64,000 nucleotides of DNA from Barthelona sp. PCE (GCA_040285745.1 JAUFOR010000003.1:62001-126000), one strand, 5' to 3'; shown: positions 1 to 64,000, counted from the stretch's first letter. Program-made: numbers and translations. The notes: a model not told the origin generated them from the letters alone.

Positions 1-734
1 AGAGCGTAATAGAGACGGATGTAAAGGGGATCATGTGAAAGAGCCTCCCACATAGTATCACCTGAGATACGCATAGTAGTCACCATACCACAATTCTGGC
101 ATCTAAGAACCGGCATTGAGAAGTAAAAGATGTTCTGGATAGGAACGTCCTTGGGGATCTTGACCTGTGCCTGCACCATGGCGAGAGATCCGCCAGTGCG
201 AACAGTTTTCCAGTGGCCAAGAGCAAGATAGAATGTGGCCTCTCCGCCTGTGAACTGGAAGTAGTGGCCGGGACATGTGCCTGGAGTGTACTTGGGGGTG
301 AAACTGTAATCACCAGAAAATGCAACATCATAAACAGATTTTCCAAGAGCCTTTGTAGCCTTCTCGAATTCCGAGCCTGTGAGGTCACGAACGTAATCAC
401 TGTATTGCTCCATGCTGTATTGACGAGTAAGACGGGAATCGGTAGAACAAGTCGAGATAATGATTGTCATTGCACCTGACTTTCTTAGTTCCATTTCAGC
501 TCTACGTGATTCTTCGGAGACGGTACCTGAGACCTTGACCTTGAACCAACTACGCTTCTTCTTGAGCGTTTCGATTCTGATGGTACTTGTAGAAATAACC
601 TTATCGTGACGAGTAACAGAGACAATTCTGCGAGAGGTAGGAATCCATGAGCCGGAACAGCCATTTCCGTTGGAAACATGTGCAAATACTTCACTTAGAA
701 GCAAGAAAAAAATCAAACACTGGTATACTTTCAT
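1..734 (-). CDS. Secreted/surface protein of unknown function, 3' end runs off the window (absent from ORF track)
   Basis: Manual translation from ATG at 734 gives MKVYQCLIFFLLLSEVFAHVSNGNGCSGSWIPTSRR... and stays open for 244 codons to the window edge. The N-terminus looks like a cleavable signal peptide (..SEVFA|H). Confidence 0.85.
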   Translation of the reverse strand, partial: MKVYQCLIFFLLLSEVFAHVSNGNGCSGSWIPTSRRIVSVTRHDKVISTSTIRIETLKKKRSWFKVKVSGTVSEESRRAEMELRKSGAMTIIISTCSTDSRLTRQYSMEQYSDYVRDLTGSEFEKATKALGKSVYDVAFSGDYSFTPKYTPGTCPGHYFQFTGGEATFYLALGHWKTVRTGGSLAMVQAQVKIPKDVPIQNIFYFSMPVLRCQNCGMVTTMRISGDTMWEALSHDPLYIRLYYA

Positions 735-736
735 CT

Positions 737-787
737 CTAAATGTTAGAATCTCATGTTGTTGCGTATTATCGCCAAACTAAGCATAC
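737..787 (-). other. Putative 51-nt spliceosomal intron in the 5' UTR, ending 2 nt before the ATG at 734
   Basis: Minus strand reads GTATGC...TTCTAACATTTAG|AG ATG. The 3' motif matches the two coding-region introns. The donor choice is less certain than the acceptor. Confidence 0.6.
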
Positions 788-1046
788 AAAACCTTTAAAA
801 AGAGATTAGAACAACTATAACAAAGAAAAGGATGATATTCGTTAAAACAATAGATAGTGCTTGTTTGTTCGTGTTGACTGGGTATGTTGTTTATTTTGAA
901 TCTATATACTTGTTTGAAAAGAATTTAACGCATGCTAGTATTGCCGGCTTGTAACAGTTATTTTATATTTTCATTTTCAGCATTAATTTTTATTTTAATC
1001 ACTCACATTACGCGAAATAGCAACCTTTAACATTATTTTAAAATCC

Positions 1047-1982
1047 TTAACGGCGACCGCGTGCTATATAGACACATGACCTGCTCCTGACACTTTTGAG
1101 GTCGCTCAACATCAAATCATCTGTGTAAGGTGCCTCAATAGGACCCACGGCATCATGTAGCTCACGCAGCGTCATGTCATCCAAAAAAGTGTAGCCTCCA
1201 CACACTGAACAATCATTGTTTCTTAGGATATCGGTGGTTGACAGCCCAACATCGAAGCACACGTACATGTTCTCCATCGGCACCAATCGCACCATCTGTG
1301 CGGCACACATTTCAGCTGTGGATAATGGGGTTATCTCCATTGATGCTCGCTCATGCCGCAAAAATTCATCTTGGGAAAATGCAATGCGAGCTGCATCGCA
1401 TGCTGTTACTGCTGCAGAACGACGCGCACTACTATTGAGCAGGCTGTATCCAGGAGATACCCTAAGAGCTGCAACCACATCATGGCATGTTTTTGATTCA
1501 ACTCTGATCGAGCAAAGTGTTGGAGCGCTATCGTATAAATCAGGATAGCAGCTCGGACAGGCCACCTCGCCCTCCAGTGAGAACCGTCGAGCATGCCACT
1601 TGTGAATAGCTGTGCCTCCCTCAATAATAATTGCGCTTGGGTTACGTTGTAGACAACAATCAAAAACAATTTTTCTGGCATCTAAAGAATCAACACACAC
1701 GAAATACAGATCACATACACATTTATCAAGAGGCAAATCCTCAAATCGATCCCTATATACCTTGCTTCGAGGATGTAGTTCACCTAGCACATCAACTTTG
1801 TACCGATCCACATCAGTGGATCGGTACAGCGGCTGATTGGACAAATTGTGTGGAGCAACTCGATCATAGTCCACGAGCGTGATTCGAGAAAACAGCCCAA
1901 AAAAAGCTAAATGTCGGAACACGCAAGATCCCAAACTACCACACCCTATTACGGCGCATGCCCTCCTGTCCTTAGCCCTCAT
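1047..1982 (-). CDS. UBA3: NEDD8-activating enzyme catalytic subunit Uba3-like (ThiF/E1 family), shortened
   Basis: VIGCGSLG nucleotide loop, DYDRVAPHNLSNQ, two CxxC Zn motifs (CPSC, CSVC), catalytic-Cys-like PTLCSIR, and WHARR matching the Uba3 G[HN]ARV selectivity region. Confidence 0.7.
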   Translation of the reverse strand: MRAKDRRACAVIGCGSLGSCVFRHLAFFGLFSRITLVDYDRVAPHNLSNQPLYRSTDVDRYKVDVLGELHPRSKVYRDRFEDLPLDKCVCDLYFVCVDSLDARKIVFDCCLQRNPSAIIIEGGTAIHKWHARRFSLEGEVACPSCYPDLYDSAPTLCSIRVESKTCHDVVAALRVSPGYSLLNSSARRSAAVTACDAARIAFSQDEFLRHERASMEITPLSTAEMCAAQMVRLVPMENMYVCFDVGLSTTDILRNNDCSVCGGYTFLDDMTLRELHDAVGPIEAPYTDDLMLSDLKSVRSRSCVYIARGRR

Positions 1983-2119
1983 TAATTCATATATAGATAG
2001 TGTACTGAAAGGGTTGTTTTACCACTTACACACTTTTCCCGCGGTTGCGCTGTTATGTTTGAGTTTACATGAGCTCAGCACTCCGATCAACATACCTGTA
2101 CACAGTTATCTTATCCGAA

Positions 2120-4369
2120 ATGGAAGAGATTAACGAGTTTGTGGGGCTTTGGGATAGTTTGCATATTTATGAAATGCAAAACACATACATACGATCCAGA
2201 CTGCTCAACTTCTTTGATATGGATGATAAGAAGCGTAAGGAGAAGCTCTCTATGTTCTTCGATACCCTTGCCAGTACTCACGATTTGCGTCTTTTGCTTG
2301 AGGAGTTGCACACACTCGTGTATATGGGCCTGGGGATGCCATGCGACGCGACATCTCCGACCTCGCAGCTGAGATACGCACAAGTCTTTTGTGATTACTT
2401 GCTAGAAATGGGGTTCTTCCCAGAATTCTTTAACTTACTTGTCCGCCTCGTATCGATGGACCAAGCCGTTGTGTCTGAGCACCTCACATCGCTCCTCACG
2501 GTCATCTATTGCTTCACACTGTTCCATCGTGAGAAACCTATCATGTATAGGCTGATAACAGTTAGCGATTTTAGGTATAAGTTTCCTTTTGTGTTTCAGA
2601 TCTTTCACATCCTCAGCAACATGCTTGACAACCTTTGGGTACCGATAAGGATGCTCTTAAAACTTGTCCAGGTATCTTTGAGCATTGTTTTTGATCACCA
2701 CGGGAGCATTGACGAGTTCGAGAATGACATAAACTGCCTTGACGATTTCACAGAGCCTACCGAGCCGCCTGTGTTCATTGTTGATCACTTTCTTCAAGAA
2801 ATTGAGTTCCAGTTCCCGAAGGGCGAGCGTGAGAATATTCCTTCGATTAAGAGGATACATAAATCCCTCTCAGACATGAAGGAGACGGGTAGTGCGTACA
2901 CACGCACTTTCAAGGAGGACGACGGGACACCGTGTGCTCTTAAAAGAAATGATTTTTTGAACAGTTTCTTTAAGTTCTTATTACCAAACATATCGCGGTA
3001 TATTGTGATTTTTTACCGAGTTTTTCTATCAGGCGCACCCAAAGCAGGCCACCTGACGCGCGCCCCATTTTTTGACATCAAGCGAAAGGAGAGCAACGGT
3101 AATCCATGGATGGTTGCAGAAATCTTTCCCCCGGCAATGGTTCATAATAATCCCAACGTTGAGTTGAGTGAAAGCCAAATGCTATCACAGTTTGGCGAGT
3201 ACCTGCACAAACATGCAGCTATCGAGTCACAAAGGAACGCCAACGATTTCATAGAGCTGGTTTTTGAAAGACAGAGACAGATCATCTTGAGAACAACGTT
3301 TTCTGTTGTCATGCTAATGACAGAGATATTTAAATTCACAATCAGGCCCCAATACGAGCTGATGCGCTTCTTACTCAAGGATTTGAAAGGGGTCTTACTG
3401 GTTAGCAAATTTTTAAATCAGGACCTCACCATGTTCCTCAAGAACCCATTAATTGACAGCTCAAATACACTCAGCGTGCGAAAGGAGAACCATGTTGTTG
3501 ACTGGCTCACACATCTTGTTTTTCCTCCAGTCAACCTCACATTTGCTCTTGTTCGTCAGAAAATATTCGGAAGTGCCATCCCCAAGACACCAGACAAGAT
3601 TGTTATTCCGGAGCTCAAAATAGACCCATCAGGGCTGAAGACCACAGACGCTACCTTGGATCTCGTCGAGGAAGAGCTCATGACTGCACATGGTAAGGAA
3701 GAAGTGCATCGTGCTAAGCTACTTGCTACAGCGAGTAAGGAGACATCACAAATGTCTATTTTCGATAGGCCTCCCGCAAGGTCGCGTATGAAGTCATGTG
3801 TGAGTGATGTTGACATTAAAAGTATGCACACTCTGATCAGTGCCCTCAGACTGCTTAACACACTGACATCTCAGCACCCTCCACAGTTCCCGCTTAACCC
3901 CGATATACCCGTTCCGCAGAGAGGTGAGAGATACTATATTGTACAGAGCAAGTTACACAATGTACTAGCAGTTTTGTTAAGCGTGATATCACACCCAGCG
4001 ACAGACACATACTCTGCAAAGATACTCCGCCGATGCCTGGTTGAGGCAGGGCGCCAGTTCTGCAACCGCAACCCACATATACTGACTACAATGTTCAAGA
4101 CTATATCTCTGAACTATTTGGATACCAGTTTTCACTTCACCTCTTCAGATCCCGATTTCATTAACGCAGAGCTCATTCAGAAGCGGAAGAAGGTGCTGTT
4201 GAGTAATTTTGAGCAGTGGAGGCTGCAGAATTTCGCAGGATGGTGGAAGCATGGATTATATGCTTCTGATTCGAACAGACACGGTGGAATTGATAATATC
4301 CATGAGTTTGTACGGTCAAAGGATCCATTGAGCCTTGCACGGTTTAGGAATGCACAGAAGTTAAAGTAA
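2120..4369 (+). CDS. FAR11: Far11/STRIP (STRIPAK complex) homolog
   Basis: RQRQIILRTTFSVVMLMTEIFK...QYELMRFLL...LLVSKFLNQD and ISALRLLNTLT...YSAKILRRCLVEAGRQFCNRN match the STRIP/Far11 C-terminal conserved blocks. Start taken at AA-ATG 2120; the track starts at 2069. Confidence 0.8.
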   Translation: MEEINEFVGLWDSLHIYEMQNTYIRSRLLNFFDMDDKKRKEKLSMFFDTLASTHDLRLLLEELHTLVYMGLGMPCDATSPTSQLRYAQVFCDYLLEMGFFPEFFNLLVRLVSMDQAVVSEHLTSLLTVIYCFTLFHREKPIMYRLITVSDFRYKFPFVFQIFHILSNMLDNLWVPIRMLLKLVQVSLSIVFDHHGSIDEFENDINCLDDFTEPTEPPVFIVDHFLQEIEFQFPKGERENIPSIKRIHKSLSDMKETGSAYTRTFKEDDGTPCALKRNDFLNSFFKFLLPNISRYIVIFYRVFLSGAPKAGHLTRAPFFDIKRKESNGNPWMVAEIFPPAMVHNNPNVELSESQMLSQFGEYLHKHAAIESQRNANDFIELVFERQRQIILRTTFSVVMLMTEIFKFTIRPQYELMRFLLKDLKGVLLVSKFLNQDLTMFLKNPLIDSSNTLSVRKENHVVDWLTHLVFPPVNLTFALVRQKIFGSAIPKTPDKIVIPELKIDPSGLKTTDATLDLVEEELMTAHGKEEVHRAKLLATASKETSQMSIFDRPPARSRMKSCVSDVDIKSMHTLISALRLLNTLTSQHPPQFPLNPDIPVPQRGERYYIVQSKLHNVLAVLLSVISHPATDTYSAKILRRCLVEAGRQFCNRNPHILTTMFKTISLNYLDTSFHFTSSDPDFINAELIQKRKKVLLSNFEQWRLQNFAGWWKHGLYASDSNRHGGIDNIHEFVRSKDPLSLARFRNAQKLK

Positions 4370-4375
4370 AAATTT

Positions 4376-4867
4376 TTATTCTTCAGTTTTTTCTTCCTCA
4401 ACAGTGTGCTCTAATAAACTATTCGTTACACATTCCCTAACCTTTTGAATGTAGAGATCTCTGTTTGTGGAGTACTGTGAAGCTGCCTGAACGTTCGCCG
4501 GACTGTTCACATTGGGATCTGTGAGTAATGACTGAATACTTGTTAGGATGCTTAGGCAATCATATGAGGCAGTCCAACGGTTCTGGAGGATGTCTAGACA
4601 TATTCTACCATCTGCGTAGATGTTAGGATGATGCATTACAGTGGAAAAAACAACCTTAGGTGGACTATGTGGGTAATCACTTGGAAAAGTAAGATTTAAC
4701 TTGAATATTCCACCCTCCCATTCGCTGTCCTCTGGACCAAAGATAAGTGCCGTCCAAAAAAACAAGTTTGATGCTTCTGGAAGTGCACTGATTCCCGATG
4801 GACGATCTCTATGTAATCTGTGGAGATCTCGGATGAGCCTATTGGTTGCAGTACTGTTTCCAGTCAT
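4376..4867 (-). CDS. RAD6: Ubiquitin-conjugating enzyme E2, Rad6/Ubc2 type
   Basis: STATNRLIRDL, IFGPEDSEWEGGIF, HPNIYADGRICLDILQNRW (catalytic Cys), SIQSLLTDPNVNSPAN. Confidence 0.92.
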   Translation of the reverse strand: MTGNSTATNRLIRDLHRLHRDRPSGISALPEASNLFFWTALIFGPEDSEWEGGIFKLNLTFPSDYPHSPPKVVFSTVMHHPNIYADGRICLDILQNRWTASYDCLSILTSIQSLLTDPNVNSPANVQAASQYSTNRDLYIQKVRECVTNSLLEHTVEEEKTEE

Positions 4868-5631
4868 TTAAATGATGATATTAGATGAGAAAGGGGCTAA
4901 AACAATATAACAAAGTTTTCTCTTTTTTTCAGTTCAAAATGCTTAAATAACGCTGTAATAACTCGTAATATAACCATTGGTACATGTGATTTAGTCAGAA
5001 ATAAAAATATTGGACCTTCTTGGGACATTGTAACTTTGGTTACATACCTTCTCACACAGTGCTCTTTTGGGCCTTTCACTTTCCCAAACCGTTACTGTAC
5101 CCACAAGATACAGGGATTGTAAAAACGAGGAAGATTTCTCTTCGTGCTTATGCTTGATGATGTTTAATCATAATAAAACGCACACTTTTTAGCATTTTAT
5201 TGATCTTTTTCCGGTCATAAAGATCGAACATTTAATAAGATAACAGATTTTCTTTTACCATTCTTTTTTAGCATCTTTTACATAAATATGGCAACCAACT
5301 TCTTACTTTTAGGAATATTTATTAGGAATAGAGGAGTAATTACAGCAAACGGTAAATATTCTTAGCCCAGGTTCATCTCATTAACTCTTAAAAGCTTTAC
5401 TGGCAGCATAAAAGGGGATAATCGATACTATTCCAGGCAAAGCGTAATATTTATACCATGAATATGGATATACGAACACAAAATTGTTTATCTTTGAATT
5501 AAACTGAGTATAGCTTCTTTCACAGTAGAATACCGGCTTTAAAACACGATACAACACTGTGCAAACGCAAAGAAGACATAGAATTCATGTAAAAATTTTT
5601 CAAACGTTCTTCATCCATTAGCATCTCGAAG

Positions 5632-6297
5632 ATGTATTATGATGATGACAGCGACTGGGGATCTGAGGGACGTCCTGTTACCCCTCATATCGAACCTTTG
5701 GTTACTAGAAAACCAATAGTAAGAAAATCAGAAACGAAGAAGCTGAATACAGCGAAGAAATCAGCGAGAGATATTCGCCAGGAACAAGACCCACGTTGGA
5801 AGACTACACCTATGCCTAAAATCGAACGAATTACACCCTTTCACAAAAATATGATTCGTACTTTACACAAAGGGGATCGTATGAGGCAATTAAGCGAGAC
5901 AACCAGAGAGCGTATCAGAGCACAGAAACAGAGACCTCAAACAGCTCCCATGCGCAACAAACGTCGTAAGGTAAGGAAAGTAAGACCAAAATCTGGTGCT
6001 TACTATGAGGGAAAGCAGATGAAGGAGTTTGAGTCACTCAATAAGACAGGATTTTTCTTTGACACAGGCAGCATTGAAGCACCAGCAGATAGGAGAAGTG
6101 CTTCAACCGACTACAGAGATCCACTGAAGCGTTACGGCCGTAAAACAGCAAGTTTGAAGGTTAGAGCCCTGGGAAAGATACCGAAGAAACGTCGACCTCG
6201 TTCTGTTCATGTTGCAATTCATCCAGCACGTTTTTCAATGAATTTATCAGTACCTTCGTTTGTGGACGCCCCAGTTCTTAATCCAAAGGGTGTATAG
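5632..6297 (+). CDS. Hypothetical basic, low-complexity protein
   Basis: 221-aa ATG ORF flanked by AT-rich spacers. K/R-rich, with recurring RPQTA/RPKSG/RPRSV motifs. Confidence 0.7.
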   Translation: MYYDDDSDWGSEGRPVTPHIEPLVTRKPIVRKSETKKLNTAKKSARDIRQEQDPRWKTTPMPKIERITPFHKNMIRTLHKGDRMRQLSETTRERIRAQKQRPQTAPMRNKRRKVRKVRPKSGAYYEGKQMKEFESLNKTGFFFDTGSIEAPADRRSASTDYRDPLKRYGRKTASLKVRALGKIPKKRRPRSVHVAIHPARFSMNLSVPSFVDAPVLNPKGV

Positions 6298-6560
6298 GTT
6301 GCTTATTTGTAAATTGATCTTGTATAAGTTTTCGTTATTGCAAAATTGGTTTAGTTATTATTCTAACAAGGTATTAAATGTCACTATCCACACGATCAAA
6401 AGTGAAACTGTTTGGAACATACAAGAAGGGCAAATATGATCACTCTTCTTGATCTTCACATTTTGAAACATGCAATGATAACAATGACGTGAAAATGCGC
6501 ATTTAAAGTAGTACATTCAATAAAACTTTAATGTGCTATATAATATTCCACCATTTTCCC

Positions 6561-7322
6561 ATGCCATCTTTTCGATATTCTGAAAATGAGGCTGCAGTTG
6601 TAATTCAAAGGGTTTTAAGGGGATATTTGACAAGAAAGAGAGTAAGAAAAGCACTTTTACACTTTAAGAAGCTTATGCGTAGAATGGGAAAAGAAATTGA
6701 CACTAGTAATGGATTTTACCATACAGTCCACGGCGATGCAGTTACATATGAGTCATGTGGAGTCCAGCATATGCTTGCAAGTCATCGAATTGCAGTGCAA
6801 ACAGATTTCCCCAATAGCTCTACGATTGCGGTTGATACCCACGTGGAGGAACCTGTTGTGGAGGAAAATGTGCCATCTGTCGTTGAAGAGACTGATCTTT
6901 CGATTGAAACTGTGAGTTCTTTACCAGGTTCCATCTCGTTTGCCAGTTCTTCTCCGATATCAAGTTCTCCAAACACAATAACAGCGTCTCAATCTCCACT
7001 TCCACTCCGTTACGGATTCAGGGACTGTCAGGAATCAGACACAATGGTGATTTCTCCCATACGCTCTCTTGAATTTGAAACCCCAGTTAAATCAGAAAAA
7101 GAGTCAGTTGAGCAACCACCCATACCGAAAGAGGTCACAGAAGACCCATCCGAGCCCGAAATACTTCCAAAGGCGGAGATCCCACTGGAGAGCATAGAGC
7201 TTAGCAATCCGTCTCCTCTTAAGCACAGTCAGTACTCGTTTGATAATGCAGAGGAGACACTGGAGGCCAAGTTCGAGCGCATGCGAAGGAAGCTTGCTCA
7301 GCACGTTCCGGATTACAGCTAG
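6561..7322 (+). CDS. IQ calmodulin-binding motif protein with a disordered acidic/Ser-Pro tail
   Basis: AAVVIQRVLRGYLTRKRVR is a canonical IQ motif near the N-terminus. Start ATG 6561 is preferred over 6531. Confidence 0.75.
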   Translation: MPSFRYSENEAAVVIQRVLRGYLTRKRVRKALLHFKKLMRRMGKEIDTSNGFYHTVHGDAVTYESCGVQHMLASHRIAVQTDFPNSSTIAVDTHVEEPVVEENVPSVVEETDLSIETVSSLPGSISFASSSPISSSPNTITASQSPLPLRYGFRDCQESDTMVISPIRSLEFETPVKSEKESVEQPPIPKEVTEDPSEPEILPKAEIPLESIELSNPSPLKHSQYSFDNAEETLEAKFERMRRKLAQHVPDYS

Positions 7323-7330
7323 GTTGAACC

Positions 7331-7375
7331 CAAAGCAAAACAAATCAAAACAAATCAGATTGAATCAGATTGAAT
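7331..7375. repeat. Degenerate 10-bp tandem repeat in the spacer between convergent genes
   Basis: caaagcaaaa caaatcaaaa caaatcagat tgaatcagat tgaat. Confidence 0.7.
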
Positions 7376-7380
7376 GTGTT

Positions 7381-9636
7381 TTATTGTGTTGAAGCATTGC
7401 TCAATGTTCTCCTACGTTCAATTTCATCATTCTCTTCATTGTACTCTTCGCTAGCATAGAATTCGATATCATCTTCATCTGTCGTCGTCATGTTGGACTC
7501 TCCATCCTCTTCAATGTCGCTCAATTGGGCAATTATATCTTCTTCTTCACTGAGAGGGTTCCGGATCATTGTTTCACTCTCTTCACCCAACTTACTCAAG
7601 TTGCTGCCTACAGAGCCCACGCGAGGAATTTCTTTTTCTTCCTGTTGTGAAATGCGGTCCAGTAAAAGGTTGAGATCTATGCTTGTCTCGTACAGGACAT
7701 GGCGCTTCTTCATGCCAAATTGCAGCAGATTTCGAATGTCAACTTCATGTGATAATGACATCAGTAACTGCTTCTCCGTCTGCAGCAAGCTTTCTCTGAA
7801 CAGGATGCGCACATCAGGTACATTTGTCTTACGGACCTCATTGGCTTCAATAGCGTTTTGGTTTGTATACTGTTCTCCGAGCCACGACACTTTTGATTCA
7901 TGGTCAAATCCGCTGTTAAGGCAACTGTTTCTCGCAATCTCGCACAGATCTGTGGACGAGAGCTTCCAGTACTGTCCAGCAATTGAGAACTCCTCCATCA
8001 GAGGCTCCTCTGTGAAATGGTGCTTCAATGGATCATCAGTCGAAAGCGTAACGTTGAGCCCGTTGCTGAAAAAAGTGGGGAACGGGTTGTCCTTGTACTC
8101 AATCGAGTTGCGATTGTTGCTTACAGGAGACATCGCAATCGGGATTTGACCGAGATAGAAGAGATACTGGAGAACGGGGTTGTTCTTGAGGTTGATGCCG
8201 TGAACAATGCCATGGCACGTCAGGTACGTGCTCGTTAGATGCTCCATTCCCCCACTCTCTCCGGCATGTGGTCTCAGCGCTATTGTGTTCATTCCGCAGT
8301 CATTCCTCAGACCGTTGAGCATGTAAAGGTTCGAATATAAGAAGTATACGTAGTAGCTGAACGGAGGGTCACGATGCGAAGTCCAGTTGCGTGGGGGCGA
8401 GAACTTCTTAAAAAACTGCCTCTCTGGCTTACTCTCATCATCAACCGTGTCAAAAGCAACAACGTGTTGCAGGAACCAGTGGAGGTAAGGGTGCGAAGAA
8501 GGATCGCGCGAGACCTGGAAAAGAGGTTCAAATATGTTGGCGAGATACTGCTCGAAATTTTCAACTACACCAGTTGCCTTATAGTGCGCATACAGACGTG
8601 GTATTTGGATGACCCAGCGCACATTGCGACTGGCAACCTTGTGCTTCACGAACCATCTGGCCAAACGGTCCCACTCGTTGATGTTACTTCCAAAAATGGT
8701 GAGACTCATTTCAGAGTGCTGGTACTTCTCTGATTCTAAGCGTCTCATTACCATCTTGATCATGTCTGCAAAGTACGCGCCCTCGATGAAATTATCAGTT
8801 TTTAAGAAGACTTTACGGAGGATTGACTCATTATTGGTATTAAAGTTGTTGTCCATGGAGTTGAAACGGAGTGTAGTGTGACAGTCAGACTCTATTTCGA
8901 GTGCGTCAAGGCCCATCTCGTACGGAGAGTATCCCATACATGTAAAAATATCTGGAAGAGTATACTTCTCACCTCTTCTATCTACAAACACCGTTCTATC
9001 CTGATCAGACATCAATTTCAATCTAATAAAGTCCAGCAGGAGCATCTTGTTCATCGCAGAGGCAGCATGTACGTGTGTGTCAACCTTACGGACATTATAA
9101 AAGTCACGGTGGCTAACTTCCTTTTGAAGACCCTTCTCGAGTTCCTTGTTCAGCATTTTGTACATACGAAATCTGTATCCAAGAAGATATAGACGGCGGT
9201 AGCAGAAGGCTTTGAGTTTGGCATAGCTAGAGAAATAGTTGAGAGAGTGTAAAATTCTAAAATACTCGTTCATGCTCGGAGCCAATTTGTGCATAGCTTT
9301 TTCTCCGTTTGTTGATGCAAAATAAAACCCATTAGAAACGTTGTAAAGGATCTCTATGTCATCCCTACTCGGCGGGAGATCAGTGATTGCAAATAGAGGA
9401 GGATCATTTGGCTTCTTGTCTGGGTAAAGCTTGCCCTTTTCTGGAGTATAAAGAAATCTCTTTCGCCAACCAACCATCTTAGCAACCAAAGCCGCGTTCT
9501 CTCTTGCAGTTCTGCTCCTAGGTTGATCATTTGGAGTAATTTTAACTTCACTGTGTTGCAATTCTAGTTGTGTGAGTAGAAATTCGTTGCTAGTGAACAA
9601 AGGATCGTCTTGCTGCAACCCATTGGGACTAGTCAT
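7381..9636 (-). CDS. AMPD: AMP deaminase (eukaryotic type)
   Basis: HRDFYNVRKVDTHVHA, LRPHAGE, TLSTDDP, EPLMEEFSIA, DLCEIARNS. Start MTSPNG (9636) preferred. Confidence 0.95.
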   Translation of the reverse strand: MTSPNGLQQDDPLFTSNEFLLTQLELQHSEVKITPNDQPRSRTARENAALVAKMVGWRKRFLYTPEKGKLYPDKKPNDPPLFAITDLPPSRDDIEILYNVSNGFYFASTNGEKAMHKLAPSMNEYFRILHSLNYFSSYAKLKAFCYRRLYLLGYRFRMYKMLNKELEKGLQKEVSHRDFYNVRKVDTHVHAASAMNKMLLLDFIRLKLMSDQDRTVFVDRRGEKYTLPDIFTCMGYSPYEMGLDALEIESDCHTTLRFNSMDNNFNTNNESILRKVFLKTDNFIEGAYFADMIKMVMRRLESEKYQHSEMSLTIFGSNINEWDRLARWFVKHKVASRNVRWVIQIPRLYAHYKATGVVENFEQYLANIFEPLFQVSRDPSSHPYLHWFLQHVVAFDTVDDESKPERQFFKKFSPPRNWTSHRDPPFSYYVYFLYSNLYMLNGLRNDCGMNTIALRPHAGESGGMEHLTSTYLTCHGIVHGINLKNNPVLQYLFYLGQIPIAMSPVSNNRNSIEYKDNPFPTFFSNGLNVTLSTDDPLKHHFTEEPLMEEFSIAGQYWKLSSTDLCEIARNSCLNSGFDHESKVSWLGEQYTNQNAIEANEVRKTNVPDVRILFRESLLQTEKQLLMSLSHEVDIRNLLQFGMKKRHVLYETSIDLNLLLDRISQQEEKEIPRVGSVGSNLSKLGEESETMIRNPLSEEEDIIAQLSDIEEDGESNMTTTDEDDIEFYASEEYNEENDEIERRRTLSNASTQ

Positions 9637-9934
9637 ATTGTAAAAGAGGTAATTAAGAGTAAAACGAAAATTTTGTGATGCAGTTGTAAAAAATCTTGTT
9701 TTCATCACGTTGACCGGTTACATACTATGTATCACCCACATTACAGCGATTAAGTAATTTTTAAATACAAAATACAATACCTGTGAATGAGTGGTAACAG
9801 AGATTGCTTTATGTGTGCTTTATTCATTGCTTAAAAGGTACTTTAGTATATGTATTGAACATTTGTTGAGTAAGTAATCAGAAATAAAGTATTAACTCGA
9901 TTTATTTTCTTCTCTAATGATTTAAGGCAATTTC

Positions 9935-10474
9935 TTATTCAAGGTTGATCTGATCACCAAACACTCTCTTAATGTCGCCCTTCAAGGCAACAATACTCTG
10001 GTTAACTGTGTCAAGGGACTTGCTCAGTTCTCTTTTTTCGTTCTGTAACTTGCTCTGCATACGTTCAACAGCATCGCTTGCATCCTCAGGGTCCATAGCC
10101 ACAAATGCCTCACCTAATTCCATGAAAATTTCTCCATCATCAAGAAATTCGATTTCTTCGGAAAGTCCATCCAGGTGGTTCAGTTTCTTCTCAACCTCGC
10201 TAATCTCGTCTTTGAGGAAAAGCATTCTGTTGTGTAGCACTGAAAATTCGCAAATCTTTTGCTGATCTTCATAAGTTACATCAATGTGTGCGCGTTGGTT
10301 CTTCTTAAGCTAAATGTCAGTGAATGCTATGTTAAAACGGTATTAGCGCACTCCCGTCTGCACAATATATGTGTGCAAATGCGGTACACGGAGTTATAGA
10401 ATCTTCTTAGCTTTGTGTAAATGCGTGATGTTATTCTACCGCTACACTGTACTCCATACGAATAATGTAGACAT
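9935..10474 (-). CDS. PFDN4: Prefoldin subunit 4; two exons (10474-10460 and 10309-9935)
   Basis: The spliced product MSTLF|LKKNQRAHIDVTYEDQQKICEFS...LGEAFV...LKGDIKRVFGDQINLE restores the PFDN4 V(T)xEDQQKI motif and the FGxxINLE end. Confidence 0.88.
10310..10459 (-). other. Spliceosomal intron, 150 nt, phase 0 (PFDN4)
   Basis: GTATGG...CACTGACATTTAG. It contains an in-frame TAG, and removing it joins an ATG exon in frame. Confidence 0.85.
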
Positions 10475-10922
10475 TTTCTGTGTTGAAAGTTACAAAAGGT
10501 GAGAAAAGGGTGACAAAATGTGTGACAGAATTTGAAAGCAGTTTGTAATCGAGATAATCTGTAGACTGAGGGATAAAATGTATGTTGCACATGTTTAGAC
10601 CTTAGTTTTTAGTTGTGAATTATTGTTGAGTGAGAGTTTTGAACACATCATGATTGTGGTTTCAAACTCACAAAAAAGACTCAAATATTATGGGAAATGG
10701 TTAAAAAGGCGAGAATATTGCTCAGATAAGGTTATTAAGCATTTATTCAAAAGAGATGCACATCTAAAATTTATTTTACACTCATTTTTAGTGTGGTCAG
10801 TACGACGTGTATGGTATTTAGCAGTGTTTGAACTTGGTTTAGGATACAAAAAATGAGAACAATATTCTTGTTTTAACTATTTCATCTTACTTCATTACAT
10901 TTTGTTGGATTTATTAACATAA

Positions 10923-12803
10923 ATGCAGACCAATTTTAATTTAGACGAATCAGATCTTGCAAAAATCAATGCAGAACTGGATCTCGAAGTGGAAAATGAG
11001 TTGGCTATGTTAGAAGCAGAATTGGAGGGTAACCCTTCGCCACAGCCGGCCAAACCACGTGCTCAGCAACGAAGGGCGCCTACACAACAAGCTCCACAAC
11101 AGAGGAAACCCCAACCTGCCCAGGTTCCAAAGCCAAAACCTGCCCAGTCACCTAACGACCTACAGGCTGCAATGGCACAGGCCCAAGCAGCGCTCAACAT
11201 GGATTTAGATGCTATTCCAAGCTCAGGTGAAGACAGCGATATTGATCTCGGGGAGTTGGAGGGAGAGTATGTTCCTCAAGCACGTCCAGCACCAGCTATT
11301 GAGAGGCGTCCACAACCAGAACCCAAAGCTCGTCAGCCTCACCGTAACCCAAAGGCTGAGACTCCTGCTGTTCGTCAGGTCAAACCGCAGACGAGAGTTG
11401 ACGTTTCTCCCGCCGAGATGAAAGCACATTCGAAAGATGTGGATGTTTCACTCAAGGAGCTGATGAAGGAGAGCTCTGAACAGCACATCAAGGCAGCACG
11501 TACTGCCCGTGCGTTTGGATGGACACTTCTTCAGGAGCATTATATGGCAGCCCTCAAGTATATAAAGGCAATGCTGGCTAATGGAACATTCGGAACACCA
11601 CCCAACACTTTTGCTCCGGTTGATTTGGTCAACTTTAAACCGTTTAAAGTGGAAACCGCTAATACAATCCAGGAAATCTTAACAGATCAAGAAAAGAAGA
11701 TCGAAGAGCTTATTTCAAGGTTTCCTAAGAACAAAACCCTTCGCGTGGAGTTACAACTGACCCGTACATGTCAAGAAATTGTAGTCAAAGCAAAGCAGGT
11801 GCGCGCAATCCCCAAATATGTAGTTAAGGACCGCAGTCTTACTTACGAGGATTGTAACCCCAACATCCCCCGTCGTGCTATCCGCGTAAGTGTGAAGGAT
11901 ATAAAGATTGCCGCAATGGAGGGTGAGGAAGTGCTGGAGTTTGATGGCAACGCCCGTTTCCGTTCTAATGAGATCAACACAGCTCCAGCTCGCGAAACTG
12001 TTCGTCTTCCAGCAGTTTGCGACATTGATGTTGCTTCATTTGATGGTCGAAAAACTGCACTTAAGAATCATCCTAAATCATGCAATTTTGAGCTAACAAT
12101 TAGTCGCATAGAGTCAGGCTGGTTTGGCCGTGAGAAGAAGCATCTTATTGGAGTTGCCCTAATTCCCCTTGCAAACTTTGCAAACAGATGCACGGTTGAG
12201 GCTACTGTTGACATAATGAACGGCGCAAACAAGGTTGGTGATGTTTCTGTTATTGCAAAGAGCAGGACTCCATTTGTGGCAGACACCGCTAATGTTACAA
12301 TGGACTATAAGCTGCTGGCCTTCACTGGGCACATGTTCAACGCTCCAGTTCCCAACATTACACCCCCAAAACCAACACAACCTGTTGTAGTGCAACCAGC
12401 GCAACCAGTTGTTGTTACTGAATCAACACAATCACAACCCAAACAACAACAACCCAAACAACAACAACCCAAACCACAGAGACAAATTCCAAAGAGCAGG
12501 GATGTGCATAACCCGACAAAGATCGTGGCATATGATGCTGTCTGTTATGAGTTGGAATATGCAAGGGAGAACAGTGATTTCGTTAGAGAAGCTATTCTAG
12601 TTAAGACACAAACAGATCTTCAGAACATGATGGCTAGCGGTCAGTTGACGCCCGACAAGTACCTGATTATTCTTGAGAAGGGCGTCGAATGGGAGGAAGA
12701 CAACCTGCTTTTGAAGCCAAATGATTTGCGTGTTAAGAAGCGTTTGGAACTAATCACTGCCGAATATAATGAAACTAAACAGGCCTTGGAGGAAGCAAAT
12801 TAG
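10923..12803 (+). CDS. CC2D1/Lethal giant discs-like ESCRT-III regulator (DM14-like repeat + C2 domain)
   Basis: DM14-like EQHIKAARTARAFG..HYMAALKYIKAM; C2 end GWFGREKKHLIGVALIPL...CTVEATVDIM...SRTPF; C-terminal SGQLTPDKYL...KRLELITAE helical block. Confidence 0.65.
   Translation: MQTNFNLDESDLAKINAELDLEVENELAMLEAELEGNPSPQPAKPRAQQRRAPTQQAPQQRKPQPAQVPKPKPAQSPNDLQAAMAQAQAALNMDLDAIPSSGEDSDIDLGELEGEYVPQARPAPAIERRPQPEPKARQPHRNPKAETPAVRQVKPQTRVDVSPAEMKAHSKDVDVSLKELMKESSEQHIKAARTARAFGWTLLQEHYMAALKYIKAMLANGTFGTPPNTFAPVDLVNFKPFKVETANTIQEILTDQEKKIEELISRFPKNKTLRVELQLTRTCQEIVVKAKQVRAIPKYVVKDRSLTYEDCNPNIPRRAIRVSVKDIKIAAMEGEEVLEFDGNARFRSNEINTAPARETVRLPAVCDIDVASFDGRKTALKNHPKSCNFELTISRIESGWFGREKKHLIGVALIPLANFANRCTVEATVDIMNGANKVGDVSVIAKSRTPFVADTANVTMDYKLLAFTGHMFNAPVPNITPPKPTQPVVVQPAQPVVVTESTQSQPKQQQPKQQQPKPQRQIPKSRDVHNPTKIVAYDAVCYELEYARENSDFVREAILVKTQTDLQNMMASGQLTPDKYLIILEKGVEWEEDNLLLKPNDLRVKKRLELITAEYNETKQALEEAN
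12435..12473 (+). repeat. 15-bp coding tandem repeat (QPKQQ, about 2.6 copies)
   Basis: caacccaaacaacaa repeated. Confidence 0.85.
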
Positions 12804-13048
12804 AACAATTGAAGATATTTTCCGTGTAAATAAATTAGCGATTTTATGTTTTACTGTTATCTTTGCAGAATTCTACATTCAAGAAACTATATGTAGTGGA
12901 ATTGTGTACATTTGCAGACTATTGGTATTTTGATTTGGGGAATTGAAACTGTTAATACATTTATTCCCAATTCAGCAGAATATTTTGTTTTTGCAGTTCC
13001 CCGTGTATTATAATATCCCTTTTAAAGTTTGTTTAGATTTTTAAATTG

Positions 13049-14824
13049 ATGAAAATTGTCGTTATTGGTGGAAATGCTAGTGGTCTTTCTTGTGCATGTA
13101 GATTAAAAAGAATGACTGATGTTTCTGTTGTTGTTTTTGAGCGTTTGAGCTATACCAGTTATGCAAATTGTGGTCTTCCGTATCACATCAGCGAAACTAT
13201 TGCTAACGAGCAGGATTTGCACGTTACAGACGTTTCCCTACTGGAGGAACGATTTGGACTTGATGTGCGTACAGGAACAAACGTCATAAGTATCGATCGT
13301 GTCGCAAAAAAGGTTTCTGTATTCAATGAGGAGAGAGGCAATTATGATGAGGAGTATGATTACTTGATGCTCAGTCCCGGATCCAGCCCTATCATACCCA
13401 AAGCTGTGCACGGATACAGTAACGTTGTCCAATTGCGGCATGTGGGTGATGCCTCAAAGGCGCGCAGTCTTTCACTAAACTCAAGACATCCCGTTGTTGT
13501 TGGAAGTGGGTACATAGGTCTTGAGGTACTCGAACAGCTTGTGGAGGCCAGAGATGAGTACGGGAACATTGAGACAGTCAGTCTGGCAACGAGATCACCA
13601 TACATGCTGAGATCAACGGTTGATCCCGAAGTTGGTCATTACATCCATGAGGAGTGCATCGCCCACGGTGTGGACCGTATCGTGTACAACACAGTCATTG
13701 ATAGTTGTGACTCGGAGGATGGGAAGATCACCTGCATTCATTTGTCGAACGGGGAGTCTCTTCTATGCGATGTTCTATTCGTTGGAACAGGCGTGTGCCC
13801 ATCGATAGAGCTCGCAAAGGCAGCGGGTTTGCGGATTGAACACGGTGCTGTGTGGTGCAATGACGAGATGCAAACGTCTGATCCTTATGTTTTCACCGCC
13901 GGTGACTGCTGCCTCTATCCCACTCTTTTCGGCATGTGCCCCGTCTCTCTCGCATCCCCAGCCAACAAGGCAGGTCGCATCGCTGCGTGTAACATATACG
14001 CAGCACTGAACCCAGGTGCTCAAGTGCGGAGAATGCCAATGGTCAACGGGACAAGCGCTGTCAAAGTATTTGATCTCGTAGTCGCTGCGACAGGGTACCC
14101 CATGCAGAAGTTGAGAAAGACAGAACTGACAGATGTTGCATGTGTGCGTGTTAACGGTAATAGTCATGCTGGTTATTATCCAGGCGCTGAATCCATCGGC
14201 CTGAAGCTTGTTTTCAACGAGAAGACAGGCGAGATTTACGGTGCCCAATGTACTGGAAAGTATAAAGCGGGTGTTTCTCCTGAGAAGAGGATTGACCTCA
14301 TATCAGCTGTTATGTCAATGAAGGGGACTACTTATGATCTCGAAGAGACTGATCTGGCATACTGTCCCGCGGTTAACTCAGCCAGAGATCCGGCGCAACA
14401 GGCTGCTATGGCTGCAAACAATCATATTGAGGGGTTTTCAGCTTTGTTGGATGTTGATTTTGATTTTTCGAAATTTTCTGATAAGAAGTGTCTTTTTATT
14501 GATGTACGCACCCCCGAGGAGGTGGATTTCATGCCTCTCCCCCTGAAGAGCAGTATTCCTCTTCTCTGCATTCCAATTGATGAGTTGAGAAATAGAATTT
14601 CTGAGATCCCATCTGATACTGATGTCATTTTTACAACTTGCTATTCAGCTAAGAGGTCGCACGTCGCATCACGAATCCTTAGAAACAGAACTTCTGCCAC
14701 AGTATATAATGTTACAGGTGGATTCCTGTTTATCACACACTTTACCGAGCAAATGAAGCTTGGAGCAGCTGATGCATACGTATATGCCTCAGAAGGTGAG
14801 AATAGCTCAATTTTTGAATTCTAG
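13049..14824 (+). CDS. CoA-disulfide reductase-rhodanese fusion (CoADR-RHD / Npsr-type persulfide reductase)
   Basis: IVVIGGNASG FAD loop, SYANCGLPY redox Cys, VVGSGYIGLE, TSDPYVFTAGD, HAGYYPGA, DLAYCP..SARDP; C-terminal rhodanese FIDVRTPEE...IPIDELRNRI...TCYSAKRS. Confidence 0.88.
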   Translation: MKIVVIGGNASGLSCACRLKRMTDVSVVVFERLSYTSYANCGLPYHISETIANEQDLHVTDVSLLEERFGLDVRTGTNVISIDRVAKKVSVFNEERGNYDEEYDYLMLSPGSSPIIPKAVHGYSNVVQLRHVGDASKARSLSLNSRHPVVVGSGYIGLEVLEQLVEARDEYGNIETVSLATRSPYMLRSTVDPEVGHYIHEECIAHGVDRIVYNTVIDSCDSEDGKITCIHLSNGESLLCDVLFVGTGVCPSIELAKAAGLRIEHGAVWCNDEMQTSDPYVFTAGDCCLYPTLFGMCPVSLASPANKAGRIAACNIYAALNPGAQVRRMPMVNGTSAVKVFDLVVAATGYPMQKLRKTELTDVACVRVNGNSHAGYYPGAESIGLKLVFNEKTGEIYGAQCTGKYKAGVSPEKRIDLISAVMSMKGTTYDLEETDLAYCPAVNSARDPAQQAAMAANNHIEGFSALLDVDFDFSKFSDKKCLFIDVRTPEEVDFMPLPLKSSIPLLCIPIDELRNRISEIPSDTDVIFTTCYSAKRSHVASRILRNRTSATVYNVTGGFLFITHFTEQMKLGAADAYVYASEGENSSIFEF

Positions 14825-14894
14825 TAGTATCATAGTAGTAAAGTTTAGGATGATTTAGTTTTTTCTCTTTTTTCCTTTCAATAATTCCGCTTTT

Positions 14895-17800
14895 ATGCGT
14901 TACGTCGTGTACCAGCAGCACCTGTTCAGCAGCGTGCCCATTATTTTGGAACTGTTTGAAACATCTTCGCTTGTCTTATTAAGCAATGACGCTATTAGAT
15001 CATTTGTGAAAGATGATGTCACCAACATTGAGGCGCACCGCTCCAAAAAGGACACATTTTCGGTCCGTTTGAAGCGTTCCAATCATACTTTTAAAATTGA
15101 TCCTGATTTGCGTTCTCATTTGCTTTCTGAACTTAATTTTTTTGCAGGAACCTCGCCCACCCATACAGCAGAGGTACAGACACACATCAATGAGCAACCA
15201 GAAGGTCGCAATCGTGTCCATCTGCATAGCATGTGTTTGGAGATTAAACTCCTTGAAAAACGGTTTTTCTTGGACGATATTGTTGACCTAATCCGAGATG
15301 AACATTCTACACGTTTGCGTCTCGTTTTAAAAAGAGATATTGTAACTTTTGGTTTTTCTGAAAAGACTGTTCGTGACGAGTTTTTCCAAAAACTCACAGA
15401 AGCTTGCACTGCGATCGGCCACACCGTCGAGAAGACTGTTCTCGAAGAAGATAAGGTTGAAATCATCAGTGTTACTGATTTGCGTGAACTGCAACACAGT
15501 TTTTATACTTATGCAACAAAGGGTAAGACCTTGCGTCTTTTCCCCGATGAAATCGTATACAAGGCAAATAACGAGAGTGTTGTCTATATTCCGTTTGATG
15601 CAATCAATCATATTGTGTACGATCATTCTTCGTTGGAGATCAATTATGGAGTCAATCAGATGCTTGATTGCATTTTCAGCGATGATCAGCTATGTGAAAA
15701 GTGTCTTGTTTTGATTCTTGAGAAGAAAGCTGTCCCCCTGTACTCCATAGCACCAGAGAAAACTGTTTTTGTCCATGGTGTCCTCAACACAAAATACGTT
15801 GAAACTTTGTTGAACAATCTTCCAGAGTCAAGCGAGCGTCTTTTCGCTGTCCTATCCGAAGTTAACAGTGGTATTATGGACTTTGTGCCTCGTGAAGGAT
15901 GTAGTGCTGTAATGACTGGTATTAGAGATCTCATTCCTAAGATCATCGGGCTCAATGCGCGCACAGATCTTACCGAAGCCCAAAGAAAGGACCTGCATTG
16001 TTGCACAGGATGCCTAGAACAACTGTCTGCTATTGTTATAAAGGGTTTGCACGAAAAGGGCGGTCATCTCGCCAGAACAATATCTCGTGACTCCATTGCA
16101 ACACGTACGTTTATCGATTCAATTCTGTCTTTAATCTCTGTTGCAGACCGTGCTCCTGTCATAGTATGTCAGGCGCTGTCAATTTTGACTAACATGCTCA
16201 ATAGTGATGTATCCAAGGTGATGCGTGTGGGTCAGGCACTCAGAAACATCCTCAACTCCCAGGAAATATTCACATTGTTGTACGAATGCTTCTCAGAGAA
16301 GCACGAGACGAAAAGCCCACTCGTTATGGATGCAGTTTTCCAACTTGTTTGCGGTATCAGCGCAACCGAGCATGTTGCCCTTCTGGAACCCGGAGCCTTG
16401 GAGGTACACCAGCTGAAGAGCTTTAGAACACGTATGAGCGTTCTCCTTCAGTTCACCCAGCAAATCTTACCTCATGTTCTTGAAACAATGGTCTTCCGCA
16501 CATATGAGGCAATGCCGCTCAGCAGCTTGCGCCTCTTCAGGCACATGTTCCTATCAGCACGGGATGAGCTGCGTGTCAGTTTATGCGGCAAAGTCCTCAA
16601 CAGCGGTGCTTTTCTGGGAATTTTGCAGACAATCCTGAACCCAGGTATTGTTAACAACGAGCGTCAGCACCTGGCTGGTAGTATTATGCAGTTCATCTGT
16701 TCAACCGATGAAAGGGTATTCCTATGTCTTACACGTGTGCTTCCGAAGTCTATGAACACTCTGCTACTTCGGGGACACTACGACGCTATATCTGACGCAG
16801 ATCTTAGTCGTTTCATTGCCAGGCACTACGCCGAAGTTAAGAAGCGAAAGTATCCACTTTTACCATTCCCCAAATGGTGGGCAAGTATTAACAGCGATAT
16901 TTACACGAATACAATGGTGTGGAACACGGATATCAAGGGAGATATCATGAAGGCAATCGACTCTGACGTGGAGATGCTTTTCAAAGCCAGAGTTGTGGAT
17001 GAAAACACGCTTTGGAATTTCCATGATTTCAGCGTTGGTGACTTGAGAATCCCTAATTTGAAACAACTATGTCCTGTTGGCGGTTACTATCTGAGCGTTT
17101 TGCAAAAGAATGGTATCCAGAAGCTTAAGAATCCAGGAATCTTGCTTGATGCACTTTTCTGGCCTCTTTTTGAGCAGCACCAAAGCAACTACCGTATTCT
17201 CGTGCTCTATATCACGCTTGCTCTTCTCGAGCACTATGATGATCTCTCAGCATCATTTTCTATTGCGAGAACGTCACATTTGGTGAGATTATTTGCATCG
17301 GATCTGTTAGAGAACCCAATGTCTCTGTATTTACTCAAGATCTTTAAACACCTGCTCAAGAGCACAGATGTTTGCGTTGAATTCGTTAGAGCTGGTGCAT
17401 TAGACCCACTGTTCAAGGTTATCATGCTTCTACATTCTGCCGATCAGCGTAAGTCTCTTCGTAATATACAAACAGTTGCTGACGAGGCAGCCGAAATGGA
17501 CGATGAAAACGTCGTTAATCTGAGCGGTGAGGTGTGGAATTTGGCACATTTAGTACCCCCCAAGGATGTTCAGGTAGAGTTTGCCATTAAAATGGAGTCT
17601 GTTGATGCAGCATGTATCAAAGACGTCAAGTTCGATGCTGGTATTCTTGCGCTCGAGTGTATCCAGTTGCTGTGTTCCATTGATGAATATACGAACGTGG
17701 CACCATCTTCTTTTGCCCAGCAGGTGCTTACACACCCGTACTTTATGAGCAGGTTGGTACAGCTGCTCTACACCAGCCACACAACGGTCATACATACGGT

Positions 17801-20800
17801 CCTTACACTCATTGAATCAATATTCCGTAGCTCTCCTCTAGTAATTAACGCACTTCATCAGTACTCATTTTACCCGATTGTCTTGATGCTTGCATTCGAT
17901 AGCGATTACGGCGAGCAGGCCTGGCGTATAATCAAGCGCACTCACAAGGTGCACTTCCCACAGTCTGTATTTGCAGACATCCTTCCTTCTCCAATCCTCC
18001 TGCTCATCGACGAACTGTCACCGAAGGAGTTGTCTGAGTCCCTCAATCAGAACCTCGACACTGCAACATGCGTGTGGAACGATGCAATGCGCAGACGTCT
18101 TATTTCTCATCTCGGGTCTTCAATCCCTGAAGTTGAACGTCTTTCTTCCAATCCCGTGCCTTTTAATTATGTCCCCATCGCTCCACTGGAGTACCCCGAG
18201 CTCAAGAGCGAGTTATGTGCGCACTCCATCTTCCTTCGTCCCTTCGTGTCTGCCTCCAAAAAAATGCAGGTGTACGACACGGATAAGGTTTTGTGGGCAT
18301 GTTTTGATCTGCTAAAGACTCAGAAACAGCATACAGAGATCATCTGTAAGGCAATTCTGAAGCTTTACCAGCAATACTCCACAAAGGAAGAAGGCAGCGC
18401 TTTCATCAACATCACCGAGGAACAGTGGTCACTTATTTTCGGCGTGTACGGCACCGTGGAGGACAGCATTAGTGCGTCTATTCTATTCAGTATTATCTCT
18501 TACAACGGAACTAATATAAACAGCTTCATCAAGTACGGAGGTCTCGATTTTGTTTCGCTTACAATTGATAAGCCTTATTCACTGCCTGCGTTTGACTTGT
18601 TGGTAGATCTGTTAAAGATGAACACTGTGTTATCCGCCGCGTGCAAAGACATGCTTCTGGTCAACAAACTGTACGCTATTTTCATTCGTTTCGACGATAT
18701 CTTCTACAAGATGACGGAAATCATGCAGCTTATCGCCAGCAGTGCAGACTGCGCAGGCTTACTGATCGAAAACGGTATTGTGTTTGAGATCCTTGCAAAA
18801 ATCAAAGATCACAACTTTGAATCGCTTTACAAACTTTTGATGAAGATCCATGGTCACTCTTCCGTTGTTGACATCGCAGCGACAGTCATCCCGAAGCGCC
18901 TTGCTGAAACTATGGTTGATGACTTAATCACATTTAAGAAGCAGTTCTTGGAAGGCTGCTACATCTCTACACTCATTTGGACTGAGAAACAGATGAATTT
19001 ATTCGCCGAAAAGATTCCATTCGTCATCGACGGATCCATTGCAGGTATCGAATACACTTATATGGATGAGTTTGTTGTCGATGGCATTTTTGTACGACCC
19101 TTCATTAGCGATCCAGATACTCAGCTGCCCAATCCCATCAAGTTTATCAGTGGATGTCTTGAGCGTATTCTGGTTGATCCTGTATTTTCAAAGGCGCTAC
19201 TCAGTACTGTTGCTGTCTATCTTAGTCAGACTCAGGTTGAGGAGCTTGTTATTTCTGAGATGTCGAAGATTGTAGATGCAGCGCTCTGCGACAACGAGGA
19301 GATAAGTGAAAGCGCATGTCGCTTGCTACAGCTTATTCTCACAGAGAGCACAGAGCTTGAATGTATGATATTGAGTAATCTGAGTTTCCTATCGGCGGAC
19401 AAGAAGAAGGCCCTCATCAATCTCGCAGTCGATACATCCAACATTGTGTTCTTGCACCTATTTGCCCGTGAAGAATCTCTTTGTAAGTTGTATTACTCGC
19501 TTGGTGTCACTCTCGATCTTGCTGAATGGGGTCTTGGTATAGTATCGCAGCGTGCTGACGTTGCAGCTGTTGCGCTTGAGATGTTTGTGACTATGTGTGA
19601 CGACATCTGCGAGAGTATCTTCCCCGATGCACTTGGTGCTGTTCTTAAGAAGGAAGGTAGTGCAGTTCTTCTTTCAGACTTTAAGTCCCCTGTCTGTATG
19701 TGGACAACTCAGATGCTGGACGAGTTAAAGGCCTTTATCAGACGTGAACGCGAGGCGCACACCCCTGGAACAAAGTGGTCTCCCAAGGAGTTACCACATC
19801 TGGAGACGACAGCAATGGAAATTGGAGGGTTGTATGTCAACGAGTTTATCAGCTATCCTGAGTTTGCTATTGCAGAGTATCTGCCAAACATTGACGACGA
19901 GATCATCTCTCAGTTGAACTTGCGCACCTCCGATCCGGAGTTGCTCATTGATCTTCTGTCAAGGATGGTCAAATACCATTTCGACGACTACCCACTGCTG
20001 GGGTCATCAGTGTGTTTGTATTCGGTGTTTATCGCAGCAACAGACAAGATTCCTGGTGCTGATCGCCTCCGAGATCAGTTACGCAATCGCGACTTGTACT
20101 CCAAGGAGGTCATTGGATTTTTGGATAAAGTGGCTCAGGATATTGGTGCTACGCAGGACCAAGCAAAGATAGGACAGTACTGTCTTCATTTGTTCGAGTT
20201 CATTGATGTGTATGGAGCATGTTTCGGAGATAGTGAGATCGCACCAATTATTGTGGAGTTAACACGCACCAGTGATCCGGATCTGGTTGAATTTGTGGGT
20301 ATGGCGCTCGAGAAACTTGAGCAGAAGGCACCTGTTTTGCGAGATCTTCATGCGACGATGTACCCTGAAGATTTTACTGAAACAGCCGCTGCCCCAGTTG
20401 TTGAAGTTGTTGTCGAGCCAGAAGAGCCTGTTACTGAGGTTGGTCCTACACAGTTGACGGAACCCGTTCAACCAGAAGTTCAGCCAGAAGTTCAACCAGA
20501 AGTTCAGCCAGAAGTTCAACCAGAAGCTCAGCCAGAAGTTCAGCCTGTAACAGAAGAATCTGTTGAGACTGAACAACCTGTTCCAGCTGAACCTGTCGTT
20601 GAGCCCAAGACAGAATCTTTGGAGCTATCTCCTGATGTTCCAGTTGATGTTGTTGAAACCCCTCGTGTAGAACCTGAACCAGTTGAAGAGCAACAAGAAC
20701 CCGCCAAAGTAACAAACACATCAGAAGAGAAGGTGATGTTGGAGGAAGAATTTAACATTCGACCTGAAAGTCAAGAAACAGATTTAGAACGAATTTACTA

Positions 20801-21068
20801 TCAAAATAAGGCTGAAAAAATGGAACAACGTCCCATCTCTATTCCTCTTGATAAAGACCCTCAATTTGGAGGTAAGAGAAAGCCTTATGTTGAAGTGAGT
20901 CATACAGAACCCACAACACCGTTGACCAAACAACCTTCTGTTGAGATAAACACAAACATATCAGTGGATGATGAACCTCAATTGTCTTTGGAATTAAGTC
21001 CTGATGCTTCTAAAACAACAATAAGCGATGAGATTACTTTTGATGTTCATATTTCTACAAAAGAGTAA
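14895..21068 (+). CDS. RME8: RME-8/DNAJC13-like endosomal scaffold, apparently without a J domain
   Basis: Four IWN-type repeats (TMVWNTDIK, TCVWNDAMRRRL, TLIWTEKQM, VCMWTTQMLDEL), each followed by an (E)xxVxxx[YF]L-type segment, with ARM-like helices between them. No HPD tripeptide seen. Confidence 0.75.
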   Translation: MRYVVYQQHLFSSVPIILELFETSSLVLLSNDAIRSFVKDDVTNIEAHRSKKDTFSVRLKRSNHTFKIDPDLRSHLLSELNFFAGTSPTHTAEVQTHINEQPEGRNRVHLHSMCLEIKLLEKRFFLDDIVDLIRDEHSTRLRLVLKRDIVTFGFSEKTVRDEFFQKLTEACTAIGHTVEKTVLEEDKVEIISVTDLRELQHSFYTYATKGKTLRLFPDEIVYKANNESVVYIPFDAINHIVYDHSSLEINYGVNQMLDCIFSDDQLCEKCLVLILEKKAVPLYSIAPEKTVFVHGVLNTKYVETLLNNLPESSERLFAVLSEVNSGIMDFVPREGCSAVMTGIRDLIPKIIGLNARTDLTEAQRKDLHCCTGCLEQLSAIVIKGLHEKGGHLARTISRDSIATRTFIDSILSLISVADRAPVIVCQALSILTNMLNSDVSKVMRVGQALRNILNSQEIFTLLYECFSEKHETKSPLVMDAVFQLVCGISATEHVALLEPGALEVHQLKSFRTRMSVLLQFTQQILPHVLETMVFRTYEAMPLSSLRLFRHMFLSARDELRVSLCGKVLNSGAFLGILQTILNPGIVNNERQHLAGSIMQFICSTDERVFLCLTRVLPKSMNTLLLRGHYDAISDADLSRFIARHYAEVKKRKYPLLPFPKWWASINSDIYTNTMVWNTDIKGDIMKAIDSDVEMLFKARVVDENTLWNFHDFSVGDLRIPNLKQLCPVGGYYLSVLQKNGIQKLKNPGILLDALFWPLFEQHQSNYRILVLYITLALLEHYDDLSASFSIARTSHLVRLFASDLLENPMSLYLLKIFKHLLKSTDVCVEFVRAGALDPLFKVIMLLHSADQRKSLRNIQTVADEAAEMDDENVVNLSGEVWNLAHLVPPKDVQVEFAIKMESVDAACIKDVKFDAGILALECIQLLCSIDEYTNVAPSSFAQQVLTHPYFMSRLVQLLYTSHTTVIHTVLTLIESIFRSSPLVINALHQYSFYPIVLMLAFDSDYGEQAWRIIKRTHKVHFPQSVFADILPSPILLLIDELSPKELSESLNQNLDTATCVWNDAMRRRLISHLGSSIPEVERLSSNPVPFNYVPIAPLEYPELKSELCAHSIFLRPFVSASKKMQVYDTDKVLWACFDLLKTQKQHTEIICKAILKLYQQYSTKEEGSAFINITEEQWSLIFGVYGTVEDSISASILFSIISYNGTNINSFIKYGGLDFVSLTIDKPYSLPAFDLLVDLLKMNTVLSAACKDMLLVNKLYAIFIRFDDIFYKMTEIMQLIASSADCAGLLIENGIVFEILAKIKDHNFESLYKLLMKIHGHSSVVDIAATVIPKRLAETMVDDLITFKKQFLEGCYISTLIWTEKQMNLFAEKIPFVIDGSIAGIEYTYMDEFVVDGIFVRPFISDPDTQLPNPIKFISGCLERILVDPVFSKALLSTVAVYLSQTQVEELVISEMSKIVDAALCDNEEISESACRLLQLILTESTELECMILSNLSFLSADKKKALINLAVDTSNIVFLHLFAREESLCKLYYSLGVTLDLAEWGLGIVSQRADVAAVALEMFVTMCDDICESIFPDALGAVLKKEGSAVLLSDFKSPVCMWTTQMLDELKAFIRREREAHTPGTKWSPKELPHLETTAMEIGGLYVNEFISYPEFAIAEYLPNIDDEIISQLNLRTSDPELLIDLLSRMVKYHFDDYPLLGSSVCLYSVFIAATDKIPGADRLRDQLRNRDLYSKEVIGFLDKVAQDIGATQDQAKIGQYCLHLFEFIDVYGACFGDSEIAPIIVELTRTSDPDLVEFVGMALEKLEQKAPVLRDLHATMYPEDFTETAAAPVVEVVVEPEEPVTEVGPTQLTEPVQPEVQPEVQPEVQPEVQPEAQPEVQPVTEESVETEQPVPAEPVVEPKTESLELSPDVPVDVVETPRVEPEPVEEQQEPAKVTNTSEEKVMLEEEFNIRPESQETDLERIYYQNKAEKMEQRPISIPLDKDPQFGGKRKPYVEVSHTEPTTPLTKQPSVEINTNISVDDEPQLSLELSPDASKTTISDEITFDVHISTKE
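20469..20546 (+). repeat. 12-bp coding minisatellite (QPEV x6) with 24-bp higher-order structure
   Basis: Units CAA/CAG-CCA-GAA-GTT alternate CAA and CAG strictly; one unit has GCT. Confidence 0.95.
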
Positions 21069-21075
21069 ATTGTAA

Positions 21076-21738
21076 TTAAGTTTCATTTGTGAAATGACCT
21101 AATAAAATATTTGAATTTTTAAAAACTGGGGTTGGACATATTTTTTTAACTTTTTTTAACTTTTTAACAAATTTTCCTCTTGAATTAATAACATATTCAT
21201 TATATTTCCTTTGTTTTTCATCGAATTTCTCCAAAAATTCTTTACGAGTTGCATCAAAAGACTCTATAAAATTATTATACTCTTGCAATTCTTCATTTGT
21301 TTTACGATCACACACTTCAAATAAAAAACTATGGTGAGATGCTTGTATGTTAAGATTTTGTACTTCTAACTCAAGATTAAGTGAATGATACAACTTCTTT
21401 GTTTTCTTCCTTAAACCTTCTACACGATCCATTAGCTTTGTTGAATATACAGAATTTTTTAACAGCTTTAGAAATTTCTCATCCTGCGCAACGACTTGTC
21501 CTCGCTTAATACTCTTTGCAAGTAAATCTGTTTTGGGAACAAGTGGTGCGCTTATTACATCATCAATGAGCTGTACAGATTCCATTGTCTGTGGTGTTTT
21601 TGCCTCCTGGTACTGCTGAAACATTGGGGATAGTAAGGGAGACTTGCTTGATTGTTCAGGTAAGAATTCAACTGAGAGATTGACATCTAGTTGACTAATT
21701 TGTGCATGTTTGTTCTCTAAATCTGTTGCTTTTGACAT
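21076..21738 (-). CDS. Hypothetical coiled-coil protein
   Basis: 220-aa ATG ORF with a charged helical C-terminal half; convergent with RME-8 (7-bp gap). Confidence 0.65.
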   Translation of the reverse strand: MSKATDLENKHAQISQLDVNLSVEFLPEQSSKSPLLSPMFQQYQEAKTPQTMESVQLIDDVISAPLVPKTDLLAKSIKRGQVVAQDEKFLKLLKNSVYSTKLMDRVEGLRKKTKKLYHSLNLELEVQNLNIQASHHSFLFEVCDRKTNEELQEYNNFIESFDATRKEFLEKFDEKQRKYNEYVINSRGKFVKKLKKVKKICPTPVFKNSNILLGHFTNET

Positions 21739-21937
21739 ACTATGTGGTTACTTAAGCCCATATACAAAAGGTATATGTGAATGGAAGGATATTTGAGAAT
21801 ACACTTCCTTTAAATTTTTGTGTGTTTAAGGCTAGTTAGGGGATTTCAATAAGGAAAAATAGCTATAACAACCTACAACTAACAGTTAACTGTTGTATTT
21901 AACTTTACTTTTTTCGTGTTGCAAACAAGTTTTTATT

Positions 21938-22333
21938 ATGCCTCTTGACCATAACATGGATGTTTACGGATTAGATTTTGCCAAACAAGTAGTTGAGGCC
22001 TTTTTGGCACAGTATAAATTGCCTACAGGAGAAAATTCCTTTCATTGCAGTTGGTGGAGCAAATATACACACAGAGACTATTGTGGAACAGGTATAATGC
22101 TTTTAGACAATTTAGATATGGCTATCTGTGAGATATATGATGGATATCCTTCCACCGTTTTATTTCAGGCACCCAAGGAAGATTTTATTGAGTTTTTATC
22201 CTTGCAAACGGACCATACCATGTCTAGATCGGACCCGACTAGTCCACTTTATTGTGAAACAGCATGGATGCGTAACAATCAAACAATAGAAAAAGCATTT
22301 CTTCAAACTTTGATAGAAGGTCAAAAAAAATAA
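21938..22333 (+). CDS. Small uncharacterised HRDYCG-motif protein, paralog A
   Basis: 131 aa from ATG 21938; aligns along its whole length with 22587..22946. Confidence 0.85.
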   Translation: MPLDHNMDVYGLDFAKQVVEAFLAQYKLPTGENSFHCSWWSKYTHRDYCGTGIMLLDNLDMAICEIYDGYPSTVLFQAPKEDFIEFLSLQTDHTMSRSDPTSPLYCETAWMRNNQTIEKAFLQTLIEGQKK

Positions 22334-22586
22334 CTCAATTGTAAACATGTATGATTCATCTGAAATATTATACAAGAAAATTAGCTGAATTAAATGGAGT
22401 AGAAAAAATTGTTTATGGAGGTTATGCATAACAAGTTTTTTTTACTCTTCTATACTTATAAATGAAGTTTTTTCCGGAATAAATGTGTATGATTCAGCTG
22501 TTCACGTTTCTAAAGTGAAAGGTGAGTGTTTGCTTTTTTTTTGACCCTTCACATTTTTAAATTTTTTAAAATCAAGATTTGCTGAA

Positions 22587-22946
22587 ATGTCAAGATACAA
22601 CAAAGAACATTATGGGATTGAATTCGCTACACAAGTGGTTGAACATTTTTTATCACTCGATGTGTCTGAGTGGAGCCCTTATGCCCACAGAGAGTACTGC
22701 GGTTGTGGATTAGTTAAGAAGCCCTACGGAAACATTGGTATTTCTAATTTCCTTGATGCCCGTTCATTTAGAACATTTGTTGAGCTTCCTAAACATGAGT
22801 TCATTGAGTTTTTGAGCAAACAGAGTGATGATACTATGTCCTTAACTGTTGTAGGAAACGCACTGTACAACTCTGACAAATTTGAGCAGGGTAATCAAGT
22901 TTTGAATCGTCAACTGCTTGATCAGTTCGTTAACAGCACCTCCTAA
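22587..22946 (+). CDS. Small uncharacterised HREYCG-motif protein, paralog B
   Basis: Shares YGxxFAxQVVExFL, WSxYxHR[DE]YCGxG, PKxxFIEFLSxQ[ST]DxTMS and NQ with paralog A. Confidence 0.85.
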   Translation: MSRYNKEHYGIEFATQVVEHFLSLDVSEWSPYAHREYCGCGLVKKPYGNIGISNFLDARSFRTFVELPKHEFIEFLSKQSDDTMSLTVVGNALYNSDKFEQGNQVLNRQLLDQFVNSTS

Positions 22947-23355
22947 TTGAATAGATTTTAAAGAAGGTGTTTGTTAGAATTAGGTTTTTGTGATCTTTGT
23001 GTGTGCGTGTTTATTATCTCATTTTAATACAGTAAACCCATTTGATATATATGTATCGGTTGTGATTGACAACAAGAATCCTTTGTTAAAAGAAATTCAA
23101 AAACTATTTAATTCTATCTAACCACTAGCATAAAATCAATGGAAAGCGGTTCCTATCGATCTAATAGTGTATTAACAGTACCTTTTGTCCTAAAAAAGCT
23201 AATGTTGATAGTTTCAATGTATTATTGTTCATTAAAATGACAAGACCACAATTTAGAGGACTAAAACCAACATATTACGAATATTATTCCCTCAAGCTAA
23301 CTCTGAAATGGAAGTCATAAGTTTCATCATTGTTTTATCATATATACTTTCTATC

Positions 23356-24765
23356 ATGTCGAAATCAGTATTAACAGTGATCGGTGGTGGGCCAGGGGGT
23401 TACGTGGCCGCACTGAGGGCAGCACAACTGGGATTTGACGTTAAGATAGTTGAAAAGCGTCCTACTTGGGGTGGTACTTGTTTAAACGAGGGTTGTATTC
23501 CTTCCAAGTCTTTGTTACACTCTTCCCACATATATGAAGATGCCACAAAGCACGGAAAGAATCATGGATTGTTTGTTTCTGATGCTCGTATGGATATTCC
23601 AATAATGCACAAACAGAAGAACACAGCTATTAATCAGCTGTCGACTGGTATTGAAATGCTCCTAAAGAAGGCAGGTGTTGAGTTTTACCATGCAAAAGGT
23701 GAATTTTTGGACAAAACTGGAAAGAATATTGGTATTGTTGATGAAAACGGCAACTCTAGCGTCTTAAAGACAGATAAGACCATCATAGCGACGGGTAGTG
23801 ATGCTAATACATTGCGTGGTATCCCTGTTGACGAGAAAGTTATTGTTACAAATAAGGGTGCGTTAGAGCTCAAAAAAGTTCCTCAAAGACTTCTAGTTGT
23901 TGGCGCTGGTGTCATAGGTCTTGAGCTAGGCTCAGTTTGGCGTCGCCTAGGAGCAAAAGTTGACGTTGTTGAATACCTTCCACGCATCACTCCTGGTATG
24001 GATTTGGAACTGAGCAAACAGCTGCAAAAATACCTCAAACGCCAGGGTATGAAATTTAAGCTGGGTACCAAGTTGTCTTCAGCTGATATTGATGTCGATG
24101 TCGCTCACTGTGTGCTTGAGAATGTCAAGTCGGGTAAACAGGAGGCAAAGACATACGACTGTGTTTTACTCGCTATTGGTCGCCATCCATTCACAAAGGG
24201 GCTTGGTGTTGAGACTGTGGGAGTGGAAATGGATAAGTGGGGTACCGTTCTTGTTGATAACGATTATCAAACTAATGTAGATGGTGTATACGCCATTGGT
24301 GATGTCATACCGGGTCCGATGCTCGCTCACAAGGCTGAAGACGAGGGCATGGTGTGTGTTGAGCGCATTTCAGGCATGAACAGCCACGTCAACTATGATG
24401 CTATTCCCAACATCATTTACACTCAGCCGGAATTTGCAGGTATTGGAAAGACAGAGGAGGAGCTTGTAGAGGAAGGCGTTGCGTTCAAGAAGGGCACATT
24501 CCTTATGAAGGCGAACAGTCGTGCCAAAGCCGTTAACCAACAAGATGGTATGATTAAGGTACTCTCCAGTGACGATGATCGTATTTTAGGATGCCATTTC
24601 CTGTCCACAAATGCAAGCGAGGCTGTTGCGGAAGCTGGGTTAGCTGTGCACCATAAGATGTCATTGAACGATGTCATTCACACTTGTCATGGTCATCCCA
24701 CCTTTAGTGAGGCTTTTAGGGAGGCAGTTATGGATATCAAAGGCGAAGCCATTCACAAATTGTAA
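23356..24765 (+). CDS. DLD: Dihydrolipoamide dehydrogenase (E3 / glycine cleavage L protein)
   Basis: VIGGGPGGYVAA, GGTCLNEGCIPSK redox disulfide, GAGVIGLELGSVW, GPMLAHKAEDEG, HGHPTFSE. Start at ATG 23356 preferred over 23308. Confidence 0.95.
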   Translation: MSKSVLTVIGGGPGGYVAALRAAQLGFDVKIVEKRPTWGGTCLNEGCIPSKSLLHSSHIYEDATKHGKNHGLFVSDARMDIPIMHKQKNTAINQLSTGIEMLLKKAGVEFYHAKGEFLDKTGKNIGIVDENGNSSVLKTDKTIIATGSDANTLRGIPVDEKVIVTNKGALELKKVPQRLLVVGAGVIGLELGSVWRRLGAKVDVVEYLPRITPGMDLELSKQLQKYLKRQGMKFKLGTKLSSADIDVDVAHCVLENVKSGKQEAKTYDCVLLAIGRHPFTKGLGVETVGVEMDKWGTVLVDNDYQTNVDGVYAIGDVIPGPMLAHKAEDEGMVCVERISGMNSHVNYDAIPNIIYTQPEFAGIGKTEEELVEEGVAFKKGTFLMKANSRAKAVNQQDGMIKVLSSDDDRILGCHFLSTNASEAVAEAGLAVHHKMSLNDVIHTCHGHPTFSEAFREAVMDIKGEAIHKL

Positions 24766-24833
24766 GTTACAGTAAAGATCCCTATTTAAACACGAACTCG
24801 AACAAAATGTGTTTTCCATTTTATTACTGATTT

Positions 24834-25331
24834 ATGATACCGAATAAGGTTAAGGCATCCGAGCATCTAGTTGACATACCATGTGAGGTAAATTCTTCAC
24901 CAATGGGGCAACTATTCATGTCAATAGATTTGCGGTTAACCTGCATCATCTTTTTCATATCATTGTGTACTTTGATACACGCACACATTAACAAAACAAG
25001 GTGGTACGGGGTGATTTTATGTACTGGGGTCTGCCTACTAAATTTTTTGAGATTGTTCATAGGATATAAAGCTAATCTTGGTGAATCATTGTTTATACTT
25101 GGTGTATTTATGATTTTTACCGTGTTTCCCGTTCTCCCTTTATGTATTGTAATATTTCCCCTGTCTCAATGGAATTATCCCTTAATTTATATTTCTTCCT
25201 TTACTTTGGGTGCAATAATGATTATCGAGTTGCTGATATCTGTGCTTACAGCGAGTAGAATTGCGTCATTCCATAGCCAACGCTATTTGCTTTTTATGGC
25301 TGCTCTCGAAAAGAAGGATAAAATTGAGTAA
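24834..25331 (+). CDS. TMEM17: Ciliary transition-zone membrane protein, TMEM17/TMEM216 family
   Basis: Four hydrophobic helices; VNSSPMGQL; LRLFIGYKANLGES matches the family RLYLGYxGNLxE motif. Confidence 0.7.
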   Translation: MIPNKVKASEHLVDIPCEVNSSPMGQLFMSIDLRLTCIIFFISLCTLIHAHINKTRWYGVILCTGVCLLNFLRLFIGYKANLGESLFILGVFMIFTVFPVLPLCIVIFPLSQWNYPLIYISSFTLGAIMIIELLISVLTASRIASFHSQRYLLFMAALEKKDKIE

Positions 25332-25642
25332 TTGTAGCTGAATATTTCTTCAATGATTCCGCTTTTGTTGATATTAATTGGAACATATTTTATGGGAGAA
25401 ATGATCTATTTCGCAGTTCAAAGATAACCTTGCATATGGTTTTGAGGAGCTAAAAAAGCAGCGTAATCAGTAGTGTAAAATCTAATGCTAAATCAAAGAG
25501 TTTGACGTTCTGGAACATCTAACAATCTGCTGCATACAATGTCATACAAGTTTATACCAAATTAACGTTTGAATTACAGTCTATTAATAAATAGCCCAAC
25601 CTTCATTGTTAAACGTTATTCAACCATTTCCATTTCACAACA

Positions 25643-27295
25643 ATGAAATTCGTTGGTGTATTACTTTGTCTCCTGATTGTAGCATCCGCTTCAGTCGTTA
25701 CTCTGGACGAGAAGTCCTTTGAAGAAACTATGGCAGCTCAAGAGTTTGCTTTAGTTAAATTCTACGCCCCTTGGTATGTTTTTTTGAACTTATAAGTACG
25801 GTCCTTTCACGTAAATATGTTTAGAGATTGAAATTGCATTTTTTTGAAATTTCTATTCTATGAGAATATTTATTGTGAAACACATTATAAGCACACTGGT
25901 AATTATCTTGAATATCTTACACTTAGGTGCACACACTGCAAAGCTCTCGCTGAGCCATTCACAAAGGCTGCCGAGACTCTTGAATCTTATAAGCACAAGA
26001 TGATCCTTGCTGAAGTCGATTGTGACGATCACGGTGAACTTTGTCAGAAATTTGAGGTCAAGGGCTACCCTACTGTTAAGCTTTTCCGTAATGGCGCTAT
26101 CTTTATGGATTATGAAGGTGGTAGAACTGAGCAAGATATCATTGCTTTCATGGATCGCTTTAACAAGCCTGTTGCTAAGCAGATCAAGAAAGAGGAAATC
26201 GAAACCATTGAGAACCTTCCTTTTACAGTATTTTATCTTAAGGAAGAGTCATTGTTTACCGACATCTCCAATGAAGTCGGACTTAAGATCTCTGAGATGG
26301 ATTTGTACGTTGTTACCATCACTGAAGGTGATGAAAAGGTTGTTGTTCACAAGAACGATGAGGAAGAGCCAATCTCTGAGCTCGTTCTCTCCGAGGACGA
26401 TTCCACCACCACCATCATGGAGTTCATTGGTGCTAACCGTCTTGGTTTAGTCATTGAACTGAACCAGAACACATTCCGTTCCATCTTTGTTCAAGATTCC
26501 CCCCTCATCTTTATGATGTTCCACGATCCAGCAACAGACTCCCTTGATGAGTTCATGGTCGCTTCACGTGCTCTCGCTAAGGAGAAGGGTCGTGGTATTG
26601 CCACATTCACAACAGTTGATGGTGTTATGTTCTCACGTTTCATGGAGAGACTTGGTCTCCCATCCCTCCCTGGTGTCGTCGCCCTTGACATTGGTAAGGA
26701 CAACGTCTTTATTAAGAAGGATGAGGAGCTCCTTCAGTGGATGAATGATGCTCTTGATAACAAACTCGACGCCAATGTTCGTTCCCAAGATGAGCCAGAA
26801 GAGCTTCGTGATGAGAATGGTGTTATCACCGTCGTTGGTACCTCATGGGAGAAGGTTATGGAGGGTGAGTTCCTGGAGAAGACCCGTGTCCTTATGGTTC
26901 ACGCTCCCTGGTGTTCCCACTGTCAGGAATTCAAGCCCATCTACAACAAGGTCGCACAAGACTTTGCTAACGCCGAGCTTCTTGCTGAATTCGAACTTGA
27001 GAAGGATGATATTGTCTTGGCTATGCTCGATGGTGATGGTAACGATATTCCTTCACCTCATGTGCAGATCACCTCATTCCCCACCATTTTTGTTTTCCCT
27101 AAGGGATCTGTTGAGCCCATTGCTTACCCCGAAGATAAGGACCGTACTGAGATCGATGTCATTGAGTATGCTCTTCAAAACCACAAGGGTTCTGAAGACT
27201 GGGATGATGAGGCTTTCCACAGAGCACTTCACAAGACTCTCCCTGCCATGTTCACCGAGGAGTCTGCCGAGGTTGAGGTTGAGGATCTTGCTTAA
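25643..27295 (+). CDS. PDI: Protein disulfide isomerase (a-b-b'-a'); exons 25643-25773 and 25927-27295
   Basis: The spliced N-terminus MKFVGVLLCLLIVASA|SVVTLDEKSF...LVKFYAPW|CTHCK restores the signal peptide and first active site. Second site HAPWCSHC; cis-Pro loops GYPT and SFPT. Confidence 0.92.
25774..25926 (+). other. Spliceosomal intron, 153 nt, phase 2 within the Trp codon of APWC
   Basis: TG|GTATGT...ATCTTACACTTAG|G TGC; removal rebuilds YAPWCTHC. Confidence 0.92.
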
Positions 27296-27740
27296 TGTGT
27301 TTGTTTTGTAATGCTTATTGCGTAATAAATAGTTGCATAGATTTGTTTCATTTATTTTCACTTTATAAATATTGTTTCCCATTGGGTAGTCAATTTGTTA
27401 TGTGGAAACCCTGTTAAAAATGCTCAAAACAAAAAATATCCAAAAAATGGAATCTTTAATGTTTGAGTCTTGGGATGAATTTGGAGCCATTGTAAAGAAA
27501 TTCTATACTATATCTACTACCATACTATGATATGGTACCTGATAAAGAAGTAGAAGAAAAGTTTTTTTTGTTTTTAACTGTATTTCGTTACTTGAATAAA
27601 AAATGCATCGGATCTAACTGGTTTTGCATGATATATACACACTATATGCAATGAAATATAAAAATACCTGTTCTTCTATTTTTAACCTTTATTCTTTTCA
27701 TTTTTTGGGAATCAAACTGCTTTTTTTGCTTTAATTGACG

Positions 27741-30700
27741 ATGAATATGCTAAAAATAATATTTTTAACCTTTTTGTTGCTACTTTTATCAAATGCAGCT
27801 CCAACTGCTTTAAATACAGTCTCTTTGGATTACTTTAACATTAAGCTAGATTTTGATGCGGACCAATGGGGTTACGTTAAGTTTACTTCCAATGCATCTG
27901 CTGCATGTACCCATTATGTAACTTTCACTGCTCAAGATGCTCCCTTCTTTAATCAAGAAACTGTTACCGAATATACTGTAACGGCCGGAACTACCCAATA
28001 TTTGTGGATCCCCTCATATTGGACTAGCCAGTCGTCATTCAATATGACAGGGTATGCGTCTCATGCCACAGAAGGAACTACATGTGGAGCGGAATACGAT
28101 TTCATCACTGGTAACATCTTAACTGAGAACGAAAGTATCCAGCAAGCCTGGAAATATTCGTTTGTAACTGGTTATACTGAGATGACAGCTCATCACAGTA
28201 TTGAGTATGAGTTTTCAATTCGAAGCGAGAGTTTTGGATCCATTCCATTGGTTGCCTACGAATACACTGATGAGGGTTTCAAGAACCCTCAGTCATTTAC
28301 TGCCACAAACAACACTGTGTACACCAAGACATTCTTTGCTTCAGATTATCTCATTGGTACACCAAAAATTGTTTTCTTTATCGACCGTACGTCCCACTCT
28401 ACTTCGAATATGGACTCATTTGAGGTTGAAAACGTTGTTGTTCGCAAATTTACTCAAGGTAGATTTGTAGATCTTGCTGTTGGTGTCAAACAAACAGTAT
28501 CTATTGCTTCTGATGAGGTCATTATGTTCAAAATTCCTCAAACAGAAGTTCCTAAAGGTTCTTACATGAACATTAGGATCAACGGTGTTGCAGTTACTTC
28601 CCTCGCCAACGTTCACTTGAGCAGGCGTGGATCATTGACATATGACGCATCTTCGGGAATGGACAATGTGTGGACTGATGGTAACTGGTTCAACAAGAAC
28701 ATATATAAGAAGGAAGTCGTTGATTATGCTCATCCGTTCAGTGGTGTGATGTACCTCCGCGTTGAGACAGCCGCTAGAGGAACTTTTAATATTCAGTTCT
28801 CTGTTATTAATGGTATCGATGAACCTCCAGCTCTTAAACCTGGTAAAACGGTTAATCTTGATATCAAAAAAGATACTTACAAGCACTTTACCTTTGAACC
28901 AAAGGATCTGATGGAGCACGAGTTCTATTTCATTAGAATTCTTTCCGCTGATAGTGGAATGGACATTAATGTTTATATTGCTGAAGGCGAGAATCTTGCC
29001 CCCCGAAACGATGAAAGTGATCATACCTCTATCTTTGATCCTACCGTCAAATCATTATCATTCACCACATCATCAATTGATGATCCCATCATTAACATTA
29101 ACCCTTGTCATTTCGACAGAACCAAGAAGTACTACTTCAGTGTTAGTGATGATGATACCAATTCAAACAGTGGTTATGTCATCAGTTTCGAATTGATCCA
29201 TGTTCCTCGAATTGATTTAAGCTCTGGTGTCAGCACTGTACTTCCTCGTATGCGTTCTGGTACTCAAATTCCTTTTGTTTTGGATCCTACAAAGATGAAT
29301 CCCAGTGATTTCTATAAGATCAGCTATGCTCTTTCTGGAAACTGGAAATATTATACTTCAAAGGAGCGTAACTGCGGTGCTTCTACTACTTTCTATGATC
29401 AGTATCATAGTTCGGAATTCCTTCCTGCTTGCGGGATGAGCAAATCTAAACTCTATGGTGTTGTTACTCTTACTAGTATTGCCGAACAGCCCACTATTGG
29501 TCTATATCATTTTACCAATAATATTCGTAAAGTTGAGTTTGGCAAGAAAATAAGCTTGGAGAATCTTCCAGATAAAATTCACAGAACAGTTTATTTTGAG
29601 CTTGATATTCCCAAAAATTTTGATGAGCTCAGAGACAAAATTTTTGTAACAAAATGGAGACGAGCAACCGCGCATTCGAATTCAATCTCTGTTACAGCTG
29701 GTGATTTATGCGTTGGATCATCTTCTTACACATTTACCACTAACGTAGAGCACATTCATTCTTTCAGAGATGATTTAGCTTATATACGTAAGGATGGAAA
29801 GTATTTTGTTAAGGTTTATTATCCCTCCAATGTAGATTTAGATGATGATGTTTCGGTGGAGTTTAAACTCAAAGGAACCAAGAAAATTGTTCTTGATGAG
29901 AACAAATCGTTGACGATCAGAGCTAACGAGGCAATGAACTATGAGATCCATGTTCCTTTCAAGCGCTCTGAAACATACAAGTCAACTTATGATACTATTC
30001 ATTTCGTTGGTCACAACAATATGAATGAGAATTTCTATTATATGGAAACTAATAAGGATGGTAAGCAGTTTTGGAACGGGCTTGATTACCGTTCATTGAG
30101 CCTCTTTAAATTTAGTGCTAATGGATACACTGTTAAGTCATTCCCCCCAACCTCTTCTTATAATGATCGGGTCATGAAGTATTACTACTTTTCCCAGACT
30201 GGATTTGTATACAACCGAGATATCGAGATTATTCGCAAGACATACACACCAATTAAGATTACTGATACTGTTCAGCACATTAAAAAGCCTTATGTAGCTG
30301 GTGGTCAATATCATTATGCATACCTAGAGCCAATGACTATCTCTGAAGAACAGTTTGTTCGTGTTAACTTCATCGCTGCAGATTCAGCAAGTTCCATCAC
30401 CTCCTATTGGTCCCATAACGGTTATTACGATAACAATAGATATGCTGGATCCGACACCTATGATTACATGAATGTGGCGGCCGATGACTTATCTGTTGAG
30501 TTTACTAAGAAGGAACTGGAGGAGCTGCGTTATGTTCGTCTTTTTTCTGATGGTGAAATTTCTATTTCATATGAAATTGTCACAAAATTCGCTGATGTTA
30601 TTCCCATTCCTAGTTCTGGTTATTCTACTCTAACAGCCGTTTATGATTACTCAACTAAACTTGAATTCGAGACCAATTCCACTCTTGACGATGGTAAGAT

Positions 30701-33700
30701 GTATCTACTCACTGCCAAGATCACCAGCATTGTTACCGCTACAACAGTTGCTAGTCGACCCACAACTTATTCACTCAATATTGAGTCTGCTGAGGTTGGT
30801 CGTACTTTTACTGTTTATGCTCAAGATAGTGCAATTGCAGAAGATGAAAAAACTCTATATTATGGCAACACAATTCTCGCTGGTGCTAAATTCCACGGTG
30901 AAAAAATGAAGTTTATCCTTCACACAGATTTGTCAAGAAAGCACATTAAAATTGCTTTCAAGTTGGAAGAAATTATTGTTGATGAAAATGTTAACATCAA
31001 CACTCAAGGTGAAGAACGTAGTGTTGGAAACAAACCTGTCATCTTTAAGTACGAAATTAAGAGCGACATCTATGTTGACTACGATTTTAATATCACTTCT
31101 AAGGGTGCGACAGGTCTTGATCTTGCTAATGACATTGTTATGTATGTTGATTACAACACATTGTACTTTGAGGATGACTCAGTCCATATTGCCAACAGCG
31201 ATGAGTTCACATTCAACCCAGTTGCCGACTACAGAACTCAGTATATGTACATTATGCTTGTTCCAGCATCCAGTTATGGTGCTATCACAAACGAAAGTGT
31301 TACTGCCACAGTTCTTCTCACTTTGGATGAGACTATTCAGTCAATGAATGAGCGTTCTGATAACACTGTCCTAACTATCGCTGATTCAAGCAAGGTATAC
31401 TGGATCAGATACACTATGCCTTCCTCTCTGACGGGTGACAACGCCCAACCCTTCAACATGCATATCAAGACTGTTAACACAGGTGCTAGGTTTGATTTCT
31501 ACGCTATCTTTAGCGAGAACCGTAAGTTTGATCCTACATCGAACGTTGCTGTTATTTTATCCGATAACGATGAAAATGTTTTTGATTTGTATGCTATTGA
31601 TTATGCACAGCTTCATGTTCAGGTGCCTGCTGAATACTACATCAAGGTAAGCTCTTTCACAAGCTGGGTTAGTACAGCAACTGTTTCTGTCGAACCTATT
31701 CCTCTCGTGAGCACCACTGCGCTTTCCCTTGATACACTTAACGCTGTTGCTAATGAGTATACTTACTCAGCTGATCGTGTGTTCAAGTACACTGGTAACT
31801 TCTCTGACTGCACTCACTTGTTCATCCACACAACTGAAACATTTACTGTTTCATCAATGTTGACTGGTGGAGTCACTGCATCTGCTATCACAACAACATC
31901 AGTTGATCGTATGTTTAAGGTTAGCGAGTTTGATGATACAGATACTGATGGTTTGGTGTTCTCTCGCTCATTTGCTGCTTCAGAGACTGCTTCCATCTAT
32001 TTTTCAAAGGTCAATCAGTTAGAGAAAACTCTCACTGCGGTTACTACAACCAATACCCATACACTTGACATTACTACAGGTAGTCTTTTCACAGATTTTG
32101 TGCATTTCACAGTTGAATGGCCTGCTGGTGTTATCCCCTCAACATTGACTTTCGAAACAAACGGAAAGACCTACTATGTATATCAATCTGAGCAATACGC
32201 TTCATCATCCAATATGGTACCACCCTCATGCGGTATTGGCTGTTATACTGTTTCTGATGGTTCGGATATTGAGTTCGATATGTCTGCATTGGTAACCGGT
32301 GATCCTTATATTGCTGGAAAGATGGAGTTCTACCTCGTTCCAAGCTGGAATTATGCGAACAAGGACGATACTGTCAACATGAAGGCAACCTTGGTTACTG
32401 TTGATGATGAGGTTGTTACTACAACTGAGAGCCAGTCAAGCACTACAGCTACTGCTGCATACCGCTACGTTAAGTGGGAATTCCCGAGTAGTATTGGTGC
32501 GAATGGTGCTGTATACATTGATTTTGCTAATGTTACTCTGACTTGTGATACTGATAAGATTGCTTCTCGCCTCATTTCAACATGGACAGACTCTTATTCC
32601 ACTTGGATGCGTTACCTGTATTACAACCCTTCATTGAACAAGGATACTCTTTCTGGTTCATACTGTTATTACAGAGGTTCGGTTGGTGAGTACGAGTCAA
32701 AGGTTATCAAGGTTGTTCCGATCAGCAACGTTGATGAGTTGGAACTGACATTGGATGATACAACCCCTGTTCGTATTGTTAAACCCACACTTGGCAAATT
32801 CGATGATATGAATCAGTACGTTAAGGCATCTGTTGTCAATTACGTTTCTACTAACAAAGACGATGGAGATATGAACGTTGTTCCTGCTCAATTCAATAGC
32901 GGTGTTTATGCTGTTGGATCACAGATTCACTTCTCATCAAACAGCATGGAAGCCAATATTGATCCTATTTCTCATGAAGACTTTTCCATTCTTATTTTCA
33001 GCACAGAGATGCCAACAACTTCAGATTTTTCTGTTCGCACTGAACTGAAGAACTTTACAAAGCTTTCCGGTATGAAACAGTTCGTTTGTAATTCATTGGA
33101 AATGGCTGATGATGAATGTAAGACTTACTGTAAGAGTTACCGTAACAAGATATACAGTAATACAGTATTCACAGAACCCAACGGTTATGTTGAACCTTCT
33201 GGTTTCCGTACTTTTTACATTAAACCTAACACTAACGATACCGCATGTCACATTGAGGTAAAGAGAACAAATGGAAATAACTTTGATGTGAAGGGACGAA
33301 TTACTGATATGAATGATTTGCACTTCTCACCTGCAGTTAACGATTGGTTACGTGTTTCACTCATTACTGTTAATCCTGAAGCTGAGATTTATGGCGCAGC
33401 ACCCATGCATTGGCGTACCATTTGTGATGGTAGTAACATTCAGCCAAAGGCTGACACATGCAAGTGTCATGTTGATGATTGTGAGGTTAAAATTACTGTC
33501 CCTCAACGCATTGGTTATCTCCAGGAGTTGAAGATGGAATCTGACAGCACGATTTCGTTCACAAAGTATCACCCTCAGTCTGGTCATACTATCAATATTG
33601 GTAACGGCGATTCTATTTATGAAGAACTTTACACTAATCATTTCAAGAGTACCGTTATGCCTATTTACGGCACTGTTCCTTACGGTGAGTCGGTTATGTG

Positions 33701-36377
33701 GAGTCACAAACCCAGCAAGAAGATTCATATGTTGGAAACCAACAAGGTGCACAAGGGTTCACTTTATCTGAAAAAACGTTTTGCATTCAAGAAGCCCAAG
33801 AATAACAAACAAACCATTGCTGAGATTATTGTTAAAAACAAGAATCCCTCAAACACATTCAATATATTTTACGGTTGTGACGCTCCTGAATATGGTGATT
33901 CTCAAGTTGCCTGCAGTCAGTCACAGACTGTAACTTACGGTAAAGTAGCTGTCAGCCGTTATCTGGTCCAGAGCGAAGAGAGTACTTTGTTCCGTTTGGT
34001 AGGTTCTGGTGTATTTGTAGATTACGAAATGGAGATTAGAACCATCACGATTGATGACTTTAAGGAGTTAGATTATGGTAAGGAACACTGTTTCACTCCA
34101 TCCTTGAAGAGTAAGAACTTTAAGATTAAACTACCCGAGAGAGGCAGTTCATTGTCGTGGGTGACTGATCGCAATGATGCTATTTATTATGCTCAATCAA
34201 CTTTCATGCGTGACGGTTCATTGGGAAGAATGGACGGTGAACTTCCATATGTTTATGGTTCTGCCAGTGGTTCTCAGCTTCAAGTCGGTAATAATCCGAA
34301 TACATGGTGGTTATTCTCCGCCTATTCATACTATCATGATGGTATTGGTCAGTTCTGCATTCGTACTGAGCTTAAGAGACCCGATTACGGTGATGTTCGT
34401 AGCTATGGTCAGGCCAAGACAGTAACTATTGTTCCCCTGGCCAATACTGGTGTCGAGTTCTTTACCACGAATGAGCGCTCTGTTAGTGCAACTCATAATA
34501 TCTTTGATGGCACTTCCAGGAAGTTCATCAAGGTTGAGATCCCTGATGAGGCAGTTGGTTTCTTCCCCACAAAGGTTATTGGTCTCAAGATGTACGGTAC
34601 TTTTGATCCGGATGATATCTTTGCTGTTGACGCCAATGGTGTAAGATATGATCCCATTGCATCTGTACACTCCACTAACGATTATGATAGTGGAAAACGT
34701 CATCTTTACACGAACTTTACCGCGGGCTCTAATCTTTTCTTGAAGATCAACAGTTATGTCAACGAGAAGATGTCAATTGGTGTATTCCTTGTTGATATCA
34801 GTGATATTGCAGTTGATGTGGCGGATCCAACTTCCCCCATTAAGCCGCACAACCGTAATGCGAAGATCAATATCTTTAGATTAGCGCTTGACACCGAAAA
34901 GATTAAGATGTACGCAACCACCAAGCTTTATGTTGGTGGTTCTTCTTATATTTATGCATATGATGACGTTGGTAATGACATTGATAGTGGCAGTTCAAGT
35001 TCCTATACCATGGATCCAAAACAGTTCAAGTACCATAATCCGAGTAAGCTGATTGTTGTTGTCAGATATCCTGAGGACAATGAGCAAGAGGCAGTCCAAA
35101 GTCAAGCTCTTCAACTGACTTACGCTGTTACTACACCTATCCAGATTACTGAAGGAACCACTACATACACCGTTACTGAAGATAATATTACCCCTTTGAA
35201 CAAGATTCGTATGACTTTTGATAAAAGTATTCTTCTTAATGATGGAGATAAAATTGTTATCGTTGAGAAAAATATTTATGATTCTGTTTCTGATTCTTAT
35301 GTGTCATGTTCTGTTTATTCATCAGACAGTTGGACAACTGAGATTTCGAACTCTGGACCTATGATGAAAGGTGTCTCGAACTTTAAGTATGATTCAACTC
35401 CGATATTTGAAATTTCTTCATGTGGTGTTTCTGATATGACAAAGCTCACCATTCGTGCTATCATTTCAACAGCTGAAGAATTAACTTCAACCCCTGTTAC
35501 AGTCACCAGAGACACGATGGTCAAGATTTTTTATATTAATAAGAAACGTGCTACAAGTATTGAGCTCACTGATATTGTTCTTGATTACGATGAAACTTTC
35601 ATTGGTTCAAACTCGATTGCATTATATGGTGTCCCAACCTCCGATATGGAGAAGAGCTGGGATCTTTACAACATTGAAGAGTATAGTAGTATTGACTTTG
35701 ATGATTTCATGTGGACCAAGGCTGCTGGAGAATACAATATTCCTCCATCCCTTTCCTCCTTCGTTCTTATGACTGAGGGAACTGATTTCCAGAATGATCG
35801 CTTATGGGTCATCGTAACTGTTCATTCGTCACTTCATTCATCGACTTCATTCAAGATTAAAGCTAAAGAACTGAAGCCTTCGTATAAGATTGAATCATGT
35901 GATCGCTCCATTATTGATTTCAATGACGGTTTTGGTGCTGAACTAAACGTTGAAGCAAAGAAATACAAGGACGCTCGTTTCTCATTCCTTAATAATGGTA
36001 TTACCACATTTGTTGATAAGAAAACGATTGAATCCTATAATCAATTGATCTGTCAGCTTTATGTTCCTTATTTCAAGGATGGTCTCATTGCTCAACCTGA
36101 GAGTAAGGATGCTTCATCTATTTACAGCAACGCTAGAGAATTTGTTTCAAACAGCGAACTGTATGATGATTATGGTTACGAAGAACCAGAAGAAGCTCCC
36201 CAGTTCCAGTCTATTGTCGATCCTGATACCTCTTCAAAGGATGAAGGATTTTGGACCGCTGGTACAATATTCTTGATTATCATTCTTGCCATTATTGTTG
36301 GAGCAGTCTTTGTTTGGTGGTTTGTAATTCGTCCTAAAAAGGGAGGAATGAAGACTAAGCAAATTATGCCTAATTAA
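27741..36377 (+). CDS. Giant type-I membrane (cell-surface) protein, about 2,878 aa
   Basis: N-terminal signal peptide (MLKIIFLTFLLLLLSNA), long T/S/Y-rich beta-strand ectodomain, one C-terminal TM helix (TIFLIIILAIIVGAVFVWWFVI) and a short basic tail. Confidence 0.9.
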   Translation: MNMLKIIFLTFLLLLLSNAAPTALNTVSLDYFNIKLDFDADQWGYVKFTSNASAACTHYVTFTAQDAPFFNQETVTEYTVTAGTTQYLWIPSYWTSQSSFNMTGYASHATEGTTCGAEYDFITGNILTENESIQQAWKYSFVTGYTEMTAHHSIEYEFSIRSESFGSIPLVAYEYTDEGFKNPQSFTATNNTVYTKTFFASDYLIGTPKIVFFIDRTSHSTSNMDSFEVENVVVRKFTQGRFVDLAVGVKQTVSIASDEVIMFKIPQTEVPKGSYMNIRINGVAVTSLANVHLSRRGSLTYDASSGMDNVWTDGNWFNKNIYKKEVVDYAHPFSGVMYLRVETAARGTFNIQFSVINGIDEPPALKPGKTVNLDIKKDTYKHFTFEPKDLMEHEFYFIRILSADSGMDINVYIAEGENLAPRNDESDHTSIFDPTVKSLSFTTSSIDDPIININPCHFDRTKKYYFSVSDDDTNSNSGYVISFELIHVPRIDLSSGVSTVLPRMRSGTQIPFVLDPTKMNPSDFYKISYALSGNWKYYTSKERNCGASTTFYDQYHSSEFLPACGMSKSKLYGVVTLTSIAEQPTIGLYHFTNNIRKVEFGKKISLENLPDKIHRTVYFELDIPKNFDELRDKIFVTKWRRATAHSNSISVTAGDLCVGSSSYTFTTNVEHIHSFRDDLAYIRKDGKYFVKVYYPSNVDLDDDVSVEFKLKGTKKIVLDENKSLTIRANEAMNYEIHVPFKRSETYKSTYDTIHFVGHNNMNENFYYMETNKDGKQFWNGLDYRSLSLFKFSANGYTVKSFPPTSSYNDRVMKYYYFSQTGFVYNRDIEIIRKTYTPIKITDTVQHIKKPYVAGGQYHYAYLEPMTISEEQFVRVNFIAADSASSITSYWSHNGYYDNNRYAGSDTYDYMNVAADDLSVEFTKKELEELRYVRLFSDGEISISYEIVTKFADVIPIPSSGYSTLTAVYDYSTKLEFETNSTLDDGKMYLLTAKITSIVTATTVASRPTTYSLNIESAEVGRTFTVYAQDSAIAEDEKTLYYGNTILAGAKFHGEKMKFILHTDLSRKHIKIAFKLEEIIVDENVNINTQGEERSVGNKPVIFKYEIKSDIYVDYDFNITSKGATGLDLANDIVMYVDYNTLYFEDDSVHIANSDEFTFNPVADYRTQYMYIMLVPASSYGAITNESVTATVLLTLDETIQSMNERSDNTVLTIADSSKVYWIRYTMPSSLTGDNAQPFNMHIKTVNTGARFDFYAIFSENRKFDPTSNVAVILSDNDENVFDLYAIDYAQLHVQVPAEYYIKVSSFTSWVSTATVSVEPIPLVSTTALSLDTLNAVANEYTYSADRVFKYTGNFSDCTHLFIHTTETFTVSSMLTGGVTASAITTTSVDRMFKVSEFDDTDTDGLVFSRSFAASETASIYFSKVNQLEKTLTAVTTTNTHTLDITTGSLFTDFVHFTVEWPAGVIPSTLTFETNGKTYYVYQSEQYASSSNMVPPSCGIGCYTVSDGSDIEFDMSALVTGDPYIAGKMEFYLVPSWNYANKDDTVNMKATLVTVDDEVVTTTESQSSTTATAAYRYVKWEFPSSIGANGAVYIDFANVTLTCDTDKIASRLISTWTDSYSTWMRYLYYNPSLNKDTLSGSYCYYRGSVGEYESKVIKVVPISNVDELELTLDDTTPVRIVKPTLGKFDDMNQYVKASVVNYVSTNKDDGDMNVVPAQFNSGVYAVGSQIHFSSNSMEANIDPISHEDFSILIFSTEMPTTSDFSVRTELKNFTKLSGMKQFVCNSLEMADDECKTYCKSYRNKIYSNTVFTEPNGYVEPSGFRTFYIKPNTNDTACHIEVKRTNGNNFDVKGRITDMNDLHFSPAVNDWLRVSLITVNPEAEIYGAAPMHWRTICDGSNIQPKADTCKCHVDDCEVKITVPQRIGYLQELKMESDSTISFTKYHPQSGHTINIGNGDSIYEELYTNHFKSTVMPIYGTVPYGESVMWSHKPSKKIHMLETNKVHKGSLYLKKRFAFKKPKNNKQTIAEIIVKNKNPSNTFNIFYGCDAPEYGDSQVACSQSQTVTYGKVAVSRYLVQSEESTLFRLVGSGVFVDYEMEIRTITIDDFKELDYGKEHCFTPSLKSKNFKIKLPERGSSLSWVTDRNDAIYYAQSTFMRDGSLGRMDGELPYVYGSASGSQLQVGNNPNTWWLFSAYSYYHDGIGQFCIRTELKRPDYGDVRSYGQAKTVTIVPLANTGVEFFTTNERSVSATHNIFDGTSRKFIKVEIPDEAVGFFPTKVIGLKMYGTFDPDDIFAVDANGVRYDPIASVHSTNDYDSGKRHLYTNFTAGSNLFLKINSYVNEKMSIGVFLVDISDIAVDVADPTSPIKPHNRNAKINIFRLALDTEKIKMYATTKLYVGGSSYIYAYDDVGNDIDSGSSSSYTMDPKQFKYHNPSKLIVVVRYPEDNEQEAVQSQALQLTYAVTTPIQITEGTTTYTVTEDNITPLNKIRMTFDKSILLNDGDKIVIVEKNIYDSVSDSYVSCSVYSSDSWTTEISNSGPMMKGVSNFKYDSTPIFEISSCGVSDMTKLTIRAIISTAEELTSTPVTVTRDTMVKIFYINKKRATSIELTDIVLDYDETFIGSNSIALYGVPTSDMEKSWDLYNIEEYSSIDFDDFMWTKAAGEYNIPPSLSSFVLMTEGTDFQNDRLWVIVTVHSSLHSSTSFKIKAKELKPSYKIESCDRSIIDFNDGFGAELNVEAKKYKDARFSFLNNGITTFVDKKTIESYNQLICQLYVPYFKDGLIAQPESKDASSIYSNAREFVSNSELYDDYGYEEPEEAPQFQSIVDPDTSSKDEGFWTAGTIFLIIILAIIVGAVFVWWFVIRPKKGGMKTKQIMPN

Positions 36378-37920
36378 CATGTATGCTCTCAAGCAATTCA
36401 ATAAAATGTTTTCCTTTTTGATTTCTTTTGGTTTTAAACACTCGTTGTTTTTCTTTATGAAACGCATATAAAACATTATTATATTTGAAGCAATACAGGA
36501 AGTTACCTGAAATACGCATCAAAAGAAAATTAAACAGTTTAGACAGTTGTGATGATGCAGCACTCGCTCTAATTTTATGCATTTTTGTTCCTTGAGTTGT
36601 CTCATTGTTGATGAACATACAGATCCACTGCGCTATTGTTTCATCATGATCACTACATTCAAAACCGCGTATATCTCGTGTAAATACATTATAATCTGCC
36701 TCAAAAATCTGTGCCAATATTTCAACTAGATGAGGTCCAACGCGCACGGTTACAGTGAAAAAAATACATTGCCAAACACGCTTAACATTAAAAGCAACGA
36801 AGTCAAAGCTCTTGATGTATATACAATGTTTTTGATCACAAAAACTCTTCAGCAATAATGGTGAAGTCAGACGCGGACTTCCATTATTGGTTACAATACA
36901 AGTATACAATGGTAGAGGTAGCATTTTCACACTCATTAACGACACCGTTCCTGATGTATCAATGACGGCAACGCATAGCGCATCCATGTATTCTCCACTG
37001 AAAAAAGATTGAGGAATAGGAAGAGATGCAATCATCCTCACTGTTGTACAATGCAACGGTGAGTCCCAGCTAAACCAACTAACAAAATCATTACATCTGA
37101 AGCAATGTTGATCGTTTTTAGTGCTGATACAATGGGATTTAAGTAGCATACCTGGAGGTTGTCTCAAAATTTTTTTTGAAGCTACAATATGCTCGATTGC
37201 AGTATCTATGCTTGATAATACAGTGATGTCACGTTTTTGCTCAATTATATCCGTTATTCGGTCAATGTGCATGCGAAAATATCGAAGGGGATGCACTAAA
37301 AAAAGAGAATCACAAAATTGTGCAAAACTCGGACTTAGCGGGACATGTTGAGCATCTTTTGTGAACACTGCGATACCCAGAGGAAAAGCAACTCGGTAAC
37401 CAGCGTAATTAGTGTACATGAATCGTTTTTTGCAAATATCAAGAAAACGATAGGGAGGTTGATAAAAGTGTGACCAAGACCATCGAGGTGTCACATAGTA
37501 AAAATCTCCGTCATCGTTCCTATGGAGATGTATGAGTCCACGAAAATATGTTTTAACTGGAACAGTTTCGATATCATATGTTTTATAATCTTGAATAGTA
37601 CAAATTGTGGAGTGTGTAACAGAAAATAGAACAGTTGTTGGGTTTGAATTAACTACTGTGCCACGTGGCATGTTACTGAAGTGGAAATTAGCAGCAAAAC
37701 TGATATTTAGCAAATTCTTTGATCCAAAAACTTTTGAAAGTCGTTTTAATGGTACCTCAATAATGTATATTATGTTTATATCGTCCCTCAGTATGAGTGC
37801 AGTGCTTTTGATAGGAGTTATATTGATAAAACGTTCTAATCTCAAATTTGCCCTTCGAGGAAATGATATTTCGGTCTTTACCTGTTCTTTGAAGCTGCGG
37901 TACCCACTTTGCCGAGGAAT
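36370..37920 (-). CDS. Hypothetical protein; start uncertain (ATT 37920 or ATG 37671)
   Basis: The frame is open from 37929 to the TAG at 36372-36370. It overlaps the 3' end of the giant gene by 8 nt. Confidence 0.65.
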   Translation of the reverse strand: MPRQSGYRSFKEQVKTEISFPRRANLRLERFINITPIKSTALILRDDINIIYIIEVPLKRLSKVFGSKNLLNISFAANFHFSNMPRGTVVNSNPTTVLFSVTHSTICTIQDYKTYDIETVPVKTYFRGLIHLHRNDDGDFYYVTPRWSWSHFYQPPYRFLDICKKRFMYTNYAGYRVAFPLGIAVFTKDAQHVPLSPSFAQFCDSLFLVHPLRYFRMHIDRITDIIEQKRDITVLSSIDTAIEHIVASKKILRQPPGMLLKSHCISTKNDQHCFRCNDFVSWFSWDSPLHCTTVRMIASLPIPQSFFSGEYMDALCVAVIDTSGTVSLMSVKMLPLPLYTCIVTNNGSPRLTSPLLLKSFCDQKHCIYIKSFDFVAFNVKRVWQCIFFTVTVRVGPHLVEILAQIFEADYNVFTRDIRGFECSDHDETIAQWICMFINNETTQGTKMHKIRASAASSQLSKLFNFLLMRISGNFLYCFKYNNVLYAFHKEKQRVFKTKRNQKGKHFIELLESIHVN

Positions 37921-38115
37921 TTTAGAAGTTTAACACGTTGGAAGGAGGAGATAAAAAGCGAAACAATAGGAGATAGATAGGCTTTATCCCTCAAACTTAT
38001 TGATGGTGACAGTAAAACTGCCGGTGGGAGCGAAGTAAACTTTACACATGTGAGTAGTGTTACTGAAATTCAATATTGTTCCGCAACGAGCTTTTTCCAC
38101 CCATTGCAAATTTTC

Positions 38116-39744
38116 ATGGACATCAACAAGTTTCATGGATTCTATCAGAGTCATTTCCGAAGCATAGAAGGAAATCTAAAAGATTTAATCAAGGGTAAAG
38201 ACGATAATGGGGCTAACTTTGCTGTTGTTGTTGATATCACGTCATTCTTATCATTGGCGAGCTGTAGGGATCTCAGCATGTCACATGCATCACGTAAAAT
38301 TGCAGAAGTCATTGACTGGGCACTACATCTTGAGGCTACTGAAGTGGTTATTGTTTGTGAGAGTATACCCACTGCTAGACTCTTTTCGTCGTACAGAGCC
38401 CACTGGGTCAGCTCTAACAGACTCAAGGGACTTTGTGACTTTATTTTTGATAAATTGAAGGAAGTCAACCCACCGAACGTATATTTTTCATCTGTTTTTG
38501 AGAACGGCGAGGCGCTTCCCAAGTGCTGTAATTATGTTTTGAAAAATCAAAATCGTTTTGACGGTTTCCTGGTTGTAAGTTGCTGTAATGAAATGTTTCC
38601 TATGCTTTTCAACGTGCAATCACAGGTTTCAGCCACAGTAGTGGGGTCATGGGTGCCATTCAGTGCGCTTTTGCCTAATGCTCTTCGTCACATGAATTTC
38701 GTCAGAATCAGCGAATGTATAAACACTTTGTCACGTAGTGTTGGTTGCAATCCACGAAGAACATCGCTTGTGTTCACGTTCGTCTGCGCACTTTGTCATG
38801 CCAAACTGAGCGTCTCTATGTCTTCGTTCGAACATGTTTGGAATCTTTTTTGGAAACCGGGAATTGTGGGTGAACTAAATCCCAGCGGTTGCTATGAACT
38901 AAATGGCATCGACAACCACTTTGTCGCACGCGCTATCTTCCCCCTTGTTGAACCAAGAGAGGAAGCCGAGATGGATGAAAAGTATGATCAAGAGTCAGAA
39001 GAAAAGTTCTACGACGTTTATTATCAGTGTTTATGGAGCGTCCTTGAGAAGTACGTGAGCTCTCCGTTCAGGATTTATGCTGTTGGTAATTTAGATATTG
39101 AGAGAGTGCAGGTTTTCAAACTTGTTAAGTACTTACGTGAAAAACCACGATGCTGCTTCTTTACACGCCGTGCGTTCCCAACATTGGCAAGCATCCCTGT
39201 TTCAGGAGCATTTGCAGACTTTGAAGAGCTAAAAACGTATGAACCCTCGTTTGAATTGATTCAGAAGAAGAGAATGTATCTCAGCATGCCCCCCATACCC
39301 CCCATAGGCCTTTATTCACCCGAACTTGATAATTTTGGACTTTTATTAACCAAAATTAAGGCGTTAAATGATAAGAATGAGAATCTTAAAGAAGAATTGA
39401 GTTTTAGAGCAGGTTTAGAGTTCCATCCGATTGAAAACCGTCCATTATCTAAGAAGTATATGCGTAATTTCTTAAAAAGCGAGTTATTCCGAGAGCATAA
39501 GGAAAGTTTAGTTGAAACTTTCGGTGAATACAGAGAAGGGTCACTTGTTCCTGCTGAAATAATGGCAGAGGTCAATGACAAACAGAGAAAAACTGTCAAT
39601 AATAATCCAAATCGTAAAAAGAAAAAGAAGAAAAAAAAGGGAAAGAGAAATGCTAGACAGTTTGAGGGACGGGAATATGACGATAGGCATCACAGTAAGT
39701 CTCAAAGAAGTGATTCAAATCATGATAATTACAAAGAAGAATAA
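38116..39744 (+). CDS. Divergent XRN-family 5'-3' exoribonuclease-like protein, probably catalytically dead
   Basis: MDINKFHGFYQSHF, VVDITSFL, VIVCESIP, FSSVFENGEALPK, VVSCCNEM and YYQCLWSVLEKY fall in the order of the XRN conserved motifs. There is a poly-Lys NLS-like tail. Confidence 0.55.
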   Translation: MDINKFHGFYQSHFRSIEGNLKDLIKGKDDNGANFAVVVDITSFLSLASCRDLSMSHASRKIAEVIDWALHLEATEVVIVCESIPTARLFSSYRAHWVSSNRLKGLCDFIFDKLKEVNPPNVYFSSVFENGEALPKCCNYVLKNQNRFDGFLVVSCCNEMFPMLFNVQSQVSATVVGSWVPFSALLPNALRHMNFVRISECINTLSRSVGCNPRRTSLVFTFVCALCHAKLSVSMSSFEHVWNLFWKPGIVGELNPSGCYELNGIDNHFVARAIFPLVEPREEAEMDEKYDQESEEKFYDVYYQCLWSVLEKYVSSPFRIYAVGNLDIERVQVFKLVKYLREKPRCCFFTRRAFPTLASIPVSGAFADFEELKTYEPSFELIQKKRMYLSMPPIPPIGLYSPELDNFGLLLTKIKALNDKNENLKEELSFRAGLEFHPIENRPLSKKYMRNFLKSELFREHKESLVETFGEYREGSLVPAEIMAEVNDKQRKTVNNNPNRKKKKKKKKGKRNARQFEGREYDDRHHSKSQRSDSNHDNYKEE

Positions 39745-40270
39745 ATTTACCTGCATTGTATGTACTAATATTTACGTTAAAATTCACAAAGAATTTAGAC
39801 GCAATTGACTATATGCCGTACTTCACATACCGACTATAAACAAAAAACATTCACAACGCTACATACAGATATATCTTTTCATTCAGTGTGAATGTAAAGA
39901 GTACTAAAGTGAAATCCGTGTTTGCAGTGTGAGAACATCGTGTTTGATGATTTGTATTTGCAAAAAATTTTCAGATAAACATAGAAGTGTTGTTCTACGT
40001 ATGTGTTCGGGACTACTTATTTCTTTGTGGTTATGGTGTTTACACAGTAGAATAAGCTTACGCATAGACTTAATTATGTATAATTATGAATGTGAATAAA
40101 TTTTATGTGATTTTGTACGTTTTAAAAGAATACACTTATTTTATTGTCATGACGGTGATTGATGCAAATGTTTGAATCTTCTAAAACGAGTCAAAAAGCT
40201 TTAGTTTCTTCACCACATTTCAAAAATATATTTTTGTTTCTCACCTTTTTATCGTTGATAAATACTTGAA

Positions 40271-43200
40271 ATGTCAACTACTTCTTCTCGCTACAATCAT
40301 GCGAAATTTCAGGAGATCCGTAAGCCTCCTGTCGTGAAGATTAACAATGATTCAGGGGAAAAAGTCAGCATTAAGATCAATAACGTTGATTATGAGGTTC
40401 CAAAGGAAGCCACCATCATGGAAGCCGCTGCCATTAACGATATTAACATTTCACGTTTATGTTATATGCCCAGATTACCTCCAAGCGGACACTGTCGAGC
40501 CTGTGTTGTTGAGGTTGAAGGCATTGATGATTTGCCCTGTTCATGTGCAACTCAAGTTTATGAGGGCATGAATATTCAAACAAACACTCCCAAGGTTCGC
40601 AGAGCTGCCGCTGCTGCTCTTCACAAGATCCAGTCTTCCCAGCGTCACGCTGCTGAATCCGTTAACACTGCAAACTCTGAGTTTGAGCGTGTTTTACTCA
40701 ACCAGGATCTTTCATGTGTTGACCACAACGACGCTATTCAGATTGACTCCGCCAAGTGTATCAACTGTTCTCGTTGTGTCCGTTCATGTTCTGCTATCCA
40801 GAATTTGGGCATCCTTAAGATGACTGAGATTCAAGATAATATTGGCCCCCGTTCCGTTGTTACCGTTAACAACCCTGATCTGTACCTTTCTGAGAGTTCT
40901 TGTATCGCATGTGGTCAATGTACTACCGTATGCCCCACTGCTGCCATTACTGAAGTCGATGACATTGAGCGCTTTTACGCTGCCCGTGCCGCTGGTAAGG
41001 TTTGTGTCGTCCAGACCGCTCCTTCCGTTCGTGTCTGTGTTGGTGAGGAAGCTGGTATGGAAGCTGGTCTCGTTACTACTGGCCAGATGGTTTCCGCCCT
41101 TCGTCAGCTTGGTTTCACATACTGTTTCGATACTAACTATTCAGCTGATCTTACCATCATGGAAGAGGGTACCGAACTTATTCAGCGTGTCACCGAGAAC
41201 ATTCTCGAGCCTACACCTGATGCCCGTCCTCTCCCTATGTTTACCTCATGCTGTCCTGCTTGGGTTAACTACGTTGAGAAGTATCGCCCTGATCTCATCC
41301 CCAACCTTTCTTCTTGTAAGTCACCCATGTCTATGCTTTCAGCTATCCTTAAGACTCATTTTGCTGAGAAGCTTGGCAAGAAGCCTGAAGACATCTACGT
41401 CGTTGCTATTATGCCTTGTACTGCCAAAAAGCAAGAGTGCATTCGTGAGCAACTTGGTCGTGATGGTTATCTTGACACCGATCTTGTTCTTACCACTCGT
41501 GAAATGGGTAAGATGATTCGTGACAACAACATTGATTTTAAGAACCTCCCCGAGGAGAACTTCGACGAGGCTTTCGCCGAATCTTCTGGTGCCGGTGCCA
41601 TTTTCGGTGCTTCTGGTGGTGTTATGGAGGCTGCTCTTCGTACCGCTTACGAGGTACTCACCCAAGACAAGCTCGAGAAGGTTGAGTTTGATGCCGTCCG
41701 TGGTTTCCATGGTGTGCGTGAAGTTACTATCCCTGTTCCCATCAAGCACAATGGTCAAACCATTAATGCTGAGGTCTGCGTTGCCATCTGTGGTGGTATC
41801 AAGGCTGCTCAGGAACTTGTGAAGGGTAACATCTCCAAGTATCATTTCATCGAGGTTATGGCCTGTCCTTCCGGTTGTATCTCCGGTGGTGGACAGTCAC
41901 TCGCTCAGGATGCTGATGTTTACGAGAAGCGTCGCAGTGCTATCTATCGCATTGATGATGATCTCAGTGCTGTTCGTCGTTCTCACGAGAATGTCACACT
42001 CATGAAGCTTTACAAAGACTGGTTGGGTGAGCCCAACGGTCACAAGGCTCACCATCTTCTTCACACACACTATCACGATCACACTGCTGAATGCAAGGAT
42101 CGTGTCAAGATTGAGATTGACGACTCAGATGTCTCTGATGGTTTCCTCCTTGTTTATGCCACACAGACTGGTAACACACGTGATCTTGCCACTGCTATGG
42201 CTCGTAAGCTTGCCTGCGGTGCTAAGGTTGATCTTAAGGCTGCTGATGATATCCACGCCATGGAAATGAAAAAATACCGTAACATTGTCCTTGGTACATG
42301 TACATTTGGTATGGGTGAGATCCCTGCTATGGGTAAGGCTTTCTTCTCACAACTCAAGGATCTCCCTGAAGGATTCCTTGAAGGCCACAACGTTGCCATC
42401 TTTGGTATTGGTTCTACTGCTTATGGTGGTCAGTTCAACAAGGCTGGTAAGGACTTTGAAGATGCTTTCGTCAAGACTGGCTGTACTTTCGTCGTAGATC
42501 GCTGTATCGCCGATGAAAAGATCGGTTACGATACATTTATCAATCCTTGGACTGATCAACTCATGGAGAAGTTCGGTATTGAAGAGGCTGTGCCCGTCGC
42601 TCCTCCGGAGCCTCGTTATCGCATCACTGTTGGTCTCGAGCAAGGTGTTCACGGACCTCCTGCTGGTTACACTTACGTCAAGATGACCAAGAACGAGCGT
42701 ATCACCCCCGATGATTATGATGTCGATGTCCGTCTCGTTTCATTCTCTCTCAAGGATGGTGAAGATTACAACACTGGTCTCAACTACCAGTCATCCTACC
42801 ATCTCGCTATCCACCCTGCCAACCCCCGTGATTGGGTTAAGGATTTCATGACAAAGTGCTACCCCACTCTTGATCCTGAAATGATTATTGTCGTCACCCC
42901 TGTTGGTTCCAACCCCGTTATTCCTGGTTTGGATAAGGGTATCTCCATCACAGAGCTCTTCACTAGATATCTCGATATCTATGATCTCGCTAAGCGTGAT
43001 TTCTTCAAGGCTTTGGCTCCTTTCGCCAAGTCTGCTTCTACTCGTCGTCGTCTCCTTCATCTTGGTTCCAAGGAAGGTGCCGAAGAGCTTGCTGAATTGA
43101 AGAAGAATTCTGGTTACACATATGCTGATGCTATTACCGAATTTGCTGATGCGCGTCCCCCTCTCGCATGGTTGGTTGATGTTATTCCTCAAATTAAGCC

Positions 43201-43885
43201 CCGTCTTTACTCTATTGCTTCCTCCAACAAGTACACTTGTGAAGGCGAGACCAAGCTCGATCTTGAGCTTGTTTTCGGTGTCGTTACATACGAAACCAAG
43301 TCCGGTAAGACTTGCTTCGGTCGTACTGGTGCTTACATTGCTGATGTCGACCCCACTAAGGAAGATGTTTGGGTACCAGTCACTATCCACGAATCTCCTT
43401 ATACTCCTCCGGAGCTTGAGCGTCCTGTTATCTGTCTTTCAGTCGGTACAGGTATTGCTCCTAACCGTTCCGTTATTCAGGATCGTTCCGCCGAGGTTGC
43501 CAAGCACGGTATTGACAATGTCGCTAAGGTATTACTCTATCATGGTTGCAGATATTCCAAGAAGGATCACGTCTGTGCTGACTTCCTCAAGAAGTGTGAG
43601 GATGAGGGTTTCCTGATTGCTCACTACGCCTTCTCCCGTGATGATCCCAGCCGTCGTGTCTATCTCCCTGACGTTATCAAGGAGAACGCCGATGATTGTT
43701 TCAAGTTCCTCTATCAAGAGAAGGCAAAGGTTGTCTACTGTGGTGGTACCCGTATGGTTCCTGGCATTGTTAATGCTTTCAAGGAAGTTATTATGGATAA
43801 GGGCGGTCTCAGTGAGGCTGAAGCACAAAAGTGGCTCGATGATTATTCTGCTGAAGAAGAGAACTGGGTCTTTGAATCTTTCTAA
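40271..43885 (+). CDS. hydA: [FeFe]-hydrogenase fused to flavodoxin and FAD/NAD(P)H FNR-like domains (HydA-CysJ/CPR-like fusion)
   Basis: 2Fe-2S (CYMPRLPPSGHCRAC..C), two 4Fe-4S (CINCSRCVRSC, CIACGQCTTVC), H-cluster motifs TSCCPAW, MPCTAKKQE and EVMACPSGCISGGGQ; flavodoxin YATQTGNT/TFGMG; FNR RLYSIAS, GTGIAP, YCG. Confidence 0.95.
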   Translation: MSTTSSRYNHAKFQEIRKPPVVKINNDSGEKVSIKINNVDYEVPKEATIMEAAAINDINISRLCYMPRLPPSGHCRACVVEVEGIDDLPCSCATQVYEGMNIQTNTPKVRRAAAAALHKIQSSQRHAAESVNTANSEFERVLLNQDLSCVDHNDAIQIDSAKCINCSRCVRSCSAIQNLGILKMTEIQDNIGPRSVVTVNNPDLYLSESSCIACGQCTTVCPTAAITEVDDIERFYAARAAGKVCVVQTAPSVRVCVGEEAGMEAGLVTTGQMVSALRQLGFTYCFDTNYSADLTIMEEGTELIQRVTENILEPTPDARPLPMFTSCCPAWVNYVEKYRPDLIPNLSSCKSPMSMLSAILKTHFAEKLGKKPEDIYVVAIMPCTAKKQECIREQLGRDGYLDTDLVLTTREMGKMIRDNNIDFKNLPEENFDEAFAESSGAGAIFGASGGVMEAALRTAYEVLTQDKLEKVEFDAVRGFHGVREVTIPVPIKHNGQTINAEVCVAICGGIKAAQELVKGNISKYHFIEVMACPSGCISGGGQSLAQDADVYEKRRSAIYRIDDDLSAVRRSHENVTLMKLYKDWLGEPNGHKAHHLLHTHYHDHTAECKDRVKIEIDDSDVSDGFLLVYATQTGNTRDLATAMARKLACGAKVDLKAADDIHAMEMKKYRNIVLGTCTFGMGEIPAMGKAFFSQLKDLPEGFLEGHNVAIFGIGSTAYGGQFNKAGKDFEDAFVKTGCTFVVDRCIADEKIGYDTFINPWTDQLMEKFGIEEAVPVAPPEPRYRITVGLEQGVHGPPAGYTYVKMTKNERITPDDYDVDVRLVSFSLKDGEDYNTGLNYQSSYHLAIHPANPRDWVKDFMTKCYPTLDPEMIIVVTPVGSNPVIPGLDKGISITELFTRYLDIYDLAKRDFFKALAPFAKSASTRRRLLHLGSKEGAEELAELKKNSGYTYADAITEFADARPPLAWLVDVIPQIKPRLYSIASSNKYTCEGETKLDLELVFGVVTYETKSGKTCFGRTGAYIADVDPTKEDVWVPVTIHESPYTPPELERPVICLSVGTGIAPNRSVIQDRSAEVAKHGIDNVAKVLLYHGCRYSKKDHVCADFLKKCEDEGFLIAHYAFSRDDPSRRVYLPDVIKENADDCFKFLYQEKAKVVYCGGTRMVPGIVNAFKEVIMDKGGLSEAEAQKWLDDYSAEEENWVFESF

Positions 43886-43957
43886 GCATTATACTTTTTT
43901 CAATTCCCCATTCATTTTTTTCCTGTAGCACCCAAATAAATTAATATTATATTTTTA

Positions 43958-45463
43958 CTATGCAAATTCATCCAATTTCTTCATTAATTCAGCTATTCCT
44001 TGTTTAATTGCATCCATATCAAAAAGCATAGGATAAAATGGATTTATCTCATCTTCAAGTACCAAAATTCTACTATCCTTAGATATATCTCTTAAATATC
44101 GTTGTAAACATCTAAACAAACTCTGATCATTCTCTTTTGGGTAGTACCTTCGTGAATATGCTACTGTGAACTGTGTATTATCCAGTAATTTCCCTAAAAT
44201 TTCAGAACTTTGAGATATAACAGCTTCAAATCTTGTAAAGTCATAAAAACGACGAGAATAACCGATAGCCGAAGAGGAAAGCACACTTAATTCATAACAC
44301 AGGGATTCGAACTGGGTACAATCAAGATGAGGATAATTCTTTTGCTCATGACGAGCAAAAGGACTCAGAATATAATTCCAGAATATCTGCAAAAAAGTTT
44401 CTTTTTGCGGTAGATTGTGCCTCTCAAAGACATACTTTGCGTTTAAACACCAAGGAACATTCTTTTTTAACTCCTTCCAGCGGTATTCAAAAGGACTCCT
44501 AGCATTAACAAACATTAATGCAGCAGGTGATTTCTCAGGATAGTGGTCTAAAAGCTTGTGTATGAACATATCTGCCTCTCTATTTGCAACCAACACATAA
44601 AGATCATCACCAAAAGCCATATCTATTGCTTTTGCCAAATATTCCATACTCTCCTTTAAGAAATCAGCCTCAACCTGAGTGACAAACGACTCGTGTCCGT
44701 AACCTGGTCGGTCAAATATGCAAACACGCCATCTGCTGTCATTAACCATACTCTGCATCAGAGGATAGAAAAGCATGGAGTCAGTGTATAACCCTGGGTC
44801 AATGAGCACGTTTTGAGTCGTGTAGTCGATAGGGTTGGTTGGTCGTGGTGTGCAGACTAAAAACGACGTTTTAATCAATCCATAGGTTTCGTGCATGTTA
44901 AAATCTGACTTTCTATTTAAATATGATGTTTGTATCTGTTGAAAACCGCCTATAAGGAGAGCCAAAAGCACAAATATACTCAATATTAAATGAAATACAA
45001 TTAGAGTTCTGCTTTTTCGATCAATCTTTAAAGCATCTTTTTTCTCAACCAGATTGGTCAGAGTGGCCTTCATTTTTGTGTATAGATACCAATATGGTAT
45101 AATGCTAATAATATGGAAAACAAGCGTAATAAAATAAAAAAAATTTGCTAGTATTCCTATATCCCATGAAGTAACACTGACAATTTCTGACAGCAACCAT
45201 ACAATGTTCATGAATGTGATGAAAAAATTTATAAGCAAGAAAGTACGCTGGAGAACTGTTGAATTTCTTGTATAGAACAATTGCATGTTGAAGATGATTA
45301 GGGAAATGAATCCAATGACACCTAGCATGCAGAAAAAGGTTGCTACAATGAGCCAAGATATTAATGTGAGGAAACCCGAAAAAACCAGAAGCCCCAGTGC
45401 CGTTGCGCTCATAACGTAGATGGCTTCGTCTGGAGTAACCAGGTGTGTGTATTTAATATTCAT
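43958..45463 (-). CDS. Multi-pass membrane protein with a C-terminal alpha/beta-hydrolase-like domain (degenerate active site)
   Basis: About five N-terminal TM helices, then VLIDPGL...RVCIFDRPGYGHE; the nucleophile-elbow position reads LVANREAD. Alternative start at 45523. Confidence 0.65.
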   Translation of the reverse strand: MNIKYTHLVTPDEAIYVMSATALGLLVFSGFLTLISWLIVATFFCMLGVIGFISLIIFNMQLFYTRNSTVLQRTFLLINFFITFMNIVWLLSEIVSVTSWDIGILANFFYFITLVFHIISIIPYWYLYTKMKATLTNLVEKKDALKIDRKSRTLIVFHLILSIFVLLALLIGGFQQIQTSYLNRKSDFNMHETYGLIKTSFLVCTPRPTNPIDYTTQNVLIDPGLYTDSMLFYPLMQSMVNDSRWRVCIFDRPGYGHESFVTQVEADFLKESMEYLAKAIDMAFGDDLYVLVANREADMFIHKLLDHYPEKSPAALMFVNARSPFEYRWKELKKNVPWCLNAKYVFERHNLPQKETFLQIFWNYILSPFARHEQKNYPHLDCTQFESLCYELSVLSSSAIGYSRRFYDFTRFEAVISQSSEILGKLLDNTQFTVAYSRRYYPKENDQSLFRCLQRYLRDISKDSRILVLEDEINPFYPMLFDMDAIKQGIAELMKKLDEFA

Positions 45464-45553
45464 AACTGAAAAAACTATGACATTGGACAGGGCAGAAATT
45501 TGTATTCGACTTTTTATTTTCATTCCTCTTCTTTTGGGCTTGATATTGGGTTA

Positions 45554-45973
45554 ATGTTAAAGAAGCTTGTATCTTTTTTGTTCAAAGAGGCTGATATTAC
45601 GCAAGATGATATTTCTACCATACTTTCAGACACATTCTCTTCGAATTACACCAGAACCAACAACACGCATGAGACAGTTAACGTGTTACAATACAGGAAA
45701 CTAACATCAAAGGAAAGTTATGAATTGCAACAACTCAATTTACATGTTCCTCTTGTTCAATTACGTCAACGCCGGCGGAAAACCCTCATGAATCTTGCGT
45801 TCGATGACTACATTAAACCTTCTTCAAAAGGAACTCTTACACGACAAGAAAAATCATTATTGCGTCGAGTTTTCAATGGTTTTCACAGTACCTGTGATGT
45901 TGTGGAACAATTGATGATGACTCGTAAGAACCATATTAAAGAACTTCCAAATATTCCATACCCAACAAGATAA
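45554..45973 (+). CDS. Hypothetical protein
   Basis: ATG ORF of 139 aa filling the space between two minus-strand genes. Confidence 0.6.
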   Translation: MLKKLVSFLFKEADITQDDISTILSDTFSSNYTRTNNTHETVNVLQYRKLTSKESYELQQLNLHVPLVQLRQRRRKTLMNLAFDDYIKPSSKGTLTRQEKSLLRRVFNGFHSTCDVVEQLMMTRKNHIKELPNIPYPTR

Positions 45974-45991
45974 CTTTTATTCATCATGTTA

Positions 45992-46420
45992 TTAAACACG
46001 AAGCATAACGTAGATCCTTGAATCCAACGTGAAGTTAGGCAGCTTAGCCTTATTGCCCTTAATTGTTACAATAAGACCACCGCATGAAATTAAGACGGTT
46101 AGGAGATTATCATTATCCTTATCTGTAGCAAACTTGAAACAAGTACCGTACATGACGTAATCGTAATCCTGAAGGATTGATGGTTGATCTGACTCAATGT
46201 ATTCAACAGGTGTACTGTCAAGAAGTAAATTAATCGACAATTCTGTGTTGGGTCGCACCTTAAATAGTTCTGCGTGGATGTCCATAATCATCTCAACACG
46301 CTCAGATGGATCACCAACTTCTCGTAGATGTAAACGACTGACTTTATCAAATTTCCTTCCATTAGGATCGATTTCAACAACTCTGAATGTGCCGTCGAGT
46401 AGGGATGCGTATGAAGCCAT
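45992..46420 (-). CDS. RPB8: RNA polymerase I/II/III shared subunit RPABC3
   Basis: IDPNGRKFDKVSRL, DYDYVMYGTCFK, ISCGGL, RIYVMLR. Confidence 0.93.
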   Translation of the reverse strand: MASYASLLDGTFRVVEIDPNGRKFDKVSRLHLREVGDPSERVEMIMDIHAELFKVRPNTELSINLLLDSTPVEYIESDQPSILQDYDYVMYGTCFKFATDKDNDNLLTVLISCGGLIVTIKGNKAKLPNFTLDSRIYVMLRV

Positions 46421-46529
46421 GATTTAGATGTGTGTTAAGTGTGTAAAAGGTAGAGAAACTGGCTACAAAATAATTCTTTTTACATATCGTTATACCTTTT
46501 TACACTATTTTCACACATACAAACATGCG

Positions 46530-47162
46530 ATGGATGATAACACCACTGCAAAGAAAGCCTCAGCTATTCGCTCTGTGCCTTTAGAACAGGAAGATATTGA
46601 ATTATTTACATATCGACCTGAAATGGAGGAACCTAGAGCTGTTTTGATGGCCGGGTACTTGTATAAGCGGGGAACCAGACGGAAAAATTGGCGAAAACGA
46701 TGGTTTGAAATAACATTTCATGAGTTGCGATACTCAAAATCTCCTAATGATGCTAAAAATAATGTTTTTTTGAATGTTCTGAACCTAGAACGTGCTGTGT
46801 ATGAACGGCTGAACACATTTGATGGTAAAAATAACGCGTTTGTTGTTCGTACCCCAGGCCGTGATTTATATATGAGTGGTGTTACATTAGATGATCTCTT
46901 TGGGTGGGAGGCGGCTGTACAGTATGTATTGCAAAAAAATCCACTTTTACTACGTGATATTGATAGTTTTGAATTTGGCTTCATGCATGCTTTTTATAAG
47001 TGTGTTTGTGGTGTTAGAACAGATAACGTTGTGCCGGCTGTATTGAATAATATGCATTTTTATGATAGCGATGATGACGATGATGCTGAAACACATCGTA
47101 TAACAAAAAAGGAGGTTCAAACATTGAATCCTCTTCATAGACTTCGTCGTCGTAAAAAATAG
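46530..47162 (+). CDS. PH-domain protein
   Basis: AGYLYKRGTRRKNWRKRWFEI...FVVRTPGRDLYM...WEAAVQ, a typical PH fold with a basic phosphoinositide-binding signature. Confidence 0.85.
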   Translation: MDDNTTAKKASAIRSVPLEQEDIELFTYRPEMEEPRAVLMAGYLYKRGTRRKNWRKRWFEITFHELRYSKSPNDAKNNVFLNVLNLERAVYERLNTFDGKNNAFVVRTPGRDLYMSGVTLDDLFGWEAAVQYVLQKNPLLLRDIDSFEFGFMHAFYKCVCGVRTDNVVPAVLNNMHFYDSDDDDDAETHRITKKEVQTLNPLHRLRRRKK

Positions 47163-47181
47163 TTAAAAAAGAATTAATTTA

Positions 47182-49077
47182 TTAAATTTGGAACTCGTCA
47201 TTTTGTAACTTAACCATTGCTTTCTGAATATCACCAAAATACTCACGAGCAATCTGATGACGACGTAGCTTCAATGTAGGTGTAACCAAACCTTCAGCAA
47301 TAGTAAAAGCCTTAACACGAATAACACGACGAGGGAGCCAGAAGGAAGGATAACGTAACTCACGACCCTTTGCGTGGACCTTTGTCAACAATTCCGTATC
47401 ATCCTCAGGCGTATTATCGTTGGGGACAATGAGAACAACAGGATAACGTACAGTTGAATCGCCATAAATCATCCTCTGCTCAGTAAAAGCATCGAACAAT
47501 TCTTCAATCTTTGTTGAGGGACAATATTCGCCTTGTGCCAACTTGAAGATGTGCTTCTTACGTCCAACAATCTGGACAAAGTGGCTTTCATCGTTGAGGT
47601 TATACTCTGCAATATCACCTGTCAATAACCAACCATCTGGACCTGTCTCACCAACAACTGAGGGACCGCGAATGCAAATCTCACCGCGAATAATACCGTT
47701 CTCCTCATCAAATGTGTGCTGAGTTTCTAGAGACTCGACAATCTTACTCTCAACCATGTAACCACCAATACCAATGTCTGTAGTCGTCTGGTCAGCGAGC
47801 GGGGATGCGTAGATACCTGCGCACGTCTCAGAGAGACCATAACCCATGGAGACCTTTGTTCCCAGAACGCAACGCAGGAAGTTAGCACAGTCGCAGTTGA
47901 GTGCAGCGCCACCAATCATCATGACTCGGAGCTGTCCACCGAACTTCGCTCGAATACTACCGACACCGAGATCCAATGGGTCCTCTCCTTCAAGGAGACG
48001 ACGGTGCAGACGACCATAGATAAAACCAAAGATCATACGGCCAATACAGTTGAGATCGCGAACACCTGTTCTGATTTTCTCTTCAAAACGCTCCATGACA
48101 CGGGGGACGCCCTCGAGAAGAGTGGGCTCTGCAGACATTAGATCATCGCTAAGTCCATTTAGATCTCCTGACCAGAACATGACGCGACCACCCATCAACA
48201 AGATGAGGTTAAGACACTGCATACCAATAACGTGTGCGAGTGGGAGGTAGCTCAGTGCAGTTGGTCTACCGAGCTCGGTGTGACGAAGACCATCAGGGTG
48301 CATGTGAACTGCACCAATAACTGCAGCATGATAGAGAGCGTCCTGACCGACTGGAATGATCTTTGGTGTTCCCGTTGTTCCGCTGGAGAACATCTCGAGA
48401 ATGACAGCGTTAACAGGTAATTCAGTCAAATCTTCAACATTAAGTGTGAAATTCTCAAAAGCCTCGGGACTAAAATCCATGATCTCAGATTCAGTTGGGG
48501 ACAATACTGTTTTAATATAGTAATGACGGAACGCCTTGAATTCGTCAAGGATATCAGGTGCCTCCTCAAATAAGGGTGAATCCTTCTCGACGAAAACAGC
48601 AAAGGGTTGTACCTCAGCAAGGATCTCAGCGACAAAGGGCTTGAAGATCGAAGTGTAGACAGGGACCATGATGTATCCGTACAAACAGCACATCATGTAA
48701 ATGATGAGGTAACTAACACTGTTACCACTGAAAACCAACATACGTGATCCAATTTCAGCACCTTCATCTTGCAAGCGCTTACCCAGAAGAAGAGCACGGT
48801 TCTTTAACTCGGTCATCGTTAAATAAACCGGTTCCGCACCTGGAGAAGGACGCTCACCAGCAATAGAAACATCAGGGTATTGTTTGAAAATGTATCGGAG
48901 CATTTCATTAATAGTTTTGAGTGCGTCGAACTCTGGAACTCCACCGTTGGCAGTGTTAATTGGTAAAATATACTCTTTAGGCAAAACAGTATCTTCAGGT
49001 TGAACAGGGGTTGTTTCAGTGACATTAGGCTGTTCCTCTTCGGATTCCATACGAACAATAACTTCTTGTTCAGACAT
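47182..49077 (-). CDS. Long-chain fatty acyl-CoA synthetase (ANL adenylating family)
   Basis: FSSGTTGTPK, SYLPLAH, GYGLSE, GWLLTGD, GRKKHIFKLAQGEY, GLVTPTLKLRR. Confidence 0.9.
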   Translation of the reverse strand: MSEQEVIVRMESEEEQPNVTETTPVQPEDTVLPKEYILPINTANGGVPEFDALKTINEMLRYIFKQYPDVSIAGERPSPGAEPVYLTMTELKNRALLLGKRLQDEGAEIGSRMLVFSGNSVSYLIIYMMCCLYGYIMVPVYTSIFKPFVAEILAEVQPFAVFVEKDSPLFEEAPDILDEFKAFRHYYIKTVLSPTESEIMDFSPEAFENFTLNVEDLTELPVNAVILEMFSSGTTGTPKIIPVGQDALYHAAVIGAVHMHPDGLRHTELGRPTALSYLPLAHVIGMQCLNLILLMGGRVMFWSGDLNGLSDDLMSAEPTLLEGVPRVMERFEEKIRTGVRDLNCIGRMIFGFIYGRLHRRLLEGEDPLDLGVGSIRAKFGGQLRVMMIGGAALNCDCANFLRCVLGTKVSMGYGLSETCAGIYASPLADQTTTDIGIGGYMVESKIVESLETQHTFDEENGIIRGEICIRGPSVVGETGPDGWLLTGDIAEYNLNDESHFVQIVGRKKHIFKLAQGEYCPSTKIEELFDAFTEQRMIYGDSTVRYPVVLIVPNDNTPEDDTELLTKVHAKGRELRYPSFWLPRRVIRVKAFTIAEGLVTPTLKLRRHQIAREYFGDIQKAMVKLQNDEFQI

Positions 49078-49363
49078 TTTTAAATAGAAAGGGTAGAAAA
49101 ACTAGTTTCATGCACATCTGCACATTTATTCAAATATTAAACCCCATATGTGGTCCACTATTTATATTCCTGCCTGCTAAATTGTGCCACAAAGCAGAAA
49201 AACGTTAGCGGTTTTTAATTGGATTACCCGGTTTTGGATCTGTAAATAGCCATAGATTTTGTTTGACTATATGGAGTACACATACACTTTCTGTTGATGT
49301 AAACATCATAAAAATCTACAATTACTACAGTTGGATTTACATCTTTTAAAACTTCTAAATCAG

Positions 49364-50206
49364 CTATTCTTGAACTTGTTCTGCCTTAGGTTCCATTTCT
49401 TCAGACTCATTACTTGACATTTCAGACTCTGAACTCACTAAAAGATGTGCAGCAGCCATTTTGGCACGTGTTTTTTTAGCATACTTTCCTAGCCTCATTT
49501 TCTTCGAATACTTCTTCATGAACTTGTTCAGCAACCATCCTGCACCGAACCCAATCAACGGAAACGACCATTTTGATACAACAGACACAAGCGTCCCTGT
49601 GGAAATAAATCTTGTGAAGCGATCGCCTTTTGACGGACTCAATAATGAATCCATTGCAAAGAAGCTTGTGTACACGTCAAATCCTATGAACAACAAATGA
49701 TCTACATGCAATGGCCAAGTTATATGTGTGGACAAGTCATGATCCTCCTTATTAAACCGAAGGACAACTTTCTCGTTGCGAAGATACTCAATGCATCCAT
49801 GCTCATCCTTACTGGTTAAAAGCTGATTTATATCGATCATGTCCAGTTGACGAAGTGTTTCTTCTGTCAACAAATGAAAGTCTTCAAGCATTGTATATAC
49901 GACAGGACTCTCAACAATACAAGTTCGTCTTACAAACAAGCTGTTAATTACATTGGCGATCTCTTCCCCAACAATGGGTAACTGAACTACAACAATAAGC
50001 TCAGTGTTGCCAAATGTGAGTACTCTTATTCCCTCATCCATATAAACACTACATGCAAAGAACGGGTACTCTTTGAGTTGTTTAACCAGAGACTTGACCA
50101 ATGCTGTGACTTCTTTGCTTGTCACGTCTGATTCCTGGTGATTAATTGTATAAATATGTGTCTTCTCTTTTTCTGAGTAATTAATGAATAGATCCAAGTA
50201 TGACAT
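49364..50206 (-). CDS. Degenerate DEDDy (WRN/RNase D-like) 3'-5' exonuclease-fold protein with a C-terminal hydrophobic segment
   Basis: MIDINQL and NKEDHDLSTHITWPLHVDHLLFIGFDVYTS resemble the xDL and K..SxW..RPL..Q..YAAxDAY motifs. The Exo I position (FFACSVY) lacks D-x-E. Confidence 0.5.
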   Translation of the reverse strand: MSYLDLFINYSEKEKTHIYTINHQESDVTSKEVTALVKSLVKQLKEYPFFACSVYMDEGIRVLTFGNTELIVVVQLPIVGEEIANVINSLFVRRTCIVESPVVYTMLEDFHLLTEETLRQLDMIDINQLLTSKDEHGCIEYLRNEKVVLRFNKEDHDLSTHITWPLHVDHLLFIGFDVYTSFFAMDSLLSPSKGDRFTRFISTGTLVSVVSKWSFPLIGFGAGWLLNKFMKKYSKKMRLGKYAKKTRAKMAAAHLLVSSESEMSSNESEEMEPKAEQVQE

Positions 50207-50299
50207 GATAGAAAAAAGCTAAACTTGCCCTTGAAAAGAGAGAGAATTCTATAAACGCTCAAACAACCTTTCCCATTTGCTCAAACATAAATTTTGTTG

Positions 50300-51535
50300 A
50301 TGATAACAAATTCATACAGGGCTCTCTTGGTAGAGGACGATTTCAGGACTATAAACAAAGATGCATTTGAACAAACCTCAAAAATTCTTTTTTTGATCGT
50401 CAGCAAGCCGAACACCCAAAAGCTACTTAAAATCATTCGTAGCCATGGGTCATTCTTCACTGCACGCAACTTTAAGGGCATCAGACCATATCCAGAAGAC
50501 TCCTCAATGATGGAAATTGCAGTGAACGATACTTATCATTCTCTCACTGAGGAGCAAAAAAGCAAGTTTGCAAACATGGTTGTGGATGAAGTTGAGCATG
50601 ATTGCACGTTTGGATATGAACAGCTAACGTATCACCAGATTATGAGACAAATTTTACCAGAAAACGTCATTGTGCCAACTGGTTTCGAACTTATTGGTGA
50701 TATAGCGCACTTTAACCTGAATGACGAGCAACTAAAGTATAAATATATTATTGCTGAAGTCCTTATGAATAAGAACAATGTTATCAAAACTGTTATCAAC
50801 AAGACTGCATCAATTTCTAATGAGTTTCGAGTGTATCCACATGAACATCTGGGCGGCATTGAGAATACAGTGACTCGGGTGAAAGAGCAAAGGTGTGTTT
50901 TCAACGTTGATGTGTCTAAAGTTTATTGGAATTCGAGACTATCTCATTGTCATGAGATTGTTGTAGAAAAAGTGAAACCCGTTGATATTCTTATTGATAT
51001 GTTCTGTGGTATTGGTCCTTTTGCTATTCCTGCTGCTAAAAAAGGTAGTTTAGTATTTGCTAATGATTTAAATCCAGAATCTATCGATTTATTGCGAAAA
51101 AACAAGATTTCAAACAAAATTGGTCCAAACCTCAATATTTATAACTTGGACGCCAGAGAGTTTATAACAAATTTGTTCAATAGTAAGGAAAAGGACTTGA
51201 TGCTCAACAAAACTGTGCATTTTGTTCTTAATCTTCCTGCTTTGAGCGTAGAGTTCCTTGACTGTCTTGTGAATACAATTGATATCACTACAAATGCTGT
51301 GATTCATGTATTTGCTTTCAGTTCAGATCCAGAAAGCTTTTTTGTGAAGGATGTTGAGAAAAGAAGCATGGAATTTTTGCAGTGTGATACATTAACCGTC
51401 CTTGAAGGCAAACCAATGAGAATGGTATCATTATCAAAAGCATACGTATATCTGTCGTTTGAAGGGCCACGAACAATGGTTCGCCATCAAGACCAAGCAA
51501 CTGAGGAACCAATAACAAAGTCGCAAACCCTATGA
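50300..51535 (+). CDS. TRM5: tRNA (guanine-37-N1) methyltransferase
   Basis: PTGFELIGDIAHFNL, KVYWNSRL, DMFCGIGPFAIPAAKKG, ANDLNP, HFVLNLP. Confidence 0.95.
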   Translation: MITNSYRALLVEDDFRTINKDAFEQTSKILFLIVSKPNTQKLLKIIRSHGSFFTARNFKGIRPYPEDSSMMEIAVNDTYHSLTEEQKSKFANMVVDEVEHDCTFGYEQLTYHQIMRQILPENVIVPTGFELIGDIAHFNLNDEQLKYKYIIAEVLMNKNNVIKTVINKTASISNEFRVYPHEHLGGIENTVTRVKEQRCVFNVDVSKVYWNSRLSHCHEIVVEKVKPVDILIDMFCGIGPFAIPAAKKGSLVFANDLNPESIDLLRKNKISNKIGPNLNIYNLDAREFITNLFNSKEKDLMLNKTVHFVLNLPALSVEFLDCLVNTIDITTNAVIHVFAFSSDPESFFVKDVEKRSMEFLQCDTLTVLEGKPMRMVSLSKAYVYLSFEGPRTMVRHQDQATEEPITKSQTL

Positions 51536-51539
51536 TTGT

Positions 51540-52472
51540 TTACTGTTGCATCCTAATGTGACTCAACAACCTATTAAACACTTCTTCATTAAACAACGAT
51601 GAATATAGACACTGTTTCATTTTGTATGTTGTTAACTTACCATTTTTCATGAAACTAGGTTCCTGTCCGTTATATGGCAGTGTCCAATCAAGTTGAGGAA
51701 TGAAGCAAATTAAGGATGCATCGAAAAAGAATTCCCTTGACCGCCTTAAACAATTATTCAAACGACGACGTTCTCCTTGACCTACATATCTACTTTTTGT
51801 AAACGGTACACCTATTGTTATCAACAAATGAATAGAATCTCGAGATATTTGCATCAATCGTAATAACTCAAAAATGATAACTCCGCTCATACCGTGGGAA
51901 ATAACAATGATTGGCTTGTTCTGGACGCCGTAAAGTGTAGATATAGCCTGTCCAACGTTAGACATTGGTAATCCATCAAGTGCACACATGAAAACGTTTG
52001 CGTAACCTTGTTTTCGAAGTCTAGAAACCAGTTTACGCATTGAATTAGGTGTGGATCCAATGTCTCCTATTACTAGAATGGGTGGGTTCCCTTTTGTGAA
52101 ACTATTAGGTGAAGAAGGAGCAAGGAAACATGTTAATGAAATGTAGAGTCTCAAGAATTGCTCGTATAAGAACTTCCCAAAAGACACATCAAATGTTTCG
52201 CCTGCAAATGAAAGGAAGAGCATGACGAAAACATTATAAAACAAAAAGAACATGAGATAAAAAAACAATCCCATTGCTATTTTTGCTGCAACGCTAGGAA
52301 TTCCTTTAAACACAAAAAAAGTTCCGGAAAGAACTACTCCTAGAAATATCATATGTGCATAGAAAGCTAAAGAAAAACGTTTTGGTCGAAAACAATTCCT
52401 CTTAATCATGTGCGCTACCCTCGTTTCATGAATCAAAGGTGTTGAGTCATCAAGGTGTGCTGTTTTAGTCAT
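51540..52472 (-). CDS. Membrane-anchored lipase-like alpha/beta-hydrolase lacking the catalytic Ser
   Basis: Two TM helices, PPILVIGDIG, IVISHGMSG (versus GHSMGG), LITIGVPF. Confidence 0.6.
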   Translation of the reverse strand: MTKTAHLDDSTPLIHETRVAHMIKRNCFRPKRFSLAFYAHMIFLGVVLSGTFFVFKGIPSVAAKIAMGLFFYLMFFLFYNVFVMLFLSFAGETFDVSFGKFLYEQFLRLYISLTCFLAPSSPNSFTKGNPPILVIGDIGSTPNSMRKLVSRLRKQGYANVFMCALDGLPMSNVGQAISTLYGVQNKPIIVISHGMSGVIIFELLRLMQISRDSIHLLITIGVPFTKSRYVGQGERRRLNNCLRRSREFFFDASLICFIPQLDWTLPYNGQEPSFMKNGKLTTYKMKQCLYSSLFNEEVFNRLLSHIRMQQ

Positions 52473-52628
52473 GGATCAGAAAATGATCCTAGAAAGGAGG
52501 AAGTTTTTAAAATCATTTTTCCCAACATTTATATAAGTTACATGCACATTTTTTAGTATTTTTCACATTTTTTGGTACATATAGACTTACCAAAAAGAAA
52601 AATTCAAACTACACTTCGCAAAAAATAA

Positions 52629-54071
52629 TTAATTTACTTTTTCTTGTTCGGATAAGGTTTTTTTTTTTCCTGATCCCATGCTTCCGATGTGAACACTAAA
52701 CACAAACAGACTAAATAGTCCAAAAAATGGTTTCAACAACCGGAAACAAATGCTACTTACAACATGAATAATTCCCAGCACAGTTGATATGATAACATCA
52801 CGTTGATTAATTCTTCCATACTTCAGAAGATACAAACATAAAGCAATTAAGGTTCTTAGTGTTAAATCTGCATTGACATAGCTCACAAAATTAAAAAACA
52901 TTCCAACTAGTGCTAGAACAATGGCATTAATTAACACATTGTTTTTCATATCGAAAATAAAAAATATACATAATCCTATAGATTGAATAATTGATAGAAA
53001 ATAATTGGACAACGAAAAGAACAAAATTTGTTTGTTTATCAAAAAGAAACTTAAAAAAATAACAATTGTAGAAATATTCTGAAAATTTATGAATATAATA
53101 ACAAAAAGTACCTTCAACAGGCTGATACATTGCAAAATTAAATAATAAACAAAAAGATAAAAGAAAGAATTGCATAAACCAAAAAACTTGTTCAAAATAT
53201 TACGAAAAACATTAAAAAAACTAAAATAACTGTAAAAAAACCAAAATAACTTGTACATAACAAGTTGTCTGCCGAAATAGAGAGGCAAAAAAGGAGGATC
53301 TTTTTCAATTTTTTCTGTTTTTTTATCAGTTTTTTTTGAAGGAGCGTCAACTGTATCAACCTTCGCTGACTTGTTTTTATCAACATTCTTTTGTTTAGTA
53401 CTAATTTCTTTTGTTGCAATACGATTTTCACGATGTTCTTTTGATGGGGAGCGTTTCTTACGTGTTGGAGATATTGGAGGTTTACGAGATGCAGATTTAG
53501 GTTTTGATGTCACACCTTTAATATCAAATTCAACCTCAAAACCCTTTTTAGCAGTCTTCTTAGGTCTACGCTTCTTCTTTTTTCTTCTTCGCTGTTCTCT
53601 TTTTTTCCTATTCTCCTGCTCGACAGCAAAGTGAATGTCGGGAACACTACGCATGTGAGTCTTCTCTAACGTATTCAACAAAGGACCGTCAACACGTGGT
53701 AAAATTTCTGGAGTACGACTCACAAAACTCTTTGGTTTTGTGACAATTGATGATATCATCTCACCTTCGTCCTCAAAAGGAGACAAAATTTCTTTATCTG
53801 GTGAAAATGGTGTCTCATAAATTGGTTCCAAAGGCGAATTCTGAGCTGACCATCCAAACCCATCCAAAAGTGAGTTAAAGTCGAACGCAGCGCGTGGAAG
53901 ATAGTTATGATCCACTGTAGCGGGTTCAGAATCAGTGACAAATGTTGTCTCTTCATATTCTGAAGTTTCAGTAGTAGGAGAAAATACATCAGTCGTTGAA
54001 TCGTGATCCAACCACCCAGGGAACACCTCAAGATCAGAATCACTGCTATAATCGTCAAAAAATAACGCCAT
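52629..54071 (-). CDS. Hypothetical polytopic membrane protein with a disordered acidic/basic N-terminal half
   Basis: 480-aa ORF: acidic Ser-Pro region, K/R cluster, then several Phe-rich hydrophobic helices. Confidence 0.7.
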   Translation of the reverse strand: MALFFDDYSSDSDLEVFPGWLDHDSTTDVFSPTTETSEYEETTFVTDSEPATVDHNYLPRAAFDFNSLLDGFGWSAQNSPLEPIYETPFSPDKEILSPFEDEGEMISSIVTKPKSFVSRTPEILPRVDGPLLNTLEKTHMRSVPDIHFAVEQENRKKREQRRRKKKKRRPKKTAKKGFEVEFDIKGVTSKPKSASRKPPISPTRKKRSPSKEHRENRIATKEISTKQKNVDKNKSAKVDTVDAPSKKTDKKTEKIEKDPPFLPLYFGRQLVMYKLFWFFYSYFSFFNVFRNILNKFFGLCNSFFYLFVYYLILQCISLLKVLFVIIFINFQNISTIVIFLSFFLINKQILFFSLSNYFLSIIQSIGLCIFFIFDMKNNVLINAIVLALVGMFFNFVSYVNADLTLRTLIALCLYLLKYGRINQRDVIISTVLGIIHVVSSICFRLLKPFFGLFSLFVFSVHIGSMGSGKKKTLSEQEKVN

Positions 54072-54575
54072 TGATTAACCTAAGACTAATATTCGCTCAA
54101 CTAGCGCAAAGGGATCGTTACGGGGCCACAGTAAACTCGTTCAGAGGAGGAGTATGTACAACTCACGCAAATTGGTGAGAATAGATTTAACAACATTAAA
54201 TTTTTGTTAGACAACTGGTAACCTGATCATACCAGTATGTCGTCAGTTTGACAATGGTAGCACTGCTTCGTCATCATCTTACTTTAAGCATAATACTATT
54301 AATAATTGCACATAATAGTATCTTTTAAATATGTCAAAATTTACTACATGTGGACCACTGATATATTTTCTGATCAGTGCATTAATGTTGTGCAAAAAAT
54401 TGGAATATCATATTGTTGCAGGCAGTACAACTTTTTCAGGTTTTGTATACAATAAATGACGACATAAAAACGTTTTATGAAGATGTGTATGTCAAAAGTC
54501 ATCATAAAACATTTCTAAACATGCTACTTCTATTTCAACCTTTTCAAACAAGTTTATAGTTGATATTTTCACACA

Positions 54576-55529
54576 ATGAATGGACAAACTTCACTAAAGG
54601 ACATGTGGGAAGTTATTGAACTACATGTATGGGGTTCTCAGTACATTGAACTTGATGAGTTACTCACACTGCTCAACAAGTCTCGAAAGTTGATTTTCAA
54701 GCTGGATCTTTACAGTTGGAATGAATCACTGGAGGAAATATCCACACAATCACTTAAATATTTGTTTATAGATTATTATTTTGCTGTGTACTATATTTCA
54801 CATGGTTCAGATGGTGAAGACCGCATCAAGGACATTGAAATGGCCGAGACTTATCTTGGAAAGTACATTGACATGCTCATATGCTTTGAGATTCTTGAAG
54901 ATGGGTATCTCAGCAAAGTATTGGAAAAAAGTATTGACCCCTTCGAGCAGCGCACCCGTTTATGCGAGGAAACACAAGCAAAGATAGGAATTCGTAAAAA
55001 AATTGAACATTTTAGGGAACTTGCTGGTCGAGATCGTGAAGTTGATGATGAAATACTACGAGATTTGGAAATGAAAAAGATGCTATACTACGTATTCGAC
55101 ACAGTAGGACAACTTCGAAGTCTTGAGCAGGAAAAAGAAATGTGGAAGAATATTGGTGAAATTCCTAATATCAATGAGGTAATTGAAAAGGAACGTGAGA
55201 TTGCTGCATCCAGAGAGCTTGCAAAGCCCATTGTGATCGATTCTAACTTCTTAAAGCACTACAATCGTAATGGACTTGATGTGCGACGACAAATGTTAGA
55301 CGATGCTATGGAAGTTAATGCCAGACTCAGTGAAGAGAATAGAAATGCTGCAGTGCAGTTGGACATTGCAGAAGCAATGGATGAGGCCTTGCGTGGTGAA
55401 GAAGGTGCTAGAATTGAAGCTGAAATCAAAGCTAGCAAAACTGAGGAAGATATTATGTATGAAAATCGCGAATGGGATGATTATAAAGATAATCATGCAC
55501 GTGGAGCCGGATTTACTAAACGCGCTTAA
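54576..55529 (+). CDS. TAP42: Tap42/alpha4 (IGBP1) PP2A-family regulator
   Basis: NESLEEISTQSLKYLFIDYY and C-terminal REWDDYKDNHARGAG. Confidence 0.88.
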   Translation: MNGQTSLKDMWEVIELHVWGSQYIELDELLTLLNKSRKLIFKLDLYSWNESLEEISTQSLKYLFIDYYFAVYYISHGSDGEDRIKDIEMAETYLGKYIDMLICFEILEDGYLSKVLEKSIDPFEQRTRLCEETQAKIGIRKKIEHFRELAGRDREVDDEILRDLEMKKMLYYVFDTVGQLRSLEQEKEMWKNIGEIPNINEVIEKEREIAASRELAKPIVIDSNFLKHYNRNGLDVRRQMLDDAMEVNARLSEENRNAAVQLDIAEAMDEALRGEEGARIEAEIKASKTEEDIMYENREWDDYKDNHARGAGFTKRA

Positions 55530-55691
55530 TATTTATTTGCAAAAATTAAATTAATAAACATCTTTTTTGATTCTTTCATCAAATTATCTCTTTTCTATAA
55601 GACTACATCAGCTACATCTTCCAAATGATCATTGTTGATCTCCATAATCTAATATAATCTCTGTTATCATTCACAAAACTTCTTTATCAGT

Positions 55692-56087
55692 TCAAGTCTG
55701 GTATTTTGTTCTGTCATCCCTAATTTTCAGAGACAATTTATCGTGTCGTAAGCGGAATATCAAATCAATATCAGATTTGTATAGAGTGACCCGTTTCGCA
55801 TGAAGAGTGGCAACATATGCATCTTCAAGCAACTCTTGAACATACTGTTCTGCTGATAGATGCAATGCCATCATCCCTGAACGTGAAAAACGAAGTTTCT
55901 CACTATATCTATGTGCCAGACTACGCACTATCCTTTGAAAAGGCATCTTTGGGATTAAAGTGTTGATATTTCTCTGAAAGTCTCTTATTTCCTGAATCGA
56001 TCTGGCTTTCTTGGGTAAATCAACGGGCTTGTGCACTTGAACTGTAGATTCTTCACGACGTACACCTCTACGTCGATGCCTCGGCAT
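55692..56087 (-). CDS. Divergent histone H3 variant, probably centromeric CenH3/CENP-A
   Basis: Histone fold EIRDFQR..LIPKMPFQRIVR...EDAYVATLHAKRVTL; non-canonical Arg-rich N-tail (no ARTK). Confidence 0.75.
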   Translation of the reverse strand: MPRHRRRGVRREESTVQVHKPVDLPKKARSIQEIRDFQRNINTLIPKMPFQRIVRSLAHRYSEKLRFSRSGMMALHLSAEQYVQELLEDAYVATLHAKRVTLYKSDIDLIFRLRHDKLSLKIRDDRTKYQT

Positions 56088-56283
56088 TTTGAAAGGGGTG
56101 GAAAAGCTATAACAACAATGTTCTCATTCTCAGCTTGAACATCTGATACCGATTCATCCATATGGATACAAAGTCTACCGCGACACACGAAACAACTATA
56201 TTCGAAGAATGAGAGTGTTTTGCTTTTTTTGACTCTTTTTTGGGAAAACTTCAATTTAAGTTACAGGGATAAATTGACTTAAA

Positions 56284-58077
56284 ATGCCCCGCAGATTAAT
56301 GACTAATGGTATGGATTGCTCATATGAATTTATTGGCAATCGCATGTTTGTTCACAGTGAGGATAGCCCACAAAACACCCCACATATGTGTTCCCTTGTA
56401 CTGAACGATGTATTTATCGAATCTAAGTACAATTTACTTGCAAAATGCCCGTTTTCTTCGAATTTGTACTTTTCATGGGAAGTAGTCTCAGATCCGTTTA
56501 TAGCTAACATATACATATGCGAGTACCACGATGGGGAATTCGTTGATGTGGTGAAACATGTCGTTGATAGCAAAATGGAGTGCATCTCTGATATTTATTG
56601 TTTGAATGATCGATTTGCAGTCTTCCAGGGGTACATAGACATGCGCATCTGTGACATGTATACCGGATTAATGGGAGAACTCATCAACTACACATGCACC
56701 TTTTTCAAACATTACGAAACAGTGTATTGTCTGGATGGTGATCTATTGATGCATGCAATCACCCTGGAAGACGGAGTCCCCAAGCTCAATGCAACACACG
56801 TGCTATCAAATTTGATTATCGAGCATCTTGATAGGACGCCCGGTCATGAGCGAATAATTGTTTTGCATGAGGATGGCTATGCTGCAATCCGTGTCGTCGA
56901 TGAAGAGATATTCCGAGACCCATTGGATAATTTCGAAGGGAAATCTCGGAAAAACTTTTTTTTGCATAATGATTGCACAGTTGTGTATGAAGATTACGAT
57001 CAATTTTATGTTGATGAACTACCTGATGCATCGTGTCTTAGGATGGACAGCATTTTGGAAATTGATAATGAACTATATTGCTTTTCATGCGGAAAGTACC
57101 ATTACTTTTCGGTCGCAAAAAAATTAGCACCTAAAATCAGGTTTTCCGTTGGGTCGAGTGATTATCTAAAGATCTACAAGTACAAACTACCAAAGATCTC
57201 TAACAGGGCGTATATTGTAATTTTTGATTTCTTTGACAATAAGGTTTTAGCCTTGACGCATGGTGTGAAAGGCACATTTTTTGCAGAACTGCGACATTTC
57301 TATGAACATGGTAAGATACATACTGCCGTCGTCACAAGAGAAGTCAACAGCGGACATAAATGTTGTATATACACTGAAAATCATAAGGAATGGGAAAAAT
57401 TTGATTTAACAAAGTTAGATTTGAACTCGAGGTATGTGTGTAACATCAATACTAATGGAAATATTTTAATCGTGAATGGCGAAGAAGTTGATGGTGTTGT
57501 TGATGTTGTTCGTTATAAATTGATGAATGATCATGTGTGGGTCATGACTGGACAAACAATGATTGTGTATGATTTAAAGAACAAAGAGACTTGTGGATCA
57601 GTTCAAATCAACAGACAGCTCAATGGAATACGTTTAACAGCAAACCCATTCGGTTTCCAACTCACTGTACGAGCACTTTGGCAGAAAAAGCATCTACTTT
57701 TTTATCTCATTGATGATGAACTGAAATATATTGAAATTGGTGAACGACCCTTACCAACATTCATTGCAGATGGGGTACTTTTACTTGAAAACAGCATCTT
57801 TATATTGTCAGATGGTTTTCTTTGCAAAAAGTTGGAGATACCAACATGTACGTGGGATAAACACGGTCTTGTAATTCCAAATTCTGGTGTTCTACACCGC
57901 ATAAATCATCATATGAGTGATTTTACGGTACAATTGGAGGAGATAACATTCAGCGAATCTTTTGATGAGTACACACTCATTTTACGAACAATCGACATCA
58001 GGGAATTTTTGTGCAGTGCATCAATTGAGTTTCATTCTGTTTTTGATGAAACATCCACTGCATTAAAGTATGTATGA
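56284..58077 (+). CDS. Hypothetical beta-strand-rich protein
   Basis: 597-aa ATG ORF; many short hydrophobic strands and Cys/His/Tyr-rich; no recognised motif. Confidence 0.75.
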   Translation: MPRRLMTNGMDCSYEFIGNRMFVHSEDSPQNTPHMCSLVLNDVFIESKYNLLAKCPFSSNLYFSWEVVSDPFIANIYICEYHDGEFVDVVKHVVDSKMECISDIYCLNDRFAVFQGYIDMRICDMYTGLMGELINYTCTFFKHYETVYCLDGDLLMHAITLEDGVPKLNATHVLSNLIIEHLDRTPGHERIIVLHEDGYAAIRVVDEEIFRDPLDNFEGKSRKNFFLHNDCTVVYEDYDQFYVDELPDASCLRMDSILEIDNELYCFSCGKYHYFSVAKKLAPKIRFSVGSSDYLKIYKYKLPKISNRAYIVIFDFFDNKVLALTHGVKGTFFAELRHFYEHGKIHTAVVTREVNSGHKCCIYTENHKEWEKFDLTKLDLNSRYVCNINTNGNILIVNGEEVDGVVDVVRYKLMNDHVWVMTGQTMIVYDLKNKETCGSVQINRQLNGIRLTANPFGFQLTVRALWQKKHLLFYLIDDELKYIEIGERPLPTFIADGVLLLENSIFILSDGFLCKKLEIPTCTWDKHGLVIPNSGVLHRINHHMSDFTVQLEEITFSESFDEYTLILRTIDIREFLCSASIEFHSVFDETSTALKYV

Positions 58078-58116
58078 GCAAATATATAATAGGATAACTA
58101 CAGTATAATGCAATAA

Positions 58117-60525
58117 TTATCTGCGTTGACCATCTGCTGAACCAAAAAAAGATTGCACAGTTTTCTTCGCCTGCCTCTTTCTCAAAGGACCAAGAGGACC
58201 GATTACCTGCAGCTTTGTCCCAAACATGTCAGGACATGCCTGCATAACGAGCTTTGTATCAACAACAAGAATGTTCCTGATGTAAATTCGATTTGACTCG
58301 AATACTTGAGAATACAAAACAACCTTTGGGTTACGCCTCCCATGTCTGTCAAAAGCCAACACACTGCTGGGATGGAAAACAACTTCCTGCCCATGTGTAA
58401 GAGTTGTATATCTATTACTTGAAGGGTTAAGGACTGCAATGTTTAGACAATAACCAGCAATAAAAGCGTGTTTAATACCATCCGTTGACATTGCTAGCTC
58501 TCTATCAATCTCTTCGACATTCACATCTGTGCTACGTCCTATGGCTTCACATAACTGCTTACGAATCTTCAATGATTCGGAGAGAGCCCTGTGATTAAGA
58601 TTATTTCTATTACTGAACTCAAACGCGCGGTTGTTGCGAAACCAAGCGACGAATGCTCGACAAAGACTGAAGTGATCACCGTTTATATCATGAAAACCGA
58701 AACGTTTCCTATGATCATTCTCAAGATCTCGAAGAAATATTCCCCTAGCGCTCAGAAGGGAGCATATCGTAACCACACTATCAAAGCAACCGCTCTTTTC
58801 AGCAACAGTAAGCGTTTTTGCAAGCTGTGGTGACAGAGGAAGATTGGTCATCCTCATTCCCAACTCTGTAACCCTGTTTGCTTCTGTGAGTGCACCAAGG
58901 AACCGAAGCGTCTGCAATGAGTGGTGCACAGCGTTGTCGGACGGAAGCTGCAAAAAAGGAAATGTTGTTGGGTTCAATTCCGCAGCAACCAAACGAAGAA
59001 CAACGCTATCTAAACATGATCTCAGAATATCCGGCAGTTGTTGGTCCCTCATTGTTGCCAGATCCCCCTCTGTATATATCCTGAAGCACAAACCCACCAT
59101 TGTACGACCTGCACGACCTCTCCGTTGCTTTGCTTGGGCCTTACTTATTGGCATCACACTCAGGAATTCCTTGCCCAGTGGTGCGTCATACTGCATCAGT
59201 TTGCAGTAACCAGGGTCAATAACAGCTGCGATATTAGGTACTGTGAGTGAAGTCTCCGCAATATTTGTTGCAACCACACACTTGCGGTCTCTACACGGTG
59301 CAAATATCAACTGTTGCTGTTCTAATGGAAGTGATCCGTAGCATGGAAGCGCTGTAAGACCGTCTATATCTGCCAAAGAATCACACAGCTCATTAATGTC
59401 ATCAGCACCTGGCATAAAAACCAAAATATCTCCTTTGAAGTTCTTTCGGGAATGTATTTCAACTATGAGGTCAAAAATAGTGCTTTTGAGTTCATGTGTG
59501 TTAGGTGTGCGTGAAACGCTCACAGTTGCGATGGGAAAACTCCGTCCAGGAATATCAAGTGATGGAGCATTGAAATATGTGGCAAAAAGGTTTGTTTCCA
59601 AAGTTGCAGACGTGATTACGACACGTAGCGGCCGATCGGTACCCTTCCGACGTGCTACTATTATCTTTAACCAACCCATAAGGAGATCTGTGTCAACTGA
59701 CCTCTCGTGTGCCTCATCAACCACCACAATATCGGTATCGGCCAGTGTCCGATCTAGTGATATAATTCTGAGCAACATACCGTCCGTTAAATACGTGATA
59801 TGTGTTTCGCTACTTACCTGACGATCAAATCGAACGTGATAACCGACAACGGTTCCCACACGGCACCCCATTTCGTGCGCTACACGGCGTGCAACACTAG
59901 AACAAGCAAGACGACGAGGTTGAGTGCAAAAGACATTCCCAAGTCCAGCTTCGAACAAAAACTTTGGAATCTGTGTTGTTTTACCACTGCCTGTCTCAGC
60001 AGTAACAATAGAGAAGTGATTGCTTCTGACAAGATCGACTATCGCTTCCTTAAAATCATTTATAGGCAAAGTATCTTCAACCGGTCCCTTCACCGCTCTT
60101 TTATATCTTAAGTACTCGGAGGTACCCTCGTCTACCATCTGCCGTATCGTGTCTGCAGCTTTGTGAGACGAAATGCGGTTATCAGATGTGAAATCCTTGG
60201 CCCGTTGTTCCATTGCTGATGGTTCGCGACGTGTGCTGACCTTCATGCCATAGCGGCGATAATTCCGCAAGGTAAGAGTTTTACCCGGATCTTCAACAGC
60301 AGCAAAAGTGCGTTTCTTTGAATCGAATCTAGCACTGTTATAGATGTTTAAAGCCACGTCCTGCGACAGCTTCTTCTTTATAATGGTAAAGAACTCATTA
60401 AAAGTCGAACAATTATGTGCAATCTTGATTAAACCGCCCAAAAATGCATCCAAATTAGATCCCAGCTTTTGACAGATTTCCAGTGGCACAGATCTGCGGA
60501 CCCTCTGCAGTGTACCATCATTCAT
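58117..60525 (-). CDS. PRP22: Spliceosomal DEAH-box RNA helicase, Prp22/DHX8-like
   Basis: ETGSGKTTQ, TQPRR, DEAHER, SAT, ATNIAETS, PISKAQAKQRRGRAGR, HA2/OB tail. The N-terminal helical segment resembles DHX8; the subfamily call is less certain than the family. Confidence 0.7.
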   Translation of the reverse strand: MNDGTLQRVRRSVPLEICQKLGSNLDAFLGGLIKIAHNCSTFNEFFTIIKKKLSQDVALNIYNSARFDSKKRTFAAVEDPGKTLTLRNYRRYGMKVSTRREPSAMEQRAKDFTSDNRISSHKAADTIRQMVDEGTSEYLRYKRAVKGPVEDTLPINDFKEAIVDLVRSNHFSIVTAETGSGKTTQIPKFLFEAGLGNVFCTQPRRLACSSVARRVAHEMGCRVGTVVGYHVRFDRQVSSETHITYLTDGMLLRIISLDRTLADTDIVVVDEAHERSVDTDLLMGWLKIIVARRKGTDRPLRVVITSATLETNLFATYFNAPSLDIPGRSFPIATVSVSRTPNTHELKSTIFDLIVEIHSRKNFKGDILVFMPGADDINELCDSLADIDGLTALPCYGSLPLEQQQLIFAPCRDRKCVVATNIAETSLTVPNIAAVIDPGYCKLMQYDAPLGKEFLSVMPISKAQAKQRRGRAGRTMVGLCFRIYTEGDLATMRDQQLPDILRSCLDSVVLRLVAAELNPTTFPFLQLPSDNAVHHSLQTLRFLGALTEANRVTELGMRMTNLPLSPQLAKTLTVAEKSGCFDSVVTICSLLSARGIFLRDLENDHRKRFGFHDINGDHFSLCRAFVAWFRNNRAFEFSNRNNLNHRALSESLKIRKQLCEAIGRSTDVNVEEIDRELAMSTDGIKHAFIAGYCLNIAVLNPSSNRYTTLTHGQEVVFHPSSVLAFDRHGRRNPKVVLYSQVFESNRIYIRNILVVDTKLVMQACPDMFGTKLQVIGPLGPLRKRQAKKTVQSFFGSADGQRR

Positions 60526-60639
60526 AGACTGAAAATTTCGAAGTGGGTGTTTTTTTTTAAATACAGGTTCTTATCTTGTAATACTTTTTTTTACTCTTAT
60601 CTCACCTTCTTTTTGCTTTAAACTTTTGCACACAGTTTT

Positions 60640-61281
60640 ATGTCACATATTAAAGTCTATTTTTATTACCCCAACATTGTAGGTATTATTCGTGTTATTA
60701 CATGCCTAATTGCATTTTATTTTGCATTTAATCCCATTGTATTCCTTTCTTTATACTTAACATCTTTCTGTTTAGATGCTATTGATGGTTACCTTGCCAG
60801 AAAGTTTAACCAGTGTTCTACATTGGGTGCAGTTCTTGATATGGTAACTGACAGGTTCGGAACTAGCATGCTCATGGTCGTATTAGCAATGATGTATGAG
60901 AAATTCTTCTTCTTATTCCAGGTTCAACTTGCACTTGATTTGGCAAGTCATTACAGTCATATGTATGCTAGTCATATTGGTTCCGAAGGTGTCAAGTCTC
61001 ATAAAGATATTGATAAATCAAAAGTGTTTGTTTTACACTTGTATTATACCAAACATATTTTCCTTGGTTTCGTATGTTTGTGTAATGAATTTTTCTTTAT
61101 TATTTTGTATGTTTTACACTTCTGGAAGCATCCTGCTTTGTACATTCTTGCCGTTTTATTTGGTATTGTGATGGCTTTCAAGCAAGTTGTTAACGTTATT
61201 CAACTCGGTAGTGCATGTGAAACTTTGACCAAGTTTGATTGGGAAAAGAAACAAAAGGAAGCTGAGAAGAAGGAAGAATAA
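60640..61281 (+). CDS. PIS1: CDP-diacylglycerol--inositol 3-phosphatidyltransferase
   Basis: YPNIVGIIR; CDP-alcohol motif DAIDGYLARKFNQCSTLGAVLDMVTDR; LDLASHY, SHK, CLCNEFF. Confidence 0.93.
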   Translation: MSHIKVYFYYPNIVGIIRVITCLIAFYFAFNPIVFLSLYLTSFCLDAIDGYLARKFNQCSTLGAVLDMVTDRFGTSMLMVVLAMMYEKFFFLFQVQLALDLASHYSHMYASHIGSEGVKSHKDIDKSKVFVLHLYYTKHIFLGFVCLCNEFFFIILYVLHFWKHPALYILAVLFGIVMAFKQVVNVIQLGSACETLTKFDWEKKQKEAEKKEE

Positions 61282-61418
61282 AATTTTTGTTTATGACTTT
61301 TCAAAAAATGTTTTATTTATATTTGCTGGTTCATATCAATGCCAATGTCTAATACAGTCAGTATTATCAGTCTATATATGGTCCTAAATCATGAGAGTTA
61401 TTTTGTATTGAAAAGTTA

Positions 61419-63962
61419 TCAAAGATCGTCAATGGTTAACTCACTACATCTCAAAAAATCTCCACTGTAATACTCGTTGATTCTATCGCTGTAATGTTCA
61501 GGTTGGTTGTCCTGGAACAATATATCAAAAAGACTTAGATCTGAGATGATTTCCTCGTCAGTGATGATTGTATAGTTCTCCCACAACTCTGAAAGGTGTT
61601 CACATACGTCTTCCTCGTCGAAATCAAGTTCAACCCCCTTCTCCAGCAGTTTGTAAACTGCAATTAAAGCATGCTTTTCGCGACCCGGAGTCTGTACTAT
61701 CTGAGCGTATTTCTCAACGGCAGAGGGTGCAACAACGCGTCCCTCGATAACCAAACGCACAGTGGGAAGGAGGTAAGCGCTTAGATACAGAGCATCGATA
61801 GGTTCCTCACATGGTAAAGTTTTGGCGGATGCTAGAAGGTTTTGCGCGAAAAATGTGGCCTCTGGGATACTAGCATAATGAACAAAAATCCTATCAATTA
61901 TATCTGCAGCATAAAGAGCTGGAATCGGGCGCAATGCCTCTAACAAGCCGGAAACAAGACCCAAAGCAGCAACAGCAACGTCCTCAAACCCAGGTAGAGG
62001 AATATAATAACGCACGATATCGAGAACATACATTGATAACCCGACTCCTTCATCAACAAGCACACTGGTCAAGCTAAAGATTTCAATCAGCTGAGGAACA
62101 CACTCGTCTGGGACTGTTCTCAACAGTGCCATCCATAAATCTATAATAGCTCCACTTACAACGTAAAGTCCGTCATACTCGAAATTGACGCACTCACGGA
62201 TGATACCAATAGCTGCGTCAAGAATCTCAGAGACACTTTCACGAAGGCAGTACACAAGATGGATAAGGACATGTATCAGACTGCTACGAATGAAATGAAC
62301 GTTAGGATAGCTTGACCATAGCTGATCGAAACAATCGAGTAGAGGTGCAGAATGTTCGGCTAGCGTTCCCTGTAACCAATCTGCAATCTTCACTAGAAAG
62401 ACAAGCAGGTTGCCGATTACAGTAGCGGACTCCAATTGTGAGATGAACTGTGAGATGCTTTCGAATGCACTACCTAAAACTTCAATCACCGTTTCGTTGT
62501 TTGACATGACTATGTTACAGAACATACTAGTGCTCAGGATCTTCTCCAAACATGATGAGGCACGTGTGCAAACAACAAGATCGTCTGACAACAGTAAAGA
62601 AAACGCATGCTCCACAATAGTGACCATAATACTTTCGTCGATACCATTGTGTGTTGCAATGTATTCTCCTAATAGAAGCATAGAAAAATCATTAATGGAT
62701 GTAGATTCCATGCTCTCTATCCAATTATATACGTTCAACATACTCCCGTAATCATTCATCTTACAGACAATAGCAGCGGTAGCAAACGCTATCTCATCAT
62801 TTATATCATCGAATGCTTCCAATGTCAGAACGTCGGAGATAAAACCCTTGGGCTGTAGAGTATAAAACTCATGAATCAAACGAAGTGCTGCCTGCCTGGC
62901 TGAGTTCTCCATGCTTTCCATTAGAAAATCTGCAGCACACTCCTCAGGATCCTCAATCCATCGGGATAACTCGTGTGTTGAGAGTTTTGTAAGGCTGTAA
63001 CATACATGATACAAAGAATCAAGTGTCTCGTCGTCCATGTTTTTAACGATAGAGGAATTATATTCGCTTAATTTAAGAATGCAATCAACGGATATTACAA
63101 TAAAGAATATTTCTTCATAACCGCATTCAGAAATATTCCGTTCACGGGAAAAAACAAATATAGAATCCAGAATTGCGTTAAAAAGATCTGTGATTTCCTC
63201 CAAAGATAGCTCATATGAATATGTAGCTAATACACTAACGTAATCCATTATAAGGTTAACCAACGATGGTGTAGCCACATAAACCTCCTGTAAAAGGTGC
63301 TTGGCATAAGGAATAAACGATTTGAGCATACTAGAATTAAACATAGTAATGTATTCAACAACGAAAGTCTTCAATGTTGAAAGAGCAACCATTTTTTTAT
63401 CCTCAAAAAAATTGTCGATAACAGACATGATATTTTCTGTATGCTCCTCACAAAATTCTCTGAACAAAACTCGTGCTTTAGAAAGACGATTTCCACCAAA
63501 TTTTTTCATCGTCTGGTGCAATAAATGAAGCATATGGGTAGTATTTTGACAGTCTGTGTCACCCAATGCCTCTGCAAACAGTTCCAAAAAATTATAATTA
63601 GTGGGAAAAAGATAATAAAATACTTCAACCATCATATTAGCATAGTTATCAAGGAAGTTATCATTATTATCTTCCTCTATCTCAAAATACGTGGGCACAA
63701 TGCCCTCCAAAAAGTCAACAATAACGTCAACTCCATATTCCTTTATCCAACTACGAATGTACTTAGTTAAATGGTTTTTAAGGACAACTAGTCCTAGAAG
63801 TGCACCTGAATCCCCTGATGCACAAGAACTAAGTTGCTCTTGTAACCATTCAAAAACTGCAACAGCAAATTCTGGAGTATTTTGCTCATTGATAAATGCT
63901 TCGGCTTCATCAATAGTCTTTGAATCCTGCAGTTGCAGAAATAGTTCATCTAAATCTGTCAT
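61419..63962 (-). CDS. Importin-beta family karyopherin, importin-11-like
   Basis: N-terminal IBN_N-like (EAEAFI...LVVLKNHLTKY), acidic HEAT repeats, LSTHELSRWIEDPEE motif. Confidence 0.7.
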   Translation of the reverse strand: MTDLDELFLQLQDSKTIDEAEAFINEQNTPEFAVAVFEWLQEQLSSCASGDSGALLGLVVLKNHLTKYIRSWIKEYGVDVIVDFLEGIVPTYFEIEEDNNDNFLDNYANMMVEVFYYLFPTNYNFLELFAEALGDTDCQNTTHMLHLLHQTMKKFGGNRLSKARVLFREFCEEHTENIMSVIDNFFEDKKMVALSTLKTFVVEYITMFNSSMLKSFIPYAKHLLQEVYVATPSLVNLIMDYVSVLATYSYELSLEEITDLFNAILDSIFVFSRERNISECGYEEIFFIVISVDCILKLSEYNSSIVKNMDDETLDSLYHVCYSLTKLSTHELSRWIEDPEECAADFLMESMENSARQAALRLIHEFYTLQPKGFISDVLTLEAFDDINDEIAFATAAIVCKMNDYGSMLNVYNWIESMESTSINDFSMLLLGEYIATHNGIDESIMVTIVEHAFSLLLSDDLVVCTRASSCLEKILSTSMFCNIVMSNNETVIEVLGSAFESISQFISQLESATVIGNLLVFLVKIADWLQGTLAEHSAPLLDCFDQLWSSYPNVHFIRSSLIHVLIHLVYCLRESVSEILDAAIGIIRECVNFEYDGLYVVSGAIIDLWMALLRTVPDECVPQLIEIFSLTSVLVDEGVGLSMYVLDIVRYYIPLPGFEDVAVAALGLVSGLLEALRPIPALYAADIIDRIFVHYASIPEATFFAQNLLASAKTLPCEEPIDALYLSAYLLPTVRLVIEGRVVAPSAVEKYAQIVQTPGREKHALIAVYKLLEKGVELDFDEEDVCEHLSELWENYTIITDEEIISDLSLFDILFQDNQPEHYSDRINEYYSGDFLRCSELTIDDL

Positions 63963-64000
63963 TATGTGAAAAGAAGGTTAAAAGAAAAAACAAACTTGAG

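Follow-up and report, generated by a model that had tools for sequence, protein, structure and literature searches.

A predicted [FeFe]-hydrogenase fused to a diflavin reductase in Barthelona sp. PCE

Fusions of an [FeFe]-hydrogenase (HydA) to a CysJ-like diflavin reductase have been described previously (PMC4989108; available part of PMC10703272), and supplementary file 2 of PMC11316075, in its available part, catalogues this architecture for the barthelonids and skoliomonads, the clade closest to the gene reported here. How anaerobic protists without respiration balance NAD(P)H is a matter of continuing argument, and several metabolic maps draw on fused hydrogenases (PMC10579272, and PMC4989108, PMC10703272 and PMC11316075 in their available text). 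The nucleotide is given as NAD(P)H in the available text of PMC10703272 and as NADH in PMC10579272, where the CysJ pocket of the Pelomyxa enzyme is interpreted as a binding site for NADH. The only expressed family member found, TVAG_136330 of Trichomonas, was tested solely with a nitric oxide synthase (NOS) kit according to the available text of PMC9404748. A search of open-access literature found no measured substrates for fused hydrogenases, no H2 or pyridine-nucleotide assay for any family member and no printed statement that these enzymes lack the FS4C cluster.

The fusion gene and its relatives

The window (the whole 64-kb stretch of DNA analysed) contains on its plus strand, at 40271..43885, a single unbroken open reading frame (ORF) of 1204 amino acids with an ATG start and, in the standard code, a TAA stop (Table 1). 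The gene is intact and without introns, and in-frame TGA and TAA codons lie five and four codons upstream of the ATG. Pfam domains run from a [2Fe-2S] domain and two [4Fe-4S] sites through the H-cluster domain and a small-subunit-like tail to the flavodoxin, FAD and NAD(P) modules. The original prediction, of one ORF with HydA plus diflavin architecture of an already known kind, therefore held, and judged by its sequence the gene is a member of the HydA-CysJ fusion family of anaerobic eukaryotes. Read in the standard code, the window yields compact ORFs without overlap. Genetic code table 6 (TAA/TAG = Gln) was rejected because neighbouring ORFs would overlap and the TAA stop of the fusion gene would be read through. 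Bacterial contamination and recent transfer were ruled out by the eukaryotic genes nearby (importin-11-like, TAP42 and DEAH helicase among others) and by a codon preference matching that of other window genes.

Table 1. Positions of the fusion gene and its features in the window
Feature	Position	Strand	Residues	Basis
HydA-flavodoxin-FNR (HydA-CysJ type) fusion gene, TAA stop included	40271..43885	+	1204 aa	Full-length alignment to fused relatives
N-terminal extension (MSTTSSRY...)	40271..40360	+	1-30	Precedes start of bacterial HydA alignment, residue 31
[2Fe-2S] domain (FS2)	40358..40588	+	30-106	Pfam Fer2_4; C64, C75, C78, C92, columns nearly invariant
FS4C-domain equivalent, without His/Cys ligands	40589..40732	+	107-154	Alignment
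Two [4Fe-4S] sites (FS4A/FS4B)	40733..40957	+	about 162-226	Pfam Fer4 dicluster / Fer4_7
H-cluster domain	41000..41890	+	244-540	Pfam Fe_hyd_lg_C, E 2e-86
Small-subunit-like C-terminal HydA tail	41915..42079	+	549-603	Pfam Fe_hyd_SSU
Hydrogenase-flavodoxin linker	42080..42142	+	604-624	No Pfam match; model pLDDT <50 at 608-613
Flavodoxin (FMN) domain	42149..42520	+	627-750	Pfam Flavodoxin_1; loops YATQTGNT, TCTFGMGE, FGIGSTAY
FAD-binding and connecting domain	42677..43330	+	803-1020	Pfam FAD_binding_1; RLYSIASS (R-x-Y-S)
NAD(P)-binding domain	43439..43765	+	1057-1165	Pfam NAD_binding_1; GTGIAP, R1094, C1157
Predicted 2'-phosphate site	43625-43669	+	S1122/R1123/R1129/Y1131	Residue alignment to rat CPR
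C-terminal ENWVFESF, candidate FAD-stacking aromatic	43859..43882	+	F1204	Alignment column

The closest relatives are two complete single Trinity transcripts of Barthelona sp. PAP020 (EukProt EP00792 P005020 and P005019, here P0002 and P0003), with 48 and 46% identity; identity is below 50% to every public representative. Fusions of skoliomonads, Carpediemonas and Chilomastix are 38-40% identical to the window protein and, like those of PAP020, have its full-length domain order. All these fusions also share the 30-residue N-terminal extension, the missing FS4C, an E-S-[FY] end and an SR site, which reads SR...KK-VY in them, whereas the window protein has R1128/R1129 instead of K-K. Separate phylogenies of the HydA and diflavin halves, as had been proposed with the original prediction, were congruent and placed the window protein in the fused clade both times. 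Both quick LG+G4 trees recovered (window,(P0002,P0003)) with (P0004,P0005), at a starred support of 98 each. In the hydrogenase tree, 16 of 17 fused rows formed one starred clade (95) that included this five-row set; in the diflavin tree, the fused rows made up one side of a weakly supported branch (79).

Codon usage was compared among 27 ORFs of at least 200 amino acids, two of 29 having been left out (3..734, which is open-ended, and 7490..8149, an antisense ORF within the AMP deaminase gene). The fusion gene had an ENC of 36.8, matched solely by a PDI-like ORF at 26000-27295 (36.7), and the other 25 ORFs lay at 42.2-58.6, which bears out the strong codon bias noted at the outset. Codon preference was alike in the hydrogenase and diflavin halves (r 0.88) and in the fusion gene and the PDI-like ORF (r 0.86), and was shared with other biased ORFs. 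The congruent trees of the two halves, their like codon preference and the single transcripts of the closest relatives all speak for one fused gene. The biased codon usage suggests that the gene is probably highly expressed. For a catalogued barthelonid, the available supplementary files of PMC11316075 include its one fused HydA in the highly-expressed table, with an FPKM of 856.

The N-terminal extension has a net charge of +2, contains no acidic residue before position 15 and is modelled by AlphaFold as disordered (pLDDT 34-37). Its length and M-S-x5-R-[YF] pattern are common to both Barthelona paralogues. One barthelonid HydA, not further specified, carries a predicted targeting signal according to the available text of PMC11316075.

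The hydrogenase half and the lost FS4C ligands

The H-cluster motifs are defined as TSCCPxW (L1), MPCxxKxxE (L2) and ExMACxxGCxxGGGQ (L3). All three are intact in the window protein, as FTSCCPAW (ligand positions C327/C328), MPCTAKKQE (C383/K386/E389) and EVMACPSGCISGGGQ (C532/C536), which ruled out a Narf/Nar1-like non-catalytic protein. The FS4A and FS4B ligand sets (C163/166/169/173 and C211/214/217/221) fall in invariant columns of the family alignment. Inspection of motifs and ligands, together with Pfam, agrees with the predicted three H-cluster motifs, one 2Fe-2S and two 4Fe-4S sites. Beside the FS2 ligand C92 the window protein has an extra cysteine, C90, unlike its relatives in PAP020, skoliomonads, Carpediemonas and Chilomastix. 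On the NCBIfam model FeFe_hydrog_A (TIGR02512) the protein scored 470.6 bits, above the curated cutoff of 405.95, and residues 31-602 matched HydA1 of HydABC (E 1e-134) and CpI of Clostridium pasteurianum (E 1e-116). Foldseek comparison of the AlphaFold model (pLDDT 83, pTM 0.56) with 8a6t_A and CpI gave E values of 1e-55 to 1e-50 and TM-scores of 0.84-0.86 by target length.

Residues E299, E302, R306, C327 and S347, the counterparts of the CpI proton-path residues E279, E282, R286, C299 and S319, are kept and are invariant or nearly so in the family alignment. They were mapped by the offset from structural-alignment coordinates plus an 8-residue insert, with CpI residue names from PDB titles. 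H-cluster ligands and proton path are all kept although mean column identity in the family is only ~38%, which argues for selection on catalysis, and the protein is predicted to be a catalytically competent single-chain [FeFe]-hydrogenase as part of the explanation that we consider probable. This conservation speaks against a protein whose H-cluster is never completed and which would act purely as an Fe-S/flavin electron-transfer protein, handing NADPH electrons to other acceptors, for instance proteins that detoxify O2 or further small redox proteins. Such a role would suit a lineage without HydEFG: HydE/F/G maturases were not detected in barthelonids and skoliomonads according to the available text of PMC11316075, none of the 26 other ORFs of the window is a maturase gene, and CPR-type FMN domains serve many acceptors (available part of PMC6397501). 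However, Giardia and Entamoeba, which lack maturases, are reported to make active hydrogenase (available part of PMC11216029), and we regard an unfinished H-cluster as highly unlikely.

The original prediction had also stated that the His-ligated FS4C motif is absent (RHAAES), and residue alignment to HydA1 of 7q4v confirmed it: the reference H-x3-C-x2-C-x5-C faces a gap, A, S and S in the window protein, so the ligand set is missing. The set was found in none of the 29 fused-family members in which the region is present and in all four non-fused references, and in this alignment FS4C loss is family-wide among fused hydrogenases. The segment is modelled by AlphaFold as two helices (pLDDT 52-70). 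FS4C is named the probable ferredoxin-facing cluster of CpI in the available text of PMC6288185. Since FS2, a peripheral cluster, is retained, contact with ferredoxin could still occur.

The best solved matches of the hydrogenase half are HydA subunits of bifurcating HydABC and, of the NCBIfam models, that of group A6 fits best, as would be expected of an electron-confurcating hydrogenase that, like bacterial HydABC, jointly requires reduced ferredoxin and NAD(P)H. Yet the A6 cutoff was missed (649.7 against 765 bits), FS4C is missing and the C-terminal thioredoxin-like 2Fe-2S domain PF01257, present in non-fused relatives, is absent; moreover, bifurcation is not known from any diflavin reductase. 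The Pelomyxa authors discussed confurcation but, for want of the extra cluster, held it to be less likely (PMC10579272), and for the window protein it appears very improbable indeed.

The diflavin half and the predicted NADPH site

The flavodoxin had been placed from about 42140, which is correct and corresponds to residue 624. The FMN, FAD (RLYSIAS), GTGIAP and YCGG motifs are intact, including the catalytic Cys of YCG. The CysJ equivalog cutoff was missed by far (TIGR01931; 161.8 bits against 668.15), so "CysJ" is a nickname without orthology and the protein is CysJ-like only.

Residues AFSRDDPSRRVY aligned with AFSREQ-AHKVY of rat NADPH-cytochrome P450 reductase (CPR; chain 1amo_A, whose residue numbers are the chain index plus 63), pairing S1122 with S596, R1123 with R597, R1129 with K602, Y1131 with Y604 and R1094 with R567. 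In CPR, S596 and Y604 are among the residues that hold the 2'-phosphate. This alignment upheld the predicted CPR-type SR..K.Y 2'-phosphate residues, and the chain indeed ends in an aromatic residue (...FESF). The roles of Arg597, Lys602 and Trp677 in CPR are given in the available part of PMC12472590. F, Y or W stands at the F1204 column in 29 of 36 family members, and F1204, before which the HMMER alignment stops, may be the equivalent of W677. Across the 36 members, the 2'-phosphate site is SR in 18, SH in 9 and other in 9; by this alignment, the NADPH signature divides the fused-hydrogenase family into SR and SH forms.

All 60 PDB matches listed for residues 777-1204 are NADPH enzymes: CPR, P450 BM3-type, NOS, methionine synthase reductase, SiR-FP and FNR. 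The NOS chains among the PDB matches recall the claim that Trichomonas TVAG_136330 is a nitric oxide synthase, active in a Griess-type NOS kit after expression in insect cells (available text of PMC9404748). NOS matches of the window protein are, however, confined to the reductase part (residues 618-1194), its N-terminal half is a complete hydrogenase, and Pfam found no NOS haem oxygenase domain (PF02898) in the 1204 residues. This domain content contradicts NOS identity, and a synthase function is scarcely credible; the available text of PMC9404748 contains no hydrogenase assay.

Proposed electron transfer and comparison with known systems

We consider it probable that the protein is a single-chain hydrogenase whose redox partner is not ferredoxin but the diflavin reductase at its own C-terminus, and the best reading of its sequence is NADP(H)-linked, ferredoxin-independent H2 turnover. 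NADPH would pass a hydride to FAD, from which single electrons would go to FMN. The flavodoxin domain would swing on two flexible linkers toward the F-domain, where FS2 or FS4B would take electrons from FMN, followed by FS4A and the H-cluster, which would reduce protons to H2 in an overall reversible reaction. From the AlphaFold model (pTM 0.56), no contact between FMN and the Fe-S clusters can be read with confidence.

NADPH-driven H2 formation is uphill under standard conditions. By the Nernst relation, with NADPH at about -340 to -370 mV, it would be favourable only below ~0.3-3 kPa H2, and above this the enzyme would form NADPH from H2. The downhill direction is that of an H2-uptake, NADP+-reducing hydrogenase supplying NADPH, with electrons running from Fe-S through FMN and FAD to NADP+ as in pyruvate:NADP+ oxidoreductase (PNO), and the diflavin half has its closest relatives outside the hydrogenases in PNO-type C-termini, which work in this direction. 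Cytosolic H2 uptake has reportedly been proposed in Trichomonas, to go by the title of Smutna 2022. Direction is not readable from sequence; relatives are described as fermenters that shed electrons as H2 (available text of PMC11316075), and we consider uptake as the main role unlikely. The main direction is taken to be H2 evolution for a fermenting protist beside H2 consumers. The analysis thereby establishes an intact gene with its domains, cofactor and nucleotide motifs, family placement and codon bias, and from these the enzyme's activity, preferred nucleotide, direction, abundance and cellular location are inferred.

A bolder version, that a barthelonid-type metamonad has in this protein its main, highly expressed hydrogenase and that it is the first example of a separate enzyme class, NADPH-specific, without FS4C, non-bifurcating, matured without HydEFG and targeted to the mitochondrion-related organelle by its M-S-x5-R-[YF] extension, seems to us decidedly unlikely. 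If true, it would, with PFO-flavodoxin fusions, link pyruvate to H2 through NADPH without ferredoxin, and the SR versus SH split would mark a switched nucleotide preference. Family-wide FS4C loss and the SR/SH split make the choice of partner and the preferred nucleotide accessible to tests, and an active enzyme would be one more [FeFe]-hydrogenase made without HydEFG. The window copy is a good experimental candidate, being intact and intron-free, with all cofactor motifs, a clean NADPH signature and codon usage that suggests abundance.

The long hydrogenases of Trichomonas and Tritrichomonas (for example P0012 and TVAG_136330) share with the window protein the 2Fe-2S, two 4Fe-4S, H-domain, flavodoxin and FAD/NAD modules, the lack of FS4C and an SR...K-x-Y site. 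They are ~34% identical to it, ~100 residues shorter and without the N-terminal extension; in place of GTGxAP they have a degraded G-C/F-G-V-AP, and NAD_binding_1 is missing from their precomputed Pfam hits. CpI and HydA of HydABC (1feh, 4xdc, 7q4v, 8a6t) share fold and sequence over residues 31-602, with FS2, FS4A, FS4B, H-cluster and proton path in common. Compared with them, the window protein has lost the FS4C ligands, gained a 600-residue diflavin module and carries an 8-residue insert before L1 that is common to algal HydA; the partner of CpI is free ferredoxin (available text of PMC6288185). CPR, SiR-FP (CysJ) and the PNO C-terminus share the FMN/FAD/NADPH module order, 2'-phosphate residues and terminal aromatic, whereas the window protein is 20-30% identical to diflavin reductases, has no membrane anchor and would find its acceptor within its own chain. 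Group A6, HydABC and Moorella NADP+-reducing hydrogenases likewise link H2 to pyridine nucleotides (available text of PMC6288185), but these multimeric bacterial enzymes carry FMN in a NuoF-type subunit and have additional Fe-S subunits where the window protein has a one-chain CPR-type FAD/FMN pair.

Gene, domain content and predicted fold

The hydrogenase ORF consists of 1204 codons with an ATG start and a TAA stop, and an in-frame TGA and TAA lie immediately 5' of it, which excludes a longer reading. The standard code yielded 29 ORFs of at least 200 aa in the window, compact and with few overlaps; the table 6 code was rejected, since the ORFs collide with one another under it. Pfam detected seven domain types in the window protein, the hydrogenase modules first and the diflavin modules after. 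The original prediction had described the ORF and its motifs accurately, as every motif it named was found.

Features of the window protein and of the window
Feature	Position	Strand	Observation
Fer2_4	residues 30-106		Pfam
4Fe-4S dicluster	residues 162-226		Pfam
Fe_hyd_lg_C	residues 244-540		Pfam
Insert NILEPTPD before L1	residues about 310-317 (window about 41198-41221)		8 residues; missing from bacterial HydA; gap-free alignment to Chlamydomonas HydA1
Fe_hyd_SSU	residues 549-603		Pfam
Flavodoxin_1	residues 627-750		Pfam
FAD_binding_1	residues 803-1020		Pfam
NAD_binding_1	residues 1057-1165		Pfam
Pyridine nucleotide-disulphide oxidoreductase	13049-14824	+	591 aa; about 140 extra C-terminal residues past the dimerisation domain
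2057-aa ORF	14895-21068	+	zero Pfam matches
Dihydrolipoamide dehydrogenase-like ORF	23308-24765	+	16-residue hydrophobic stretch, then second Met directly ahead of GGGPGG FAD motif
Protein disulfide isomerase (PDI)-like ORF	26000-27295	+	two thioredoxin domains and OST3/OST6-like region
2878-aa ORF	27741-36377	+	no Pfam match; ENC 46.4; third positions 46% T
Hydrogenase ORF	40271-43885	+	
AMP-binding enzyme	47182-49077	-	acyl- or acetyl-CoA synthetase type; moderate bias, ENC 44.2

NCBIfam placed the window protein in '[FeFe] hydrogenase, group A' (470.6, curated cutoff 405.95); the scores for group A6 (649.7, cutoff 765) and CysJ (161.8, cutoff 668.15) did not reach their cutoffs. A search against solved structures matched residues 31-602 to HydA1 of HydABC complexes (E 2e-134) and to CpI (E 1e-116), and residues 618-1194 to NOS reductase, P450 BM3-type reductases and CPR. 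An AlphaFold model built from the family alignment (26 rows) had a mean pLDDT of 83 and a pTM of 0.56, and Foldseek with this model retrieved the same two structure sets, the hydrogenases at TM-scores of 0.84-0.86 (target length). Only two segments, the N-terminal extension and the linker (model residues 608-613), had a pLDDT below 50.

The N-terminal extension of 30 residues is weakly basic (+2) and disordered in the model (pLDDT 34-37), and its length and M-S-x5-R-[YF] pattern are common to the window protein and the two Barthelona paralogues. The relatives P0004, P0124 and P0005 start with shorter extensions; parabasalid members lack one altogether. The N-termini of two further relatives, P0006 and P0076, are Arg-rich and lack acidic residues, resembling classical mitochondrial presequences, from which the window protein differs.

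Cluster ligands and nucleotide-site residues

The absence of the FS4C motif, as originally predicted, was borne out by the alignment, in which H-x3-C-x2-C-x5-C of A. woodii HydA1 faces gap/A/S/S in the window protein. The ligand set is kept in all four non-fused reference proteins of the alignment and, in a motif table of 36 family members, in none of the 29 in which the region is present. The equivalent, cluster-less segment had a pLDDT of 52-70 in the model. The proton path is represented by E299, E302, R306, C327 and S347, the counterparts of CpI E279, E282, R286, C299 and S319 (CpI residue names from PDB titles). The 8-residue insert before L1 is common to the window protein, P0002-P0005 and P0017.

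The CPR-type NADPH residues proposed earlier could be aligned with rat CPR (1amo_A; residue number is chain index + 63): S1122, R1123, R1129 and Y1131 with S596, R597, K602 and Y604, and R1094 with R567. A review on CPR assigns Arg597 and Lys602 to binding of the 2'-AMP moiety of NADPH and Trp677 to stacking against FAD (PMC12472590). The last residue is F1204, the expected aromatic C-terminus, and would be equivalent to CPR W677 as placed by the family alignment only; F, Y or W ends 29 of the 36 members in the motif table. The 2'-phosphate position reads S-R in 18 of the 36, S-H in nine and otherwise in nine, and 13 members, the window protein among them, retain S-R...[KR]-x-[YF] in its entirety. 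The nine S-H members, P0007 for example, lack K-x-Y; they are Paratrimastix-type proteins together with a single paralogue from TZLM3-RCL and another from TZLM1-RC. In some skoliomonad genomes each type is represented once, and in the S-H paralogues P0130 and P0142 the L3 motifs are altered too.

Relatives, codon usage and neighbouring genes

A word-index search recovered 230 proteins at E <= 1e-3 from 7995 scored candidates, ranking 16 full-length fused proteins first, then non-fused bacterial and algal hydrogenases, and then PNO-type proteins, which match in the diflavin half only. An exhaustive search of 1.84 billion representatives returned 19113 matches at E <= 1e-3; among the best 150 of these, at least 19 had one stretch of at least 900 query residues across both halves, and the top identity was 50%. 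The relatives include two complete transcripts of Barthelona sp. PAP020 (48 and 46% identity), proteins of Eukaryota sp. GEM-RC1, TZLM3-RCL and TZLM1-RC, one of Carpediemonas membranifera annotated 'Iron-only hydrogenase CysJ-fused', and proteins of Paratrimastix, Chilomastix and Tritrichomonas. These relatives point to a metamonad close to the barthelonids as the most likely source of the window. The 4122-aa P0123 is one predicted protein with seven H-domains, three flavodoxin domains and a single FAD domain, and it therefore probably represents tandem genes merged into one. In P0152 (2962 aa, Eukaryota sp. TZLM3-RCL) the fusion sits at the C-terminal end, after an unrelated N-terminal part of 1790 residues.

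The hydrogenase and diflavin halves gave agreeing trees, both from quick LG+G4 runs limited to sequences of at least 662 residues. The window protein and the PAP020 paralogues P0002/P0003 grouped with P0004/P0005 in both (98, starred). The diflavin-half tree joined the window protein with P0002/P0003 (99, starred), and in the hydrogenase-half tree their order was unresolved inside the five-row set. One starred clade (95) of the latter tree held 16 of the 17 fused rows, the odd one being a long-branched Chromera protein without the flavodoxin part.

Codon bias was as strong as anticipated: the hydrogenase ORF had an ENC of 36.8, matched only by the PDI-like ORF (36.7), and the other 25 of 27 ORFs ranged from 42.2 to 58.6 (of the 29, one open-ended ORF and one antisense inside another gene were dropped). 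Its preferred codons agree with those of the PDI-like (r 0.86), 2878-aa (r 0.75) and AMP-binding (r 0.55) ORFs, and its hydrogenase and diflavin halves agree with each other (r 0.88). This shared preference fits a single long-resident gene under translational selection, and it fits neither a recent transfer of the gene nor a chimeric assembly.

The upstream flank of the hydrogenase gene measures 526 bp; on the downstream side a convergent ORF lies 72 bp away. Pfam matches were found in 14 of the 26 other window ORFs (5/12 and 9/14 in two scans), all of them ordinary eukaryotic genes, and the scan of these 26 detected no maturase, ferredoxin or NuoE/F. The 2878-aa ORF may encode a giant and abundant protein of no recognised kind. 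The dihydrolipoamide dehydrogenase-like ORF is possibly the glycine-cleavage L protein; its true start and targeting are ambiguous because of the hydrophobic stretch before the second Met.

Proposed electron path and comparison with known systems

In CpI, the H-cluster and FS4A are 9 A apart, FS4A and FS4B are 10 A apart, and FS4B forks to FS2 and to FS4C, the probable exit to ferredoxin (PMC6288185). Unlike CpI, the window protein lacks the FS4C exit but has a tethered FMN domain, and the simplest path would run through FMN: electrons would pass from NADPH to FAD and FMN inside the diflavin half, from FMN to FS2 or FS4B, and then reach the H-cluster via FS4A. For an NADPH potential of about -340 to -370 mV, taken from the same source (PMC6288185), the Nernst relation sets a turning point at about 0.3-3 kPa H2, under which H2 would be evolved and over which NADP+ would be reduced. 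We infer the acceptor cluster of FMN, intra-chain versus cross-dimer transfer, nucleotide preference, in vivo direction and location.

The fused architecture is described, in passages of two sources, from Trichomonas, Pygsuia, Stygiella, Pelomyxa, Trimastix and Paratrimastix (PMC4989108, PMC10703272), and 'HoxU + FeFe hydrogenase + Flavodoxin + CysJ' is recorded in three of three skoliomonads and one barthelonid (PMC11316075, supplementary file 2). Other passages of the latter report a predicted targeting signal on one barthelonid HydA and no HydE/F/G detected in the barthelonid/skoliomonad clade (PMC11316075). TVAG_136330, the one family member for which expression work was found, was produced in insect cells with a NOS kit readout and, in the part of the source describing it, without a hydrogenase assay (PMC9404748). 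The function proposed in part of one source is H2 formation dependent on NAD(P)H (PMC10703272); a passage of another names NADH only and adds that 'experimental evidence is required' (PMC10579272). The putative H2/NADP(H) function of the original prediction coincides with what had been proposed in print, sharpened by the NADPH residues. The window protein is a well-preserved further member of an already catalogued fusion family, to which the present analysis adds the table of FS4C-ligand and 2'-phosphate-site motifs across 36 members.
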